In this document: piece by piece, positions 1 through 64,000 of the stretch | Layout of the letters: each line of letters begins with the position of its first letter | Numbering within the stretch: position 1 is the first letter of the stretch | Source of the DNA: Schmidtea nova | Taxonomy: Eukaryota | DNA length: 64,000 bases | NCBI GenBank assembly: GCA_044892505.1 | Contig: CM097882.1 | Coordinates: 196,540,001-196,604,000, forward strand | Direction of reading: 5' to 3' | Translations under genes and position numbers: made by a program | The notes under the pieces: generated by a model | The model's database searches: none | Told to the model about the DNA's origin: nothing | The model's input: the letters and a program-made list of their open reading frames with translations, nothing else

Positions 1-65
1 CTGGAAGTATTATCTGGATGTATATCTGGACAACTGTTGCTAGGTAGAATCATATAAAAATTCAT
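1..65 (-). CDS. Polinton minor capsid (penton) protein, N-terminus only (continues off window)
   Basis: ATG at 65-63 overlaps the integrase stop (ATGA). It reads MNFYMILPSNSCPDIHPDNTSS, matching the FY-x-x-LPSNS...PDNT-S start I recognise from Polinton pentons. Confidence 0.7.
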   Translation of the reverse strand, partial: MNFYMILPSNSCPDIHPDNTS

Positions 66-1108
66 TTTACTAGGTTTTTTGATGATATCCATGATGGTTC
101 TTTATATCCGTGCCACTTTACATAGTATTGTTTATCCTTACCCACCATTTTAGATTTCAGGATTTTTTGAATTCTAAATATTGTCGGTGGAGGAATAACT
201 TGTAATTCTTGTTCGTAGAATTTCCCACTGATTATATTGTTATCAGAGTCACAAATAGTATACATGACAGGATTCTGCACTGTGTTGACTTTCGATATTT
301 GATATACCTCATCACTCCAATTATTATCAAAATTTTTAATGAATGGCGATGCACTAATCTTGCTAATTCGAACATGATCACCAACTTTATATTTTGGTTT
401 CTTTACTTTTACTTCACTCACAATATTTTCAGTATCAACTACTTCTGCCGGTTTCCTGCCATTTATACCCCGATGAGCACTATGATTATAACTATGAATC
501 AATTGAGGTAAAACATTAATCCAGGTTTTATTGCCTTTAAAAACAAAGTATTTTTTCAATCGATCACGCAAAGTTCGATTAAATCTCTCGACATGAGCGG
601 CTTTGAATTGCGAGAATACCGAATAATGATTTATTCCCTTGATAACTTCCTTGACTTTACTGTTGTAAAATTCCTTTCCTAAAAAATATTAAAAATGTAT
701 AAATTTAAATTAAAATTTACCCAAATCGGTTTGTAAATTAGTTGGCCGATCCTTTTTCATCATTGTCTTGATAGCGATTGCCATGTCATTAGCTGATTTT
801 GATTTTACTCCAATTGCTCGAGCAAATCTACTGTAAACATCAATACGTGTTAAAATATACTTGTACCCCTTGTTAATAGCGGAATACGGAATCATTTCCA
901 TCAAATCCATTTGCCACAAATCATTGATTCTATATGTTTTATATGCTCGAGTTGGAAACCGTTTCAACATCGGTTTGTTTAGACTGTATGCAAGTTGCCC
1001 CGATAACCAACTTTGTGTCTGTTGTTTCGACTTCTGTGCTTTTTTCCTTAGCTTTTCGACTCCACCGAAACCGGCGTCGTCTTTTGGGTTCGTCCAGATC
1101 TTCTCCAT
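62..1108 (-). CDS. Polinton-type DDE integrase with C-terminal chromodomain; 2 exons (1108-721, 678-62), 334 aa
   Basis: Catalytic WQMDL / QTDLG / VERFN. Chromodomain tail KILKSK..YYVKWHGY..PSWI. A 42-nt GT..AG intron at 679-720 joins ORFs 710-1108 and 62-571 in frame (TDLG|KEFYNSKVKEVIKGINHYSVFSQFKAAHVERFNRTLRDRL). Confidence 0.92.
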
Positions 1109-1163
1109 TACAACAAGAAGATTTAAAGTTTAAATTTAAATTAGGTAATGATTGACCCATTGT

Positions 1164-1709
1164 TTATGACCTTTGTCCCAATAAACCAGCACCTCCCAAT
1201 AATGATAAAGCTAGTGGTAACAATGCAGCAATAAATCCTCCTTGTTGTTTATATATTATTTTGCGCATAAGTTTTCGATTTTTTGTTTTTACTAGCGACA
1301 ACAATGGTTTCTTATGCTTGTTCAAAACACGTCGATTAGATGGACTGAGATGCATTTTACCTAGTACTACTTTAATTAAAATAGCGAGTAAATCATCGAT
1401 AACGTAATTAGGAAACGATTGAAGAATACCCATTCTTCTAGCGGATGGGGCTTTAAGCAATGCATTAAAAAACGGAAAACTCCGATGATGTATTTGTTTA
1501 GCATTTGATTTCAAATTAATTGGAATTTGATTTTGTTTGGGAAAATTATCCATAATTAGTTTTTTCGATGGTGTATAACTTGTTTTTGAAACTGATTTTG
1601 AAACGGATTTCTTTGTCAATTTCTTTCTTCGACCTGCTTTCTTGCCTATTTTCATTGATTTTCGAGCTTTTATCAATCGTTCAAACTTTACTCGAGATTT
1701 CATTAACAT
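1164..1709 (-). CDS. Basic core protein with adenovirus pX/pVII-like C-terminal hydrophobic motif
   Basis: Lys/Arg-rich N-terminus. C-terminal QQGG|FIAALLPLALSLLGG resembles adenoviral pX (xxGG|FLPALIP...) and lies between ATPase and integrase. Confidence 0.6.
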   Translation of the reverse strand: MLMKSRVKFERLIKARKSMKIGKKAGRRKKLTKKSVSKSVSKTSYTPSKKLIMDNFPKQNQIPINLKSNAKQIHHRSFPFFNALLKAPSARRMGILQSFPNYVIDDLLAILIKVVLGKMHLSPSNRRVLNKHKKPLLSLVKTKNRKLMRKIIYKQQGGFIAALLPLALSLLGGAGLLGQRS

Positions 1710-1729
1710 TATTATTACTGTAAATCAAT

Positions 1730-2353
1730 TTAACTTTGTTTATAAACCATGGCTCCTTCCGGGTTAAAAATATCAGTTCTAACCCTTAAATCATCACTGC
1801 ATTGTTGAGTAAAATCAAGGAAAATATATCCATGAGGAGATTTTATAGCATCTTTAAAGGCTTCAATCAAAAAGTTACGATTAGAAGGATAAGCTTGTCT
1901 TGCCAGAAAATCAATAACTGTCGCATCTCTAGGATTTTTAAAAACAACAAGATATTGAACATTTAAATTACGAGTTCGATGACTACCGCCCTGATGAAAT
2001 AAATTCTGAGTTATAAAAATAACAGTAACACCTTTATGTCTACTGATTTTCGTAAATAAGTTATTGAAATCCTTTTCTTTATTTGCTTCTTGATACAAAT
2101 CGTCAATGATAATCACATCACCTTGTTTTAATCTAGATGACCAGTTTTTATCGAAACCTTTAATGATTGTCATTTTTATTTTACAAAACTGATCTTGTGT
2201 CATTCCGCTTTCATCGTCTGCACCCCTATGCCAATAAATATTATTAAATTTCGACTTGAATAATTTCGATTGCAATAATTTACAAACAAATAAAGTTTTT
2301 CCACTCCCGCTAGGACCAACAATTTGAAATACTGCATCATTTCTTAATTCCAT
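1730..2353 (-). CDS. Polinton A32/FtsK-like genome packaging ATPase
   Basis: Walker A GPSGSGKT, Walker B VIIIDDL, ITQNLF and RTRNLNVQYLVVFKNPRD motifs. Confidence 0.92.
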   Translation of the reverse strand: MELRNDAVFQIVGPSGSGKTLFVCKLLQSKLFKSKFNNIYWHRGADDESGMTQDQFCKIKMTIIKGFDKNWSSRLKQGDVIIIDDLYQEANKEKDFNNLFTKISRHKGVTVIFITQNLFHQGGSHRTRNLNVQYLVVFKNPRDATVIDFLARQAYPSNRNFLIEAFKDAIKSPHGYIFLDFTQQCSDDLRVRTDIFNPEGAMVYKQS

Positions 2354-2446
2354 ATTTAAAAATTATATTTAATTAATATTATTGTTTATATTTGTTTTAA
2401 ATACTGGTTCTCAAATAATTATTTCATTTAAAAAATATTTACAGTA

Positions 2447-2914
2447 ATGATTAGAAACATTAATTACAAAGGTAAGACAGATGTATCATACATGAAATTT
2501 CCAAAAGGAAAACCCCAGCAAATTGTAGATCGAAGTGGTAAATACCCAAAAATATACTTTAAAACAGGAAGATATAGGATAATGGGATGCAAGGAATTCA
2601 TTAGTGACGAACAAGTTGAGTTTTACGATTTAACAATACAATCGATAACTGTAACTGCGGATTTAGAATTTATTTGTAATTTGAATGAATTATCTAAATT
2701 AATACCGTGTGTTTACGAGCCAGAATTATTTCCAGCTTTGAGGTATACCAAATATAATCCCATGTGTGTAAATATATTTGCAAGTGGGAAATTAGTCATA
2801 TTAGGATTAAAAAACAAAGACTATAGTACTATAGTTGATGATATTATTAACGATATAAAATCAGTTATAGAAGATAAAGCCTTTGTTGATTTCATACTAA
2901 CATGTGACTCATGA
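2447..2914 (+). CDS. TATA-binding protein (TBP)-like, intronless, element-borne
   Basis: Second TBP repeat is clear: DLTIQSITVTADL..YEPELFPALRY..VNIFASGKLVILGLK (cf. TBP YEPELFPGLIY..LLIFVSGKVVLTGAK). First repeat is degenerate (IYFKTGRYRIMGCK). Confidence 0.8.
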   Translation: MIRNINYKGKTDVSYMKFPKGKPQQIVDRSGKYPKIYFKTGRYRIMGCKEFISDEQVEFYDLTIQSITVTADLEFICNLNELSKLIPCVYEPELFPALRYTKYNPMCVNIFASGKLVILGLKNKDYSTIVDDIINDIKSVIEDKAFVDFILTCDS

Positions 2915-2946
2915 ATGCAATATCGATGCATTAGAAATGCACGATT

Positions 2947-3057
2947 CTGATTGGCTCTGTGTGTATTTCGAGAATAAAGACATGTTGTGCATGCTTGATT
3001 CTGATTGGTTCATTATGTATCGTTTTCGAAATCATGTATGTTTGTTTCGTATATAAA
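2947..3057 (+). promoter_or_regulatory. Pol II-type promoter: two CTGATTGG (reverse CCAAT) boxes plus TATATAAA
   Basis: CTGATTGG at 2947 and 3001; TATATAAA at 3050-3057, about 35 nt upstream of ATG 3093. Confidence 0.5.
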
Positions 3058-3092
3058 CTATGAACAAACTGACATAGTTTATATCTACAATT

Positions 3093-3715
3093 ATGTCACA
3101 AAAAATAAAGAATTTAAAAAATGGTAAATAATAAAATTAATATATTTTCCAATTTAATATATTTTATTTTTAGAAAAACGCATGTCCGTCATCTACACCA
3201 AACTGGCTGAGATGTTCCCCAATCTGATGCAGACGCTGGCCTATACAGCACCGGAGCTCTTTCCTTACAAAATTCATGTTTTGACGGGAATCGATGTAAA
3301 TGCCATATTGAAGGAACATTATGAAAACATGAACAATGATTTGCCTTTTATGGCAGAACATATTTTATGCGCCTATCAATGTGGGCACTGTGTGGATAGA
3401 ATCCGCAAATTGCAAGTGTGGGTTCTGAGAAATACACTCAACCAATTCGAAACCAAGGAGATGAAGGAAATTATCGAGGAAGAGATGCAACAGGAAAGAT
3501 GGCTCAACTCAACTCCCGAACCAATTGATGATTCAATTGAGATTGAAACACCAACAATAGATGAACCTTCTTCTTCTATGGAATCGCCTCAATCTCCTGA
3601 TTGTGATGAGTGTCACCGAAAGGTTGACAATTGTGATGATGATGATGATGAGGTTGAAGATTGTGATGATAATGATGGTTGCCAATCTCTTGGTGGTGGA
3701 CCATCTGATATGTGA
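3093..3715 (+). CDS. Hypothetical Polinton accessory protein with acidic tail; 2 exons (3093-3123, 3174-3715)
   Basis: 50-nt GT..AG intron 3124-3173 joins MSQKIKNLKN-E in frame to ORF 3182-3715. Contains CAYQCGHC and CDECH motifs and an Asp-rich C-terminus. Confidence 0.6.
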
Positions 3716-3886
3716 ATTTTATTTAATAAACGTTTTTAAATTTATTTTTGTTTTAGTTTTGATTTTAGTATTAGTGATATTGTTCGTAACAACTTTTTTA
3801 TTTAAATGTTTAAGGTTTTATTTTTTATTTTGAAATTAGAATCATTAAGAAACAGTTTTGTGTTTTATATATTTTTTTTTTTTTTA

Positions 3887-4156
3887 NNNNNNNNNNNNNN
3901 NNNNNNNNNNNNNNNNNNNNNNNNNNNNNNNNNNNNNNNNNNNNNNNNNNNNNNNNNNNNNNNNNNNNNNNNNNNNNNNNNNNNNNNNNNNNNNNNNNNN
4001 NNNNNNNNNNNNNNNNNNNNNNNNNNNNNNNNNNNNNNNNNNNNNNNNNNNNNNNNNNNNNNNNNNNNNNNNNNNNNNNNNNNNNNNNNNNNNNNNNNNN
4101 NNNNNNNNNNNNNNNNNNNNNNNNNNNNNNNNNNNNNNNNNNNNNNNNNNNNNNNN
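3887..4156. other. Assembly gap (N run)
   Basis: Run of N. Confidence 1.
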
Positions 4157-4400
4157 CATTCCGAGCAGAACCCTGGTAACAGAACCCTAGTAGGAGAACA
4201 TATTCTGTGATGGTTTTTATCTGCAAAAGCTCATTATTGAACATATACAATTTAATTAAACATGCATGCATACAACAAAGACATTGCAATACAGATGCAT
4301 AGTGTGTGCAAGATAAATGCATGAATATGATTGGACAAAGACATCCAGTCATTAGTATAAATACAAAGACATTTTATAAAATATTGTCACAATTTATAAA

Positions 4401-4817
4401 ATGAATTCAAGAAAACAAAATTTAGATATAAGCGAAGAAAAAATATATCAGACTGAGGTAAAACCAGTTCAGATGTACTACGACAGCCGAATTTATTTTT
4501 TGGTTAATGAAATTCCGTATCGATTATCTTATCCGGTAAAGTTGACAAAATCTTTATATGATAGCCTTGCTATAATTATTGCCAAAGAAGATATTATAAC
4601 ATTAAATCGATTGTTTTCAAAGATGAATGTTAATTTATCTTGTAAAGAAACCATGTACATCAATAACAGAAAAACTCGGTTCCATGATGCGTTTCAAACA
4701 ATTGATTTCATGGATCAAGAACATTGGTTCGTTACCGTTATTATCCAGGGGTACAAGATTGATAAAAAAGATGTAGTTACTCCAATTTGGAGAGTTGACA
4801 ATGCAAGATACGCATAA
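4401..4817 (+). CDS. Hypothetical protein (138 aa), probably Polinton accessory
   Basis: Intronless ORF preceded by ATTGG and GTATAAATA, followed by AATAAA; no recognisable family. Confidence 0.5.
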   Translation: MNSRKQNLDISEEKIYQTEVKPVQMYYDSRIYFLVNEIPYRLSYPVKLTKSLYDSLAIIIAKEDIITLNRLFSKMNVNLSCKETMYINNRKTRFHDAFQTIDFMDQEHWFVTVIIQGYKIDKKDVVTPIWRVDNARYA

Positions 4818-4883
4818 TTGTTATTTAATAAATATTTTTAGTATGAACAATTTTAGTTTTGATATTAGTTTTTTGTTTTTACA

Positions 4884-5471
4884 ATGAATTTAAATATACT
4901 TATTTTATTATTATGTGTTCACAATACTGAAGGAGAACAAGCTTTGGAAGATTGTCAATCATCCCATCCGTTTCGAAAACAAGATAGTACTTGCGCGAGT
5001 TACAATGATATTTGTCTTTACTCAAACCTGGAATGTAGTCAAATAAAATTACAATGTAATCAATGTCCTTCCAAAAATAATGTGATTAATAATGACATTG
5101 AAAAAATGATTGCCAAAATAATGATGAAAATAGTTGAACGATTAAAATGTATCAATCAAACTTTTGTTAAAAAAGAATATGAAGTCAGATACCAAAATCA
5201 AACAGTTGAAAATGAAAAAACAGCCATTGTATTACATTATATAAGTTTATTTATATTAATAATTATAATGATGTTATCGGCATCCATACGGCTGGAGAAG
5301 ATTTCAAATATTCCAAAGAATAATATTCCGACAAATACTAGTATTCCGATGAATAATATTACAATGAATAATAATATTCCTATGAATAATAATATTCCGA
5401 GTAATAATTCAGATGTAAATAATTTTGAAACTAAATTTTGTACACGTACACAACGATATATTTATAAATAA
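4884..5471 (+). CDS. Predicted type I membrane protein (signal peptide, Cys-rich ectodomain, TM helix, Asn-rich tail)
   Basis: MNLNILILLLCVH signal-like start; several Cys; TM AIVLHYISLFILIIIMMLSASI; NNIPxN repeats. Confidence 0.5.
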   Translation: MNLNILILLLCVHNTEGEQALEDCQSSHPFRKQDSTCASYNDICLYSNLECSQIKLQCNQCPSKNNVINNDIEKMIAKIMMKIVERLKCINQTFVKKEYEVRYQNQTVENEKTAIVLHYISLFILIIIMMLSASIRLEKISNIPKNNIPTNTSIPMNNITMNNNIPMNNNIPSNNSDVNNFETKFCTRTQRYIYK

Positions 5472-5639
5472 ATTTTATTTTGTATTTTCAATGTCTTTGT
5501 TCATGTTGCACGTGTATTGCATTGTCTTTGTTTAAGTTGCACGCGTGTTGCAAAGTCTTGCAGGTGTATTGCATTGTCTTTGTTTAAGTTGTACGCGTGT
5601 TGCAAACTTTTGACTCTTATTTCTGTTGAAATACTTTGT

Positions 5640-6365
5640 GTTAAAAAAAAATTTGTGTCAAAAAAAATTTTTGCAATAATAAATTTGGCGGGAAAAAAAA
5701 ATTTGAAAAAGAAAAATTTAAAAATTTAAAAAAATTTTGGCGCAAAAAAATAAATTTTGAAAAAAAAAAAAAAAAAATTAGCCCCCCCCCGGGGGGGTCT
5801 CGAAAAAGTTCTTTGTTTAAAATTTTTTACGCCCACGCATTAAAAAGTTCTTTGTTTAAAAAAAAATAAAAATTTTGAAAAAATAAAATTTGAAAAAAAA
5901 AAATTTGTGAAAAAAAAATTTGTGTGAAAAAAAAAATTTGTGTTGAAAAAATTTGTGTTAAAAAAATTTGTGTTAAAAAATTTGTGTTAAAAAATTTTGT
6001 GTTAAAAAATGTGTTAAAAAATTTTGTGTTAAAAAATTTTGTGTTAAAAAATTTTGTGTTAAAAAAAATTTGTGTTAAAAAATTTTGTGTTGAAAAAATT
6101 TGTGTTAAAAAATTTTGTGTTAAAAAATTTTGTGTTAAAAAATTTTGTGTTAAAAAATTTTGTGTTAAAAAAAAAAATTTGTGTTAAAAAATTTTGTGTT
6201 AAAAAATTTTCAAATTTCAATTTGGCGCGAAAAAAAAAATTTTTCAAAAAAAAAATTCAAAAATTTTTGGCGCGAAAAAAAAAAAAAATTTTTTTTGACC
6301 CCCCCGGGGGGGGGGGGGGGTTCCGAAAAAAAAGTTCTTTGTTTAAAATTTTTCGCCCACGCATT
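5640..6365. repeat. Low-complexity terminal repeat region: ~15-nt tandem array (TTTTGTGTTAAAAAA) bracketed by two C-run/G-run palindromes and a ~42-nt direct repeat
   Basis: C9G7 at 5782-5797 and C7G15 at 6299-6320, each followed by GAAAAAGTTCTTTGTTTAAAATTTTT..CGCCCACGCATTA; tandem array ~5915-6210. Confidence 0.85.
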
Positions 6366-7323
6366 ATGACTCATTTCTTTGTGTTTGACTCCACACATCT
6401 ACCTACTAAAACTAATGAAGACGGTGCTAAAGAAACTAAAACTAAAGCAAGAAAAGTCATTCGCTTATATGACGAAGAATATTTAAAGTTTGGGTTTTCA
6501 TGGACCGGAGAAAAAGATTGTCCAGTTCCAATTTGCATTGTATGTGGAGCAAAACTTTCAAATAGTTCAATGGCACCTGCTAAATTTAAACGTTATTTAT
6601 CCGCTAAACATTTGCATTTAGCTAACAAAACAAAAGATTATTTTAATAAACTTTTGCAAATTCAAGACAATCAAGGGGAAACTATTTGAAAAACATGTGA
6701 AAATATCTGACAAGGATCAATTAGCATCTTACAAAGTTGCTGAAATATTAGCATTAAAACTCAAACCACATACTGAAGCAGAAACTATCATTTTACCAGC
6801 CTGCAGCGAGATAGTTAAAATTATGTTTGACGAGGATGCAAAAAATGAAATTTTGAAAATCCCTCTTTCTGATGACACAGTTTGAAAAAGAATAAATAAT
6901 ATGTCTTTTGACATTGAAGAAACAGTCGCAATTAAATTTTCCAGTGCCCTTTTTTCGTTACAAGTTGACGAATCCATGGACATAAGTGGGAAAGCTATTT
7001 TGTTGGCATTTGTACGTTTCGTGAATGAAACGAAAATAATAAATTAATTTCTATGCTGCAAGGCGCTTCCTCAACATACAACAGGACAGGATATTTTTGA
7101 TACAATAACATCGTACTTAGAAACTTTTAAAATATCATGGAGCCAATGTGTTGGTATTTGTACTGATAGAGCTCCAGCAATGATAGGATCCATTAAAGGG
7201 TTTGTAAGTCTGGCAAAAATATGCAATCCTAATATAATGTCCACACACTGTTTTTTACACCAAGAAGCACTTGTTGCAAAGACGTTGCCACAAACACTAA
7301 AAGCAGTCTTTGATCAAACTGTT

Positions 7324-8231
7324 TGGTCGTCTGTGTTGTACCAGACTTCGCGCCTGTGTGCGCAGTGGTTTAATTTTGGAAGAAATATATTTTGTCTCGC
7401 GTCCGTGTGCGCTTGGATGTCTCGCGTCTGTGTGCGCGTTGGTGGTGGTGTGGGATTTTGGTGAGATTGATTTTTATTTGTGTTGATTTTAGATTTTTAG
7501 AGTTGGTTTTTTGTTTGAATAATCAGTAACATGTTGGTCTTTCAAAACGGAGTTTCGGTCAAATTAATGGTGACATGGTCTGAAATTCAACTTAGTGATT
7601 TTGAGGAATTTGGCATTGAGAATGAGGTTCCAGTTGATTATAATTCTGTTATTTGTGTTAATGATGAAATTCGAAATAATGAATTGAATGAATTCATAGT
7701 CGGAGTGGATATTACGTCTTCGTTTTGTGTTCAAGAGCAGATACTGAATGGTGGTGAGAGAATGGTTGCATCAATTCAATTGCCAACTTCGATTGAAATA
7801 AAGAATTCATTGAATCAAAATGTGTTGAAAGATAAAAACATATTAATGTATAAAGCGAACAAGAGTGATATTATATATTGCTTATGTAGATTAAATGTTC
7901 CCAATGAATATGTGCACCAAGTTGTAAAACAAATATTTTCTGTATTGAATAATAATAGTTGTGAAATATATGTTTTATCGCGATTATCACTCAGCTGTTA
8001 TCTGAAACAAGATCTCAATGATGTTTTCCCGATAATTCGATGCTTATTTGTTGGTGGAATTTCAAATTCGAACATAAAATTGCTTGAGCCGCCAAATCTT
8101 TTGGTTGGATTACCGGCACAGATATTGACCTACTGTGCATTACACGGGTTGAAGGGAATTATCAATGCTGTTTATTTAGTTATGGAAACGAATAAAGATT
8201 ATTATTTGGCTGTTCAATTGATGATTTTACA
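7324..8231 (+). mobile_element. 908-bp insertion with TG..CA ends and 5-bp TSD CTGTT inside the hAT transposase
   Basis: CTGTT at 7319-7323 and 8232-8236 (alternatively a 6-bp ACTGTT duplication). Removing the insert restores the frame D-Q-T-V-I-M-V-N-Y-I-K. Confidence 0.8.
7531..8231 (+). pseudogene. PSMG1: Proteasome assembly chaperone 1 (PSMG1/PAC1)-like ORF carried on the insert, intronless, 3'-truncated or fused
   Basis: LLEPPNLLVGLPAQILTYCALHGLKG resembles PSMG1 LLEQPNIVHDLPAAVLSYCQVWKIPA; upstream CEIYVLS..YLK..PIIRCL also fits. The ORF reads on to 8286 in hAT DNA. Confidence 0.6.
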
Positions 8232-9639
8232 CTGTTATTATGGTGAATTATATAAAAATGAGACCATTAAAAACTCGACTCTTTAAACAACTTTGTTTGG
8301 CTATGGAAGCACAATATGAATGTTTGCTTCTCCTTACAGATGTAAGGTGGTTTTCACGAGGAAAAGTATTGAATCGTGTGTTACAACTTAAAAACGAATT
8401 AATGGTTTTCTTTGAAAGTGAAGGAAGTGAAATATCTTATAATTATCTCAATAATGAAGTGTGGTGTAATAATTTGGCTTACTTGGCCGATATTTTTAAT
8501 TATCTTAACTCGGTCAACACAAATATTCAAGGAAAAGAAGAAAATATTTTTACATCTACAGATAAATTATTGGCACTTCAAAAGAAAATTTCTCTTTGGA
8601 AAAATTATACCGAGGAAAAAATGTTAGACATGATTCCTTCAATGCAAAATCAAAATAACGAAAAATCTATTCCCAACATTCTAGAACACTTAAAAATATT
8701 GGAAGAAAACATTGCAAAATATTTTTAATCATTAAATGCAGAAAAATATGATTGGATCAGAAATCCGTTTATTTCATCAAACACATCAGAATTTTCAATA
8801 AACGAAGAAGAAGAATTAATTTCTCTTTCTTCGGATCGTAGTTTGAAACTAAAACATTCAGAAATGACTCGTGATGAATTTTGGATTTCCTTTAAACAAG
8901 AATATCCTCTGTTATCTGAAAAAGCGCTCGTAATTTTGTTACAGTTTTCAACTTCGTATCTATGTGAACTAGGATTTTCTACATTAACAAATATAAAAAC
9001 TAAAAGCGTGAAAGATTGGGGAATTTAGAAAAGGAAATGCGAGTTGTGTTGTCTTTTATCCGACCTGATATTTCTAAAATTTGCAAGAAATACAATTCAA
9101 ACATATCACATTAGTTTTTGTACTATTTTATTTTTGTTGTATCTATGTTTGCGTGTGAATTGCACTGTGAATGTTTAATTATTTTTCGTGTAAATTTTTC
9201 TTTGTTGAATAAATTTGTTTTTTTGGTAATGTGTGTTTATATTTTATATCTTCAAGACCATTTATTAACAGAGGATGGTTCAAAAGTCGTTTCATTATTC
9301 AAAAATGAAATAATATGTTCGTTTGTGATTTTTTGTCAGTGTTCCGTGTAAAAAAAATCATGTGAATGGTGTTCCGCGCTTTTAAATTAGTTGAGAACCA
9401 CTGCTCTACAGTGAATAAGTAAATGGAATTAATGATAGTTTGTCGAAAGATTTGTTCCTCTAAGGTTGCTCAAAAATTTGTGTCCTTCACAATTAACTGC
9501 TCCTAATATGATGATAAAAATCTCTTAACAAATCGCTAGAAAACTTTGCTGCTAAAATGAATGTGTGTGCGAAAACAATGCTAAATGCTTTATGATATAA
9601 TATTCTGGTTTTGTGTTTTTGTTGTGTGTGTTCTCGACT

Positions 9640-9695
9640 GACTGAGCTTGTCTTATATACAGTTTTTGGCTCTCAATCAGCCAATCAAAATTTAG
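9640..9695 (-). promoter_or_regulatory. Orphan Pol II promoter-like module (ATTGG, GTATATAAG, TCAGTC initiator)
   Basis: Minus strand reads CTGATTGGCTGATTG..GTATATAAGACAAGCTCAGTC; probably TE-derived. Confidence 0.3.
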
Positions 9696-12539
9696 TCTGC
9701 TTTTATTAGCTGATTTATTCAGTTTTTTTCTCCATTACTATTTTGGATTAATTCTTAAATTATTTTATTTGTGAATTAATTCTTAAATTATTCCATTTAT
9801 TCCTAATTTCTTCCCATTTTTCAGTTACTTGTCAATTAAAGGGGTTTCCGGATTAATTTATGTTCTAATTTCCTTTGACTATTTTTTTCATTTTTCTGTT
9901 ACTTTTTTGGTTTTTTTAAATTTAATTGCTTTTCTTTTATCTACTAGTTAGGTTGTTTTTCTATTCAAGTTGTTTTTTATTGTATTGTTTCTACATTTAT
10001 TTGTTGTTTTTACAGTCGCTCTAACACAACAATAGTATCTATATATACATTGACATTGATCTACATACCTGTCACAATGAAAGTTATCGAAATTATGCAC
10101 CCAACTCCTAAATCATCGTCACTCGCATGAACATCTACTTCGCCTCATCAGGAAAGAATACACAAGGTCATTTATAAAATCGAATTTATAAAAAATTCTA
10201 AATTAGCATCTCAAAGTGTAATGAAAATATTTAGATTGTATTAGAATTATAGATTATATTTGGTATTATTTAGTTGAACTTTACCTTAATCGAAGAATCA
10301 TTCCTAAAAATTTAATTTTTTTATCTAAAATTTTGGTATGCGAAATTTACAAATGAATTATCTTTAGAATTTTATGTATATTTCGTTTGGAAAGTTTGCA
10401 TATGATTCAAAATATTCTTTTTTATAAATGCATAATTCTACTATTAATAATAATATATTAGGAAAAATCTTAAAAAATTTTCTAAATTAAACTATGAATA
10501 AAAAAATTATAAATCTAAAAATTTTATTATAATATAAATTTTTTAAAATTTAAATATATTCTAATTCACGCAGAAAAATTATAAATTTCACAATCGATTT
10601 TTATTTCCAAATTTATTTTATATTATTATTTTATAAAATACCCCTTCTAAAGTTAGGAAATAGTTATAAATCCATATTTGCAGATTACTACGTTCTTTTC
10701 ACTCATTTGTATCATCTACACCCAATACCACGCACGAAACTTATTCATCTATAAATACATTTGAATATATCGTTTCACTCATTAATATCCCATACACAGC
10801 ATGCTACACCCAGAGAATCTATAAAGAATTCCATTTATTCGTATTAATCGTTAAGCTATCCGTTTCATTCAATAACATTATATACCCCAATCACCACATT
10901 GAAAATTGACTATTTAAGCTATCAAAGTACATAATATTTACCAACTTGCAACTGGTAACACCCCATCACTCAAACAAATTCATTTCTTCACCAATGTCCA
11001 TCACCCAAGTCTATAACTTGTAAACCTTGTCAATTCATGCAACAAAATTCAATTATATCAATCACACAACTGATAAAGAAAAGAAATGTTTCATTCAACA
11101 ACATCACCCACAGTCAACTAACACACTAAAAATCTACTGTTAAATCTAAAAAAGTATAATTAGTTAACTTGAAGTTCACAACATCCTATAACATAAATTG
11201 GTTGCAACTCACAAAACCCTAATGCATCGATTACCCTACTTGCAACTATTAACATCCAATGACAGTAACTAACTCCTAATTCATGATAACTTACAATATT
11301 ATTTAGCTTCTTGCCTCTACTAACACACTTTAAGAGTTCACTGTCGAGCAATATATTTATAGAAAACCATAATAAGTTCATTTTCAACTGTTCCCTGGTG
11401 ACTAGATCCAGTGACACAACATTACATGCATATTTAGTCATTTTAGATTATCTATTGATATTTAAATGTTTTTTATTGTCTCTATCTTATTTGGATGTAT
11501 GTCAGAAAACATTACCTAAAAGCCTTACTGTATACATCCATCTCCAAAATACCATGAAACATATTTTGGTATTCAGAAAATGCTACAGAAATCACAACTA
11601 GAGGCGCGTTTATGCACATTTCCTAGACTCTTAGAAATTTATATTGAATCTTGTTTATTTCTATTATGCTATTCGTGCAGTTATTTTTGAGATTATCGTT
11701 GTGAAAAAGTTATCACAGATGGCGGTAAATTTGCAAAATTATTTTTATCTTTTTTATAAAATATATATCATATTATATATCTAGTAGCCTATATAGAAAC
11801 ACTTTTTACATGACATTTATATACTGTCCAATTAAACTTTTATAGTTTTACTTCAATGGTGTATCACAGTTAATAATGTCTACTTTTTTACACATGTTCG
11901 ATAACATTTAGGAAAAGGTGTTCCATGATACCCATCCCAGTGCTCATTTTCCAGGTTTCAATGTTTACAAGAGCCCCCCTAATATCTGCGCCTAGGGCTC
12001 CTATTACTGTAAACGCGTATTAAAATGAATGACGATCAATTATTGTAACAACATTTCGCCAAACTCTGCATTTGATTGAGAGTAAAATTATAAATCCACT
12101 TGATCTATCCGAACCACCTTGATCACATGCAATATGGATAACTTTCTAATTTTTTTATAATTTTACGGAAAAGAATAAATTAACTCACCATCGGTGCCGT
12201 ATAAACCTCTAAACCGGAGGGTTTTCTATCCATAAATAAATAAAATCAATAATTTGTCCAATAGTATAAAATTGACCATAACCCAACTTAACCAATCAGA
12301 CTAGAGAACTTGATTTTGTTAAGCGGGTTGCAAAATTCTATATGGTATAAATTTTATTGGTTCAATAGCTTCAACGGGGGGGGTTGCCCTAAACTTTACA
12401 TTTTATAACTTAAGACACGATTTTAATGACATTTGTACATTTCAGATAATTTAGGATTAAAATATTAATAAACGCATAACTAAATTTGTTTGTTTGGGAA
12501 TAAAGGTTTCAATGATCACAATTGAAGTAATATTCATTT

Positions 12540-13090
12540 TAGACGCCACTGATCGTTTAAATTAACACCCGACTTAACTGACGGATTGGTGAAATTAGGA
12601 TACAAGCAACATCTTGCAAAATCCGAAAGACTTTAATACTTTTGGGACAAATGATTTTATTGATTCGGTTCTGTTTGCTATTGTGTTTCGTGTATTACAA
12701 ATGGATTCTTGTTTGAAATAGGTTTTGTTAATGTTTTGATGTTGGAATTATCCACTTGAATGTATAAATAAATTCTTATCGATGTAAATTATTGATTTTA
12801 AATTTCTAATTAGAATCTTAATGAATGTTTATGGATTAATCGCTAAAATTGGGACAAAATGGGCATTAAACCTTCTATCGGTAGCCCTTGAACCCATTGT
12901 GATGTTCGGTCAATCAAAGTTTCGATTTTTCGACGCTCACTGTTTGCGGACATCCACCCATTTGTTGCATTACCGACGTTACATTGTGATGGGCAACAAG
13001 TTTCCTAAACTAATGTTTTATGTGTTGAGTTGTTGATAGGAGCCACGGCAACGTCAAGGTCATATTGACGATCAACGATCCACCACACAT
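12540..13090 (-). repeat. Dispersed repeat, copy 1, of a decayed Cys-containing coding family (other copies ~49900-50530, ~50920-51135; fragment ~16345-16390)
   Basis: Shared blocks TTCTATCGGTAGCCCT, CTCACTGTTTG.GGACATCCACCC.TTTGTTGCATTACC, AACGTCAAGGTCATATTGAC; common minus-strand frame with stops. Confidence 0.7.
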
Positions 13091-15574
13091 AAAATCATGT
13101 AAATATACACATAATAAAAAAATCAGATCATCACATTTTAACTGAATGAGAATCTAGATTGCCTAAAAATAAAAATATGAAATTGATAATTAATATAAAG
13201 GAATATTCAACATACAACAGATATTGAAATAAAGTTACAAATCTTGATTTCTGCCTAGGAAGTTTTGTGATCTATAAATAGACAATAAATCGTTAAAATT
13301 ATTGAAGGAAAAATTTACCATATTATAATTCTATCCAATGAAAATGCGATTAGGATAAGGTAACAAGAAAATTTATCTCTAGAATAAATTGAGGCCAGAA
13401 GGCAGACGGAAACGGTCTTTAGGTTACCTAAATCTTAGTAATATTTTCAGACAATTTTTTAGTTATAATTTTTATTCTCTTATTAATTTTAAAATTTATA
13501 CATAAATTTTTAATTTACTAATATATTTGAAGTTTATTTATAATTTTAGTAACCGAAAAATAAAATAGGAAATCATCTTTTAAAATAAATAAATTTCACT
13601 TAAAGATATATTTAAAACCGTTTAAGGTCTGATTTATTTACAAATATTTTTATATTAAGAGCTGGGAAAGGGCTAGGACATTACTGAATAATGAATTGGA
13701 AGTCTATCGACATTTTAATCTTCTCAACATAATCTCGCAACAAGAATTATTGTCCTTAAACTCGCCAAAAAAATGAATTCACATATCAAGAGAAAATCCC
13801 GTATAAATTTTCCGAATTGAGTCATGTAGAATGTATGTTTGAGAATGATGATCAGTTGAGATGAATGTATAAAATTGTCGTTTGTTTGTTGTTGTTTTGC
13901 CGAATAATTAAGCACGTTGGGTCAAGTAAGATAATTAAACTTGTTCCTTCGAAGATTAGGAATTCTAGCGATCGATAATAGTATGATTTTTTCGAGTTTT
14001 TTTGATTTTAGACAACACAGTCTCAAATAGATCAACTCCTAAAATCGATGAAGGATATTGAGCTTAGCGTTCGAAAGATCAATATCCGGCTAGTAGTCAT
14101 GAAGGAGGAAAATAATATACTATGGGCGGAAAATAAATCGTTGGGAGAGTGGCTCGATAAATACAAGACACGTTGCCAAACCGTGTAAACAATATGGTAA
14201 AATGCGAAAAATGGCAAATGCCAAAGATTAAATCCAGTTATTGCAAAAGCAGGAAACCGAGGTTGCCACCAAAAATCGAGCCTGGAAAATGACGATTCTC
14301 GAGCGCGATGCTCGATTAATGCGCGTCCGAATAGAGTTTGGTCTAACCATCGCCGTAATAACATCGACATCCAACCCTCCATTGGATCTATTCCCACCAG
14401 TTCCAGCTGCAGACGAGGTCTGGATTGCAGACCCGCCTTCAAAGCCGAAGTGTTTCAAACCCAGCAAAGCAGTCAGGACGCGATGGCGAACAGGACGCTT
14501 CATGGAACAACTGAAGAGAACCACCCAAATGTCCATAGACCTAACCGACTTATGACAAATGCTTATTTTAACATTTAAATTTCTACCTTCTACGGTCTCG
14601 TAATATCGGACTCCTGTCATTTCGGTTTAATAATGTTGTTCTTGTGATTTTGTTATGTTACCGGGAAATAGTTTGAAGATAACACAATAATTTTGCGAGT
14701 GATTTATTTAATAACTTATTTATTTATTTATCTGACTCCAAATTATCCAATTATTTTTACATATAAATATATGATTATTTGGTTGCATTGAATATCAAAT
14801 GCTATTATTAAATAAAAACACACTCTCTTTTTTATAAACTTTTATTTACATCCAATGTACAAATTTACTAAAGAAATAAAAGACCGTTTTCGATTGATCG
14901 ATTCCCTCACTTGTCAGCAAGCAACACGATGCCTTCTAATGGCAAAACACCTTTGATTATACTTAAATGAAGAGGAATAAGGTTTTAATATTGGGGTTAG
15001 TCAGGTATACTAAAGTGGTCAATTACTTTGTATACGAATAAATGTTGAAACTATTTACCTAGTTTAGTTAAACTGTTGGATCAAAAATTTCGATAAATTT
15101 TTGACTAGTTGCGATGAACTAAACATTTCACTGGGAACAAACAGATTTTATAAAAATTCCACTTTAAATGTTGCAATTCTGGTTTTATTAAACCTTGCTG
15201 AATGTAGTTTATTTCTGCCTCGTTTACAAGAATTAATCGATTTATATACTAACTAATTATTTTCTAAATTACCAAAAATATATTATTAATAATTCTAAAT
15301 TACTATAAATAATTATAAATTACTTATAAATTACTGTAAACATATATTATCTATTTTTAGCAGTTATAAATTAACCAAAAATATATTTTTGAAATTATTT
15401 AAGTTATTATCTAAAAATTAACGTCGAGGCCTAAGGGCCTATCCCTAATATCTGGGTTGCAACTTTCATTGCTGATACCCCTAAAACAAAAGTTAATAAG
15501 AAAAATTCAAAAATAAACATTTATTTAAAAAATATCTTTCGTTGGTTAGAATTCTACTTGTTGAAATTTTCTGC

Positions 15575-15810
15575 GTTATAAATTTCAATTCTCTGCGTTG
15601 TAAATTTCAATTTTTCCGTGTTGTAAATTTCAATTCTTCTGCGTTGTAAATTTCAATTCTCTGCGTTGTAAATTTCAATTTTTCTGCGTTGTAAATTTCA
15701 ATTCTTCTGCGTTGTAAATTTCAATTCTTCTGCGTTGTAAATTTTATGCGTTTTTAAAATTAAATTCTGTGCGTAGTAAATTTTCTGCGTTTTTAAAATT
15801 AAATTCAAAT
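15575..15810. repeat. Minisatellite, ~22-nt unit TTCTGCGTTGTAAATTTCAATT
   Basis: Several near-identical tandem copies next to the second gap. Confidence 0.9.
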
Positions 15811-15851
15811 TAAATCTGCTTTTTTTCTCTTTCAAACAAAACTTTTATATA

Positions 15852-15987
15852 NNNNNNNNNNNNNNNNNNNNNNNNNNNNNNNNNNNNNNNNNNNNNNNNN
15901 NNNNNNNNNNNNNNNNNNNNNNNNNNNNNNNNNNNNNNNNNNNNNNNNNNNNNNNNNNNNNNNNNNNNNNNNNNNNNNNNNNNNNNN
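15852..15987. other. Assembly gap (N run)
   Basis: Run of N. Confidence 1.
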
Positions 15988-16574
15988 GAATTGTAGAAAT
16001 TTGGTGTCATTGATTATATGTATAATTGATTATAAGTAATTTTTTTGTTATTTATTTATCTATTTAATAATTTAACGTAAATTTCATTTATTTTCGATAA
16101 TTTAAAACGTATAAATTTCGTATAAAATTAGACGCATGGATGAGATACTTAACAAATTTGGAATTGAGCTTGTGGATTCCATAATAAAAATCTTCCTAGA
16201 ATCTCAACCAGAATTAATAGAGAAAGGCGCATAGATACGCTAATGATCATCGAACATTAGATTTTTGCCAAACTTTCTCCCAGATATTTCTAGCAAATTT
16301 ATAATGAGAGTTTGATTAAGTATAGGACAAAAAAATAGTCAATATGCATTCTATCGGTCGCCCTTGAACCCATCTGTAACATTCTGTCAATTAAATAAAA
16401 TAAAATAAACTGTTTAATTAAAATTATTGAAATAAATTATAAAAATTTTAAATTTATTGAAAATCAAGCTAAAACTTATTTTTTAAATGATATATTACAT
16501 TTTAATTATTAATAAATTTTTAAAAATTATTTATATAATTTTAACAAAACTTATTTTATCAGTCAATTCAATTA

Positions 16575-16840
16575 ATAAAACACACACATGCTAGCATTCA
16601 AACTATTTAAAAAAATCAAAATACGCATTTTCACCGCATTGTGTACATTCATTTTTGGATCTTTTTTTAGAGTTTTGAAGATATTTCTGGGGAGTTTGAG
16701 GTCCATTAAGGTAGATACAGTGGGCTTGTGGATGCAGCCGAGATCACTCCACGGTGCTATCAGAGATGGAATCTTTCTCAGTTTCCCGAAAGTCATTGGA
16801 TGCTCTGGCCTTATATCAATTTTGAGAACAAGCTAAATGT
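16575..16840 (-). pseudogene. piggyBac transposase C-terminal remnant
   Basis: DFRE..RLHPQAHC..KRSKNECTQCGENAYFDFFK*, resembling the piggyBac cysteine-rich tail. Confidence 0.35.
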
Positions 16841-17262
16841 GAAAATATTATGAGCAATGAGCCTATAAAATAATGTAAAACAAAATAAAACAACTTATAG
16901 AAGTTTAATCAAAAAAATTAACTTCATATTAATACATAAATACACAATACATAAAACGTACTTGTTTTTCCGAGTATCACTCAAAAAGACTTTGATTGGC
17001 GTTTGACCTAATACGTGAATTTGGCTGGTAAGATCTAAATTGAATTAATGATATAAGGGTCGTATTTATACTTATTTTTGTACCACTTCCACACATTCTA
17101 CCTTTACGGTTTCACGTATAGTGTACATAATCTCACTCGACCGGTATGAATTATTTTCAGAAAAATTTTAATAAATTTTTTAAATGAATCATTTCATATT
17201 TCACTAAGTAGGGTTAATTTTTAATTTATTTTTTAATGAAAATTTTATGCCAGTGAGAATAT

Positions 17263-20200
17263 TGTAATTATAAAGATTCTTGTGCTTTGTGACCTATCAC
17301 ATTATAGGTTAATGGCAACGTAATATTTCATTAAATATTACGTTGCAGTTTTTCTTTAATCTCTAAATAATTGATCGTTAAATAAATATTAACCTTATTT
17401 CTATTTTTCTTTTAGCAATGGGTGTACAAGCTATCACGGCTATATTTAAAAAATATTGTGAAGGAGATGTTGTCAAGGGAGCGGAGGAAATTGAATTGAA
17501 GAGTCAATTGTTAGGAGCCTTCTCACATATGGGTCAGCTACTTCCTCTTCGTTTACAATGAGCAGCTTTAGACATATGGCGCCATCAGAAAGATCTCGCA
17601 AAGACCCCACTCATGCCACTCTGGTGAAGGCTTTCGGACTAAGCCCGTTTTCGAAGCATTTTAAATCGAGATGGCTCGTATTTTGGCTCTTTAAAACGCC
17701 CCGGGGAGCTGGCAAGAATAATCGATGAAGGAATCACCGTGGATTTTGTTGTTGGTCTCCCAGCCGCAGTATCGAAGGCATTGCAAATTACGGGGATGGA
17801 CGGCTAGGAGATTTTTATTGAAAAAGCTCAAATATTATCGGAGGGTGAAATCCCAGAGATGCACAAAGCGTGGAAAACAGAAGCTATGAGTGCTATCGTG
17901 TCAAAAAAGAAATTCAAATTCAAATGTTTCACATGTGATGAAGAAGGTCATTTTGGCAGAGAGTGTCGGCGTCCGAAAAACTTCATGGGGAAGCAGTTTC
18001 CTTCAGAACAACAATGTACGAATCCAAGTAAAACACGGTATTGCTTTGGTATATTCAGGCAGTTCTCAATTGATTCTGCGAAAATATCGGTTCAATGGAA
18101 ACTACGTGTCTAGTAAATGGATCGTTACTGTTGATGATCGAAAATTAGAATAAAGGAAAGATTCAATCGGTAATAGATTTCCGAGAGTTAAACGAGTGGG
18201 TCGAATATCACACAGGGGACAGTGACGTCTGCTCAGAGACGAAGCGTTAGCGGCGTCGAATGGGAGTAGAAGGAGTTCTTCTTGATTTGCGTAATGCTTA
18301 CTTGCAGATTCCAATTGAAAAGAACCTGTGGCGCTATCAAGTGGTTCGATTCGTGGAAAGACTTACTGTTTAACTAGCTTAGGATTTGGTTTAAACTGCG
18401 CTCCAAGGATAATGTGAAAAATCTTGCAAAGGGTGCTTTCTTCTAATGCCGTCATTCGAGATGCCAAATTCAGCTATATTGACGACATAGCAGAGGACTT
18501 ATCAAAGGCGGATCCGAAGGCTTGTTTGAACTTAAGACCAAAGATCCGGTACCCATCGCAAATGCAAAGGCGTTAGGGCTCTCTATTTTTCATAGAAAGC
18601 AAAGAGCTGAGGTGAAAGAGAGGAAATCAACTCAAGAACCTTGACGTAAACGAGTCATTCTCAAGACAAAAATTATTTTCTATTTGTGGTCACGTGATTG
18701 GGCACTATTCAGTGGCAAAATGGTTGGGAGTTACCTGCAGCTTTATTAAGCGGTTGAACGACGGAGATTTGTTGAATGACTATGTTGATGCCGAGGGCAA
18801 ACGACTTCTATCAGAGCTGAAGATCCAGTCAAAGGAATTTGGCTTGTAAGCAGATGCAGCGAAGGAATAGTTTGGCGCGGCACCAGTAATCTTGCACTGA
18901 TGGTCTGTCTAGAAATCAACAGAAACATAGATGAAGATGTCTCGTGGTTACAAAAGAAGGACAATTATTTACACATTAATGTCGCAGAACTAGATGCCGT
19001 TTTGAGTGGTATTAATCTTGCGGCTAGATGGAGAGTTCAAAGATTATCCATCATATCGGATTCAGCCACTGTCTTCAAATGGGTTGAGAACATTCTGTCG
19101 GGAAAGATGAAAGTGAATACCAGCAGCAGCTCCGAGATGTTGGTTAAATTGTGACTTGGTATGATCAAGTACTTAGAAGACGAGCTTGGACTAGAAATAT
19201 CCATCTAACTCGTGAAATCAGAAAAAAATGTAGCGGACACTGGCGCGGGTACACAAAGCGTGGATGAAATATTGATCCCCACTCATTGCTGGTGCTTCTC
19301 AGTCTTTAGTGTCCAAAATGCATGGGAAGCATCATCTGGGCATCAATCGAACGCTTTACTTAACAAAATATGATCTAACGATTAGCTACAATATGGTTAA
19401 GGAAACTATCAATTCGTGTAATAAGTGTAAGATGTTTGATCCGGTTCCAATAACCTCTGAGAAAAGTACTTTGTATGTGAATGATGAATGGACCAGAATT
19501 GCTGCTGACGTTGTTTTTCTTTCAATTGCAGATTGCGGGCCTAGCAGATTTTGCATCTTGGAAGAAGATTTTTAATGACGATTCGGTTTTCATTATCAAT
19601 GCTTTGAATACTGTGTTTCTGGAAAAGGGTTCAGTAAAAGAAACTCTGACGGATAACGGTTGCGAACTTTTGATTTGCTGAGTTCAAACTTTTTGCAGAT
19701 ATGTGGGACGTTAATCTAAAATATCGTCGCGCCGACAGACCCGAAGGGAATGGCATTGCAGAAAAAAACCACAGAACTATCAAGCGGATAGTTGAGAGAT
19801 CAGGCTGTGAACCACTAATAGCGGTCTTGTTTTATAATATCACTACTTATTCAGGCTTGGACGATAATACAGTACCTGCAAAGATTCATTTTGATCGAAA
19901 GTGGAGGTGCTCGAAATTGCTGGGAGACAAAGACAAATTTGATAGTCGCGAAAATTATGATTCAAATTAGTATGCTGTGGGGAATTTCGTATTCATATAC
20001 CCTGGGCCGTTTATACGATCACCGGAATCAATTCATCAACCAACGTAAGTCGATGGCACTTCGAGACACTTCAATAATCTTTGAAGGGTATCCAATTCCG
20101 GTGATATTATTGAACGAACAGAACTAATAAGCGACAGGGACCGAGATGATCCAGAATTTATTAGTTTAGTTTCACTAAGAACGAGAAAAGAGCGCTAGCC

Positions 20201-20356
20201 ACCAGAATGACTGAAAGACTATGAAATTGATGTTAAGATCATGGGGGCGTGTAACGATGCAGATTCTTGTGTGTCATGAACTATTACATCATAGGTTAAT
20301 GGCAACGTAATATTTCTTATCATTCTTTCTATTTGTCTTTTAGAAATGGATGCACA
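17263..20356 (+). mobile_element. Ty3/Gypsy LTR retrotransposon A (old, degraded)
   Basis: LTRs 17263-17428 and 20250-20356 (TG..CA; 3' copy internally deleted). TSD AATAT on both sides; PPT GATCATGGGGGCG. CCHC knuckle CFTCDEEGHFGREC, RT LDLRNAYLQI, RNase H HINVAELDAVL, integrase NGIAEKNHRTIK, all broken. Confidence 0.92.
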
Positions 20357-20851
20357 AATATTACCAAGTGATAAAAAATGAAAAAAATCTCAGACTTAAA
20401 GAGGCTATTCTCATTAGATACCAGCACCAAAAGAACAATTCAAATCAAAGAAATTAGCAAAATCGCCCACATACTATCTTGACGGAAAGATTTACAAAAC
20501 TTAAAAAGAAAATTTAAGACATTTTTGTTTTACAAAGGAGAAAGAGAAAAAAGGTAAGGAAAAAACAGAAAGTATAAAGAAATACATGGACATTTCATAG
20601 AAAACTTTTCATATAAAATTAAATTAGTTTTAAAATTTAAAAATAAAGATATGAAATACAAATTTTGTTTGAAATTTAAATTTTAGAAATAAAGAAATAT
20701 TTTTGCTTTAAATTGAGATAATTTCAAAAAATAATTATAATATTCCATTTTATTTAGCTAAAAACAAAATCATTTCATTTCTACTTTCAACATCATAATC
20801 ATATCAATGAAACTTAATAAAACTATCACTATTTAATGTTATTAAATCACT

Positions 20852-21057
20852 TTAATTTTCCATTTTCATTATAGTTGGCATACAATCTTCTATTGTGATT
20901 ATTCGCAATGTGTTAGTCCTTCCACTCCCAGCTCTCCAGCCAGTTACTATTACGACATTGTTGCCCTCTCTTACAAATCCTCTTTTTTTAGCCATGTCAA
21001 TAGCGAATTTCAATCGTTCATCCATATCTTCAATCCAATCACCATCAGGTTTTTCAG
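20852..21057 (-). CDS. PK: Pyruvate kinase last exon
   Basis: [56 protein letters not shown]; missed by the ORF track. Confidence 0.9.
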
Positions 21058-24000
21058 CTTTAATAAATAATATTAAATATAATTAAATATAAGAACAATA
21101 TACATTCGGCATAGTCACATTTGATAAAAAAACCTTTGATATAGTCATCATTTTTAGTTAAAAATATTTTTTAATCTACATTGTTTAAAATGTCAACAAA
21201 TAAAAATATATGAACACAAATAAGAGAAATTGTCTTACAATTCACCGGAAGCTAGACATATTATATGGGATTGATAAAAGAATGAAAGTAAAGGATGTGC
21301 ATATACAAGAAATGTTAGCCTCTGATAGAAAAATCGCTAAGAAAGTGTGAATCTTATACTTTGAGTGAATACAACTGAAAGAGATAAATTGTCCATGATG
21401 ATGATCAGAAAAGCAGCACGCTCAAGATGTTTCCAAGTCAACAATTATTTTATATTTGTTGGAGTTTGCTTGAACATGCATGAAATAAAAATAAAAAGCA
21501 CAAATCTTTTGTGCAAATCAATGTAAAAACATAAAATCTAAAGTACAAAAATTAATTTAAAATTTGGAAAAATTAAAAGTAAAGATTTAACGGGGGACAA
21601 TGGTATGGAAGGATGTCAAATGATGAGACGAATTCAAATATGGTTATAAAAAATTAAAAAGGGGTTCCAGAAAAAGATATTCAATAAATAAAAATTAATT
21701 AAAAATTAATGAATAAATTATTAGCTATGTAGAAAATCCGAGCTAATGTGAAGCCCGAGCTAATGGGTAACTCGAGCGATGTGGAAAACCCGGGACACCA
21801 ACAAAATTATTAGATCATCCAAGAGAACTGAATGATTAAAGGATGCCTCGGGAAAAGCCGAAAATCCAATTTGTCGAAAAATAAATTAAACCCAGAGTTA
21901 AACCCCAGTAATAGGACAATTTGATTATTTTGTTCAGAGAACCTCAAAAGCAATTATCAGAAATAAAATTAAAGCAACATGCTGAAGTGACGAAGCCACT
22001 ATGTAAACTCAGGGTGAGTTGACAGAATCGCCAGTGTGGTCGAAAAGAAAATTTACAATTTGAAGTTGAGCTAACAAGTTAGAAGCAATAGAAAGAAATT
22101 CTTAGAGAGAACAAAAGGTTAGAATCCAAATTAACTCAAGCGTACCAGAAAGAGATATTTCCCATTGGGTTACCCAGACTAACGTTTAAAGAGTGAAGAG
22201 AACTTATTATAACTTTGGGTAATCGAAATTGCGTTTGATAAATTTGAAAAAAAAGATTATTGTATTGGGTTCAGTTCATTATTGTTAAAGAAAGAACACA
22301 GGAGTCAAATATCAACCGACTATTTGACCCAACATATTATTAATCATCCGAAAATCCATGACAAAATCTTTTAATGAATGGTTAACGGAATAAAATATTC
22401 CGGAAGTAACAAAATATATTAAAAACGAAAATTTTTAAAAAACATTTTCTTCCTAAAGCTTTGTTAGTCTTGAATAATGCAACTTGCGATGGAGCAGACT
22501 TATCCGTGTTTGAAAATATAGATTTCAAAATTTTTTATTTGTCCCCTAACACGACGCCATTTTTTAACAACCGATTGATCAACATATCATCAAGCCATTT
22601 AAAGTTTGATATCGTAAATATTTCCTAACAATACTGGCGTTTAGAAATGAAAATATTTACGTTTCATTGAATAGCATCAATCTTATAGATGTGGCATAAG
22701 TCAGTGAAATTGTAGAATGAAATATTTCGAACTGCTATGATGAATGGTTTTAAGTATTGATATTCATCATCTGAAGTAATTGAACTTAATTAACCTATAG
22801 GTCAGTTTCGTGATGAAGATAAGATACCAATAGTAACGTTATTTAATTCTATTGTAAATAAAATTGTTAGAGCCAATTCTGAAATTATGGAATGGACTAT
22901 GGGAGAAAATGAACACATCTATGTTCATGATATTGACGGACTTATAAACAGTAGCAATGGCAATGCAGAAGATACTATTGAAAGAAACAATATAAAAAAA
23001 TCAAATGATGTTAATAAAGTGATTGATTCATTTAATTTAGTAATAGTGGCCGGAAAGCTTGAACATTCCGTTCAGGATAATCTTCTTATAAGGTTTCGCG
23101 AAAAATGCTTTTATTAAAAGATTTAAATTAAATACATGAGAAATAATATACATAGCCCTCGCAATAAATTGGCAATAAATTTGTCTCTACTTATGTAATG
23201 TACTTCTTAGTAATTTTTTGAAAATGTCTTTTTGACTGTTTATCTTTTAACATACGTGGTCGCGCCCGCTCTTAAAATATTTTTTAAAAAAATAATTAAA
23301 TAATAAGTAAATAATTAAAGGTGGAGCTTGATTGCTGTGAGAAATTGTGGAGCGAGCCTGAAGCCGTTAGACGGTCTTATCGAAATCTATATAAATCTTA
23401 TATGAATTTCTATTTTTAATGCTTCCTATAGCACTATTTTTGTATTTTACTCAATGCTTTTATCAAATTCATGGGAATTCTCTAACAGTTATTTTGGATT
23501 CCAAATGGGAAAATACTCCATTAATAGCAGAAACAAGTGAATTTATAGCTTCTGAATCTGTTGGATTGTTTTGGAATTTTGTGGAAGAATTAAATATTAT
23601 CAGAGATAAATTGGTCATTCACGATGAAATAAACAATTATGAAACCGTTTGGAAAGTGGCTTAAAACTGTTAAATTCAGGACAGATATCCGTTTTACAAT
23701 TATCATTAGCCATGAGGACTTATTCTCCTGCAGTTGAAATGAATCACCAACTGGATAGTGATTTGAACTGTGACAATTCACTTACGGCTGCTAAAGTAGC
23801 AGTTCAGAATTTTTGTGAAATAGATACATTAAAAATATTCTTTGGGACTTTTTATAGTTTGTTTAACTATGCTTTTTGTAATTTTCTTGGTGTGTGGAAT
23901 TTAAAAACGGAGACTTGATTTTGATTTGTTTTACTGACTTATTTTTGGAATGGATTGGCGGGATTTGAATTTGAATGGTAATTTTGCTGAATGTATTAAT

Positions 24001-27000
24001 TTTTGTAATTTATCTGATTGCATTGTAAATTGATTAAAAACTGTTTTTCGAATAAAATTGGATTGGAAAATTTAATAAATTAAATGTCTTCGAATTCGAG
24101 AGTTTTTGATCGTTATATGACTATTTATTCAGCCGAAGGCAGATTATTTCAGGTCGAATATGCATTTAAAGCGATTGCGTTAGATGGATTACTTTCTGTT
24201 GGTGTTCGAGATAATGATTGTGGCGTAGTTGGTACACAAAGAAAAGTCCCAGATAAAATGAATGAAAAGAGTTCAGCTACAAGATTATTTAACATAACTG
24301 AAAGTACCGGTTGCGTTAGGACTGGAATGATTCCTGATTGCGGATCGGAAGTATGCCGTGCACAAATGGAAGCTGCACGATTTAAATGCAAAATTGGTTA
24401 CGAAATGTCCTGTGACATGATTTGTCGATGTATTGCCGATATTAATCAATTGTACACTCAATCAGCTGCAAAGATGCCATAAGGCTGTTCAATGATCGCA
24501 TTTTCTTATGATAAGGAGATGGATAAGCCACTGTTATTCAAAACCGATCCAAGTGGATTTGTAGCTGGTCGTCGAGCTGTTGCGGTCGGTGGAAAACAGT
24601 TGGAAGCTAAAAGCTATGGGGAAAAGAAGCTTCGTAAAAATTCAGAATTTTCAAAAAGAGAGGAGATCAATCGGAGCTGGACGCGGCGAACCATACGTAA
24701 ATAAATTTATTTCAAAATATAACATTTGTGGTATGTTGTTTGTTTTAGCGCATTCTGTGGAATAATATGTTAAATTATAATTTCTCTACTGTTTATTTCA
24801 ACCTTCAGTCGGTGCATTTGGGGTCGACTGGACCCCGGTCATTGTAATGTGCGACTCAATAAGTTTTACACCAAATAAATATGCCAGGCCACTAGAGTTG
24901 CCTCAACTATAGTATTACACACGCATTACTGAAAGGGATATCGAAAAAACATTATAAATTCTTACAAAATATATGAAAATATACATAGGGTAAGATTGAC
25001 CCCTTTGCACAGACCATAGAAAATTTACTGTGCACAGACTGAAGGTTAAATAAAAGATTTTATTTCAGCTTAGGTGACTATCGAATGTGTATTGTGATTT
25101 TAATTGTATTATTCTGTTCATCATTTATATAATTTATATAAATAACTACAATTGAACTAATAAAGATTGTAAAAAATTGTCACTAATCCATGGTCGGACA
25201 TCCTAATGCAGATACATAGGACCTTTACAATCATGATTAATGAAAATGCGATGAAACATCTATGCGGCTTGGAGGCTGATCATAAGGTCCTGGTGGGATC
25301 GAATTTTTACAAGGAACAGATGAAAGCCAAATAAGTTCGATGAAGAAACAACGAGTATTTTATGATCAATTTGCTCGTGATTGTTACTAATCACTTATAT
25401 TTCCCTATCATATAGTCAGCTCCGTATGTACAAATACCAGAATCTTGATCTCAGATAACATTTGTTATTTGAATAGATTTTTTATAAAACTTTCTTCAGC
25501 AGTAATGTAGGTTGCTGATTTCAGAAATGCTCTTCTTGTATATTTTGTAATTCGAAATCTATAAATCTTAAGGACATTTATAATATAGCTTCATTTGTTA
25601 TATTCGTTGATCCGTAGAGTTTTAACACATTACAGGAATTCATGAAATGTTCGCACTAGTTGATGTTTTATATCATCAGAAAGGGAACTTATTTGTCAAC
25701 TTACGGTATCGATATACATTAATATTTTGTTTATTCTCGTTACATGTTCTGAACCGAACAGTTCACTGCAATTATCTTCCAAATGATGCTTAAATAAAGT
25801 TTCCCGAATAACCCTTTCCTTCTTAGCAATAAGTTAAGCAGTAAAAAGGAGCTTTCTAAACACGTTTTGTCTAATAAAACAAATTTTATCAGATCGGAAG
25901 CTTTAAATTCGTTTTACTTTCTTTTAAAAAAGTCCGCCGGATTATTATTTATATTGAATATGATTGGTTTCTAAAAGACTTCATAATTGTGGTAGATCTG
26001 TTCTATATCCTGTTTTACACATAAATCCGTAATTTATAAATTTGTCAAAGATAAAGGAGACTATTAGTAGTTGTATATTCGACTTTTTTGCGTAGGTTTC
26101 CTTTTACCATTCGATGTACTTGGTTCTACGATTTCTGTACGATGCAATCGCACAACTACAGATTAAGTAAATAAGATCTTATTTAAGGATAACAAAATTG
26201 TCGAGCTTGATAAGCATGAAAACGACATGTTAAAAGGCAATAGGATATTTTAAATTAGTTTTATTAATTAATATGGAAGATTGGGAAAACAATTGATACT
26301 TCTCGCAAATGGATATGATTAATATTGGGCTAGCCTATATAAACGGAGATAAAATTGTCTACATTTGATATAATTTTCGGTAATGAAATTTGTCAAAAGT
26401 GATTTACAACGAGAGTTGAGAGATTTCAGTGACATATTGCTTATCCCACTTGAAAATCTTTTTTTATTGTGAAATAAGTACTTTTATTAATTAACTAACA
26501 GTATTAAAAATTAATTGAAATTCATTGTTTGATTTTCTAAAATTATCAAAGTATATAATTTAATCGCGTATTTTTGATTTTATCTATAAATTTTGGCAGA
26601 AAAGGCGTGCAAATTAATTTACTAGTGTTGGAAACGTCAGACAACCACAAAAAGATCTCAGACACTGAGTGATGGACTTGTCAGTCTACAAGTGTATTTT
26701 TCGGGCTTCCCTGATAAGTAGCCCTCAAATTTTATTTAAGAAAATTTCTGCTCCGAGGTTGCAGGGAAGGTCATTTTGGACGAGCCACGCCTGGGGACGA
26801 CGATTTATCTCCGTCACTTTTCTTATATTTTATCGTTATTGTAGCCAGTAATGGATTTCTAAATTTCAGGTTCAGGAATATTGGGATCGTAAAGGATTTC
26901 AAGAACAAGGGGAACATAAGGGACATAGGGTAAACTGTAGGTTTGAAGAGCACCGGGAACATTAGGAGCATTCAGGACATCAGGAGCGTAAAAGGCTTCA

Positions 27001-30000
27001 TCTTTATCGGGGATATCAGGAAATTGTTATCTTCGGGTGTCTCAGAAACATCAGTAAACATCATAATCTCTATTATGGACATCAGGAAAATTGTGATTTT
27101 TGAGCGTTTTATGAACATCGGGAAATATTATCATCTTTATCTGGTACATCAGGGAAATTGGGATCTTCGGATGTTTTAGGATTATAGGAATAGAGAACAT
27201 CGTGGACATTGGGAACATTGGAAATGTCAAGATTATTCCATGAAATATGCGTACACCATTTGATCAAAGATCTTTTCGTTTGGTGTAATCAGACAATATC
27301 CCATAAAAAAGTAATAATGTGTAATTCCGGCTTCCATAAAAAACCCTCTCATTTCTCTTTCACAAAGTTGTAGGGTTTTCTGTATCTCACGCCTCTTCAA
27401 ATAAAGAAAGAGTCACTAATATTGAAGGTCGTAGTAGGATGTATCTGAAGGAGGGTTATATTTTATTTTTAGTTGCTTTTTTATGTCCGTGATTTGAGTA
27501 AAGGTACCAAACATGTCAAAGTGAGGATGGTTGTCATTGTTCAGGTATTTCTCTTCTCTCTTTTTTTGTCTTTATAATATTCGGTATGCAGTATCTCTAT
27601 GTATGCAATGGGTAATATTGTTAGTGTTTTCAGTTTTAGATCTTTTTGAGTTACGAAAGGAAACCAGGAGACTATGTTTTGGTTTCCTTGATAAGTTGAA
27701 GAATGTTGTATAGAAAAAAAGAAGATAAAAGACAACAAATGAATGTCTAAACCTTTATCAGAATAATGCCAGGCCCTATATGACTGCAGTCACAACCAGC
27801 AAGTTACGAGATCTCGTTTTGAGTCTTTTTATTTCATTGTACTATCCAGTCCTGATACCTTTGGATTTTTATCTTTTCTCGGCTCTGAAAGTTGCTTTGA
27901 AGGGACAAATTACATTAATACTTAAAAGTTTCGAAAGAATATTCAAATATAAATCAATGCAAAACCACAATTATTTTTTGAAACTGGCATAACATTTCCT
28001 TAATTACAGCGATGCACAAATCGTGATGAAAACTATTTCGAATTCCTGAGATGATGATAAATAAATAAATTTATTCCGATAACTCAACAAAAACGTTGTT
28101 TTCAATTTTGCAATTACAGGTTTAATTTCTTTTATGGTAAGTTAATCCTTGTACAAGTTTTAGCAATTCAAAACGTATGAAAATATTTTATATATGATAT
28201 TTAATGCTTCAAAAATTGTCTTTAAATCATTGATAATAAGTAGGAGGCTATGCCAGGTTTAAACCCTACCCCCCATAATCGTTCGTGATTTACATAGAAC
28301 ACATGATTCACCTGCCTGATCCGGGTTTCAGTGTAATAGTGGATAGGTAAAATTTAATTGTTTACAAGTTGGCTTGATTTAAAATTCAAAATGTTGTGTA
28401 TTCTGTTCGTGTTTTCTTATTTTTGTAAGTTTTAAATATTGTTGGGTTATGGGGATGCTGGTGAAATGTAAAAGTTACCAATCAAATCTCTGACTCCAAA
28501 GGTGCTTTATTTAATCCACAAAATAACAATTCTCAGACAATATAAACCTTTATTGATTATCACAGTTAGTTATACGAATTATAATACAACGATTAATTCA
28601 ATCCTCAAATAGGTAATTATACGGAGCTTATTGCAACACTTCGTGAGGAATAACTCCAAGCGTATAATAACCAAATTCACTATCAATCATTAGCCGCCGA
28701 TTGACTCAACAATTGGGTAAATTGCTATCGATTGCCTTCGTGCTTTGGTTTGACTTTGATAACTGCTCTGACTCTTATTCAATTAAAATATTTTTTATTC
28801 AGTTCAATTAAATTATCTCGATCTCGGTTCTTTACTTCTTTTCTTCTTTTATCGTTTTCTAATTGGCCGCAACTCAATTCTCTTCTTAATTACAACTCGA
28901 AATTTCCACTGTAATTTTCAAATATCGTATAACTTCGCTAATTTCAAATTTTAGTTACTACTTTTCTTCTCCAACTTCGCTTCCACTTTGCTTCTCCAAT
29001 TTTACTTCTGATTTAGTTCAGATTGCCTTCGCTTTTTATAGTTCGTCATCGTACGTCACTCATGGCACTTTGCCTTTGCCACTCCTGTCTCTGGCATTTT
29101 CTATTTTCTCTCGACAACTCACATGTTGCCCCTGACAGTTCGGCACTCGGGACAACTTATTTTTTTCCATTTCTACTTCCGAAATTTCCCATAGTTTTTT
29201 AGAGCTCCCATGCTGTCTTTGACAGCTCGGCGCTCGGGCTAATTTGTTTTTTCCTTTTTTCCGCCCGGCCTGTTTTCTTTTTGTTCGCGTTATCTCCGAC
29301 AAGCTGTCGAGATAAGTATATTGTTATTGTTTCTGTTTTTCCCGATTCTGAAATTCATTTTCTTTTTGTACTAATTAATTAGTGCTGACTTTTGTTTTTG
29401 TTTGATTTCTTTTGTCTGATTCCTCTTTCTCATTTTTTTATTTCTGTTTTCTTTTCCGAGTTCCCATTAACCGTCTCATTCGTCATGATGATTTTCCCCC
29501 AGGTAATTTTTATTTATTCATTCATAAATTTGTTATTTAGGTATCATCAACAATATTTAAAGTAACTTTTTTGAGTTTTCATTGTAATAATTTATAAATA
29601 AAATTTAACTTTATACAAAATTGCGTCATTCAAAATTTGAAAGTTGTCGTATTTTGTGATGCACACGTGTTTTATATTAAAATATTAAATTTTTCAGTTA
29701 CTTAGCATAGATTTGTTGAATATTTATTGTAATCGTGTATAGATATAATTTAATATTTACTTAATATTTTTAAAAATGTTTTGTGTGTTTGATATTGACA
29801 ATTATAATGTATTTTATCAAAATTAATTACAATAATTTTATACAAATTACTGAAAGAAATTTAAACTGACTTAATTACAGAAATTACTGCAAGCTCTGAT
29901 TTATTGAAATATTTGATCTTATTTATTGTAATAATATGACTTGAATACAATTGATTGAAATACATTAAAAACTTTGATGTAAATTATAATTTGTAGAAAT

Positions 30001-33000
30001 AAGATTATGTTTTAAATGTTAGCACCAAATCGTGTTTTAAAAAGTTTTTAATTTTTTAAAATATTAAAACGTAATATATGTTTAGTCATAATTCTCTATC
30101 CCTTTCTAGAATTTCATTGGATGATAAAAATAAATTTCCTACCCTTACTCGATTCTGTTTCACTAATAAAAATAAATTTTCTTCCCTTTACTCGACTTTA
30201 ATTGGTCAGAAGTTATATTGTAGTGCAAGCCATTTTATAAATAATTAAATTCTGCCTATCCATTGTTACACTGAAAACCCGATCGGTTAATCGAGTCGAA
30301 AAAAGGTATTTGAAGATTTGTAGTAGGGGGTTATGAGTGGTCTGAACATCCTAGATATGTGAATTCGTATATTTTCAATTAAATTAAAAATAAAATTCGT
30401 ATATATTTTTACTCTCTCTATATTAACTTCGCGTTTGATTGATTGTGCTACGCCAATTTTGCGACGGCAAATTAACCAACTTCCTATGATAGGATCAAGC
30501 TAGAATTTGTCAAGTAGATTCGATGTCGAGAACACTACATGTTATTAAAATTTCAGATTGATCCAATCACGGAAAGTGGGTTAATTAAAAAATGTTGATA
30601 TGTCAAATCTAGTGTTATTTCCTTATTTCAATATAAATTCTTATTTATTTATTGACTTAACTTATATCTAAAATATGTTATATAAGTTTGAATAAATATT
30701 TCATAGCTTTGAAAACGCATATTGAAATTACAGTTTTGATAAAAATTAAGATAGTGAAATATAGAGAGTTTTAAAAACAATTTCAGTTAATTTAAATAAA
30801 AAATCATTTTTTAAACACGAAAAAAATTAATTTTAACAAAGATAAGTAATTATATAATCATATATAATTACACAATCACATGATTACATAAGTATATTTA
30901 GTTACGTAACAATGACATCATTATATATTATATACAAAACCCGGTCAGTTATGTAATACACACACGTGGAAGTGGTTTTTGACTTGACATAGTCTCCTAC
31001 TATAATAATATCCAATATTGAGTATTATTTATTTCATTTATGAATATCTTTAATCTTTGTGTTCCATCCTTGAAAAGATAACCCTTTAACCCTTTCTAAG
31101 GAGAAGGAAACTAAAAGTGATGTAGGTCACACACACTTGTCTGTCAGCTGTCAATAAATATAGCGGGAAAACACATCTATAGTTTCAAATACTATAAATT
31201 TGCTCTCTTGTGGCTCAATATATGTCAGTAGTTGTACCAAAAGTAAAAATGATTACCGACAGCGTTACATTTAGATATTTTTATTAGTTTAAAATGGTGT
31301 ACAGTATATTGCCCCCACCTTAGAAAGGGTTAAAAGATAAAAATAACTAAAGGCATAAATTTCATTGCAAAATTATTTGTCACTTAGTTGCAGCATATTT
31401 AATAGGGAGTATTTAATTTTAAAAATAAATTTAAAAAATAAAAATGTTTTTATATTTTTCTAGACTATAGATAAAAAACAATTTTGATTTATAGGCTTTA
31501 TATGAAAAAAGAAAAATTTTGAAATAGAAAAATACTTCAAAGGTGAAAATAATTAAAACGTAATTGATAAAAAACACATTGATCCATAATTTTAAAAGTA
31601 CTAAAAATAACGGAAATTAAAATTGAAAATGTTGAAAAAGAGAAAGGATCTGACTGAGATTTTACCAGTTTAAAATTTGTATTTTAAAATTGTTTCTAGA
31701 ACCGTTGATAAATTTATATTTAATAATTAATATAATCCTGAACATAATCATAAATATAAAACTTCATAAATTACCTTCATAATATAAAGGATGAAGACCT
31801 CTCCAAAGATGACACTGTCTACAAGTGATTTTTTCTCTAGTTACAACCAAAATAGGGCATTTAGGGCGATGTCTTGACATTAACTGAGCTGACCTAAATA
31901 AATTTATAAAACAATTCCTAAATAAATAAATTACATACCTGCCAGATGTAGTAACAACTATAATACATCCAGCTAAACTCATTGAAGCTGCTTCAACGGC
32001 AGCAATGGCCACAGAATGGGTAACGTCAATAGGAAGTGTTAAACCATATTTTAAATCTTTTTGCAATTCATCATGAAATGTAACAGCTTCAGCTTCACGG
32101 CAGATCTGATGCATCGTCATCACAGCTTCTAAAGGATATAAACCTTTGGCCGTTTCACCTAGTAATTATAAAATATATTAAGACTTAAATATCTTTTGTC
32201 GATTTGAGAACTTGATACAAAAAATGTCAGATGGAATATCGTTACAATTATTAATTTCAGAGTTCAACAGGTTTGGGCGCAATCGTTCAACAACTCATCG
32301 TCAAAATAGAAGGCTTTGTATTTTACAGTGAACTAATCCAACAGCGTTCTCTCGACAAATCACTCAACAGTTTAATAAACAGTGAAGAATGAGCATTGCG
32401 CCGAGCACAATTAGAACACGCATGCTTTCATAGGGATCGAGGAGTAGATATGCTTAAAAAAAGATTATATAAGTAATTTATAGGAAGAAATACCTGCAAT
32501 TTTCCCAATGCCATCATCGCTGGACAATGCACAATGGCACAAAGTAATTTTCTCTGATGAAGTATCTGTTTCTCCTGTTCAATATTCAAAATGACGTCTT
32601 GTCAAATATTACACAAGTGAAATTTTTTAACTACAAGCAACAGATAAGCAATTAAGTCAGATAGCGGTAAATGAATATGCTGGGGTTACTTTTAAACAAA
32701 AGAGTTGATTCTTTAGTGGAAATATCAAGAAGAATAATAGATGTTCCATCCGCAGATTTGCCCAATACTAATCATTATTTGGACGAATACATACAAAAAT
32801 AAAATTTCCCAGAAAAATGCTCCTATCAACAAATCATTTGTTGTAATTAACCAGTTACAAGAAAAAATGTCGGATTTATAGAATAAACCCCCCCCTCCAG
32901 TCTCCGGATCTCAATCCTACCGAGAATGTGTAAGTTGCATTAACGAAACAATTAGATAAAGCTTAGAAAAATAACCCTAAAAATAATGCTTCGCTAACAA

Positions 33001-35037
33001 ATTCAACAACAAATTCAATTGATCATAAGTTTTAGCCAATCTGATCGAATCAATGCCACACAGGATGGAAGCTACAATTAAAAATTATTGTGCTCCTGCC
33101 AAATATTAATAGATTATTGTGTAATTAATTATTCAACTTAATTTATTGTAGTTTTCCGAACATTTGTATTCTTCTACTTGGATTTATAAATTGTTTATTT
33201 CAAATTTCGTTATGAATTTTCAACTCTTCTATTTATCCTTTTTATGAGATATGTACAATAATTACTGACAGCACTGTATAGAAATGTTAGATTCATGACC
33301 AAGAACTTACAAAATAAATGTAAACGTAAAGAAGTGGGCAATAAACGATGACGCTGAAAACAGGCAAGGGCCCAACAAATTATGAGTGATTTGTATTGCA
33401 TCTTATTTTATAAAACTGTAAATTGGAAAAAAAAATTTCTGATTTTGAAAAAGTTTTTTTTTTGTTAATTAATTTTACTTTAAAATTATTTGGAAAAAGG
33501 TAATTAGAAATGTTAATTATTTAATTTTAATATTTTAATTCAAAATAAATAATAATTATAATAAAATGAAAAGAAATAAATAATAAAAGAAAATTTTACA
33601 GTTTGTTTAAATAAATTATATTTATGACCTACAAAGGTTAGCAAAATAAAATAATATTTTCAATTCCAAGGTAAAATAACAATTCTGTTATAAAAACAAT
33701 TTCATTTTAAATCAACTGAAGTGAAACAATAACAAACATTATTGGTAGATCAGCGAAGAATGTTGAAATTCCAGAAATAAAATTAACGAGAAGTCGTATT
33801 TCTTCGACTATGTAATTCATATCAAAGGTAATGAATCCTAATGACAACAGAAATTCAAATATTTCTTGGACTGTTGAAAATGCTAATAAATGTTTTATAA
33901 AAGAAAAAAGTAGTGTCAGCTCAGGAGATGTGAAAAACTTTTTAAAGCAAGCTTAATTGAGGGAAATCAACAAATTTTAGATTCCTACAGTTTAAAAAAG
34001 TAATTAACAATTAACAAGCTCATTCTAGTTCAAGGGTGGACAAACCACGGTCCATAGGCCGCATATGACCCGCCTAATAATTTTTATGCGACTCGTCAAT
34101 GATTTGGATACAATTCCATTTTTGTTAATTATGATTATCATGTTCTGATGTCCAAAACAATAAAAGAATTATAGGAAGTTAAGACTGAAATATCACATTT
34201 CAAACAAATGACTGCGATGTTTTAAAAAGTGGTTATAAAAAGTATGTAACTCTACTCTACAAGAAAAACAGGGGTGTTTTTAATAAAGTTTTCTTCCTGT
34301 TTTCCTTATCAGTGAGGGTTCGATATGACAATATGGATAATTTATAACAAATAGTGCCTGGGATATTGAACGTAAGAGAGGATAATAAATGAGTTTTAAA
34401 TGTTTAAAAAAAAGTGATGAACCTTTTGATTAGTAAGTTTTATTTTACAATTCAATCTCTACAGAGTGAGTAAGGAGTGCAATCGGCAGAAAACGTACCG
34501 GTACGTTCATATTCTGAGAAGTGCAGTCAGCCATGAACGTACGGGTACGTTCATACTAATCAAAGGGTTAAATCAACTTCTCTATTTAGGATGGGCTTTA
34601 AAATATATAAAAAGTGGGAAGATTAACGAACACGAATAAAATAAATAAAAGATTTAACATTTCAAAATAAAACCTGGGAGAATCGCCTCCAATGTCAAGC
34701 ACGAGACGGATACAGCATATATAGTTATTGTTATCAGTGTTGCAGTGTGTCCGGGATTTACCCGGACCATTCGATATTTGAAACGTGCATCCGGGTGTCC
34801 AGGCAAAACCCAAAAATTTCCGGGTTGTGTCTGAATTGGACTGCCACTTCGATTTGTCGTCAACTAAATAATTTATTTGTCACAAGATATTTTAAATCGA
34901 GTTACCCATATTAATTTATTTCGCGGTTAATTTAAAATTATTTCAAATAAAACGCGAAATTATTTTAGGTATCTCTTCTTGATTTTGTTCTGTACAATGC
35001 GTTTTGTCTATATTTCGGTTGGTACAAACTATATAAA

Positions 35038-35078
<41 letters not shown>

Positions 35079-37914
35079 TATTTTCTTGTTCCAATGATTT
35101 TCTTTTTCTCGTGTTCAAAAATATTTTTTTTTCTCAAATGTCCAGGTCAAAAATTTTTTAAAGGTGGTAACACTGATTGTTATCAATGAAAAATACGTGT
35201 CAATACGGCGAGTTGTACCAATGCGGTCCTCCGTTAAAAGAGTTTGTCCAGCTTTGTTCTAGTTCTTATTTTAAATTATTATGTATTTGTTAAGTTTTTA
35301 GCATGTAGAGCTTTTCTTCGTCACACTGCTTATGAATTTCATGCACTTCATATTGCAACCAATTTAATATTTTTTTTCTATAGAAACATGTAAAACTCAA
35401 ATTTAATTTGAGTCGTATTTTTCTGTAACCTATTAATATAATCACGGTCTTTGGTATATTCATAATATTTGAAACTCTTAAGAATTGGAACTTGATTCAT
35501 ATCAAGTACAATAATAAACATTTACACAAAGTCATTAATTAATTTATTAAAAACCTATTGTATATATTCAAAGAATTAATAAGCTGGTTAATTCTAAAAA
35601 TTAAATAAATAATTAATTTTTAATATTATTTCTTAGAAATAAAAACATTTAAAAATCTAAAAAAGCAACCTGAGAGCATGACACAGTCAGCACCATCTAA
35701 TACTGCATTGGCAACATCACTAGCTTCAGCTCTAGTCGGTCTGGGTTTATAAATCATTGATTCCAACATCTGCGTTGCACATATCACAGGCTTTCCGACT
35801 TTATTGCACTTTCCTATCATCATTTTTTGAGCAATAAATACTTTTTCAGTTGGAATTTCTATTCCTAGATCACCACGGGCCACAAGTATTCCGTCACAAG
35901 CAGCCAATATTTCATCAAATCTATTATTCAAAATTTAATTGAGTTTATATTAAAATATTAAATAAAGATCAAAATAAATATTTTTGGCAAAAAAGCTTGA
36001 CAAATGGTGTGATAATTATAAATAATATTTACTAAGATGATAAAAATCAAGAGAAAATTTAACAGGTGCTTAAAAGAAAACGAAAAATACTAATCAAACT
36101 CAGGAATTTAAAAACTTGGGAAATTAAAAATAGATAATGGTCCAAAGATTCAAACATTATTTTTAGGGAAATGTTTTTATTTATTATTATTTGTTTTAAG
36201 ATAGACACAAGTTTTCTGGTTGTTTAAATGTATGGAAAATAAACATGTTTTGGTGTTTCGGTAGTTTATCCAATGAGTAGTCTGCATGTGTTTTGATTGG
36301 ATTGTATTTATCGTCTGTCTAGGTAGGATGGAGGAAATCTTTATGACTTTCTCGCTCACGATTATGCACCCGAGGATATCCCTAGCACCTCCCTTTTAGA
36401 ACTGTGCATATCGACGTAAGCTGAGCAGTATGTGAGCGTCGAGGTTCGTGACTACTGCCTGCTTGCTCATAATCGGGTTCCTTGACCGATAGAAGGTCTT
36501 ACTGTACTTTGCTGGTCTCTTGTGGTCACGCTCATACTACTATATTCACTCTCATAACTATTATACACGTCGGCGACGACTCGGAGAAAATAGAATTAAC
36601 ACGTGTAACCTTTTATTATTGAAACTATAATTTCTGTGACATCAAAACGGGATGATTTCATTGAGCAGTTCGGACTTGGGTAAAGTGTTCCGTGCGTCCA
36701 CTTGAGCTTCTAATTGTCTTTTGAACGCCTTCTTTTATCTGCGTCGTTTTGATCCGATTTGTTTTCGTTTCGTGCACGAGGCACTTGCGAGTCCGACAAT
36801 AGTGTCAGGGGTGGACGGCGGATGATTTTCGAGTTACTCCACTGTATCAGTCCAATGTTGATAGGTAATGGGTCTTAGCTCCTTTTCTATAAATGACTTG
36901 GTTACCTGGTTGAGGCAATTTCTCAACTCCAGTTTAACGGCGTCGAGTACTGTCTGCACTACAACTGTGGCGCGCTGGGTCCCCTCAGTGCGTTGGAGTT
37001 CTTCGCGCATCTGGTTAGCCGAGAAGTATCGCCTTTCAAACTCGAAGTTTTGTGCACTCAAGCGGGAGATTTTAAACTTTAGTTGGTCAATTTCGATGTT
37101 CTTCTTTGCAAGATATTTCTTTTAACATCTACGCTTCTCTCTGGTTATAGAAACGAACTGGATATCCATTTTCTAACGGAATATTATCATCACAACGGTG
37201 GAACTGGACGTGAGTTAATTCTGATATGGTAATGATTAAAAACTATTTCCATGAGATCTTTATTTCTCCTTAAGTTAGTAATACTTTCCACTCTCAGGGA
37301 TTTAATAAAAAATACAAACACATAAGTAAGACAACAAGGGAAAAATATCCTTTATTACAATGACACGGCAAATATAAGTGATATCTCCTAATCCACATTC
37401 AAAGTGGAGAGGAATACAAATATCCGATGAATGTTCAACCCTCGCCTTATCGTTGCCTGACTGAGGGAGTTGATCGACTGGCTTTGATTGATCTGGTGGT
37501 TCTGTATCTTTGATACCACGCGCGAAGGACGAGGAGGAGTTAACAGAAAAAACCTAATTCATTGAAGTTTTCCTTCGGGATGTATCCCCAATAGAAGAGT
37601 TTATGCGGCCGTCACGATCTGTCTCGAGTTACCACGAACCAGGACTATCTATTCTCGACATCAATAGTCCACCGGGGTCCTCTTCTGTTACATATCTCTT
37701 CCTTTGACCGCATCTCCAAGATAGAAAAAGGGCAACGTGTTTTTAGCTCCCTCCTACATGTCTTCGCCCTGGCATTTACCATTCGACTGATGATGGGCGG
37801 AAGGTTTTTTAACGGGTCAAGCACCCTACGACGTTAGGCCTCAACCTTCTGTTTGGACCTCCATCGGGGGCATTCTCCTCCCGCTCCCACTGCATTTCTT
37901 TTAGATTCTCGTAA

Positions 37915-37974
<60 letters not shown>

Positions 37975-40900
37975 ACACTAACTTGAACAAGAGGAACCGA
38001 CGATGAGCCACCACAAGTCGTTTCAACTGCCGTTTTGTACGTTTGCTCAGAAGTTTAGGACGGCGTGAACGTGGCTTGTTAACATGTGTCTGCTCTTGGC
38101 TTTACTTCCTCAGGAAGTAGTTAATAGTTCCTTTGGGATGACCAGTCAATGCACAAGTTTCACTCTGACTTTTCCCACAAAGGTAACATACGTAAATAAT
38201 GCCTCTGAAAGTCTGTATGCTCTCTCCGAGTAGCCATATTCTAAGAAAATGACAATTCTTCATTAACATGACTCATTGTTATCACTGTTGTGTGTCTTGT
38301 GTGAGTAGTCATATTCTGTGTGTGTCTGTGTGTGAGTGCGTGCGTGTGTACATGTGCGCATGCAGCATGCTGAAGGTGTTGGTGACCTTTGTTCCTATTG
38401 CAGTTCATATTTGAAATGTAGAAGTTCATTATAAACTGCAATATGTAAATAACTGCCTGACTTGAGACTTTTGGTATGTCGGGATATATTGTATTTAAAA
38501 ATTATAAGTTAAAAATGATTTTTATGTAAAATATAAATTATCTTTAAAACTCACTTTCCTGAACTTATAATAAAAATATAATAAATTAAAAAATAGCTTT
38601 ATGTAATAGCTTTATATGGACAAGTCTGTAACACGGGCAGCGAAAATGTGCATTCAATTGCATACTACTATTTATTAATTTATCTTCTGTATAATAATTT
38701 GCTAACTACTATAAATTATATAATTTATATCTATCATTTTTTGCTTCACGGACGTTAACAAATTGTTATATATGCATAGCTTTATAGAAAATTATTATAT
38801 TATATTAATATTATTATTTATTTATTATTATTATTATTTATTATTATTATTATTATTAGTGTCAATTTTATTATCGTTTCAAAAATTTTATTGATACAAT
38901 TTCTCAACTGAATAATACTGAAATGATGAGTAAAATGCTATGTGAATATAATACTTTACGGTTTTATGACTAATTAAGTATCTGCTAAGAATACCGTGAA
39001 ATATGAATATAAATTGACGTAAAAAATTATAATATGTAGTCTAACAAAAAATTAATTAATCATGGAAGATGATATAGTGACGAAAATCTTTAAAGCAGTA
39101 GATAAAAACAAGAATGGAGAAATTTCTCAAGACGAATTGAAAGAATATTTTAAGAAAACGAAAATGGCTGACTGTGACATTGAGAAACGAATAACTGATT
39201 GGATGTCAAAATTTGATACCGATTCAAACAAATCAATCAGCTATAGTGAAATGTGCAAGGTAGTTGGTATCCCAGAAAACCAAAATACAAAATCAATGTT
39301 CAAAAAATAATGTAATATTAGTTTTGATCTAAAACTCATTATTATCTTTTAGTAAAGTTTTAATAAATCTTTTATAGTAATTTTTATTTTATTTGTAATT
39401 TATTGCTCAATTTTATAATTGTCAAATTTAATTGAATTTGTAGAATAATTTTTTTAAAACAAAGGATATTGAAAATTTTTTATTAAATATGAAAATTTAT
39501 TAACTCTTATTTTTACTGTTGATCTTTTAGTTTAGATTTCACGATTATTCAATTTTTAAAGATAAGATCAAATTTGAGTAGCTTAAAATCCTAAGAAAAA
39601 GTTATTTTTTATGAAAAATCTGGGTGAGTGTTATGCACGTGGGATATATATGAAAAATTTTAAAAATAGAATCAAAATTAACACAGATATTCCTTAAACA
39701 TGTATTTAATTTTTAATGAATATCTTTTTTAGTTTCAATATGAAGAGAATCTAAAAAATAGACTAAAAGATTAATGGTAGCTAATCTTGCGTGATTTTTG
39801 CATTTATATTTTCTTCTACAGTTGATTCAAAATAGAGATTTCAATTATTTCATCGTCATTGCTCATAATTTTAAGGCAACTTGTTGTTACTAAAGACCAA
39901 GCTTCAACAATACACTCACAAATAACAGAAAATAATGTTTTCCGAATTTTACCAGCACTAATGAATGTATGCTAGTCTTCAATCCTCATATGACCTTTAT
40001 ATGTTCTTTATATGACCTTTAGAACTTTTATTAACCAATGTGTCCAAAAGCTTTATTTTTTTAGCAAGACTTTCTGGTAATGCAGCAACTTGAGAATATT
40101 TTGATGTGTTTGACTTTACCGAAGGAGTTTAGTAAAATGGAGCTGAATGAAAAATATTTATTTTATTGGTTTTGGCTAGATAAAGTTAAAACTTAGAAAT
40201 TAAATTTTAAAACATTTTTATTAACCTTTTCGCGCCGAAGACCGTATATTCCCGCGAAAGGAAAAACGTGACAAGTATTCGAAGACCGTATTTATCTGAT
40301 TTCATTATATTTAAGGGACGAATGTCGGACTCTTCCATTTTTTGTGTTAGATGTTTATTTGTGTTTATAGGCAAGTTTAAACTTGTCTGTTATTTAATTT
40401 GTCATGTATGAATCCGTCAGTAGTAGTTCTTACTTCATAGTGGGCGTGCATATACAGTGAGCCATGGCTAACTATATGAAACATACCCGTGTCACCCCTT
40501 CCTGTACCACCCTTACAAGTATACTAAAACCCAACCGACCAAAGCTGTCTACGACAACCCGACAAAAAAGAATCTACTTGGATTATATCGATTTTATATA
40601 TATTATATAGAGCTAAGTCAGAATGACTCAACAAGTTAAGAGAGTTAAGTAAAAATGACTTAACTTTATATATAAAGTTTTAGATAACTCAAGTAATTAT
40701 TATAGAAAAATAAAATCAATAAATATTAATGATATTTAATGAATTAAAATTAACAACTCGAATCAGGTAAAATTAACATTTCGACAATTAACAAAAACAA
40801 ATCAAGATGATGTCATTTCAAAATTGTGTATCACATACACCTACGAATAGTCTATTAACTCGTCCACAGTGTCGGCAGGTGACGGAGGTAAATGATCGGT

Positions 40901-43900
40901 TTGCTCTTGTTCTATGTATGACCGATACATCTGACTCGTATTCACATATGGATTCTCTATCACCTAAAAAATAACATAATAAAATTTTAATATAATATAT
41001 ACTTCGGTTTCTTTAATGTGTTCTTTATATAGTTTGCCAGTAAAATGGTGAATGATGATACGCCTATTAATTGCCTTTTGTATCTCAGGGCCAATGTTGT
41101 CGGGAAAGAAGTTTTCCAAAGTATTTATGCAGAATATTCTCGGTATGCATTTCGGTATTATGGCGACGGAATATTTTATATTAATACAGTTTTCAAATGC
41201 AAGATCGACAATACTTAAAAACTCTGACGAGTTAAGCTTGTTAAAATATAGGTCGTCAAAGACAATGCCATCGGATTTCGTGATGTCGCTAGAAACTCTT
41301 CCTAGCATCTGCATATGTTTGACATGTACCGGGCATTTAAAATGGCTTAGAGCAAAGTTGGTTTTGCCGATGCCAGTTTCACCAAGGAATATATGGCTAC
41401 GCATATCATGAACGTCAACTGCAGGCTCAACAAAATCCACAAAATTGGACATCGTAGGCTTACCGTACTCATTCAGCAAGCTCTCAACAATAACTTTTCG
41501 TTTAGTTAAATAATGGAAAGGTTCTTTTTCTTTAATATGCTGTAATGCCTCGGTGTTTGAGTTGAATTGCAAACAAGCTTTAAAATTATTTTCAAAAGTA
41601 CGCTTACTCTGCTCTCCATATACGATTGATATCCCATTGGGCCTCCTTGTCTCGAGTTTGGTGGCGTATTGGTATACCGATGCGCGCTCAGTAGCCGGAT
41701 GCCCTTTTTTTGTATTGGGCTCGGACAGCGCTGATTGTGTAATTTCTGCTAGTCTCGAGCATGCACTGCAGATGTTTGAAAACGTTATCGCCAACCTCTT
41801 CCTGCGCAACAAAGAACTTTGTAAGAGCAGCATCGTTCCATAGTGCGCGTAATTCGTCTTCATGCTGTTTGAAATATTGCATGCTGATATTGAATGACCA
41901 TATGTAGAATCGCTTTCTAAACACATTATCGTTCTTATGGTTTGTTGAATTTCCCATGGCGGCAGCAGAGTCGCGATTAATCGTTGCCACCATTGAGCTA
42001 GTTTCCAGGTCTCTATATCGTGCAATATTTGCCCGAACTTCATCGAATGAAGACGATGCAGTGCGCTGCGGAGACTGACGCATACCGTGCACCTGTCCTG
42101 ATGGCACATCGAAAGATGACGACTGTCCGGGTTGAATGCCATCTTCACCTCGTACGCGTTTACACCGGATCGGTGGATGGTCCCGCAAGTCGTTTATTAG
42201 TGTGTTTAGCAGCTAGATAAATGATGAGATATGGTACTATAAAAAATTAAATTACTTGTATTTCGTACCATCTTACATTTCTTTGTGCTCGGCTTATACA
42301 TGGTGCTTCTTCGTTATCGTCAATTGCAGTGATGAACTTTGAAACCTCAAAAACTGTCTGTCTTATAGGCATATTTAATAGCACAAAATAGCACAAAATA
42401 GCACAAAATAGCACAAAATAGTACAAATAGTACAAAATAGTACAAATAGTACAAAATAGTATAAATAGTATAAATAGTACAAAATAGCACAAAATAGTAC
42501 AAAATAGCACGTCACGAAAAGGTTAAAGTACATGTTATACAAAGAAAGTTGATTTAAAAATATACAGTTGCATGTTATACACAGGATTTTAGGGTACTCT
42601 GAAAAAAAACTTGTGAACTATAGTCTTTAAAATAAAATTATTAAAAATTTTTTTAATTTTACCTGATAATTCCTTCGTGACTTTCGATTTTCGCAATAAT
42701 TTTCATATGTTTACCCTTTTCTCCAAGAATAGCACGAATTTCATCAATAGCCGACCCACTTCTGATGAAGCTTGCAAACACCATGTCTAGCTAGATCAAT
42801 TTTATTTTATATTAATATAATGTTGTTATAACTTCTTGTTCTGCTGCAAATATTAAATCTTGTTTATCTTTCTCAGAAACAGCTGGTAAATCAACATTTT
42901 GACCTGGCATATTTATGCCTTTTTTAGAACCCAAAGTTCCTCCATTTTCGATTAAACATTTTATTTCATTTGCTCCTATAAAAATGTCGAAAATTAAATA
43001 ATCTTTTAACAATTTAAACCTAAAATTTCCATTTATCAAAATTAAAAATTTTAATAACAGAAAATATTACAAGATGGAAGTTTAACTTTAACATTTTCAA
43101 ACAGATCAACGGGGTATTAAAGAAGTCAAAAGATTTTAACGATAAACAGAATTTATTTTATTAAAAATTGAATTAATTCATTGAAAAATTATAATTTAGA
43201 GCGCATATATAGTTGGACCGTGCAACTATTTATAATGAAATAATTTGATATCGAAAAATTGCACTCACTTTGGGTTGAAGTTGGCTTGATAATAGACAAA
43301 ATAATAATTAACTGTTGTCAGTAATTGTTAATTGGCGACTCCCTGGAATAGATCGTTATCTGGCTGAGGTTTGCATTCTTTTATACAATCTGTAAATGAC
43401 AATTTCAACTATTGTGAAAAAAACAATTCTTCAGTTTTTTTTGAACTATTGACTCAATATTTCTTGCAGTTTTAAAATATCGAATATTGTCGACACATTC
43501 AAAAAAATATTCTTTTCTTGATAGCACAAAACATAAGAATTATTAAGAAATTTATTTATGGAAACTAAAGATTTTTTTCCGCTTTTAACCTTGCTAAGGC
43601 CATGTGGGGTAATTGTGTACCCCAGCATCATATTTTTTTGAAAATTTCTGTTAAATCTAGAAACTACCGCATTCACTCTTGAGTTATTCCAAGTGTGATC
43701 ATTTAATATCACTTTGCATCAATTTCATCACAAAAAAAAGAATCCTATTCGCATTTATTGGGATTATATGATAGTCTTAGAACCAACATGAAACAGTTTT
43801 ATCCGACTAGCACATTAAGATAAACTACCTATAGCTGCTTTTGGTACAAGTGATAGTTATTCACTCTGTACTCATAAACAAGATCGCAAATGTCGAAAAA

Positions 43901-45683
43901 TATTTAATAAATGTCCAGCATTTGTGTGTACAGAACATTCAACTAGCATTATAATATGTAAAACTTGTGATAAGTAATATGTTACTACATGTAAGAATAT
44001 AAGGTAATGTCCATTTTGTAAACACTTTTTTTCTGAAATATATTTGTATTTCATAGAAAATATTTTATTTTATACGTTAAAATTATGCGTTAAATCCTTT
44101 AAATTAGCAATAGAACAGTGAAAAAGTATTGGGGCACAAATTTACCTTAAATGGTCTTCCGTGTAAGAAATTCGTGCCGGCCTTGAGAAGGTTAAGCAAA
44201 CTCTTATTTAATTGCATTGACTAATTCAAATCAGATGGATAAATTTATGAAAGCAGTTTTTAATTATTAATATTAAAATGAGTCTAAGCTCCATCACTGT
44301 ACCATATGGCTGTTCTCTATTAAAAGAATGTTCACCCACGCGTGACCTATCACAAGATAGAATAGGCTTATTGTCATTCAGGGCAAAAATTATCCTCGTG
44401 TCAACTGATGAACGACGATATGTTAACAAAATTAAATAAATAATAAAGTGTCATTTACCAAGACATGTTTTCTTACTGCCACTCACCGTTGCATTCAGAT
44501 TGAGACCACTGGTAAAGAGCGCAATAATAATTTCCCGCCCGTGTAAATTATTTATTAAAGTCATGTCAATTTAATTCACAACTTTTATATAACGAACGTT
44601 TTCGTCAAAACCAGTTAAAAAGTTAAAAATAGAATTTTCTGAAAGAAAATGACGAGATTACCGTATTTTTTGTCGTATAAGTCGCTACTTTTTTTCGTTA
44701 AAAATACAAGTGCGACTAATATAAAGAAGCGACTTATATGATAATTTTTATTTTTTTTCTAACCAAACCAACAAATGTCCAGCCAAATTTCCAGAAGAAA
44801 TAACAAATAATGATTTTTTAGAAAAAATCGAAAAATTAGGTTGGTGTGACTAATACCCAGGAAAGTACGGTAAGTGTATTTCAGTCGTTTGAGAAAATCC
44901 CCATCTATAGCTGGTATATCAGTATTTTAAATTTGATATTGTACAAAATTCATTTATTCAACAGAATAACATTTTAATAAACCTATGCTTTTCACGACTA
45001 AACTAATTAGTCCGTCATCTATGTAAATTTTTTTATCCATTTTCGCTACTTTCATTATGTTAGTATAATCCACATATAAAGTATTTTCATCAGAATCTTC
45101 TTTATATTTTTCATCTGTTGTCAATGTTATGAAATTTCCCGATTTTAAAACTACTTCAGCAGTGCCACTCTAATCATTAATTAATTATTTAAATTCATAT
45201 TGGTAACTATTTACCCCTTTTATTAAACCTGTTCTAATTTCAGGGCCTTTTGTATCTAACGCAATTGAAACTGGGCGGTAAACATTCCCAAAAGACATAG
45301 TTACTTGACGAACAGTATCAATTGTTTCTTTATGATATTCATAACTTCCATGAGAAAAGTTCAGTCTAGCAATATTCATTCCTGCATTTATCATATTTTT
45401 AATCATTTCATGTGATTTTGAAGCAGGACCTATTTAATTCAAATGTTTAAGTGTTAAAATTATTATAAAGTTAATTATCCACCTAATGTACACACAATTC
45501 CTGTATTTCTGGCGTATGCAGGCTCACTGTAAACATCCAACAAGCACATGTGCTCCAATGTAGACCTGGCGGCTTCTATTTTAACTTGCTGCCGTTGAAC
45601 AAAATAACTAGTTTCTTGAAAATTTGAAGCTAAAATTATTTCATTAATTTTATTTACAGAATTTCAAAATTCTAACTAGTCAT
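20852..45683 (-). CDS. PK: Pyruvate kinase, 10 exons, 540 aa
   Basis: Exons 45683-45677, 45629-45483, 45429-45215, 45169-44983, 42975-42833, 42790-42663, 35920-35670, 32158-31939, 31893-31775, 21057-20852. All introns GT..AG and phases consistent (1623 nt). Motifs [69 protein letters not shown]. Confidence 0.95.
21720..22720 (+). mobile_element. pogo/Tigger (CENP-B-like) transposon remnant
   Basis: Degraded [21 protein letters not shown] (cf. LLLLDNAPGH..FLPPNTTSLIQPMDQ). Confidence 0.55.
23419..23840 (+). pseudogene. UGGT: UDP-glucose:glycoprotein glucosyltransferase N-terminal fragment with a frameshift near 23660
   Basis: Signal peptide, then [28 protein letters not shown]; next frame [25 protein letters not shown]. 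Similarity stops after about 140 codons. Confidence 0.75.
24084..24704 (+). pseudogene. PSMA6: 20S proteasome alpha-1 subunit (PSMA6-like) intronless pseudogene
   Basis: [42 protein letters not shown]. Premature TAA at 24480-24482 (MP*GC vs MRPLGC) and a divergent, truncated C-terminus. Confidence 0.85.
24802..25045. mobile_element. piggyBac-type MITE
   Basis: TIR CCTTCAGTC(G/T)GTGCA; TTAA on the right, TCAA on the left. Confidence 0.7.
26880..27240. repeat. Degenerate ~9-nt tandem repeat (GGAACATCG / GGACATCAG)
   Basis: Recurrent GG(A)ACAT motif giving PMF-like periodic ORFs. Confidence 0.5.
31090..31329. mobile_element. piggyBac-type MITE
   Basis: Perfect 12-nt TIR CCCTTTCTAAGG with TTAA at 31086-31089 and 31330-31333. 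Confidence 0.8.
31775..32158 (-). CDS. PK: Pyruvate kinase exons 8-9 (45-nt intron 31894-31938)
   Basis: [19 protein letters not shown]|[20 protein letters not shown]. Confidence 0.92.
32200..33110 (+). mobile_element. Tc1-like transposase remnant
   Basis: [34 protein letters not shown] motifs in broken frames. Confidence 0.75.
35670..35920 (-). CDS. PK: Pyruvate kinase exon 7
   Basis: [32 protein letters not shown]. Confidence 0.95.
36170..37915 (-). mobile_element. Unclassified GC-richer insertion with a broken coiled-coil ORF (~37169-36650); possible retroelement 5' remnant
   Basis: Composition shift; frameshifted [11 protein letters not shown]../[31 protein letters not shown]..; ends in a (TA)n tract. 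Confidence 0.3.
37917..37972. repeat. (TA)n microsatellite
   Basis: Direct observation. Confidence 0.95.
39062..39310 (+). CDS. Small two-EF-hand calcium-binding protein, nested antisense in PK intron 6
   Basis: EF loops [12 protein letters not shown] and [12 protein letters not shown]; intact 82-aa intronless ORF. Confidence 0.85.
   Translation: MEDDIVTKIFKAVDKNKNGEISQDELKEYFKKTKMADCDIEKRITDWMSKFDTDSNKSISYSEMCKVVGIPENQNTKSMFKK
40841..42372 (-). CDS. rep: CRESS-DNA-virus-like Rep (HUH endonuclease + SF3 helicase); 3 exons (42372-42256, 42212-41003, 40963-40841); one +1 frameshift at the A7 run 41705-41711; ~482 aa if corrected
   Basis: RCR motif I-like FYIWSFNI, motif II KHLQCML, motif III YQYATK. 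Walker A GETGIGKT, Walker B IVFDD, motif C IFCIN. Introns 42213-42255 (43 nt) and 40964-41002 (39 nt) are GT..AG and phase 0. Confidence 0.85.
42377..42510. repeat. 14-copy tandem array of (A)AAATAG(C/T)A(C/T)
   Basis: Counted directly; lies between the right TIR and the Rep ATG. Confidence 0.95.
42663..42975 (-). CDS. PK: Pyruvate kinase exons 5-6 (42-nt intron 42791-42832)
   Basis: [24 protein letters not shown]..|[20 protein letters not shown]. Confidence 0.92.
43480..44191 (+). mobile_element. piggyBac 3' remnant
   Basis: C-terminal [27 protein letters not shown]; right end CCTTGAGAAGG followed by TTAA. Confidence 0.6.
44661..44870. mobile_element. pogo/Tigger-type MITE
   Basis: TA-flanked CCGTATTTT..AAAGTACGG ends; subterminal CGTATAAGTCGC / GCGACTTATA. 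Confidence 0.55.
44983..45683 (-). CDS. PK: Pyruvate kinase exons 1-4
   Basis: 7-nt first coding exon ATGACTA; 47, 53 and 45-nt introns; [38 protein letters not shown]. Confidence 0.88.
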
Positions 45684-45899
45684 AATTTTCGATAATAAGC
45701 GAAAATTAGTAAATTTATTAAATCTTATCAATTATCAATATATATTAATTAAACAAGTAACATTTAAATAAGATAAATTAGAAAAACTAGACGAATTGTT
45801 TATTATGTAAATAGTGCTGGGTTATTAGGTCTATTGAATAGATAAAGTTTTCTTAATTTTAGATTCATTCGAGTCTAATTTAATCTTAGCATCCACATG

Positions 45900-46750
45900 A
45901 AAACTAATCACGCTTCATAAGTGTACCCTCAACTACTCTTTGACAGGTGCGTTGGAAATGGACATCGTGTAACGAGATATTAATGAACAGGTGAGCGCTC
46001 TGAATAGAACTACTCATTATGCTCTCTCTGAAAGTTCATATCGGTCGATAAAAGGACTCTGCTTTATTCATTTTCTTCGTCATGGGATGTTTCATCACTA
46101 TCCAGTTTTACTTTGTTTTCGAGGTATTTGATAACTATTAACCGCGGTCTTTTGAAAAATGTATACCACAATAACAATAAATTAAGACTATGGTACTATA
46201 ATTCACATTCATAACACGTTTACACTTAACATACGACCTTTAGATAAGGGTGATCACATTCAAGAGTTCCTGATCCGTTAACTCTAACCATAAACATTTG
46301 AGCTCGAAATTAAGCTTCCTTGATCTACTTTAATCTATGACTTTCCTTGATCTTGGCACTACTTTAGGTGTTGACACAATACTGGTAACCATGTGCACCG
46401 CTGGAAGTATCTCTGTCGAGGAATGTACTGTCTCATATCTGATGATCAGATGGATACCGTATCGCAATTTTTTTCGATAAACATATTATTGAAAGTTTCC
46501 TTGTGAGCTAATTTTGTAGCGAATAGGTCGGCTTATAAGACATCCTTCACTTGTTGGCATATTACGAGATTTTGTTGCAACGACTTCACAAATTGAGGTG
46601 GAAAGTTAAATTATTTTAACTCCAGGATTTCACTTTTCAATTAATTTTGAGTCTGATGCGCCCATTCGTCTCGTTGCTTGGAGTATTTGCACGGAGTATT
46701 GCCTTTCAATTTGATTCTGAGACATAATTCCTAGAAGAATGGACATAAAT
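45900..46750 (-). mobile_element. Possible DIRS-type retroelement pol remnant
   Basis: Broken frame containing PGVK and ADLFATKL (cf. HIPG..N..AD / IDLFAS); weak. Confidence 0.3.
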
Positions 46751-47330
46751 GAAGATTTAGAGTCGTCATGGGCAATTTATAATATATACAAAATCAAAAT
46801 TTAGGACAAAATTAAAGCTAAAATTTATTACTACTAAATCGAACATAATCAACTTTGAACTCCAAAATATGATTTAGTTTCGTTTTGAATTGAATAAATA
46901 AATTCCAAGTTTATTAGAAAATATTCCACAAGAATGAGAAATTGACTCAAAAAGAATCAGACCTGCGCAGTTTATAGTCCAGGAGTTAGAAATCGACGGA
47001 AAATCATCTGCTTTACCATTGGTTAGATTTTCAATAAGCGAATTTGTATTTATTGTGATCTGAAAGCATTCAATACTAGTATGAAAGATAGAAAATTAGA
47101 TTTAACAAACTTATTCAAATTGTCAGATAATTACACTGAATTTCGTAGTTGATATACTAAAATAAGTGAATCCATGAAAGTATAACGATATCAGTGAGAT
47201 TTTCCTAAATTCTAAAATTAGATTAATCAATAAATAATATATATGAGCTTACTTCATACACTAAAGGGCATAAATTAAGAGCCAGACAGGCAACAATTAA
47301 AGTATCTATAATAACAAATTATTTTATATA

Positions 47331-48400
47331 CACCGTATTTCAATAGCGTTTCTCATCTATAATAATCAGTAAACTTATAATATAGAAAAATACACACCTA
47401 CTTGTACCTTATCCATTGCTGTTTAACTGAATCGTATCATTTATTATGTCGTAGGCAAAGAAATAGAAAAATAAATTTCACAAACACAAAATATAGAAAT
47501 AAACAAATATAAACTTTCAGATGCGTTTTTTGCTTCATTTTATAATAACACAAAAAATTTTAATCATCAGAAAAATCATAAATTTAAATTAAATTTAAAA
47601 ATTTTTTAAATAAATCTGAGAAATCTACCTTGGTTTTTCGTGAAAAGGATGAAATATCATCGTAAGTAATGTAATTTAAGTTAGAATAAATTTATATTTT
47701 CCCAGAATTTTCATTCAAGAATTAACTTCCGAATTGGATGGTACAGGATATCATTTAATACATGATAATGCTTTGATTCATGGTGGAGCAATATCCAAAA
47801 ACAATTCCGTTGATAATCTACCACCATATAGCCCTTTTCTTAACCCCATTGAAAATGTATTTAGCAAAATCAAATGTAGTTTACGGAAGACTTTCTCACG
47901 ATCAAATGGCTTCTCAACAATGTCTTTCCAAGACAGATTTTGCTTGGTGAAAAATGCTCTTGAGGAGGAATTAAATAAGGATGACTAAAAAGATTAAGAA
48001 ATTTTTTTCATTCATATTTGCAAATTTTTTTCAAAATGTTTTCAAAAAATTGAAATCTTTTGAGATTAATGTATTTAATATATAAATTTTAGTTAAAAAT
48101 GTTTTTTTACGTACCTTTGATGTGAATAATTCCAAAAAAATCATAATAAATTAACTAAAAATCATTCAAAATTAAATTTAGTTAAATTTGTTTATAATAG
48201 ACAACCTTTTAAAGCTTTTAAAATGATCTCATGTCATTATGATATCAAAATAAAAGCCTTAATAGTTATTCTAATAAATAAAATTACGTGGAAGACATTT
48301 TAAAATGGCTAATCCAAAGAATATTTTAAAAATGAATAATAACCCTGTACGCATTTCACTCACGTGTATTATAGGTGAGAAACGCCATTGAAACACGGTG
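47331..48400 (+). mobile_element. IS630/Tc1-like internally deleted element
   Basis: ~34-nt TIRs CACCGT(A/G)TTTCAAT(A/G)GCGTTTCTCA(T/C)CTATAATA with TA flanks. ORF 47734-47988 has HDNALIH..LPPYSPFLNPIENVFSKIK. Confidence 0.88.
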
Positions 48401-49326
48401 TATAGAAAAAATATACATACCTACTGCAGATTATGGCAAAGAAAGAAAGCACAGTCATAAATTACGGGCCTATACTATAGAAAAGGAAAAAAATTAATTA
48501 GGTCAAAAAACACACTTACACAACACACAAAAAACCTATAATGAAAAGTACAAACACGTGGACATAATTTAAGTGACAGTGTTTATTTAAGAGATTTTAA
48601 AATTTTAAAAAATCATGATTTATGAAGATATTTCAGAAGCTTATTCTGAATCAACTCTGACATTTATCGGGGAAGATCAATGAGAAATGTAAATTTACAA
48701 TTATATTAAAAAATTTAATTAGAAATATTTTTAGAAATGCAGAAAATGAAGCTAAAATGCCTCAAATGGCCGAAACTGTAGAAAGAAAACATCGAAAAAC
48801 GTAAAACAAATTTGAATTTTTAATTTTTAACTTTATAGATATTCTGAACATGAAAGAACATTATTAATAAAAGTAATGAGACGGGGTGAAAATTATGAAG
48901 AATTCGGTAGGCAAATGGGATTTAAACCTAAAATTATTAAAGACATAGTGTCGAGGTAGAAAAAACTGACATTCTTACAGCAGGGAAAAGAGGCAGATAA
49001 CATGTTAGCCTAATAATTGAAGAAAATGGAATACAATGAATTGATTATGTGTACGACAATTATTGGATTACTTTGGAAGAAATGAAAAACTTCTTGGATA
49101 CAATTAGCTGCAATGTATACACAAAAATAATATCCAAATGCTTAAAAGATAAGCTGATAAAATTATAAAGACTTACTTTTTTTCTGTATTTCATAAATAT
49201 CTTTAAAATATCTAGATAAAATAAATTGGTATTTAACTTAAAATATTAAATAAATTTAAAATATGCTAAAAATGCTTAAATACATAGCTAAAAAATTATA
49301 TTTTAAAAAAATAAGTAGATAATAAA

Positions 49327-49452
49327 TACCAACTGTCTGTATTAAGTGTCTTCTGGTCCTTAATTACAGACTGTTGGTGTAATAAACAGCATTACTCACC
49401 AACTGCCTGTATTAAGTGTCTTTGTGGCCGTTAATTACAGACTGTTGGTGTA
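49327..49452 (+). ncRNA. Two tandem pre-miRNA-like hairpins sharing an identical 22-nt 3' arm
   Basis: Hairpins 49327-49381 and 49397-49452; 3' arm TTAATTACAGACTGTTGGTGTA is identical, while the loop and 5' arm differ. Confidence 0.4.
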
Positions 49453-49715
49453 TAATATAAATGATCCAATTAGTAACATTGGATAAATTTAGCCAAGAGG
49501 CAATCTAAAAAATTCTTTTTTATATAGTATTAAATTTGATGGTAAAATTAGGCATAGGGGGGTCACTGAGGTTTCAAAATTTTCCTAAATTAATTTAAAA
49601 TTTACAAAAGTATTTCCTTAACTCTTCGATAACCTAACATAAATTAAGATAAATTATAAAAATTTAATGTACTATAATCGTTGCCGTTGTTAAGACTTCG
49701 ACGATAAATTTAAAA

Positions 49716-49754
<39 letters not shown>

Positions 49755-49899
49755 TTTTAATTTTAATATAAATTTGATGGAATTTCGATCAATCTTAAGA
49801 GTAAACGCCGCTTAGGGTCAGTGAATTGGTAGTTGAGTATCGACAAATAACGAATATTCGCAAATCAATAAACGCACCGGGCCGAGTCACTGCAAAAAG

Positions 49900-51135
49900 C
49901 TTAAAATCGATAGTATGTTTGGGGAAACACGTACGAAAGACAAATTGTGTTTTGACGTGGTAACGCCTAATGATCAATTAAATAATTAATGTTGTTTGCT
50001 TGGAAATCAATGTTTTAATGACCTCGATTGAGGTAATATTCGTTTCCGAATTTACTGAGGGGCTTGTGAAATAAAACCGCGGACAAATTGTACAGGATCC
50101 GAAAGCTTTGATACTTGGTGAACAAATGATTTTTATGATTTTGTTGTGTTTGTTGATATGTTACATTTATTTTAAATTTATTCTTGTATGAAATTGTGGC
50201 TTGTACATTCTTTGATGTTGAAATGATCTATTTTAATGTATCAATAAATTCTCATTGACGTAATTATTTATTTTAAATTGCCGATTAAAATTCTTATTGA
50301 ATATTTTGAGAATATTTGTTGATTAAGTGAGTTAAATGGGCATTAGACTTTCTATCGGTAGCCCTATCATAGCTTCGATTTTTCGACACTCACTGTTTGT
50401 GGACATCCACCCGTTTGTTGCATTACCAACAATACATTGTGAAGGGCGACAAGATGGTTAAGCTAATGTTTTATTTATTGAGTTGTTGATGGGAGGCACA
50501 GTAACGTCAAGGTCATATTGACAATCAACAACCCACCAGAAGTATGAACCTTTGTGTAGCTAATTTTTGTTTTGTCGTTGTGTTTTATTTCGCTTTGTTA
50601 CTTACATGTCTATTCAATTGAGTTCATCGGTATTTTATCTTTTGCTTTATAACTAATAAAAATTTTATTCCCTAATTTAGACGTAGAATAGAAAAACAAA
50701 TTGAAAAATGCAAAACTGGAACTATTAAGTGAAGTAACCTTGAGTTTAAGAGTACCATGTTGAAGACTTTCTACCGTAATAATTTCAAAAAATTAACTGT
50801 AGATGTCATGGTTACACTAGAGGTAACTGGGTAATGAATTCCTACTAGTTCTTTTTTGGACTAACGTTAAGAAAGCTAAATTAAGGAAGGGACTAAAAGT
50901 ACCTAACTATAAGTACCTTCTATCGTTCGTTCTGAAACCCACTCACGACATTCGGTCAACTATAGTTTTGATTCATTTAATGCTCACTTTTTGCGAATGT
51001 CCACCCATTTGTTACAGTACCAACGTTACACTGTAGAGGACAAGAAGATGGTAATCTAATGTGTTGGGTTATTGATTTTTTAGGCCATTGCAACCGTTAA
51101 GGTCATTTCATTATATTATCAGCTACCCACCACTT
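49900..51135 (-). repeat. Copies 2 and 3 of the decayed Cys-containing coding family seen at 12540-13090
   Basis: WVVDCQYDLDV..CRPSQCIVGNATNGWMSTNSECRK and CPLQCNVGTVTNGW. Confidence 0.65.
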
Positions 51136-51886
51136 ATAAAATAAAACCCAATAACGGATCAATATTTAAAGTTTAGCAACGGACAAACAATTTTCGACAT
51201 CGCTCTTTCAAGTTAAGATGAGAGTATGAATTATGTGTTCTATGAAACTAATTTTTTTATTATTTTGTGATATTGTAGAATCTGAGAATCTAAAATTGCT
51301 GTCTCGCAGTCCTTTTTTTATTACATTGTTGTTGAAACATTTGCAATGATTATTAAATTGCTACGTTACAATGATAGAAATGGAAAAACAATTAAATAAA
51401 ATGGATCATAGGATAACTCGTATTGAGAACAAAATAAAGCTCTAACTAAAGAAAATGAAGAACTGAAACAAAAGCTAGGAAATTTTATTCAGTGTTGTAA
51501 ACGCATATGGTTTTGTTCAAAGAAAATGAAAGCAACACTAGAACGGTATCAAGAGATGCGGAAGCGAAGCGATGACGACGCACTACAGCGACGAGCACTG
51601 CAGGTTACCATCAAATAAAAAGAGTAAATCAAATAGCTGTGTCGAGCATGGATAAGCAATGGTCTTCCCTACATCGATCACTACAAATCTAACGGAAATG
51701 TTCCCACTATAAGTAAGGATTTTTGCGACGACAATAAGAGGACACAAGCTAAGTAAAACTGAATGAGCTCGCAATAAACAGCGACACAATGCTCACATAT
51801 TAAAACAATTTTCTCCTTTATTGCCACGCCAAGTGGATTTGATTTTGAAATTATTTTTATTGTTTCTTTGATTTGCATATAGTTTA

Positions 51887-54800
51887 TGTGAGATAATAAG
51901 ATAATTCAAAAATATTTATTCATTCAATAAATTTACTTATTTGAACAACTTTCTTTTCTTTTAAAAATCATTATTTTTAATTATTCTTCTTTATACATCT
52001 CCCCGAGATTCTGACAAATCTTCATTCCTGTGCCTCAAATCGGTCAGGACGCGGCATTGCCACGGTTCCGTAATCGACGATTGCTTTATGGGGAGACAGT
52101 AGCTTCATGATTCTTCCTCTCATCCAGGAAGATGTACATGGTTGATTTTGCGCGGGTTTCACCCACACCTTGTCGTTAATCTGAAAGCCATTGTCTATTT
52201 GTTGAGCCGTTCTTTTCGTTTCATTAAATCGATGTCTTAAGTCATAAGCGTAAATGCCTTTTATCGGGGGTCTGAAAGAACCATTTACTGGTATATTATT
52301 GTACCAGTAAATTGCTTCTTGCACATAGCATTCCGATTGCATGACTGCAGCTTTTATTGTTTTATGGTTCCACTTAATAATGCCGTTGCCTGCTGGTCTA
52401 TTAGTGGATCTGAATTCAGTTCTAATTTTTCACTTTTTCATTAGAGAAGTGAAAGTTTCTGACCTAAACGATAAGTAATTGTCCAACAGAAGCTCGTCAG
52501 GAGGTCCTCTTTCATAAAATACCTGTTCCAACTGTTTGCGAACGCCGTGTTACACGTATGTTTCATAATCCAATTTGAGGGAATTTTGGTTAATATGTCG
52601 GATTTATTTTTGTCTGTTGGAACGTATTCTATTTCAACCTTTATCTCATATTCAATAATTAGTTCTTTAATAACTTATTTACTAACTTATTTACTAAATT
52701 CTTATTTACTAACATTTCTGAGGAAGCTTTAGTTGAAACCTTTCTCTCGGATGTCAAGGCATTATGCACCCAACTTACCACGGATTTGTTATTCGACATG
52801 ATTTTTACTGTCTTTAAAATCCATTTGATGCATAAATTGATGCCTTTAACGATCGCCTCAAGTTCGCACAGGTTAATGTGCCTAACGTCATTCTCCTTTC
52901 TCAACCAGCATGCGTCTTCCACGATATTTCCGTCGATTTCTAGTGCTGCTCTTATGGCGATAGAGCTTGCATCACACCATAAAATGTTTCCTCTGTCCAT
53001 TGGTGTTTTCCATATACCATGAGCCGGATTATTCTTTTCAACCTCCTTAATTAACCATTTAACTTTGTATAGGTTTTGTACGCCGATTGGCCGGTCCCAT
53101 TCTCCTTCGCTTAATCGTTTGAGATAAGAGCACGCGGGTCGTAACCAACCTGCAACTGGAAGAATTCCGGTTAATTGACCGCATAATTAATACAGTTCTC
53201 GTCTATGTATTATTTTATTGTTTTATTCTGTCATTTAAACCCTACACGTAATTAACGATCTCTGTCATAATACCGGGAGCGATATTGATTCCGAAGCCTA
53301 GTCTCATCAATGTATATCGCCTTCCGTTTACAATGCATGACTGGTACTTCCACATACTCTCATCAACCCGGATTTGCATGTACGCATCAGATAAATCCAA
53401 AATCGCTATTTTCTTTCCTTTCTTTCTCCAATCTTTTATTGTTTCATTGCAAACTACTGCTTCTCCACTGTAGACGTCTAAATAATGATTTAAAGCTCTA
53501 AAATCGAACACTGGCCGTATTTTGCTCTTGTTCTTTTGCATAACCGGAAATAAAGTTACTGCTCTGACAGGCTTACCGAACCGGTTTTCGTCATATTCGA
53601 CTAACTATCCATTTTTGATCACTGCTCGATGACTTTGAGTGCTTGGCCTGCTTTGGGCTTATCTGGATCTAACTTGGAATATCGATCTGACATAGATACT
53701 GAGGGTTCTGTGTTCCAATTCCATGATACCATCCATTCTTTGTTGAACTTTGCTTCGAAGTTCATCCTTTGAATTAAAAAACTCTGAGCTTCGTTTCCGT
53801 TTACAACCCTCAAACATTTCAATTCACATCCGAATCTGACGTTTTCACTAATTGTCACTCCTCCTAGTGCTATAATGGCGTTCATACCTAATATGACTTC
53901 ATATCCCGCTATCATTTTTATAGAAATGTAACAGTCAATTATAAAGTACTTTCCTTCTAATTCGATTTCTGCCTTGTTCTGGCTCACCGGCAGTATCAAT
54001 CCATCTGCTAAAAACACGAGCGTTGGGTGACGTGATGGCTTCTCCGCGTATAATTGTTGTCGAGCATCCGGAATCTATAAGACATAGCCGTTTTGATCCA
54101 TTTATAGAAAGAAGTCTTTCTTTTAACATCTTTTTGGGATCGAGAGAGACTCTTGAATATTCTTGATCCCTTTGTCCTTTCCCGATTTACAATATTTGGA
54201 TTGGTGTCCGAGCATTTCACACCTAGAACATTGAATTTTTTCTTGTTCAGACAGTTACTGGCAAAATGGTTTTCATTACAAATATAACATTGCACCTTCT
54301 TTATCTTCATTGCAAAGGCAGACTGATGTCCATGAGCTAGATTCAGTCGTCAAGCGATGTCACCAATTGCGTCGACCGTCGTTGATCCTTGACATCTCAC
54401 CTCAGCTGCGATTTCTACTGGCAAGGAGTTGATTACAATGTTTATTGATAGATCTCCAGCGTTAAAAGCCAGATTCTTCATTTTTGATAAATGAATGTTA
54501 ATATTGTCCCCGATCTGGAATGTCTACTTGCTTCTGGGGGATCGCTGAAAGCTCGTATCAATGATATTTTAATTTCTTCATAACTAATATCTTCGTTTTC
54601 GCTGCTTCCTTCAAAGTGATAAATTCCTTCCCCTTCATGACAGCAGGTAAAATTTCTTTTTTTTCCATTGAACTTGTGAAGCTTGCATATTAATTCAAAC
54701 TTATCGAACCATTTATCGATTTTCATGTTTTCATCGTCAAAACATTCTATTGCACTCAATATATCTTTTATCATGCCCGGATAGCTTGTGAGATAATAGG

Positions 54801-54896
54801 ATAATTCAAAAATGTTTATTCATTCAATAAATCTACTTATTTAAACAACTTCTTTTCTTTTAAAAATCATTATTTTAAATTATTCTTCTTTATACA
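51887..54896 (-). mobile_element. Ty3/Gypsy LTR retrotransposon B (internally deleted)
   Basis: 110/111-bp LTRs 54787-54896 and 51887-51997 (about 5 substitutions + 1 indel); TSD GTTTA; PPT GGGGAGA. gag with CYICNENHFASNC, protease IDSGC, RT LDLSDAYMQI, RNase H WCDAS, integrase C-terminus. Confidence 0.93.
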
Positions 54897-56819
54897 GTTT
54901 ATCTTTATGCATTTTGTTGTGAATGATGTTTTAAATAATACCGTTAATATTTTATTTTTTATAAATATATTTGATTTATAATTTATTTATAATGACTATT
55001 AGTTGAATATTTAGCAAAAAGTTAAAGTGTTAGCTATAAATGTTTTTTTTCAAGATAATTATGTAGTAGTATCATATTGATAATAAAATTATTATAAACA
55101 AATTAAAATGTTTAAATTGATTTTTTGTCATAAAACAGATTTATTTGACATTAAAGACAAGGAACTGAGAATTGAAAATGAACATAAATTTTCTGTCAAC
55201 AGCACTTGAATTCTTTGAAATACTGAGTCAATCAGTTATGGGAACCGCTTATTTTTTGGGAGTATACTCCCATTAGTTACATTAAGAACATTATTTTGCG
55301 ATGAGTAACTATGGTTACATAATATTTATGAAGTTTCCGTGGTAAGGACACGCTCTAGGGCCGGGCAATCCTGACATTTGTCCGGGCGGCCTATTGGTTG
55401 TAAGTGTGAGAAAAATAGAAAAATTTTGATGTTTTAAATACTCAATAAATAGAAAATTTCACATAATTTTCTTCGTTAGGAAAAGTTTACAGTACAGCGT
55501 AGCGTATATTTATATTGTTTGTCTAAATGCTTAAGATATTTACACTATTATTGAAAAAATAACGCAGTATTTGTAAAGAACGATATTTGAACTTGCCTGA
55601 ACATGAAACCAATGCAATATAGCAATGAATATATGAAAGGAAAAACATTATCTAAAGCGACGAAGATAAGGCATTAATTAGGTTCATCACATCATTAAAA
55701 CGCGTTTTATAATAGTCTATTTGAATAATTTAACTGAATAAAATTTAAAAATCATGAATTATAATTCTTTTTAATGACTTTATGATTTGCTGAAGTATTT
55801 GTTATTATATAAGATACATATATAATAAAAATTTACTTTCTTTATTTTCCCAGATCCTAGATACGAAAATGTCTAACGATCAAAGAAAAAGACTGTATGG
55901 TTACTACATCTTTACAAGTTATTACATCTTTTAAATTTGGTGATGATTTCCTGTAGTACTCCAACAGAACCAAAAAGAGGTAGGAAAATAGGAAACTATT
56001 TACCGAGATTTTTGCAAAATTGTTGAAAGGAGAATTTATTAATTAAAAGGCAAAGGCGTTGCAATGAAATAATCAAAAAATCTAATCTGAAAGGATGAAC
56101 ATATATGAAATCATAAATAGCAGATCAAATGTGAAAATTAAAGATTTAAATGATAGAAAATTTTTATAAAAAGTATCGGGTATTCCTTCAATACGCGGAT
56201 AGTTACAAATTTCAAAGAATTTATTATAAAATACCTCTATTAATTAGCTCTAAAATTGAGTAGGGGAAATAATTCATCAGAAAAATATAAAATTTGTAAA
56301 TAAATTAAAAACTAAGGATAACTTATTTATTTTCAAATGTCATGAAACAAATTTATGAAATTCATATTCAAAAAACCAATGTCACCAATGGTTGAATATC
56401 AATTGAAAACATTACATCAAATCGTGTTTTCCATTATTTCATAACTATTAGAATTTATTTGATCTTTCGGTTCTGGTAGTTTTATTGAAACTTTCTGAAA
56501 TAATTTGTTTATCGAAAAACATTTGAAAATGTAAAATATATAATATTAAAAATTATCTTATAAATTACTCTAACATTCAATAATTCAATATTTTTCTAAT
56601 TGGTTCTTGAATTCCGGAATTTTGGTAAGTTCAATTAATGTAATTAGCGCAATAAGTAGTGAGACTCTTATAGAAGTAAATAAATGAATAAACCAAACTG
56701 TAAATATATTTTCATTCATGCATATAGATAAATATATTAATATTTGTTTTAATTAGTTATTACTTAATTATTACTTAATTAAGTTATTACTTAATTATGA
56801 AATTTTTGCACTTAGTTTA

Positions 56820-58870
56820 AAATGTCCATAGAAAGCGTGCAATAACGCAGTGTCATTCGTTTTCTCTTTATGAAAGGCAAGAGTAGAGAAGAAGTCAATA
56901 CAGAGATGTTTACTGTTTATGGTTGTGAGTGTCCATAAAAGCAACATTTTGCAGTTGGTAAAATCACTTCCAGGGTGGTAGAACCTCAGTTTAGGATGAG
57001 GAAAAGCCAGGAAAGTTATGAAATATCAAAGGAAAATAAAAGAAGACCTGAGAAAAATTGTTCAGACTGAGAGGAAAATTACAAGAAAATACTTAACAAT
57101 GCGCGTAAGAAAACTAGCATAAGAAAATTATGCTCTGACTATGTAGCACGATTTCATCTACATACATGCAAAATTGATATCGGCAGTTAACCTTTAGAAT
57201 TTTGCCGATTTTGGAGAGTTTCTTTTGGAGAATATTGTTACTATGGATGAGACACGACATTCACTATATATTCCACAGTTTAAATGAGAATCTGGAGAGT
57301 GGAAACTACCTAAAGAGATCTGTTCTAAAAATATGACGCGCATTATTCTTGCTGATTTTGCAGCAAGTTTGGTTCTAATTAACAGCTCCTACTACTCCAA
57401 ACTTGTGCAATAAACAAGGAAGCTCTAAAAGTAGACGTATATTACAGTAATTGACATGAACTCTTTTTAATCATTGCTAATTTCCAAACATTGCTAATTT
57501 TGAACTAGAAGTTTGTATTGGAGACAATCCTCATCCCATTTATTTGGAAATTGCGCTTTTAATTTTAGAATTTTTATCTAATTAACAATTTATCTTTTAA
57601 TGTTATAAATTTCATTACCATTACGGAAACTTTATAATTATCTTTCGGGGATAATATAAAAACTTTTTTATTATTTAAAACAAACTATTAGTTAAATTAC
57701 ACATTTTATCACATTTTTCATTCCTGTGAAGTAATTAAATAATTAAATAATTAATTAACTGTAAATAATAATTAATATATTAATGATTGAAGTATGTTGG
57801 TATCGCTAGAAATATGAAAATGCATTAATTAATTGTCCACGTTTTAGAAGTTGTTGTTTAAATAATATAATTTGGAAAATCTTTCGAATTGTTTACGATG
57901 ATAAAAATTAGATGAATAATCTCAATAGCTATCAAATGTCTAAAACAATGATATTTCAATATTACAATGAATATTTCGAAATTTCCATATTTTCAATGGA
58001 AAATCCAGTGATTTTATAATTTTATTTCCTTAAGTCAGAAATAAACAACTTCAAATGAATCAAAAAATGCATTTATTAATATAAAGATTTTTTTAGAAAT
58101 AGTGAGTCTTATATTAAAATTATAAAAAATGTCACTTTTACGAATCAAGTTCCAAACGCAATCTCCCATATTGTTTTTATATTGCCCTTGGTAACAATGT
58201 ATAAATTGCTAAATATCATGGTTGAAGCGCGAGCCTTGTTCTTCTGAGTAAGTTCTCAAGTAGAAATTGAATTTATTTAAATACGCATCATGCATATAGG
58301 CCTTGGGTGATATTCAGCAACCCATGGATCTGTAGTTCTTAACGAGAAATTTCAACAATTCCACAATTATAGGCTTTGCAACAAAACTTTTCCAACTTTT
58401 GTGAGGTTCTTGGTGAATTTAAGGTATTACATTATCTTCTTTATCTGAAGTCTAACAAATACGTCGGCTTTAACCTTTAACCCAGATAGCGTATGAAAGA
58501 AAGATTGACGCTGAAAATGTGTTAAAATTAATTCTACCTAAGACAGAAACCTCGTGGATACATGCAGACGTAATCGCCGAAAGCCAAATAATCTTCATTT
58601 ATGACTTCTTCCTGACAACACCCCAATTCACAAAAGTGCGGAAACAATGACATTGTTCCTCCCTACAGTGCCGATCTTGCGTCCAGTGATTTTTATCTAT
58701 TCAGTCATATGAAGAAACATTTGTGAGGGAGAATCTACCAAAATGATGTGTGTAACTTTTCTTGAAAGATCAAAACCAAATTTTCCTCAAAAATGCATTT
58801 TTGGAACTCTTGCATAATGAATTAAGAGTTCCAAAAATGACCAAAAATGAGTATATATATATATGAGTAT
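56820..58870 (+). mobile_element. mariner transposon remnant, split by other DNA
   Basis: HTH QRSVIRFLF..VYG..FQGGRTSV, IVTMDET, and downstream PDNTPIH..PPYSADLASSDFYLF. Confidence 0.7.
58140..58500 (-). pseudogene. Chapaev/CMC-like transposase C-terminal remnant
   Basis: NYRSMGC*ISPKAYMHDAYL..SEEQGSRFNHDI..YQG..DCVWNL (cf. MSLKIHFLHSH..SDEHGERFHQD..YQG..DYCW). Confidence 0.5.
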
Positions 58871-59195
58871 TAATTAATTAAAAATGATATTGAACTCACG
58901 TGAAATTTATTTAAATGTATATTTGTTAAATTAAGCGAATGTGAAATTGATGAATTCCTATGTTTCAATGCCGATTTTTTGTAATAGGAATTCGCTTTTG
59001 ATAAGGATTCTCGAAATGAATTTGTTTCAGCGATAGACTGATTAGACCTATATGGTACCTGATAAATAATATTTTATAACTAATTTTTGTCAATAGAATT
59101 TGTATTTAATCAGAAAATGTTTTTGAATAAAAATTAAATATAATTGATAAAAATTCTTTTCAGAAATCTAAAAACACTTTTCTATTATTAAAGGG

Positions 59196-62100
59196 TGTGA
59201 TAAAAAATGTTTGAAATAAAGCTCGATTCAGCGTTTATTCTTTATTACAAGATTCTTTTTCAAATTCTGTTTCTCTTTGAAAATCACTCGATATAAACAA
59301 ATCTATTTTCTTTTAAATTGATTATCTAAAATAAATTAATTATCACATTCCCCCGTGATCAGTACGACGAATCCAACTCGTACTGATCAAGATAGGAAGG
59401 CTTCCTTCGGTTGCGAGCCAAGCGCGTGTCTTCCTCACTCTCTTCTGGATTTCTGATGTCAACCTGATTGTCTTCAAATTCGCATTCGACATCGCTGGAT
59501 TTGATAGATTGATTTGGCAACACTCGGATGTCTGCAACATGACGCGGTACACCGTCAACCTCTACGTTGGTAGGTGAATTAATGCCAGTGATGATTCCAC
59601 TGGACCACTGATCAGTGCATTTGGTCGGAACTGGCTTTATAACAACATTCTGACCAGTTTTAAATTTACTAGATACTACGCGCTCCTCCTCGACATCTCT
59701 GTGAAATTTCCATTGGTACTTAAATAGCCCCTCTGATGGAGCTGTACTCTGATTCTTCGCGTCTTTGGGTGCCATGTTATACCAATAAACAATGTCCCGT
59801 TGGTCTGAACGACTCCTGGCTGCATGGGATTTTATTGTCCGGTGGTTTCTCTCCACGATACCATTCCCAGATGGACGGTAGGCACATATGTATGTCGGCT
59901 TTACATCCCATCTACAACATAAATCTTGTAAAGATTTAGAATGAAAACTAGGCCCATTGTCCATGAGTAGCTCACGAGGCGGACCTCTCTCTCGAAACAC
60001 TTCTTCGAGATTTTTCACAATATTTTGTGCATCTTCATTTGGTATCCTTCTCCAAATTGCAAATCTGCTAGGCCCACAATCAACGATAGTCAAGAAAATG
60101 GATCCTTCGTAGTGCGTTACATCTACAGCTAGTCTTTCCCAATTTTTATCGAACCCTAATGATTCATTTTACCACTTAAATGGCGACGGATCGATAGATT
60201 TACATTCAATACAATTTCTTACCACATTTTTATGAGGTCTCGTGGGGTTTCTGGGTTTTCTAACTGAATGAAATAAATAGATTTTTCCAGACCAAAATGG
60301 TTTTTGTTGTGACGGTTTCTTACTTGTTCTGACGATAAGCCCACGCAGCCAAAGGATGCTCTAGACTTCAACCACCTCTTTGGAATGCGTGTCAGTATAT
60401 CTGCTCGGTTTTCCGCTGATTTAACCAATTGCACCTGAATAAGAATTCTGTCATTCTTGATAATCTCTTTTATTATTCCCAAGCGACGTCTTATCAGAGT
60501 CTCTGAAATTCCATGGACACGAATCTTACATTCATTGTTAAGAACTGTTCTCAACCAGCCTACTACCGTCGCCGAATCCACCATCAGCTCGATTTTTTAA
60601 CGCCCCATTTGATTGCTAAGTTTACGCCTTTAAGAACTGCATCGAACTCAGCGACGTTTGTATGTGAATGATCATCACTTTTCCTGAGTCAAGTTGTATC
60701 CTCCACGACGTGGCCATTTATCACTAATACGACACCCAGTGCTAAACTGCTAGCATCACACCATAAAGAACAGTGATCCCTGATGTTTACAGTCCAGCTT
60801 CCTTTGACTGGATCGTCCATTTCAATGAGACTCGTCACTTCAGTCAATCTCGATTCGCACTCTGTTCCGACGAGATCATCCCAATTTGTACCATCCGCAA
60901 TTCTCTTGATAAAACTGCAAGCCACTCTGAGTCACCCCGCGACCGGATAATGCCCAATAAGCTTTCCACAAATAGAAAACAATTTACGCCGAGTAACTTT
61001 ACCTTCAATTGGGTCAACTATATTTCCTCTTGACCATAACAGGTTACCGTGACGATTGCGTTCAATTTTTAAACCGAGAACCTTTGTATCCACTAACAGT
61101 TCCACTGGCTTCGTTACTAATCTATATTGAGCCAAATGTTTCACCACTTCATCGATACTGACCAAACTCGTGTTAACAGCTATGTCATCGATGTAATGAT
61201 CTGTCGCATTCAGGATTCGCGAATCGAGACTCAGCACCTTTCTCAACATTGAGGACATTATCTTTGGAGCACAACTAAGACCAAATCCTAGTCTTGTAGG
61301 ATAATACGTCTTCTTTTTGTAGCGAATCCTTTGGAATTCCCAAAGATCTTTGCTTACATGCAACTGCAGATAAGCATTTCTTAGATCAAGCATCGATAGC
61401 TGTTCTCCCATCTGTCTCCATCGTTTTAGGCTCTCACCACAAACATCACTATCGCCAGTGTGACTCTTCACAAATTCATTGAGTTCCCTAAAGTCAAGAA
61501 CGAGTCGAACTTTTCCTTTGTTTTCTTGTATTGCAGAATTCCGCAGCCGGTTTCTTCAGCGAGGGTTAGCCAGCTTTCCATTATCCATCGCTCTACTTCA
61601 ACTTCATATTCTTGTCGCACTTCAGGCTTAATTGCGTATTCGGCAACGTTGTTCCGCAAGTCTTTCCATTTCCAAGATATTGTCCACTTGTCTCCGTCAA
61701 AACTTGCAGCGAAATCCTCATCGTCGATCTTCACTTGTTCTTGAACTAAAACCCGCATGAATACTCAAGTCCATTCACCAAACTGTACTCCATAATTGTC
61801 AATTGAGACTCCTCCAAGGCGTTCAATCGCATCGAGACCTAAAGTAACATCCACTCTGGTTACAAGATTCGACATTATTAAGCAATTTAACAAAAAACTT
61901 GTTCCTCGAACAGATAAATGACACTGACTCTCCTTCACAGTGGACTCTTCTACCATCTACTGCAACAACAACTCTGGCTTCACAACTTCCTTCTGCACAG
62001 ATACGGGAAACAATGGTTTGCGAACATCCAGAATCGACTAGTCCAGTGCACAATTTTCCATTCACTCTGAGTCTGACAAGTACTCGCGCAATACCTGACA

Positions 62101-62961
62101 TCACTGAGAAACCGCTGGCGCTCCAGTTTCTCTTTTGGCGTTTCCCTGTGCGTTTGAAGAGCATTGTCTCGACGAATGCCCTTTGATTCCACATGTCCAA
62201 CACTCTTGAGAGGGGTATTTATTTTTGAAATGTCCGGATTTTCCACATCCGTAGCAAAGTTTGACTTCTTTACCGGGCGCAAAACCACTTCCTTTCACTG
62301 CAATTAGACCAGTGGAGCCATTTTGTTCTGATATTAGTGCTCGAGCTTGTCGAACAACTTCTGAGAGATTCATTTCGAAGATCATTGATGAAGCTCTGAG
62401 TTAGTGGGAAACCATTGATGGAAGTCCGACTACAAATGCTCTCTTGAGAAGCCCATCATCATTTATTCCAGCCAGCGTAGCTAATCGCTGCAAATCTGTA
62501 AGAAAAACATCAACTGGCTCACCATTCCACAGACGATTGCGAAACGTGTCATATGCCTAGAATCCATCTATCGAAAAGGCATCTGTTAGGGATTTTTCAG
62601 TTGCGTCGATGTTTTCTTTGTCCTTCTCCGTCAGGTGATCATAAACAAGAAAAGCTTGTCCATCAAGCAGTAATGGGAGAAAGAAGGCCAAATCTTCGAT
62701 TTTTTTATGCTTGGCCACTAACTTCAGCTTCTTAAGCCAAGTTGAAAACTCACCTACTCCATCGTAGGGCTTGATAAATTTTTGCAACTCCATTATAGCC
62801 GCGATAGCTTGTGATAAAAAATGTTTGAAATAAAGCTCGATTCAACGTTTATTCTTTATTACAAGATTCTTTTCCAAATTCTGTTTCTCTTTGAAAATCA
62901 CTCGATATAAACAAATCTATTTTCTTTTAAATTGATTATCTAAAATAAATTAATTATCACA
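59196..62961 (-). mobile_element. Ty3/Gypsy LTR retrotransposon C (youngest; 3766 bp, complete domain set)
   Basis: 152-bp LTRs 62810-62961 and 59196-59347 (2 differences; 7-bp TGTGATA..TATCACA); TSD AAGGG/TAGGG; PPT GATCACGGGGGAA. gag with two CCHC knuckles, protease VDSGC, RT YIDD, RNase H WCDAS, integrase DDE (VD..MDNG..VERNH), with frameshifts. Confidence 0.95.
59343..62793 (-). pseudogene. gag-pol of element C (multiple frameshifts/stops)
   Basis: ORFs 62557-62793, 62101-62385, 61823-62203, 61468-61758, 60932-61471, 60689-60925, 60219-60584 and 59359-60093 form a gag-PR-RT-RH-IN order. Confidence 0.9.
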
Positions 62962-63505
62962 TAGGGTTTTTCAGTTAAATAAATAATTATCTCAAATAAA
63001 AAAAATAATTATCTCAAGTAAAAAAATAATTGCCTCAGATCAATTATAAAAAATAAATAATTAATTGTTTTATAAAATGTAAAAAATATTTAAAGTAAAA
63101 AATTACACTTTAAATGGTGGAAACAACGAAATAAATTATTTTAAAATTGAGTGGCTTTTTGTAACAATATGTAATATGTTTATTTTTAGATCCTTAAACA
63201 TGAAAAATTTCACAAATTACACAATGACTGATTACATAATCATAAAATCCATAGATCCAAGTAATGTATATGCTCTTGGAACTGCAATTGCTGCTGGTAA
63301 TGAAGAAATATCTGCACCTGATTGTAACGGTTATTTTTCTCATATGAGACAATTTGTTGTGAAAGAATTATTGAGATTATTATTTTACTTTAAACTAATT
63401 ACATTATATAAAACAATTATTTATTTATTTGAGATAATTATTTGTTAATTTGAGATAATTATTTTTTTTATTTGAGTTAATTATTTATTTAACTGAGAAA
63501 TCCTG
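62962..63505. mobile_element. Long-TIR MITE whose left terminus was hit by LTR element C
   Basis: AGGGTTTTTCAGTTAAATAAATAATTATCTCAAATAAAAAAATAATTATCTCAA is inverted at 63425-63505 (..AACTGAGAAATCCTG); TA flanks. Confidence 0.65.
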
Positions 63506-64000
63506 TATTTTCAACTTCTTTTACTTTATTTCTTTTCAAACTATTTTATTTGTTAACACAAATTTTTACTAAATCCTTTTTCTCAAAATGTTTTGCGTAT
63601 AATAATTAATATGAATTAAATTCTTTTTGGCATAGAAGTTAACAAGCAATGTAATTCGATTGCATTTAACAAGATTAGTTCTATTATTAATAAATTTATC
63701 ACCAATATTTGGACTGGACAAAATTAATGAAAATGAATTAATTGAATTCAAGATTTAAGATTAATATATTTTAACATAATTTTAATTTAAGATATTTCGT
63801 TAGAAATGTTGGGCAAAACCACAAATTGTTTTAATGGAGCGATAACCCCATAGGTAGAGAGCGCGCAAAATTCAGTTTTAACCCAAAAATCCATTAAAAA
63901 TCCAAACGATTAAGTGAAAAACAACAAAAGGTGAAGTGGACTCAAAACACATCAACCAGTAGAGAACGCGCTAGCTGTGAGTCTGAAAGCCCTTACATTG

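Follow-up and report, generated by a model that had tools for sequence, protein, structure and literature searches.

A CRESS-type Rep gene between piggyBac-type ends in a pyruvate kinase intron of Schmidtea nova

The host locus and the boundaries of the unit

The window, by which we mean the whole 64-kb stretch of Schmidtea nova DNA analysed here, carries on its minus strand a metazoan-type pyruvate kinase (PK) gene, one exon product of which matches PKM structures with an E value of 4 × 10−28. The PK intron at roughly 35930–42659, recognised by PK exon frames on both sides, holds a short TTAA-bounded unit whose single recognisable gene is a minus-strand Rep, so that the placement in a PK intron given by a preliminary description of this DNA was right. 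The window has 30% G+C and two N gaps, both away from the unit. An EF-hand open reading frame (ORF) lies 0.9 kb from the unit, and an exact look-up found no other contig on record for it; a host ORF of 251 aa had no match among proteins, and Rfam and tRNA scans found nothing.

The ends of the unit are exact copies of TTAA plus CCTTTTCG, in inverted orientation, at 40221 and 42526. Across the whole 64-kb window the 12-mer TTAACCTTTTCG matches exactly only at 40221–40232 (plus strand) and 42515–42526 (minus strand), and the unit between the TTAAs is therefore 40225–42522, a length of 2298 bp. TTAA stands directly outside both ends, as the left (40221–40224) and right (42523–42526) copies of a target-site duplication (TSD). 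Within these lie 13-nt terminal inverted repeats (TIRs), the left one starting with CCTT at 40225–40237 on the plus strand and the right one at 42510–42522 on the minus strand, which are identical at 11 of 13 positions with a perfect stretch of just 8 nt. Elements of the piggyBac type target TTAA and have TIRs of 12–19 bp that start with CCYT (PMC10175614), a rule that these 13-nt repeats follow. No other partner for either end was found within 6 kb. We know of no piggyBac transposase with matching ends.

To weigh these ends against chance we used block shuffles of the 64-kb window as the null model. TTAA itself occurs 856 times in the window, but TTAA-flanked perfect 8-nt inverted pairs starting with CC arise only 0.02 times per shuffled window; pairs with at least 10/13 identity arise 0.1 times, and two together never appeared in the 300 shuffles made for that threshold. 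The real window has three such pairs (at least 10/13), at 31086–31333, 40221–42526 and 43585–44195, and given this excess over the 0.1 expected, the two that do not enclose Rep can be taken as real, independent piggyBac-type miniature elements (MITEs), in agreement with the earlier claim that the window contains others. One is a MITE of 248 bp with TTAA and a 12/13 TIR starting CCCTTTCT; the other, in the preceding PK intron, is a MITE-like unit of 611 bp with TTAA and a 10/13 TIR starting CCTT.

A Rep gene with one frameshift

The Rep gene occupies 40964–42188 on the minus strand (outer bounds of two overlapping ORFs) and encodes an HUH/HUQ endonuclease and an SF3 helicase, with one frameshift between reading frames. 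The five Rep motifs quoted in the preliminary description are all present in the minus-strand translations, but they are spread over two reading frames, which it did not mention. Apart from this break the gene has its full length; the homologous parts contain neither another stop nor a large gap, and the two pieces cover positions 6–72 and 81–312 of a 358-position family profile. In motif II, H-L-Q aligns with the H-x-Q/H/E of nine relatives and the conserved upstream Glu is present; in motif III, YATK aligns with the YCTK of the Rep of the planarian extrachromosomal virus-like element (PEVE), giving a single catalytic Tyr (YxxK) of the Y1 type. On the helicase side Walker A, Walker B and motif C are all found, and IFCIN aligns with the relatives.

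An exhaustive search of a protein library gave 1032 relatives for the C-terminal piece (best E value 6 × 10−47), and the N-terminal piece matches the N termini of those same relatives with an E value of 5 × 10−12. Exhaustive searching was needed, as a word-indexed protein search found one distant virus, and Pfam gave just a sub-threshold match to Gemini_AL1_M (best E value 0.006, under the cut-off). The family profile matches solved Rep endonuclease domains (6h8o, 2hwt, 7kii, 7lar and 8fr5). Judged by its motifs and alignments, the gene is a genuine CRESS-type Rep. When 152 relatives were compared with the window by tblastn, homology was confined to the unit, with outer bounds of 40985–41918. 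Rep lies wholly inside the 2298-bp unit, as had been proposed.

Plausible GT...AG stretches, and with them candidate introns, occur at both gene ends. At the 3′ end, a candidate short exon at 40841–40963 (minus strand) consists of a 40-codon open frame preceded by about 40 nt that run from GT to AG, and Pfam found no homology for it. At the 5′ end, a candidate exon at 42277–42372 (minus strand) has an ATG and 32 codons. The 64 nt after it again run from GT to AG and stop where the open frame reaches its first codon; one relative (L003) has a similar short ATG exon and a short AT-rich GT...AG stretch upstream of its Rep. An intron was also considered as the cause of the frame change, but the relatives are continuous at this site and therefore share no intron there. 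The assembly may be in error at this one frameshift.

Relatives of the Rep

The relatives that are 39–45% identical to this Rep come from small, AT-rich contigs where Rep is accompanied by a second gene for an SF3 helicase, and a library of 1.84 billion representatives, drawn from about 15 billion proteins, holds no protein more than 45% identical. We looked up seven contigs that carry the six closest Reps and found a second helicase of the PPV_E1_C/Parvo_NS1 type in all of them. The one complete relative is a circle of 3.19 kb (L007), which has a 35-nt perfect palindrome in place of a canonical origin, and the replication origin of this lineage may be non-canonical. Among relatives that have a name, the PEVE Rep (P0014) is the nearest, sharing 34% identity with the helicase-side piece across 217 residues (library E value 8 × 10−29, pairwise E value 4 × 10−42). 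The Rep of the unit clusters with that of PEVE and with the unnamed relatives, and its top matches all come with a second helicase. Ends of the form TTAACC...GGTTAA were found on none of the relatives' contigs (L001–L008), most of which are incomplete.

Content of the unit outside Rep

The two flanks of Rep differ, and the asymmetric subterminal repeats reported earlier are confirmed. On the left, 40236–40291 (plus strand) contains two exact 12-nt direct repeats (40236–40247 and 40280–40291) and, further, a short copy of the terminal motif that is internal and inverted. On the right, between the Rep start and the end of the unit, 42377–42510 is a tandem array of 13.5 copies of a 10-nt unit (TRF score 185–191). 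No comparable array lies upstream of Rep in five relatives (L002, L003, L004, L007 and L008); we therefore reject viral iterons as an explanation and regard the array as transposon-like in appearance.

Some 550 bp at 40292–40840 hold no recognisable gene, their open frames matching no Pfam family and the stretch showing no similarity to the relatives' second helicase, third ORF or DNA; they include an imperfect palindrome at 40604–40672 with 29-nt arms that are 76% complementary. Other open frames of at least 40 aa in the unit matched no significant Pfam family either. A tblastn search with five second SF3 helicases of the lineage found nothing in the unit and, in the 64-kb window, hit just the P-loop word of an unrelated ATPase; proteins from the relatives' extra genes, the third ORF included, matched nothing else in the window. 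The PPV_E1_C/Parvo_NS1 helicase that stands beside Rep in PEVE-like elements is thus missing here. Among the open frames of the unit Pfam gave only Rep-related matches and no DDD transposase, and neither Pfam nor the relatives' proteins pointed to a capsid-like gene, both as first described; the window as a whole has no piggyBac transposase. We saw no NANTATTAC-type nonanucleotide in a stem-loop, that is, no canonical CRESS origin, in the unit. Being linear and integrated, with no capsid gene and no origin stem-loop, the unit does not have the form of a Cressdnaviricota genome. A scan for bacterial-type promoters and terminators gave no excess over shuffles.

Copy number

Searching the window by blastn with the whole unit, its ends and its middle revealed no second copy, and the flanks of the unit are not repeated there either. 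The left-end 20-mer has no match in viral contigs and six in a metagenome collection, all on GC-rich bacterial contigs without TTAA and therefore due to chance. As one copy is visible in the window and the public collections searched, transposition of the whole unit stays a proposal.

A probable passenger Rep in a proposed non-autonomous insertion

The reading that we favour, with a probability of about 0.6, is that the unit is a non-autonomous insertion of piggyBac type whose passenger is an endogenised viral Rep. This was one of two options in the preliminary description, and it fits all tests made here, from the TTAA and the 13-nt CCYT TIRs to the nearby MITEs and the lack of a transposase. 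A piggyBac-superfamily transposase encoded elsewhere would recognise the ends and cut and paste the unit. Rep, with one frameshift, no recognisable origin and the other two genes of its lineage missing, would be passenger rather than engine. Such a unit may have formed by integration of a viral DNA fragment into a piggyBac-type element already in place, or by recombination of transposon ends with viral DNA at a time when the nucleus contained both. The unit is thus probably an unusual, inert passenger, although 'inert' would be too strong if the frameshift is an assembly error and Rep is intact.

The Rep could also have arrived without transposition, as a PEVE-like piece of virus that became a plain endogenous viral element, its TTAA and CC ends being coincidences of an AT-rich genome. 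TTAA is indeed abundant in the window, the perfect inverted stretch measures only 8 nt, the unit is single copy by blastn within the window, and CRESS-derived elements of animal genomes usually take the form of integrated fragments with Rep only (PMC3198968). We nevertheless regard this as unlikely, since a CC-starting TTAA pair arises 0.02–0.1 times per shuffled 64-kb window and, because the observed pair brackets Rep tightly, the chance comes to about a few per thousand; moreover, the ends obey the CCYT rule, and two further, independent elements of this type are found no more than 12 kb away.

A more speculative and rather unlikely proposal is that some PEVE-like circular elements of invertebrates have piggyBac-type ends and enter chromosomes, flanked by TTAA, by way of a host piggyBac transposase; the unit would then be a recently inactivated member and a miniature ssDNA-virus counterpart of Teratorn. 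Improbable, too, is a true hybrid analogous to Teratorn, in which a Rep replicon would normally enter the chromosome through its piggyBac-type ends and perhaps amplify as an episome by rolling circle. Rep is nearly intact, its some 400 codons being broken just once, and starts close to the right end, while both fusions of piggyBac with a virus (PMC10175614) and a Rep-bearing TIR transposon in Tuber (PMC3198968) exist. Against this, the unit has neither a stem-loop origin nor a nonanucleotide, its Rep is frameshifted, and no second copy was found in the window or the public collections searched; such ends occur on none of the seven relatives' contigs, the sole complete relative being an ordinary circle. 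The lack of any protein more than 45% identical in the library of 1.84 billion representatives speaks, in addition, against a multi-copy family in well-sampled genomes. The second option of the preliminary description, a Rep-driven rolling-circle element that integrates by piggyBac, accordingly finds no positive support in the frameshift, the origin search, the one visible copy or the relatives' ends, and its term 'hybrid mobile element' is for this reason best read as a description of anatomy and not of a life cycle.

We give a similarly low probability to a Rep kept by the host, for which the frameshift would be an assembly error, spliceosomal introns would have been gained or kept, and the gene would be expressed. 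Its frames are open over the full homologous length save for one break, plausible GT...AG stretches stand at both gene ends with a similar 5′ layout in a relative, and both conservation and expression are known for some endogenous Rep genes (PMC3198968); yet the gene sits in the intron of another gene and between transposon ends, none of the tools used predicted its candidate introns, and the protein library holds no orthologue or close paralogue from which purifying selection could be read. A contaminant or a chimeric assembly, in which viral reads were misjoined into a host intron, is very improbable: nothing points to it beyond the N gaps elsewhere in the window, whereas both junctions are clean, with the same duplicated TTAA and inverted ends, a pattern that no misjoin would produce; the PK exons carry on beyond the unit in either direction, and its base composition and intron-like stretches are host-like.

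Comparison with known elements

Literature searches turned up no report of a CRESS Rep enclosed by piggyBac ends, and a new type of mobile element is not demonstrated here. There are published precedents that the preliminary description missed: the Rep-bearing TIR transposon of Tuber and the planarian elements PIVE and PEVE (PMC3198968), and Teratorn (PMC10175614). With PEVE and PIVE, the published precedent in planarians (PMC3198968), the unit shares its Rep lineage, as seen from the PEVE Rep, and the Parvo_NS1/PPV_E1_C helicase of its closer, unnamed relatives is the domain type reported for PEVE and PIVE. The unit itself, by contrast, is Rep-only, lacking the second helicase and third ORF, and has piggyBac-type ends with TTAA; PEVE and PIVE are compared with it here by Rep and gene content. 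It also resembles the endogenous CRESS Reps of animals (Liu et al. 2011, PMC3198968) in being Rep-only, slightly degraded and situated in non-coding host DNA; these are also known inside transposons or genes, but a TTAA duplication together with inverted ends of piggyBac type around Rep was not described for them.

The geminivirus-like transposon of Tuber melanosporum likewise has a Rep-like ORF between TIRs together with a simple-repeat array, but its TIRs are 37 bp long, it has no TSD, and it carries two transposase ORFs and occurs in 42 near-identical copies (PMC3198968), whereas the TIR of the unit measures 13 nt, its TSD is TTAA, it lacks a transposase, and it has one visible copy, a Rep of another lineage and an animal host. 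Teratorn, the piggyBac–herpesvirus fusion of medaka, shares with the unit the CCYT TIRs and TTAA of piggyBac-type ends around virus-derived genes; it is about 180 kb long and multi-copy, contains an entire dsDNA virus genome along with an active piggyBac transposase of its own, and its activity has been shown (PMC10175614). The unit, in contrast, measures 2.3 kb, has one gene of ssDNA-virus type and no transposase, and is known from sequence alone.

Helitrons and Replitrons are also eukaryotic genomic elements that encode an HUH Rep (PMC10288648), and the contrasts drawn with them in the preliminary description are correct (PMC10288648). Helitrons fuse a Y2 Rep to an SF1B (Pif1-like) helicase and have neither TIR nor TSD, and Replitrons have a Rep with no fused helicase and termini with short direct repeats (PMC10288648). 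The unit is not a Helitron, having a Y1 Rep, an SF3 helicase, a TIR and TTAA; nor is it a Replitron, as its SF3 helicase is present and its termini are inverted.

Should the bracket prove to be a true transposon boundary, it would show how a small circular DNA virus can have a gene carried, and possibly spread, within an animal genome by a cut-and-paste transposon and not by the viral Rep itself, and it would add a small-virus case to the few known composites of virus and transposon. Should the unit be a single decayed copy, it would be a further endogenous Rep at an unusual address. Independently of the bracket, the unit gives an otherwise host-less clade with Rep and a second helicase, represented mostly by anonymous short contigs, a link to an animal genome, which is useful for host assignment because planarian PEVE has so far been the only named anchor of that clade.

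A Rep gene between piggyBac-type ends in a pyruvate kinase intron

The cargo of a 2298-bp unit in this part of the Schmidtea nova genome is a nearly full-length CRESS-type replication protein (Rep) from a known virus-like lineage. With a probability of about 0.6, we read the unit as a piggyBac-type insertion that was moved in trans and carries the Rep gene with it. A transposase of the piggyBac superfamily, acting in trans, would have inserted the unit, or a transposon enclosing it, at TTAA, and the Rep would be a passenger without a role in movement. Such a combination could have arisen in two ways, either by a viral fragment entering a resident element or by the ends and the viral DNA being combined before insertion.

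The host is an animal with a G+C content of about 30%. Pyruvate kinase exons on the minus strand flank the unit on both sides, the product of one of them matching PKM structures with an E value of 4e-28, and the enclosing intron extends over approximately 35930-42659. The same large intron holds an EF-hand-pair open reading frame (ORF) of 82 aa at 39056-39307 (plus strand, antisense to pyruvate kinase; Pfam E value 2e-13), which could be either a gene nested in the intron or a retrocopy.

Ends of the unit and their chance expectation

As read from the sequence, the unit at 40221-42526 consists of TTAA, CCTTTTCG, an interior of roughly 2.3 kb, CGAAAAGG and TTAA, and re-reading its boundaries returned the 2298 bp between both TTAAs that the preliminary description had reported. 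Its ends are identical at 11 of 13 nt, and the 12-mer TTAACCTTTTCG occurs without mismatch at just two places in the 64-kb window, which are the unit boundaries, inverted relative to each other. In the piggyBac superfamily, terminal inverted repeats (TIRs) of 12-19 bp start with CCYT and the target is TTAA (PMC10175614); the ends of the unit conform to this rule in both TIR start and target.

The strongest alternative, itself unlikely, is that these TTAAs and inverted repeats are there by coincidence. The window is AT-rich and contains 856 TTAAs, and 20 perfect 8-nt inverted pairs adjoin TTAAs within 6 kb, AT-only short pairs being common. Two of the 20 start with CC, namely a miniature element (MITE) at 31086-31333 and the Rep-bearing unit, and block-shuffled windows yield 0.02 CC-starting perfect 8-nt pairs per window. 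Under a looser rule (TTAA, CC and at least 10/13 identity), the real window has three pairs, at 31086-31333 (12/13), 40221-42526 (11/13) and 43585-44195 (10/13), compared to 0.1 per shuffled window, and two pairs occurred in 0 of 300 trials; piggyBac-type ends are thus really enriched over chance in this window. The end signature of the bracket around the Rep gene exceeds chance as well. The pair at 40221-42526 encloses the gene tightly, and a search within 6 kb found no other candidate partner for either the left or the right end.

The 248-bp element at 31086-31333 is a textbook piggyBac-type MITE, flanked by TTAA and with a TIR beginning CCCTTTCT. The MITE-like unit at 43585-44195 (611 bp, TTAA flanks, TIR beginning CCTT) lies in the preceding pyruvate kinase intron, just upstream of that of the Rep unit, and its likeness to the MITE and to the Rep unit is limited to the first bases. 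As the sequence common to all three elements ends a few bases after TTAA, we assign them to different families.

Interior of the unit and search for further copies

The Rep gene (40964..42188) is the only gene in the unit and lies on the minus strand, as does the host pyruvate kinase gene. The unit is without transposase, capsid or canonical origin, and no nonanucleotide-type origin in a stem-loop was found on either of its strands. Two exact 12-nt direct repeats mark the left end, which is separated from the Rep gene by approximately 550 bp without recognizable content; within this stretch, 40604-40672 form an imperfect palindrome. At the right end (42377-42510), a 10-nt repeat occurs 13.5 times in tandem; since relatives have no counterpart of this array upstream of Rep, it has the look of a subterminal transposon structure, or of a repeat that expanded locally, and not of viral iterons. 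The interior also contains, at 40762-40776, a 15-nt sequence that recurs exactly, in inverted orientation, at 42653-42667, outside the unit at a pyruvate kinase exon end and its splice donor; this match is probably due to chance (blastn E value about 0.1-0.3).

The preliminary description had raised, as an option, a hybrid element that carries a Rep and amplifies by rolling circle. Teratorn of medaka, in which piggyBac ends enclose a virus genome (PMC10175614), offers a comparison; for the unit at hand, a genuine hybrid life cycle is improbable. A search of the window recovered neither the unit nor its ends or flanks a second time. A 20-mer taken from the left end has no match in viral contigs, and its matches in metagenomes are confined to bacterial contigs and attributable to chance. 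In a collection whose representatives stand for about 15 billion proteins, identity to the Rep does not exceed 45%, which argues mildly against a multi-copy family in any well-sampled genome, and the host genome may lie outside this protein collection. TTAACC...GGTTAA ends are absent from eight contigs of relatives (L001-L008), most of these contigs being incomplete.

The contrast that had been drawn between the unit and both Helitrons and Replitrons holds (PMC10288648). Endogenous CRESS Reps are well documented in animals, integrated relatives (PIVE) of the planarian extrachromosomal virus-like element (PEVE) are annotated in a planarian genome, and in Tuber melanosporum a TIR transposon with a microsatellite encloses a Rep-like ORF (PMC3198968). 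In a non-exhaustive literature search, we came across no description of a CRESS-type Rep that is bracketed by ends of the piggyBac type.

Homology and integrity of the Rep gene

All five Rep motifs named in the preliminary description are present, but they are spread over two reading frames rather than lying in one. We searched the Rep as two separate pieces, one per frame and never joined. Pfam alone barely detects the protein. The helicase-side piece, searched exhaustively against 1.84 billion cluster representatives, returned 1032 relatives at E ≤ 0.001, the best with an E value of 6e-47 and identities of 39-45%. The endonuclease-side piece aligns to the N-termini of the same relatives (P0017, with an E value of 5e-12, P0007, P0025 and P0005), with which it has a conserved acidic residue and an H-x-Q motif in common, and a profile of this alignment matches the solved Rep endonuclease domains 6h8o, 2hwt, 7kii, 7lar and 8fr5. 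The two pieces span positions 6-72 and 81-312 of a 358-position profile built from 20 relatives.

Apart from one frameshift, the homologous parts of the Rep contain no premature stops and no large insertions or deletions. With the putative GT...AG stretches at its 5' and 3' ends, the gene would gain an ATG exon of 32 codons and a tail of 40 codons; the 5' layout of one relative, L003, resembles the former. A common intron as the cause of the frame change is ruled out, as relatives are uninterrupted across the matching region. The single break in the gene may be real or an assembly error. It is doubtful that the Rep has been exapted and is an expressed gene, and that the whole is an artefact is very improbable.

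Short, AT-rich, GT...AG-like stretches also occur within or upstream of the Reps of two relatives, at about 1058-1104 in L002 and at about 2300-2340 and 1739-1875 in L003; the one in L002 is read through in frame, and in L003 the ORF is split by another. These stretches suggest that Rep genes of the PEVE-like clade are spliced.

A PEVE-like lineage with a second helicase

By sequence, the window gene is a CRESS-type Rep of the PEVE-like clade. We examined the contigs that encode the six proteins closest to the Rep (P0002, P0003, P0004, P0005, P0007 and P0009); all are short and AT-rich (28-37% G+C), and all carry a second gene, for a PPV_E1_C/Parvo_NS1-type SF3 helicase of 220-250 aa. These second helicases are related to one another and adjoin the Rep, except in L007, where a third ORF of 366 aa stands between the two; this contig closes into a 3.19-kb circle, as its termini overlap by 30 nt. 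The clade's remaining genes were sought in the unit and in the rest of the window, and none was detected. A more distant match, L001, is an ordinary circular Rep-plus-capsid genome of 2.57 kb. Two members of the relatives' clusters are named: P0014 corresponds to the Rep of PEVE, which is 34% identical to the helicase-side piece over 217 residues, and the cluster of another related protein, P0006, includes the Rep of a bird-associated CRESS-DNA virus.

The loci L002-L008, which hold the closest relatives of the window Rep, make up a clade of small elements in which Rep is always paired with a separate second SF3 helicase gene, a pair that seems little described except in PEVE. In L007, a 35-nt perfect palindrome lies just upstream of Rep, in place of a canonical nonanucleotide stem-loop.

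Other elements and genes in the window

Transposons are abundant in the window. ORFs without introns cluster at 62-2914, perhaps extending to about 5500, with 3887-4156 being an N gap. They encode, on the minus strand, an integrase core (rve) with a chromodomain, and further a poxvirus-A32-like packaging ATPase as well as a TBP-like protein. The cluster, which has no relation to the Rep unit, is similar to a Maverick/Polinton-like element or to another kind of integrated dsDNA virus-like element. A fragment of a Tc1/mariner-type DDE_3 transposase lies at 47680-47985 (plus strand), and remnants of LTR-retrotransposon pol (protease, RVT_1, RNase H-like and rve) at 52659-53000 and 59359-62288 (minus strand). 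Host genes include an ORF for a PAC1-like proteasome assembly chaperone at 7531-8286 and a proteasome alpha-subunit exon at 24084-24482, both on the plus strand.

What the first reader, a model, noticed from the sequence alone, without database searches (positions are those of the whole stretch)
54772..54790. Gypsy primer-binding site complementary to the 5' END (nt 1-12) of a tRNA, element B
Directly after the 5' LTR's CA the element reads AGCTATCCGGGC then ATG. The reverse complement, GCCCGGATAGCT (54775-54786), is exactly nt 1-12 of eukaryotic tRNA-Lys(UUU) (GCCCGGATAGCTCAG..). There is no TGG, so canonical 3'-CCA priming is excluded. Established analogies are copia/Ty5 priming with cleaved tRNA halves and Tf1 self-priming with an 11-nt RNase H-cleaved 5' fragment. 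Inference: priming by a 12-nt 5' tRNA fragment cut in the D-stem. I am not aware of this having been described, but did not check the literature.
Basis: partly seen in the sequence, partly recalled or inferred. Interest (0 to 1): 0.85.

Follow-up and report, generated by a model that had tools for sequence, protein, structure and literature searches.

The report
Retrotransposons primed by tRNA 5' ends
A widespread group of small LTR retrotransposons carries, right after its first terminal repeat, a 12-base site that exactly matches the first 12 bases of a host tRNA, so these elements likely start copying themselves from a short piece cut off the tRNA's front end, a way of priming we found no description of.

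Summary
Confirmed, and not peculiar to this copy. Element B is a broken copy of a young family of compact (3.6 kb) Gypsy-type LTR elements. Its 12-nt primer site abuts the 5' LTR and is the exact complement of nt 1-12 of host tRNA-Lys(UUU). Of 1127 genomic copies of the 12-mer, 682 have the tRNA continuation and 429 sit at an LTR end. Other host families match nt 1-12 of tRNA-Phe (15 of 21 exact in a motif-blind test). 67 of 85 related metagenome loci carry such a site; the other 18 show no intact junction. Conservation stops at tRNA nt 1. Seven copies in two Lys(UUU) families have switched to the exact tRNA-Lys(CUU) complement. Self-priming is excluded. Priming by a 12-nt 5' tRNA piece is inferred (about 0.8); a cut by the element's own RNase H, as in Tf1, is the likeliest source (about 0.45). 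No RNA or biochemical evidence. Ten literature searches and six look-ups in this scan's notes found no description; Repbase, GyDB and Dfam could not be searched.

The parts
54787..54896 (-). Element B 5' LTR, 110 nt, TG...CA
54775..54786 (-). Primer-binding site, 12 nt, exact complement of nt 1-12 of host tRNA-Lys(UUU); no spacer after the LTR
54772..54774 (-). gag start codon directly after the primer site
   Evidence: same position in uninterrupted copies
52020..54774 (-). Broken gag and pol (protease, RT, RNase H, integrase); frameshifts, stops and about 560 nt missing against full-length copies (3010 nt against about 3570 nt)
51998..52004 (-). Polypurine tract (short G-rich run) directly before the 3' LTR
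   Evidence: same in other copies
51887..51997 (-). Element B 3' LTR, 94.6% identical to the 5' LTR
54897..54901 (-). Target-site duplication, 5' copy (5 nt)
51882..51886 (-). Target-site duplication, 3' copy (5 nt)
59196..62962 (-). Element C: another family of the same clade, LTRs 153 nt, 98.7% identical, broken reading frames
62798..62809 (-). Element C primer site, exact complement of nt 1-12 of host tRNA-Phe(GAA)
17263..20356 (+). Element A: old, decayed member of the same clade with a 5-nt target duplication
17429..17440 (+). Element A primer site, one mismatch to the tRNA-Phe nt 1-12 complement; a similar-looking host copy (L164, compared by eye) has the exact match

Best explanation
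The 12 bases after the 5' LTR are the exact complement of the first 12 bases of a host tRNA throughout this retrotransposon clade, and they likely bind that tRNA end, which would then be cut after base 12 and prime minus-strand DNA synthesis. Shown: the match, its register (tRNA nt 12 faces the first base after the LTR's CA, so a 3' end at nt 12 points straight into the LTR), its sharp end at tRNA nt 1, its spread across the clade, and use of at least two host tRNAs. Inferred: (1) the site invades the acceptor-stem and D-stem 5' strand, probably helped by the zinc-knuckle Gag; (2) the tRNA is cut between U12 and C13 at the end of the RNA-RNA duplex, most likely by the element's RNase H, i.e. 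the Tf1 reaction done in trans on a tRNA (about 0.45; a host-made, trimmed fragment is the main alternative); (3) RT extends U12; (4) the whole 12-nt primer is probably copied into the plus strand, with the primer's own 5' end as the stop, so a near-cognate primer occasionally rewrites the site.
For: Exact matches to two host tRNAs in different families: Lys(UUU) and Phe(GAA). Motif-blind: with the LTR end fixed from the LTR pair alone, 15 of 21 testable elements (of 40 fetched) have the exact Phe complement next and 19 of 21 are within 2 mismatches. Family B: 79 of 97 listed copies exact (counted by eye). Clade-wide: 61 of 85 metagenome/MAG loci by script plus 6 by eye; reverse-strand control 5 of 85. 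In 73 distinct junctions, site positions 10-12 (not used to select them) hold 1.5-1.8 bits and position 13 drops to 0.36; the variable positions are those facing acceptor-stem nt 4-6. The commonest metagenome type is the end of a published Drosophila tRNA-Phe 5' probe (PMC7038984, passage). The Lys site pairs with tRNA G6 by C where the tRNA's own 3' strand has U, so it is not a copy of the tRNA 3' strand. Duplex -23.5 kcal/mol. Switch events: 7 of the 9 junction variants at site nt 6 in Lys families are T>G, which makes the exact complement of host tRNA-Lys(CUU); they lie in two families and share no minority variant in common; 0 of 858 for the same change class at neighbouring positions of the Lys sites (p 0.0005) and 9 of 40 over all control positions (p 0.003; post hoc). 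RNase H catalytic D-E-D-D are invariant in 40 of 40 aligned Pol proteins. Tf1 precedent: RNase H cut between bases 11 and 12 of a primer-site duplex (PMC7175516, passage).
Against: No primer, fragment or cDNA end was observed. Substitution hot spots exist without a known tRNA partner (14 A>T at nt 5 and 4 T>G at nt 4 of Phe sites), which weakens the Lys(CUU) inference; no Lys-to-Phe switch among 97 family-B copies. For metagenome loci the hosts are unknown, so matching to their own tRNAs is untested; phage-contig tRNAs start with several of these 12-mers but most hits had no tRNA call, and the tRNA for L227's site was not found. Positions 1-5 and the CA were used as the filter for most metagenome loci. 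No conserved U5-leader stem or extra tRNA-pairing box was found, although Tf1 needs surrounding structure. Invariant RNase H residues are expected for any LTR element and say nothing about RNA-RNA cleavage. Many loci are near-duplicates; the blind test rests mainly on two families.
Confidence: 0.78

Rival explanations
1. Same primer, other source: a host nuclease makes a short 5' tRNA fragment (cut in the D-loop), which anneals and is trimmed back to the 12 paired bases; the element's RNase H plays no part.
For: 5' tRNA fragments exist as a class (PMC7472051, passage); copia-type half-tRNA primers show that cleaved tRNAs can prime (PMC6317226, passages). All sequence evidence above fits equally.
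Against: The length is fixed at 12 across deeply diverged families and no site extends to tRNA nt 13-15 (0 of 73; partly forced by the integrase CA), which fits a cut measured by the element better than by many different hosts (inference).
Confidence: 0.3
2. The primer ends at tRNA nt 10; the first two bases after the LTR are the usual 2-nt spacer that integrase trims.
For: Retrovirus-like elements often have such a spacer (own knowledge); the purine tracts end in two variable bases before TG.
Against: Those two bases are complementary to tRNA nt 11-12 and nearly invariant (73 of 73 and 72 of 73, but selected by the filter; present in 19 of 21 in the blind test). The one exception (L227) changes the first base together with a different acceptor-stem part, as a tRNA with another nt 12 would require; that tRNA is recalled as elongator Met and was not verified.
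Confidence: 0.08
3. No cut: RT primes from the 2'-OH of U12 in the intact, annealed tRNA and makes a branched RNA-DNA, as retrons do.
For: Explains the exact register without a nuclease (inference; retron precedent recalled).
Against: No precedent among LTR elements that I know; copying the primer through a branch would be hard, yet the Lys(CUU) switches suggest copying.
Confidence: 0.06
4. The site binds tRNA for another purpose (packaging, dimerisation, translation of the adjacent gag start) or is a protein-binding motif, and priming happens otherwise.
For: The gag ATG lies within 7 nt of the site in 46 of 70 junctions.
Against: The site occupies the exact primer position and orientation, there is no other candidate site between LTR and gag, and it tracks tRNA sequence rather than one fixed motif.
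Confidence: 0.04
5. Self-priming by the element's own RNA 5' end (Tf1 type), or priming by the 3' end of another host RNA.
For: Length (12 against 11) and lack of spacer resemble Tf1.
Against: No complement in own LTR or element in 13 of 13 elements; 1111 of 1127 genomic copies of the 12-mer are tRNA-Lys starts or LTR junctions; different families match different tRNAs.
Confidence: 0.02

Closest known systems
Tf1/Tf2 and the Tf1/sushi group (self-primed Ty3/gypsy); PMC7175516 and PMC4600332, passages read
   Same: Short primer (11 against 12 nt) taken from the 5' terminus of an RNA; site next to the LTR; primer must be released by a cut at the end of an RNA-RNA duplex.
   Different: Here the partner is a host tRNA in trans, not the element's own transcript; no conserved flanking RNA structure found; no chromodomain hit in Pol.
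Half-tRNA priming of Ty1/copia lineages (Osser, Bryco, Gymco-II, Bianca: PMC6317226, passages; Drosophila copia and Ty5 recalled)
   Same: A 5' piece of a cleaved host tRNA is the primer.
   Different: There the cut is in the anticodon stem and the users are copia-type only (in plants, per that paper); here the whole primer is nt 1-12, the cut would be in the D-stem, the tRNAs are Lys and Phe, and the element has Gypsy domain order.
Canonical 3'-CCA tRNA priming (retroviruses, most Ty3/gypsy); PMC7472051 and PMC13191261, passages
   Same: tRNA-derived primer; site next to the 5' LTR; rewriting of the site by a near-cognate primer, as described for mouse ETn switching between the two Lys tRNAs.
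   Different: Opposite end of the tRNA; no TGG; no free 3'-OH without processing; no modified base needed to stop plus-strand copying. Ty1 and Ty3 are reported not to inherit the primer sequence.
Cigr-1 / 'Gypsy-Cigr' clade (size and structure recalled; original paper not held)
   Same: Recalled as a compact ~4 kb invertebrate Gypsy lineage; Cigr-1 families are reported in molluscs and annelids (PMC6238403, PMC8556966, passages and tables).
   Different: No sequence comparison was possible; membership is a guess, and what is published on its primer site is unknown to me.

Membership tests
Ty3/gypsy-type LTR retrotransposon | Direct LTRs TG...CA, target duplication, polypurine tract | tested here: met
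Ty3/gypsy-type LTR retrotransposon | gag, then pol in the order protease-RT-RNase H-integrase | tested here: met
   Pfam positions in uninterrupted natural copies; motif columns; model matches retroviral PR-RT folds
Ty3/gypsy-type LTR retrotransposon | RT groups with named Gypsy clades | not testable with these tools
   No named reference set at hand; Pol does not hit the usual Gypsy RNase H families and carries DUF7047 instead; PDB matches are weak and spread over Ty3 and retroviruses
Canonical 3'-CCA tRNA-primed elements | Site begins TGG and pairs with a tRNA 3' end | tested here: not met
Tf1/sushi self-priming group | Site complementary to a stretch of the own LTR | tested here: not met
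   longest run 3-7 nt in 13 of 13 elements
Tf1/sushi self-priming group | RNase H releases the primer from an RNA-RNA duplex | not testable with these tools
   Only the catalytic residues were checked
Half-tRNA-primed copia lineages | Site pairs with the tRNA up to a cut in the anticodon stem | tested here: not met
   Match is to nt 1-12 of the host tRNAs
Half-tRNA-primed copia lineages | Integrase before RT | tested here: not met
Cigr-1 clade | RT/RNase H clusters with Cigr-1 | not testable with these tools
   Sequence files of the two clade papers could not be read

The most novel reading that the evidence does not exclude
A fourth mode of LTR priming: an old, animal-wide clade of minimal Gypsy-type elements unzips the 5' strand of a host tRNA with a 12-nt site, cuts the tRNA after U12 with its own RNase H (a sequence-guided RNA-RNA cleavage in trans), primes from the piece and copies it back into its genome, linking Tf1-type self-priming to tRNA priming.
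Probability: 0.42. Interest if true: 0.92.

Novelty: new variant of a known kind. Interest (0 to 1): 0.82.

Why it matters
A survey of plant elements lists three primer types: whole tRNA, half tRNA, self-primer (PMC6317226). This would be a fourth, used by a clade whose Pol proteins are on record in cnidarian, nematode, acanthocephalan and crustacean genomes and that is young and numerous in this host. Annotation tools that look for tRNA 3' ends would score these elements as having no primer site. Such elements would be invisible to 3' tRNA-fragment silencing and could instead be targets of 5' fragments. If the element's RNase H makes the cut, it is a small guided RNA-cutting-and-priming enzyme, and the clade bears on how hairpin or self-priming and tRNA priming are related (question raised in PMC3601003). 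The prediction is exact (primer = nt 1-12) and can be tested with one cDNA-end experiment.

Tried and rejected
1) A third frequent motif class from the loose genome search (14 of the first 100 rows by eye) is not a primer site: 8 of 8 fetched copies have no LTR pair and no host tRNA starts with its complement (3 hits, no tRNA call). The reversed-pattern control was high (2486) and uninformative. 2) A lone 28-nt tRNA-Lys 5' piece (L061/L112) looked like a primer trace but is a 254-nt fragment of the tRNA array with its upstream spacer. 3) U5-leader stem: mean z 0.02 against 0.01 for swapped pairs, 70 junctions; no extra tRNA-pairing box within 60 nt. 4) Lys-to-Phe switches within a family: none in 97 family-B copies; 13 candidate rows belonged to a separate Phe family. 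5) Phage-contig tRNAs as a check of metagenome site types: weak, hosts unrelated, most hits without a tRNA call. 6) A host tRNA for L227's site: the search found a tRNA-Ile array with another start. 7) No RNA holder listed; laying four contig sets showed only that the family is present in two coded organisms. 8) viral contigs hold no relative. 9) Atlas and fold searches gave generic RT matches, no clade name. 10) The copy trees are distorted by deleted copies; one search replaced them. 11) The RT tree is a quick tree, 74 rows; element A and 1 of 73 junction loci lacked a long enough RT match and were left out. 12) Literature: searches found no paper on this; three papers were not held.

Full report
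OBSERVATION. Element B lies on the minus strand, 54896 to 51887: LTRs of 110 nt (TG...CA, 94.6% identical), a 5-nt target duplication, a short purine tract, and broken gag and pol. After the 5' LTR come, with no spacer, AGCTATCCGGGC and the gag ATG. The host has arrays of tRNA-Lys(UUU) genes that begin with the exact reverse complement. In the 1.25-Gb genome the 12-mer occurs 1127 times (control 1): 682 continue as tRNA-Lys, 429 continue into an LTR-type end, 16 are neither. All 30 loci fetched from the first listed matches were LTR/primer-site junctions of three families.

THE ELEMENT. Full-length natural copies are about 3.57 kb, with gag (about 200-240 aa, zinc knuckles) and a 911-929 aa Pol in the order protease, RT, RNase H, integrase. 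Many copies have identical LTRs. Catalytic residues of RT, RNase H and integrase are invariant in 40 aligned proteins. The RT-RNase H part is divergent: weak RVT_1, DUF7047, no hit to the usual Gypsy RNase H families. I could not name the clade; Cigr-1 is a recalled guess.

A CLADE CHARACTER. Window element C and most other host families have the exact complement of host tRNA-Phe(GAA) nt 1-12 (at least 504 exact sites). For a motif-blind test I took 40 of 150 host RT hits of a foreign family member (every fourth row plus two), fixed the LTR end from the LTR pair alone and read the next 12 bases: 21 of 40 had a pair with a shared CA; 15 were exact, 19 within two mismatches, one had a small insertion and one a mis-called end. 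Two families dominate this set. In 85 metagenome and MAG loci found by protein similarity, 61 have a site of this type in place by script and 6 more by eye; the remaining 18 show no intact 5' LTR-gag junction; one of the 61 (L203) is doubtful. Over 73 distinct junctions (of 79, 12 of them host), conservation runs for 12 positions and falls to 0.36 bits at the 13th, the point that corresponds to tRNA nt 1; positions facing acceptor-stem nt 4-6 vary, those facing nt 1-3 do not. Positions 1-5 and the CA were the filter, so only positions 6-13 are independent evidence there. Nineteen site types need at least 31 changes on a quick RT tree (minimum 18). The commonest foreign type ends a published tRNA-Phe 5' probe of Drosophila (PMC7038984). 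The hosts of the metagenome loci are unknown, and a check against phage-contig tRNAs was weak.

RIVAL PRIMERS. Self-priming fails: the longest Watson-Crick run between the site and its own LTR is 3-7 nt in 13 of 13 elements. The site is not a copy of the tRNA's 3' acceptor strand: at the G6-U67 wobble of tRNA-Lys it carries the base that pairs with G6. No flanking stem or second tRNA-pairing box is conserved.

A HINT THAT THE tRNA END IS REALLY USED. Host tRNA-Lys(CUU) starts one base off Lys(UUU). Among 11 genomic hits with a changed site nt 6, 9 are element junctions and 7 of these carry exactly the change that makes the Lys(CUU) complement. They fall in two families and share no common minority variant, so several origins are likely. 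The same class of change is absent at neighbouring positions of the Lys sites (0 of 858; p 0.0005) and makes up 9 of 40 variants over all control positions (p 0.003; post hoc; six nt-1 hits not junction-checked). Whether by copying of a near-cognate primer, as described for retroviruses and ETn (PMC7472051), or by survival of a variant that still has a primer, either route needs the tRNA 5' end to act at this site. Against: Phe sites have their own unexplained hot spots (14 A>T at nt 5, 4 T>G at nt 4), and no Lys-to-Phe switch was seen in 97 family-B copies.

MECHANISM. Geometry leaves one simple reading: tRNA U12 faces the first base after the LTR, so a 3'-OH at U12 starts minus-strand DNA exactly at the LTR end. 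The tRNA must be opened (12-bp duplex, -23.5 kcal/mol) and cut after nt 12. Tf1 does the same chemistry on its own RNA: the first 11 bases pair with the site and RNase H cuts between 11 and 12 (PMC7175516). I therefore favour the element's RNase H acting in trans (about 0.45), ahead of a host-made fragment trimmed to the duplex (0.3), a 10-nt primer with spacer (0.08), 2'-OH priming (0.06) and non-priming roles (0.04). Plus-strand copying would end naturally at the primer's 5' end, which would explain the fixed length. All of this paragraph is inference; nothing was observed at RNA level.

WHAT IS KNOWN. PMC6317226 (passages) lists three primer types and finds half-tRNA primers only in copia lineages, cut in the anticodon stem. 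Passages searched in papers on mollusc, annelid, crustacean, tunicate and microsporidian LTR elements and on LTR evolution (PMC6238403, PMC8556966, PMC8220671, PMC3587641, PMC4402516, PMC4202319, PMC2774666, PMC3601003) and on tRNA primers (PMC7472051, PMC13191261, PMC4600332) do not mention such a site. I read term-matched passages only, plus searched supplements of two (their sequence files and some PDFs were unreadable and might name the clade). Ten full-text searches, including the motif strings themselves, found nothing on it; the search cannot take the prime sign, subscription papers are missing, the Cigr-1 paper was not held, and Repbase, GyDB and Dfam entries, where such a note could well stand, are out of reach. 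Six look-ups in this scan's notes showed other unusual primer sites but not this one.

VERDICT. A real, clade-wide primer site complementary to tRNA nt 1-12. It works like Tf1 priming in geometry and like copia half-tRNA priming in source, and is a member of neither. New variant of a known kind; interest 0.82.

Noticed in passing
G000, Phe-type primer sites (L756-L774): Site nt 5 (facing tRNA U8) is a substitution hot spot: 19 variants, 14 of them A>T, spread over 7 reference families, against 4-6 variants at nt 1, 4 and 6 and at least 504 exact sites; Lys sites show 2. The array variant of tRNA-Phe at nt 8 is mostly G, not A, so it does not explain this. Could be misreading of a modified primer or a host mutation bias; unexplained.
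   Followed up: partly
G000, site nt 4 (L741-L750): Facing tRNA A9, variants differ by tRNA: T>G 4 of 5 in Phe families (four families), T>A 4 of 4 independent in Lys families, no transition (p 0.05). A modified A9 misread during primer copying is one reading.
   Followed up: partly
G000 family of L101 and L102: Very compact full-length elements (about 3.57 kb, LTRs 91-110 nt, Pol 911-929 aa) with many identical-LTR copies; 60 of the 150 listed RT hits were 100% identical to the query.
   Followed up: partly
G000 C1, C2, C3 and small contigs: tRNA genes lie in long single-type tandem arrays with hundreds to thousands of copies (Lys-UUU period 419 nt, Phe 240 nt, Arg-UCG 264 nt, Lys-CUU 739 nt, Ile-UAU 263 nt).
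   Followed up: no
window 62-2914: Fragments with integrase plus chromodomain, a Pox_A32-like ATPase and, on the other strand, a TBP-like domain; looks like a Polinton/Maverick remnant (inference).
   Followed up: no
window 7519-8286: Open frame with a PAC1 (proteasome assembly chaperone) match.
   Followed up: no
L246-L253: Eight loci of this animal-type retrotransposon clade sit in four bacterial MAG records, most likely host contamination; L251-L253 are a tandem array.
   Followed up: no
L149-L156 (G000): A dispersed repeat without LTR pair or long frames that mimics the loose primer motif; identity unknown.
   Followed up: partly
L183, L215, L196: Closely related elements in different metagenomes differ by two adjacent bases in the site, both Phe-like types, as expected if the site follows the host's tRNA after a host change.
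   Followed up: no
window 5600-6260 and 15557-15806: AT-rich tandem repeats with 15-nt and 23-nt periods.
   Followed up: no

Follow-up and report, generated by a model that had tools for sequence, protein, structure and literature searches.

The priming modes of LTR retrotransposons distinguished in the available text of a survey (PMC6317226) are the use of a tRNA 3' end, the use of a half-tRNA and self-priming, with no site detected in 6% of cases. Canonical 3'-end priming is found in retroviruses, Ty1, Ty3, most Gypsy elements and BEL. Half-tRNA priming (Drosophila copia, yeast Ty5, plant Osser, Bryco and Bianca, fungal Helenus and Copia partners) makes use of a 3'-truncated tRNA generated by an internal cut; according to the accessible portions of PMC6317226 and PMC10886601, half-tRNA sites are complementary to the anticodon arm and have been described from Copia lineages only. 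In the Tf1/sushi group (S. pombe Tf1, Tj1; plant Tcn1, TAR lineages), the primer is a short 5'-terminal piece of the element's own transcript, of 11 nt in Tf1, which RNase H frees from an RNA duplex at the primer site (available sections of PMC7175516 and PMC4600332), the Tf1 enzyme cutting that duplex between bases 11 and 12 (PMC7175516, same sections). The evolutionary order of Tf1-type self-priming and tRNA priming is debated, as far as the accessible part of PMC3601003 goes.

The window studied here is a stretch of 64,000 nucleotides of the Schmidtea nova genome (contig CM097882.1, positions 196,540,001 to 196,604,000). It contains a decayed LTR retrotransposon, designated element C (59196-62961, minus strand), with the following parts:

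62810..62961, minus strand: 5' LTR of element C, 152 nt, TG...CA, with 2 mismatches in 152 against the 3' LTR
62798..62809, minus strand: candidate primer-binding site AGCTATCGCGGC of element C, adjoining the 5' LTR, exact complement of host tRNA-Phe(GAA) nt 1-12
62101..62793, minus strand: gag of element C, with two zinc-knuckle-like motifs and a frame interrupted by stops
59359..62100, minus strand: pol of element C (protease, RT, DUF7047, RNase H, integrase), with stops and frame changes
59348..59357, minus strand: polypurine tract of element C, a G run plus AA, adjoining the 3' LTR
59196..59347, minus strand: 3' LTR of element C; the flanking 5-bp target duplication agrees at 4 of 5 positions

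The features expected of an LTR retrotransposon were present, both in structure (direct terminal repeats TG...CA, target-site duplication, polypurine tract) and in gene set (gag, protease, RT, RNase H and DDE integrase). Profile matches of pol comprised DUF7047 (E 2.8e-7), RVT_1 (E 5.2e-6) and rve (E 4.6e-13), and the acidic motifs of RNase H were found. Stop-start coupling of gag and pol, considered for the junction in element C, was discarded, since relatives show a -1 frame and no fixed ATG; pol was in the -1 frame at 31 of 33 gag-pol junctions of relatives.

An earlier note on this DNA had described a site directly after the LTR, followed by TATA-ATG, and had read it as the complement of nt 1-12 of a tRNA resembling tRNA-Phe. 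Both statements were borne out. Along the minus strand, the terminal CA of the 5' LTR leads without spacer into AGCTATCGCGGC (62809-62798); TATA comes next (62797-62794), and gag opens with its ATG at 62793, so that the observation of the site is confirmed. Its plus-strand form, GCCGCGATAGCT (62798-62809), is exactly the start of the host tRNA-Phe(GAA). When tRNA-Phe plus CCA was compared with the site region of element C, nt 1-12 gave the longest match, the 18 nt of the tRNA 3' end agreed over 4 nt only, and complementarity to the anticodon arm of tRNA-Phe was not found. A TGG start able to pair with the CCA end, sought after the LTR, was absent.

The elements analysed here share with canonical 3'-end primers a host tRNA, a site directly after the 5' LTR, a polypurine tract, TG...CA LTRs and a 5-bp target duplication, but they lack the TGG start and the match to the tRNA 3' end. 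They differ from half-tRNA users in pairing with tRNA nt 1-12 and in having the integrase after RT-RH, although the proposed internal cut and 3'-truncated tRNA would be alike. As for Tf1/sushi elements, the short primer would likewise be the 5'-terminal piece of an RNA; there, however, it comes from the element's own transcript, whereas here the match is to a host tRNA. The primer-site complement that Tf1/sushi elements carry in the LTR was absent from the LTRs of all three elements of the window (A, B and C), where the longest self-complement of the site was 4 nt. The value for LTR C agrees with the earlier note, which had seen no complement there and had argued against Tf1-style self-priming.

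These comparisons bear on the idea that the tRNA is bound for packaging, dimerisation or control of gag translation, with priming left to a hairpin, a protein or a distant site for a tRNA 3' end. The location of the site a few bases ahead of the gag ATG would suit such a role, and the available text of PMC5371799 describes additional contacts of Ty1 and Ty3 with tRNA regions other than the 3' end. The site nevertheless sits where minus-strand synthesis has to begin, next to an LTR that is followed by no TGG and in a region matching the tRNA 3' end as poorly as described above. Hairpin-forming material is likewise scarce, with a self-complement of 4 nt in LTR C and, among the 46 loci from outside this genome that were scored (up to 700 nt upstream), of 4-7 nt in 45 and 9 nt in one. 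We regard a non-priming role as very improbable; the 12 bases after the LTR are likely a primer-binding site for a short 5'-terminal piece of tRNA, to judge from their sequence and position.

The word GCCGCGATAGCT occurred 3292 times in the 1.25-Gb genome, in comparison with 6 occurrences of a reversed control, and its abundance is therefore not due to chance. In 2511 of the 3292 matches the word ran on into CAG. Two Phe array loci were scanned (7 and 13 tRNA-Phe(GAA) genes); in both, ARAGORN called the tRNA from the first G of GCCGCGATAGCT, and every pattern position checked was a gene start. The word without CAG was found at 781 places, and the first 30 fetched were all LTR-end-like, belonged to several families and contained a tRNA in no case, with CA preceding the word in 28 of 30 and an ATG within 18 nt in 26 of 30. 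The tRNA genes themselves form tandem arrays of great length in this genome, with units of 240 bp for Phe (G000:C1:566.9 Mb, L031-L040), of about 419 bp for Lys(TTT) (G000:C3:72.8 Mb, L072, L073) and of 243 bp for Met(CAT) (G000:C2:282.5 Mb, L320). Genome-wide, the first 15 nt of tRNA-Phe had 2511 matches and those of tRNA-Lys(TTT) 682.

Sites of the same kind are present in the two other elements of the window:

54775..54786, minus strand: site AGCTATCCGGGC of element B, exact complement of host tRNA-Lys(TTT) nt 1-12
17429..17440, plus strand: site AGCTATCACGGC of element A, one base off the host Phe type

Element B (51887-54896) and element A (17263-20356), the latter an old copy, are both flanked by perfect 5-bp target duplications. 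The plus-strand word of element B, GCCCGGATAGCT (54775-54786), differs from GCCGCGATAGCT of element C at positions 4-5 alone, as had been claimed from the sequence. It had 1127 matches in the genome, 682 of them with CAG next; three loci of this latter class were scanned, and tRNA-Lys(TTT) arrays were found in two and no tRNA in the third. Among the first 30 loci of the bare word, CA preceded it in 30 and an ATG followed within 18 nt in 29. Calculated duplex energies of the cognate combinations of site and tRNA were -22.7 and -23.5 kcal/mol; swapping the partners gave -14.6 kcal/mol. The further suggestion of the earlier note, that independent families track different tRNAs, holds for element B with its tRNA-Lys(TTT), but not as a general rule, since the Phe site is common to most families of this genome, in which two tRNA classes are represented and not a separate one for each family.

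Conservation over 111 sites, in 45 flank groups, was confined to the last three bases of the LTR and the 12-mer, within which the values are inflated because sites were selected by pattern. Past tRNA nt 1 it dropped to 0.25 bits at the next base (45 flank groups), in line with the earlier claims that the match stops exactly at nt 1 and that nothing is conserved beyond the 12 nt. The comparison across members that the earlier note had called for placed free variation at tRNA positions 4-6 among the 45 flank groups, the flanks being unconserved. The length of 12 nt was the same for three tRNA types.

Could the 12-mer be a relic or structural motif whose likeness to a tRNA is fortuitous? Look-alikes do arise, as illustrated by an unrelated repeat of 187 copies that carries such a word without a matching host tRNA. 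This word, GCCGTCATAGCTTG, accounted for 14 of the first 100 matches to a loose site pattern and was considered as a third class of primer site. It was rejected: no host tRNA has it, and it lay inside the unrelated repeat in 20 of 20 loci, with no gag start after it in any of the 20. The repeat (L155-L174, about 187 copies) carries a cysteine-rich reading frame, and its 12-mer resembles the sites by chance. For the elements themselves, on the other hand, the matches to two host tRNAs are exact and both end at nt 1, variants found elsewhere equal the fly tRNA-Phe or approach tRNA-Met, and a naive estimate that allows for 60 tRNA types puts the probability of a chance match at about 4e-6 for each family. 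The chance or relic reading is already largely refuted, and we give it scarcely any credence.

To describe the copies in this genome independently of the motif, we sampled 100 loci through RT or DUF7047 (60 of the 150 in one listing and 40 of the 150 in another). A gag start was missing from the stretch in 21 of the 100 loci, and 80 gag starts were scored. The exact Phe site was present at 61 of them, with one change at 16, two or three changes at 2 and no site at 1; 79 of the 80 thus had a site within three changes of the Phe type. Among copies with two LTRs, the 5-bp target duplication was perfect in 31 of 39 and agreed at 4 of 5 positions in 3 more, and the perfect duplications sat directly after the CA of the 3' LTR. 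Between the G tract and the TG of the 3' LTR there were 1-3 variable bases. A 12-mer after the 3' LTR was seen in none of these 39 copies. At one locus, L175 (4502-4515), the 12-mer and two further bases stand between a 3' LTR and unrelated sequence; this copy has no target duplication and is therefore no proof of primer copying. Genome-wide, the loose site pattern was not enriched (1786 matches vs 2486 for the control), and no Met-type class of site was found in this genome (80 matches vs 104 for the control). A fly-type word, GCCGAAATAGCT plus YR, had 9 matches here, of which one lay at the site of an element and none belonged to a tRNA.

Relatives of the element are found well beyond this genome. 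Longer relatives of its RT numbered 439 at E <= 0.001 and included named ones from Hydra, Trichuris and Watersipora, and the nearest Atlas clusters with DUF7047 were eukaryotic and, where known, most often arthropod; none occurred in viral contigs. A scan based on RT yielded 78 metagenome loci, 50 with a gag start and 28 without, the gag starts being located with a profile seeded from 32 motif-bearing ones. A 12-mer of the tRNA-5' kind preceded gag in 49 of the 50, and the 50th was cut off. In primer sense, the types were GCCGAAATAGCT (16 loci), GCCGCGATAGCT (12), GCCGTGATAGCT (8), GCCGGGATAGCT (2), GCCTCGGTAGCG (2), GCCCGGATAGCT (1) and others (8), counts in which some loci represent one element in different samples. 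The most frequent type, GCCGAAATAGCT, corresponds to the end of a Drosophila tRNA-Phe 5' probe given in the available part of PMC7038984. In GCCTCGGTAGCG, from two outside elements, the first base is changed to C, and agreement with nt 1-12 of the tRNA-Met(CAT) of this genome reaches 11 of 12 and includes the change at position 12. Outside sites of the GCCGTG-, GCCGGG- and GCCGAG- types are presumed to pair with the tRNAs of their own hosts.

Some outside sites deviate from the pattern. Those of L084, L085 and L123, which represent two lineages, miss one G and pair at 11 positions only with an offset; the G is missing from the end that faces tRNA nt 1-2, a loss that slippage at the 5' end of a primer would produce. 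At L105 the base opposite tRNA nt 2 is mismatched. Two further families (L089-L091 and L115) have sites that differ at three positions, and by inspection one tRNA start could pair with both if two G-U pairs are allowed. Sequencing runs matching outside locus L074 were sediment metagenomes only, one of them with most of the stretch; they contained no variant at the site, which was covered by a single contig.

The distribution of site types was followed on trees built from single RT pieces (73 rows in one, 48 in another). At least 21 changes of site type were required on the RT tree, in comparison with a mean of 28 for shuffled labels. A single clade of fly-type sites was rejected (p-AU 1e-6), and a single clade was not rejected either for the Phe-type families of this genome (p-AU 0.34) or for the Lys-type rows (p-AU 0.09). 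Polyphyly of the Phe-type families of this genome, a candidate conclusion, was dropped as unsupported in view of the former value. These data indicate that, at the level of sequence, the type of primer site is labile across the tree; the Phe and Lys clades that were not rejected, together with fewer changes than in the shuffles, mean that the trees do not demonstrate host rewriting over plain inheritance.

Placement of the element group was addressed through its domains and predicted fold. As in Ty3/Gypsy elements (Metaviridae), the integrase lies after RT-RH, and the order gag-PR-RT-RH-IN, the zinc knuckles, the -1 gag/pol frame and the H2C2 plus rve integrase are shared; domain order and -1 frame are Gypsy-like. 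The elements studied here, however, match RVT_3 and DUF7047 and not the Gypsy-type RNase H profiles. Among aligned members, DUF7047 was present in 21 of 21 and RVT_3 in 20 of 21, and Gypsy-type RNase H (PF17917/PF17919) was absent among the 25 of 27 families listed for the 21 members, the other two families occurring in at most one member each. The BEL/Pao domains Peptidase_A17 and DUF5641 were also absent among the families listed for the 21 members. The order with integrase before RT that defines Ty1/Copia was not found, nor were the DIRS features of a tyrosine recombinase with no DDE integrase and no target duplication, as an rve integrase and 5-bp duplications are present; we take the RT-RH motifs of the group to resemble those of DIRS elements in spite of the DDE-type integrase.

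The predicted structure of pol (mean pLDDT 87) gave fold matches to retroviral, spuma/foamy and caulimoviral proteins at 10-17% identity only, and profile matches in the PDB were weak and mostly to integrases. Neither the PDB matches nor the viral ones in the fold comparison were close enough to place the lineage. The pol was very remote from all named reverse-transcribing elements, with DUF7047 after the RT core and an RVT_3-type RNase H. We have therefore filed the group of element C as an LTR retrotransposon of unplaced lineage and not as a member of Gypsy; its pol (59359-62100, relatives P0001-P0120) may represent a separate deep lineage.

In this group, a 5' piece of the tRNA very probably serves as the primer, as judged from the sites and their host tRNAs. 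Minus-strand synthesis would start at the end of the LTR, and the only partner there is the 5' terminus of a tRNA with nt 12 facing the LTR, so that a 3'-OH would be needed at that point. We propose that Gag would help to open the acceptor and D stems of the tRNA, and that nt 1-12 would pair with the element RNA, the pairing ending at the LTR edge, where a cut would give the 3'-OH. This cut would fall near nt 12 and would probably be made by the element RNase H at the end of the duplex, in a Tf1-like manner but in trans. RT would then extend the cut tRNA piece directly into U5. Run-off of plus-strand synthesis at the 5' end of the primer is proposed as the reason for the sharp end of the site at tRNA nt 1, and it would enable the host tRNA to rewrite the site. 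The 1-3 variable bases before the TG of the 3' LTR suggest that the integrase may trim two bases, in which case a cut after nt 10, 11 or 12 would be possible and the primer could be 10-12 nt long.

The agent of the cut is the point at which two readings diverge. The boundary between tRNA nt 12 and 13 falls inside the D stem and not in a loop, and this, together with a single length of 12 nt for three tRNAs, points to a ruler set by the element. That the 5' piece primes and that the RNase H of the element cuts it free is, on balance, the somewhat more probable course of events. The same piece might instead be made by the host, either as a 5' fragment or through cleavage of the tRNA by one of the host's nucleases; the product would anneal to the site and have its unpaired 3' overhang trimmed to the LTR edge. 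All the sequence evidence fits this possibility equally well, but host 5' tRNA fragments are usually longer than 12 nt, and one fixed length for three tRNAs, ending in the D stem, is simpler with the element as the cutter. A host precedent is offered by the internal cut of Ty5, attributed to host RNase P in the accessible text of PMC5371799. Host production appears unlikely to us, while deserving serious consideration.

Retrons form branched RNA-DNA from a 2'-OH, and in a third version the tRNA would remain intact, RT starting in the same fashion from an internal 2'-OH near nt 12. This would give the same geometry and would require no cut. It is, however, without precedent among LTR elements in the available parts of the priming literature, and the modelled fold of pol looks like those of ordinary retroviral-type PR-RT-RH-IN proteins; a start of this kind seems highly doubtful. 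Returning to a cut tRNA piece as the primer, we tentatively put forward a broader formulation, possible although short of probable: an unnamed, deep and widespread animal lineage of LTR elements, with DUF7047 and a non-Gypsy RNase H, would prime in a fourth way, in which a tRNA (Phe, Lys or Met) is opened at its 5' end and cut in the D stem by RT-RNase H, the 12-nt piece primes, and the site is rewritten according to the tRNA of each new host. Altogether, the earlier reading of the site as the complement of a tRNA 5' end is supported and is extended to a widespread lineage, the act of priming being what we infer from these sequences.

Other features were observed in the window. An integrase with a chromodomain lies beside a P-loop ATPase or helicase ORF at 62-2362 (minus strand), a region that presumably forms part of a Maverick/Polinton-type element. 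An ORF at 7519-8286 (plus strand) matches PAC1, a proteasome assembly chaperone (E 1.6e-11), and is probably a host gene. At 40964-42193 (minus strand) there is an open frame of 409 aa with no Pfam match.

The literature searched, including the available portions of PMC7472051 and PMC7773854, yielded no description of a primer site that pairs with tRNA nt 1-12; Repbase, GyDB, most subscription journals and bioRxiv supplements lay outside the search, and an earlier mention there is possible. Four site words had no match in one supplement of PMC10886601, and site and tRNA words searched as letters returned only probes and unrelated primers.

If true, priming with a piece of the tRNA 5' terminus would add a fourth mode for LTR elements to the three distinguished in the available text of the survey, and it would link Tf1-type self-priming mechanically with tRNA priming. 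It would mean that RT or a host enzyme cuts a tRNA at a fixed point of the D stem and that a 12-nt RNA is extended. Annotation tools seeking TGG-type sites would likely return 'no PBS' for the whole group, of which the host genome carries hundreds of copies, and the natural competitors of these elements would be 5' tRNA fragments and not 3' ones.
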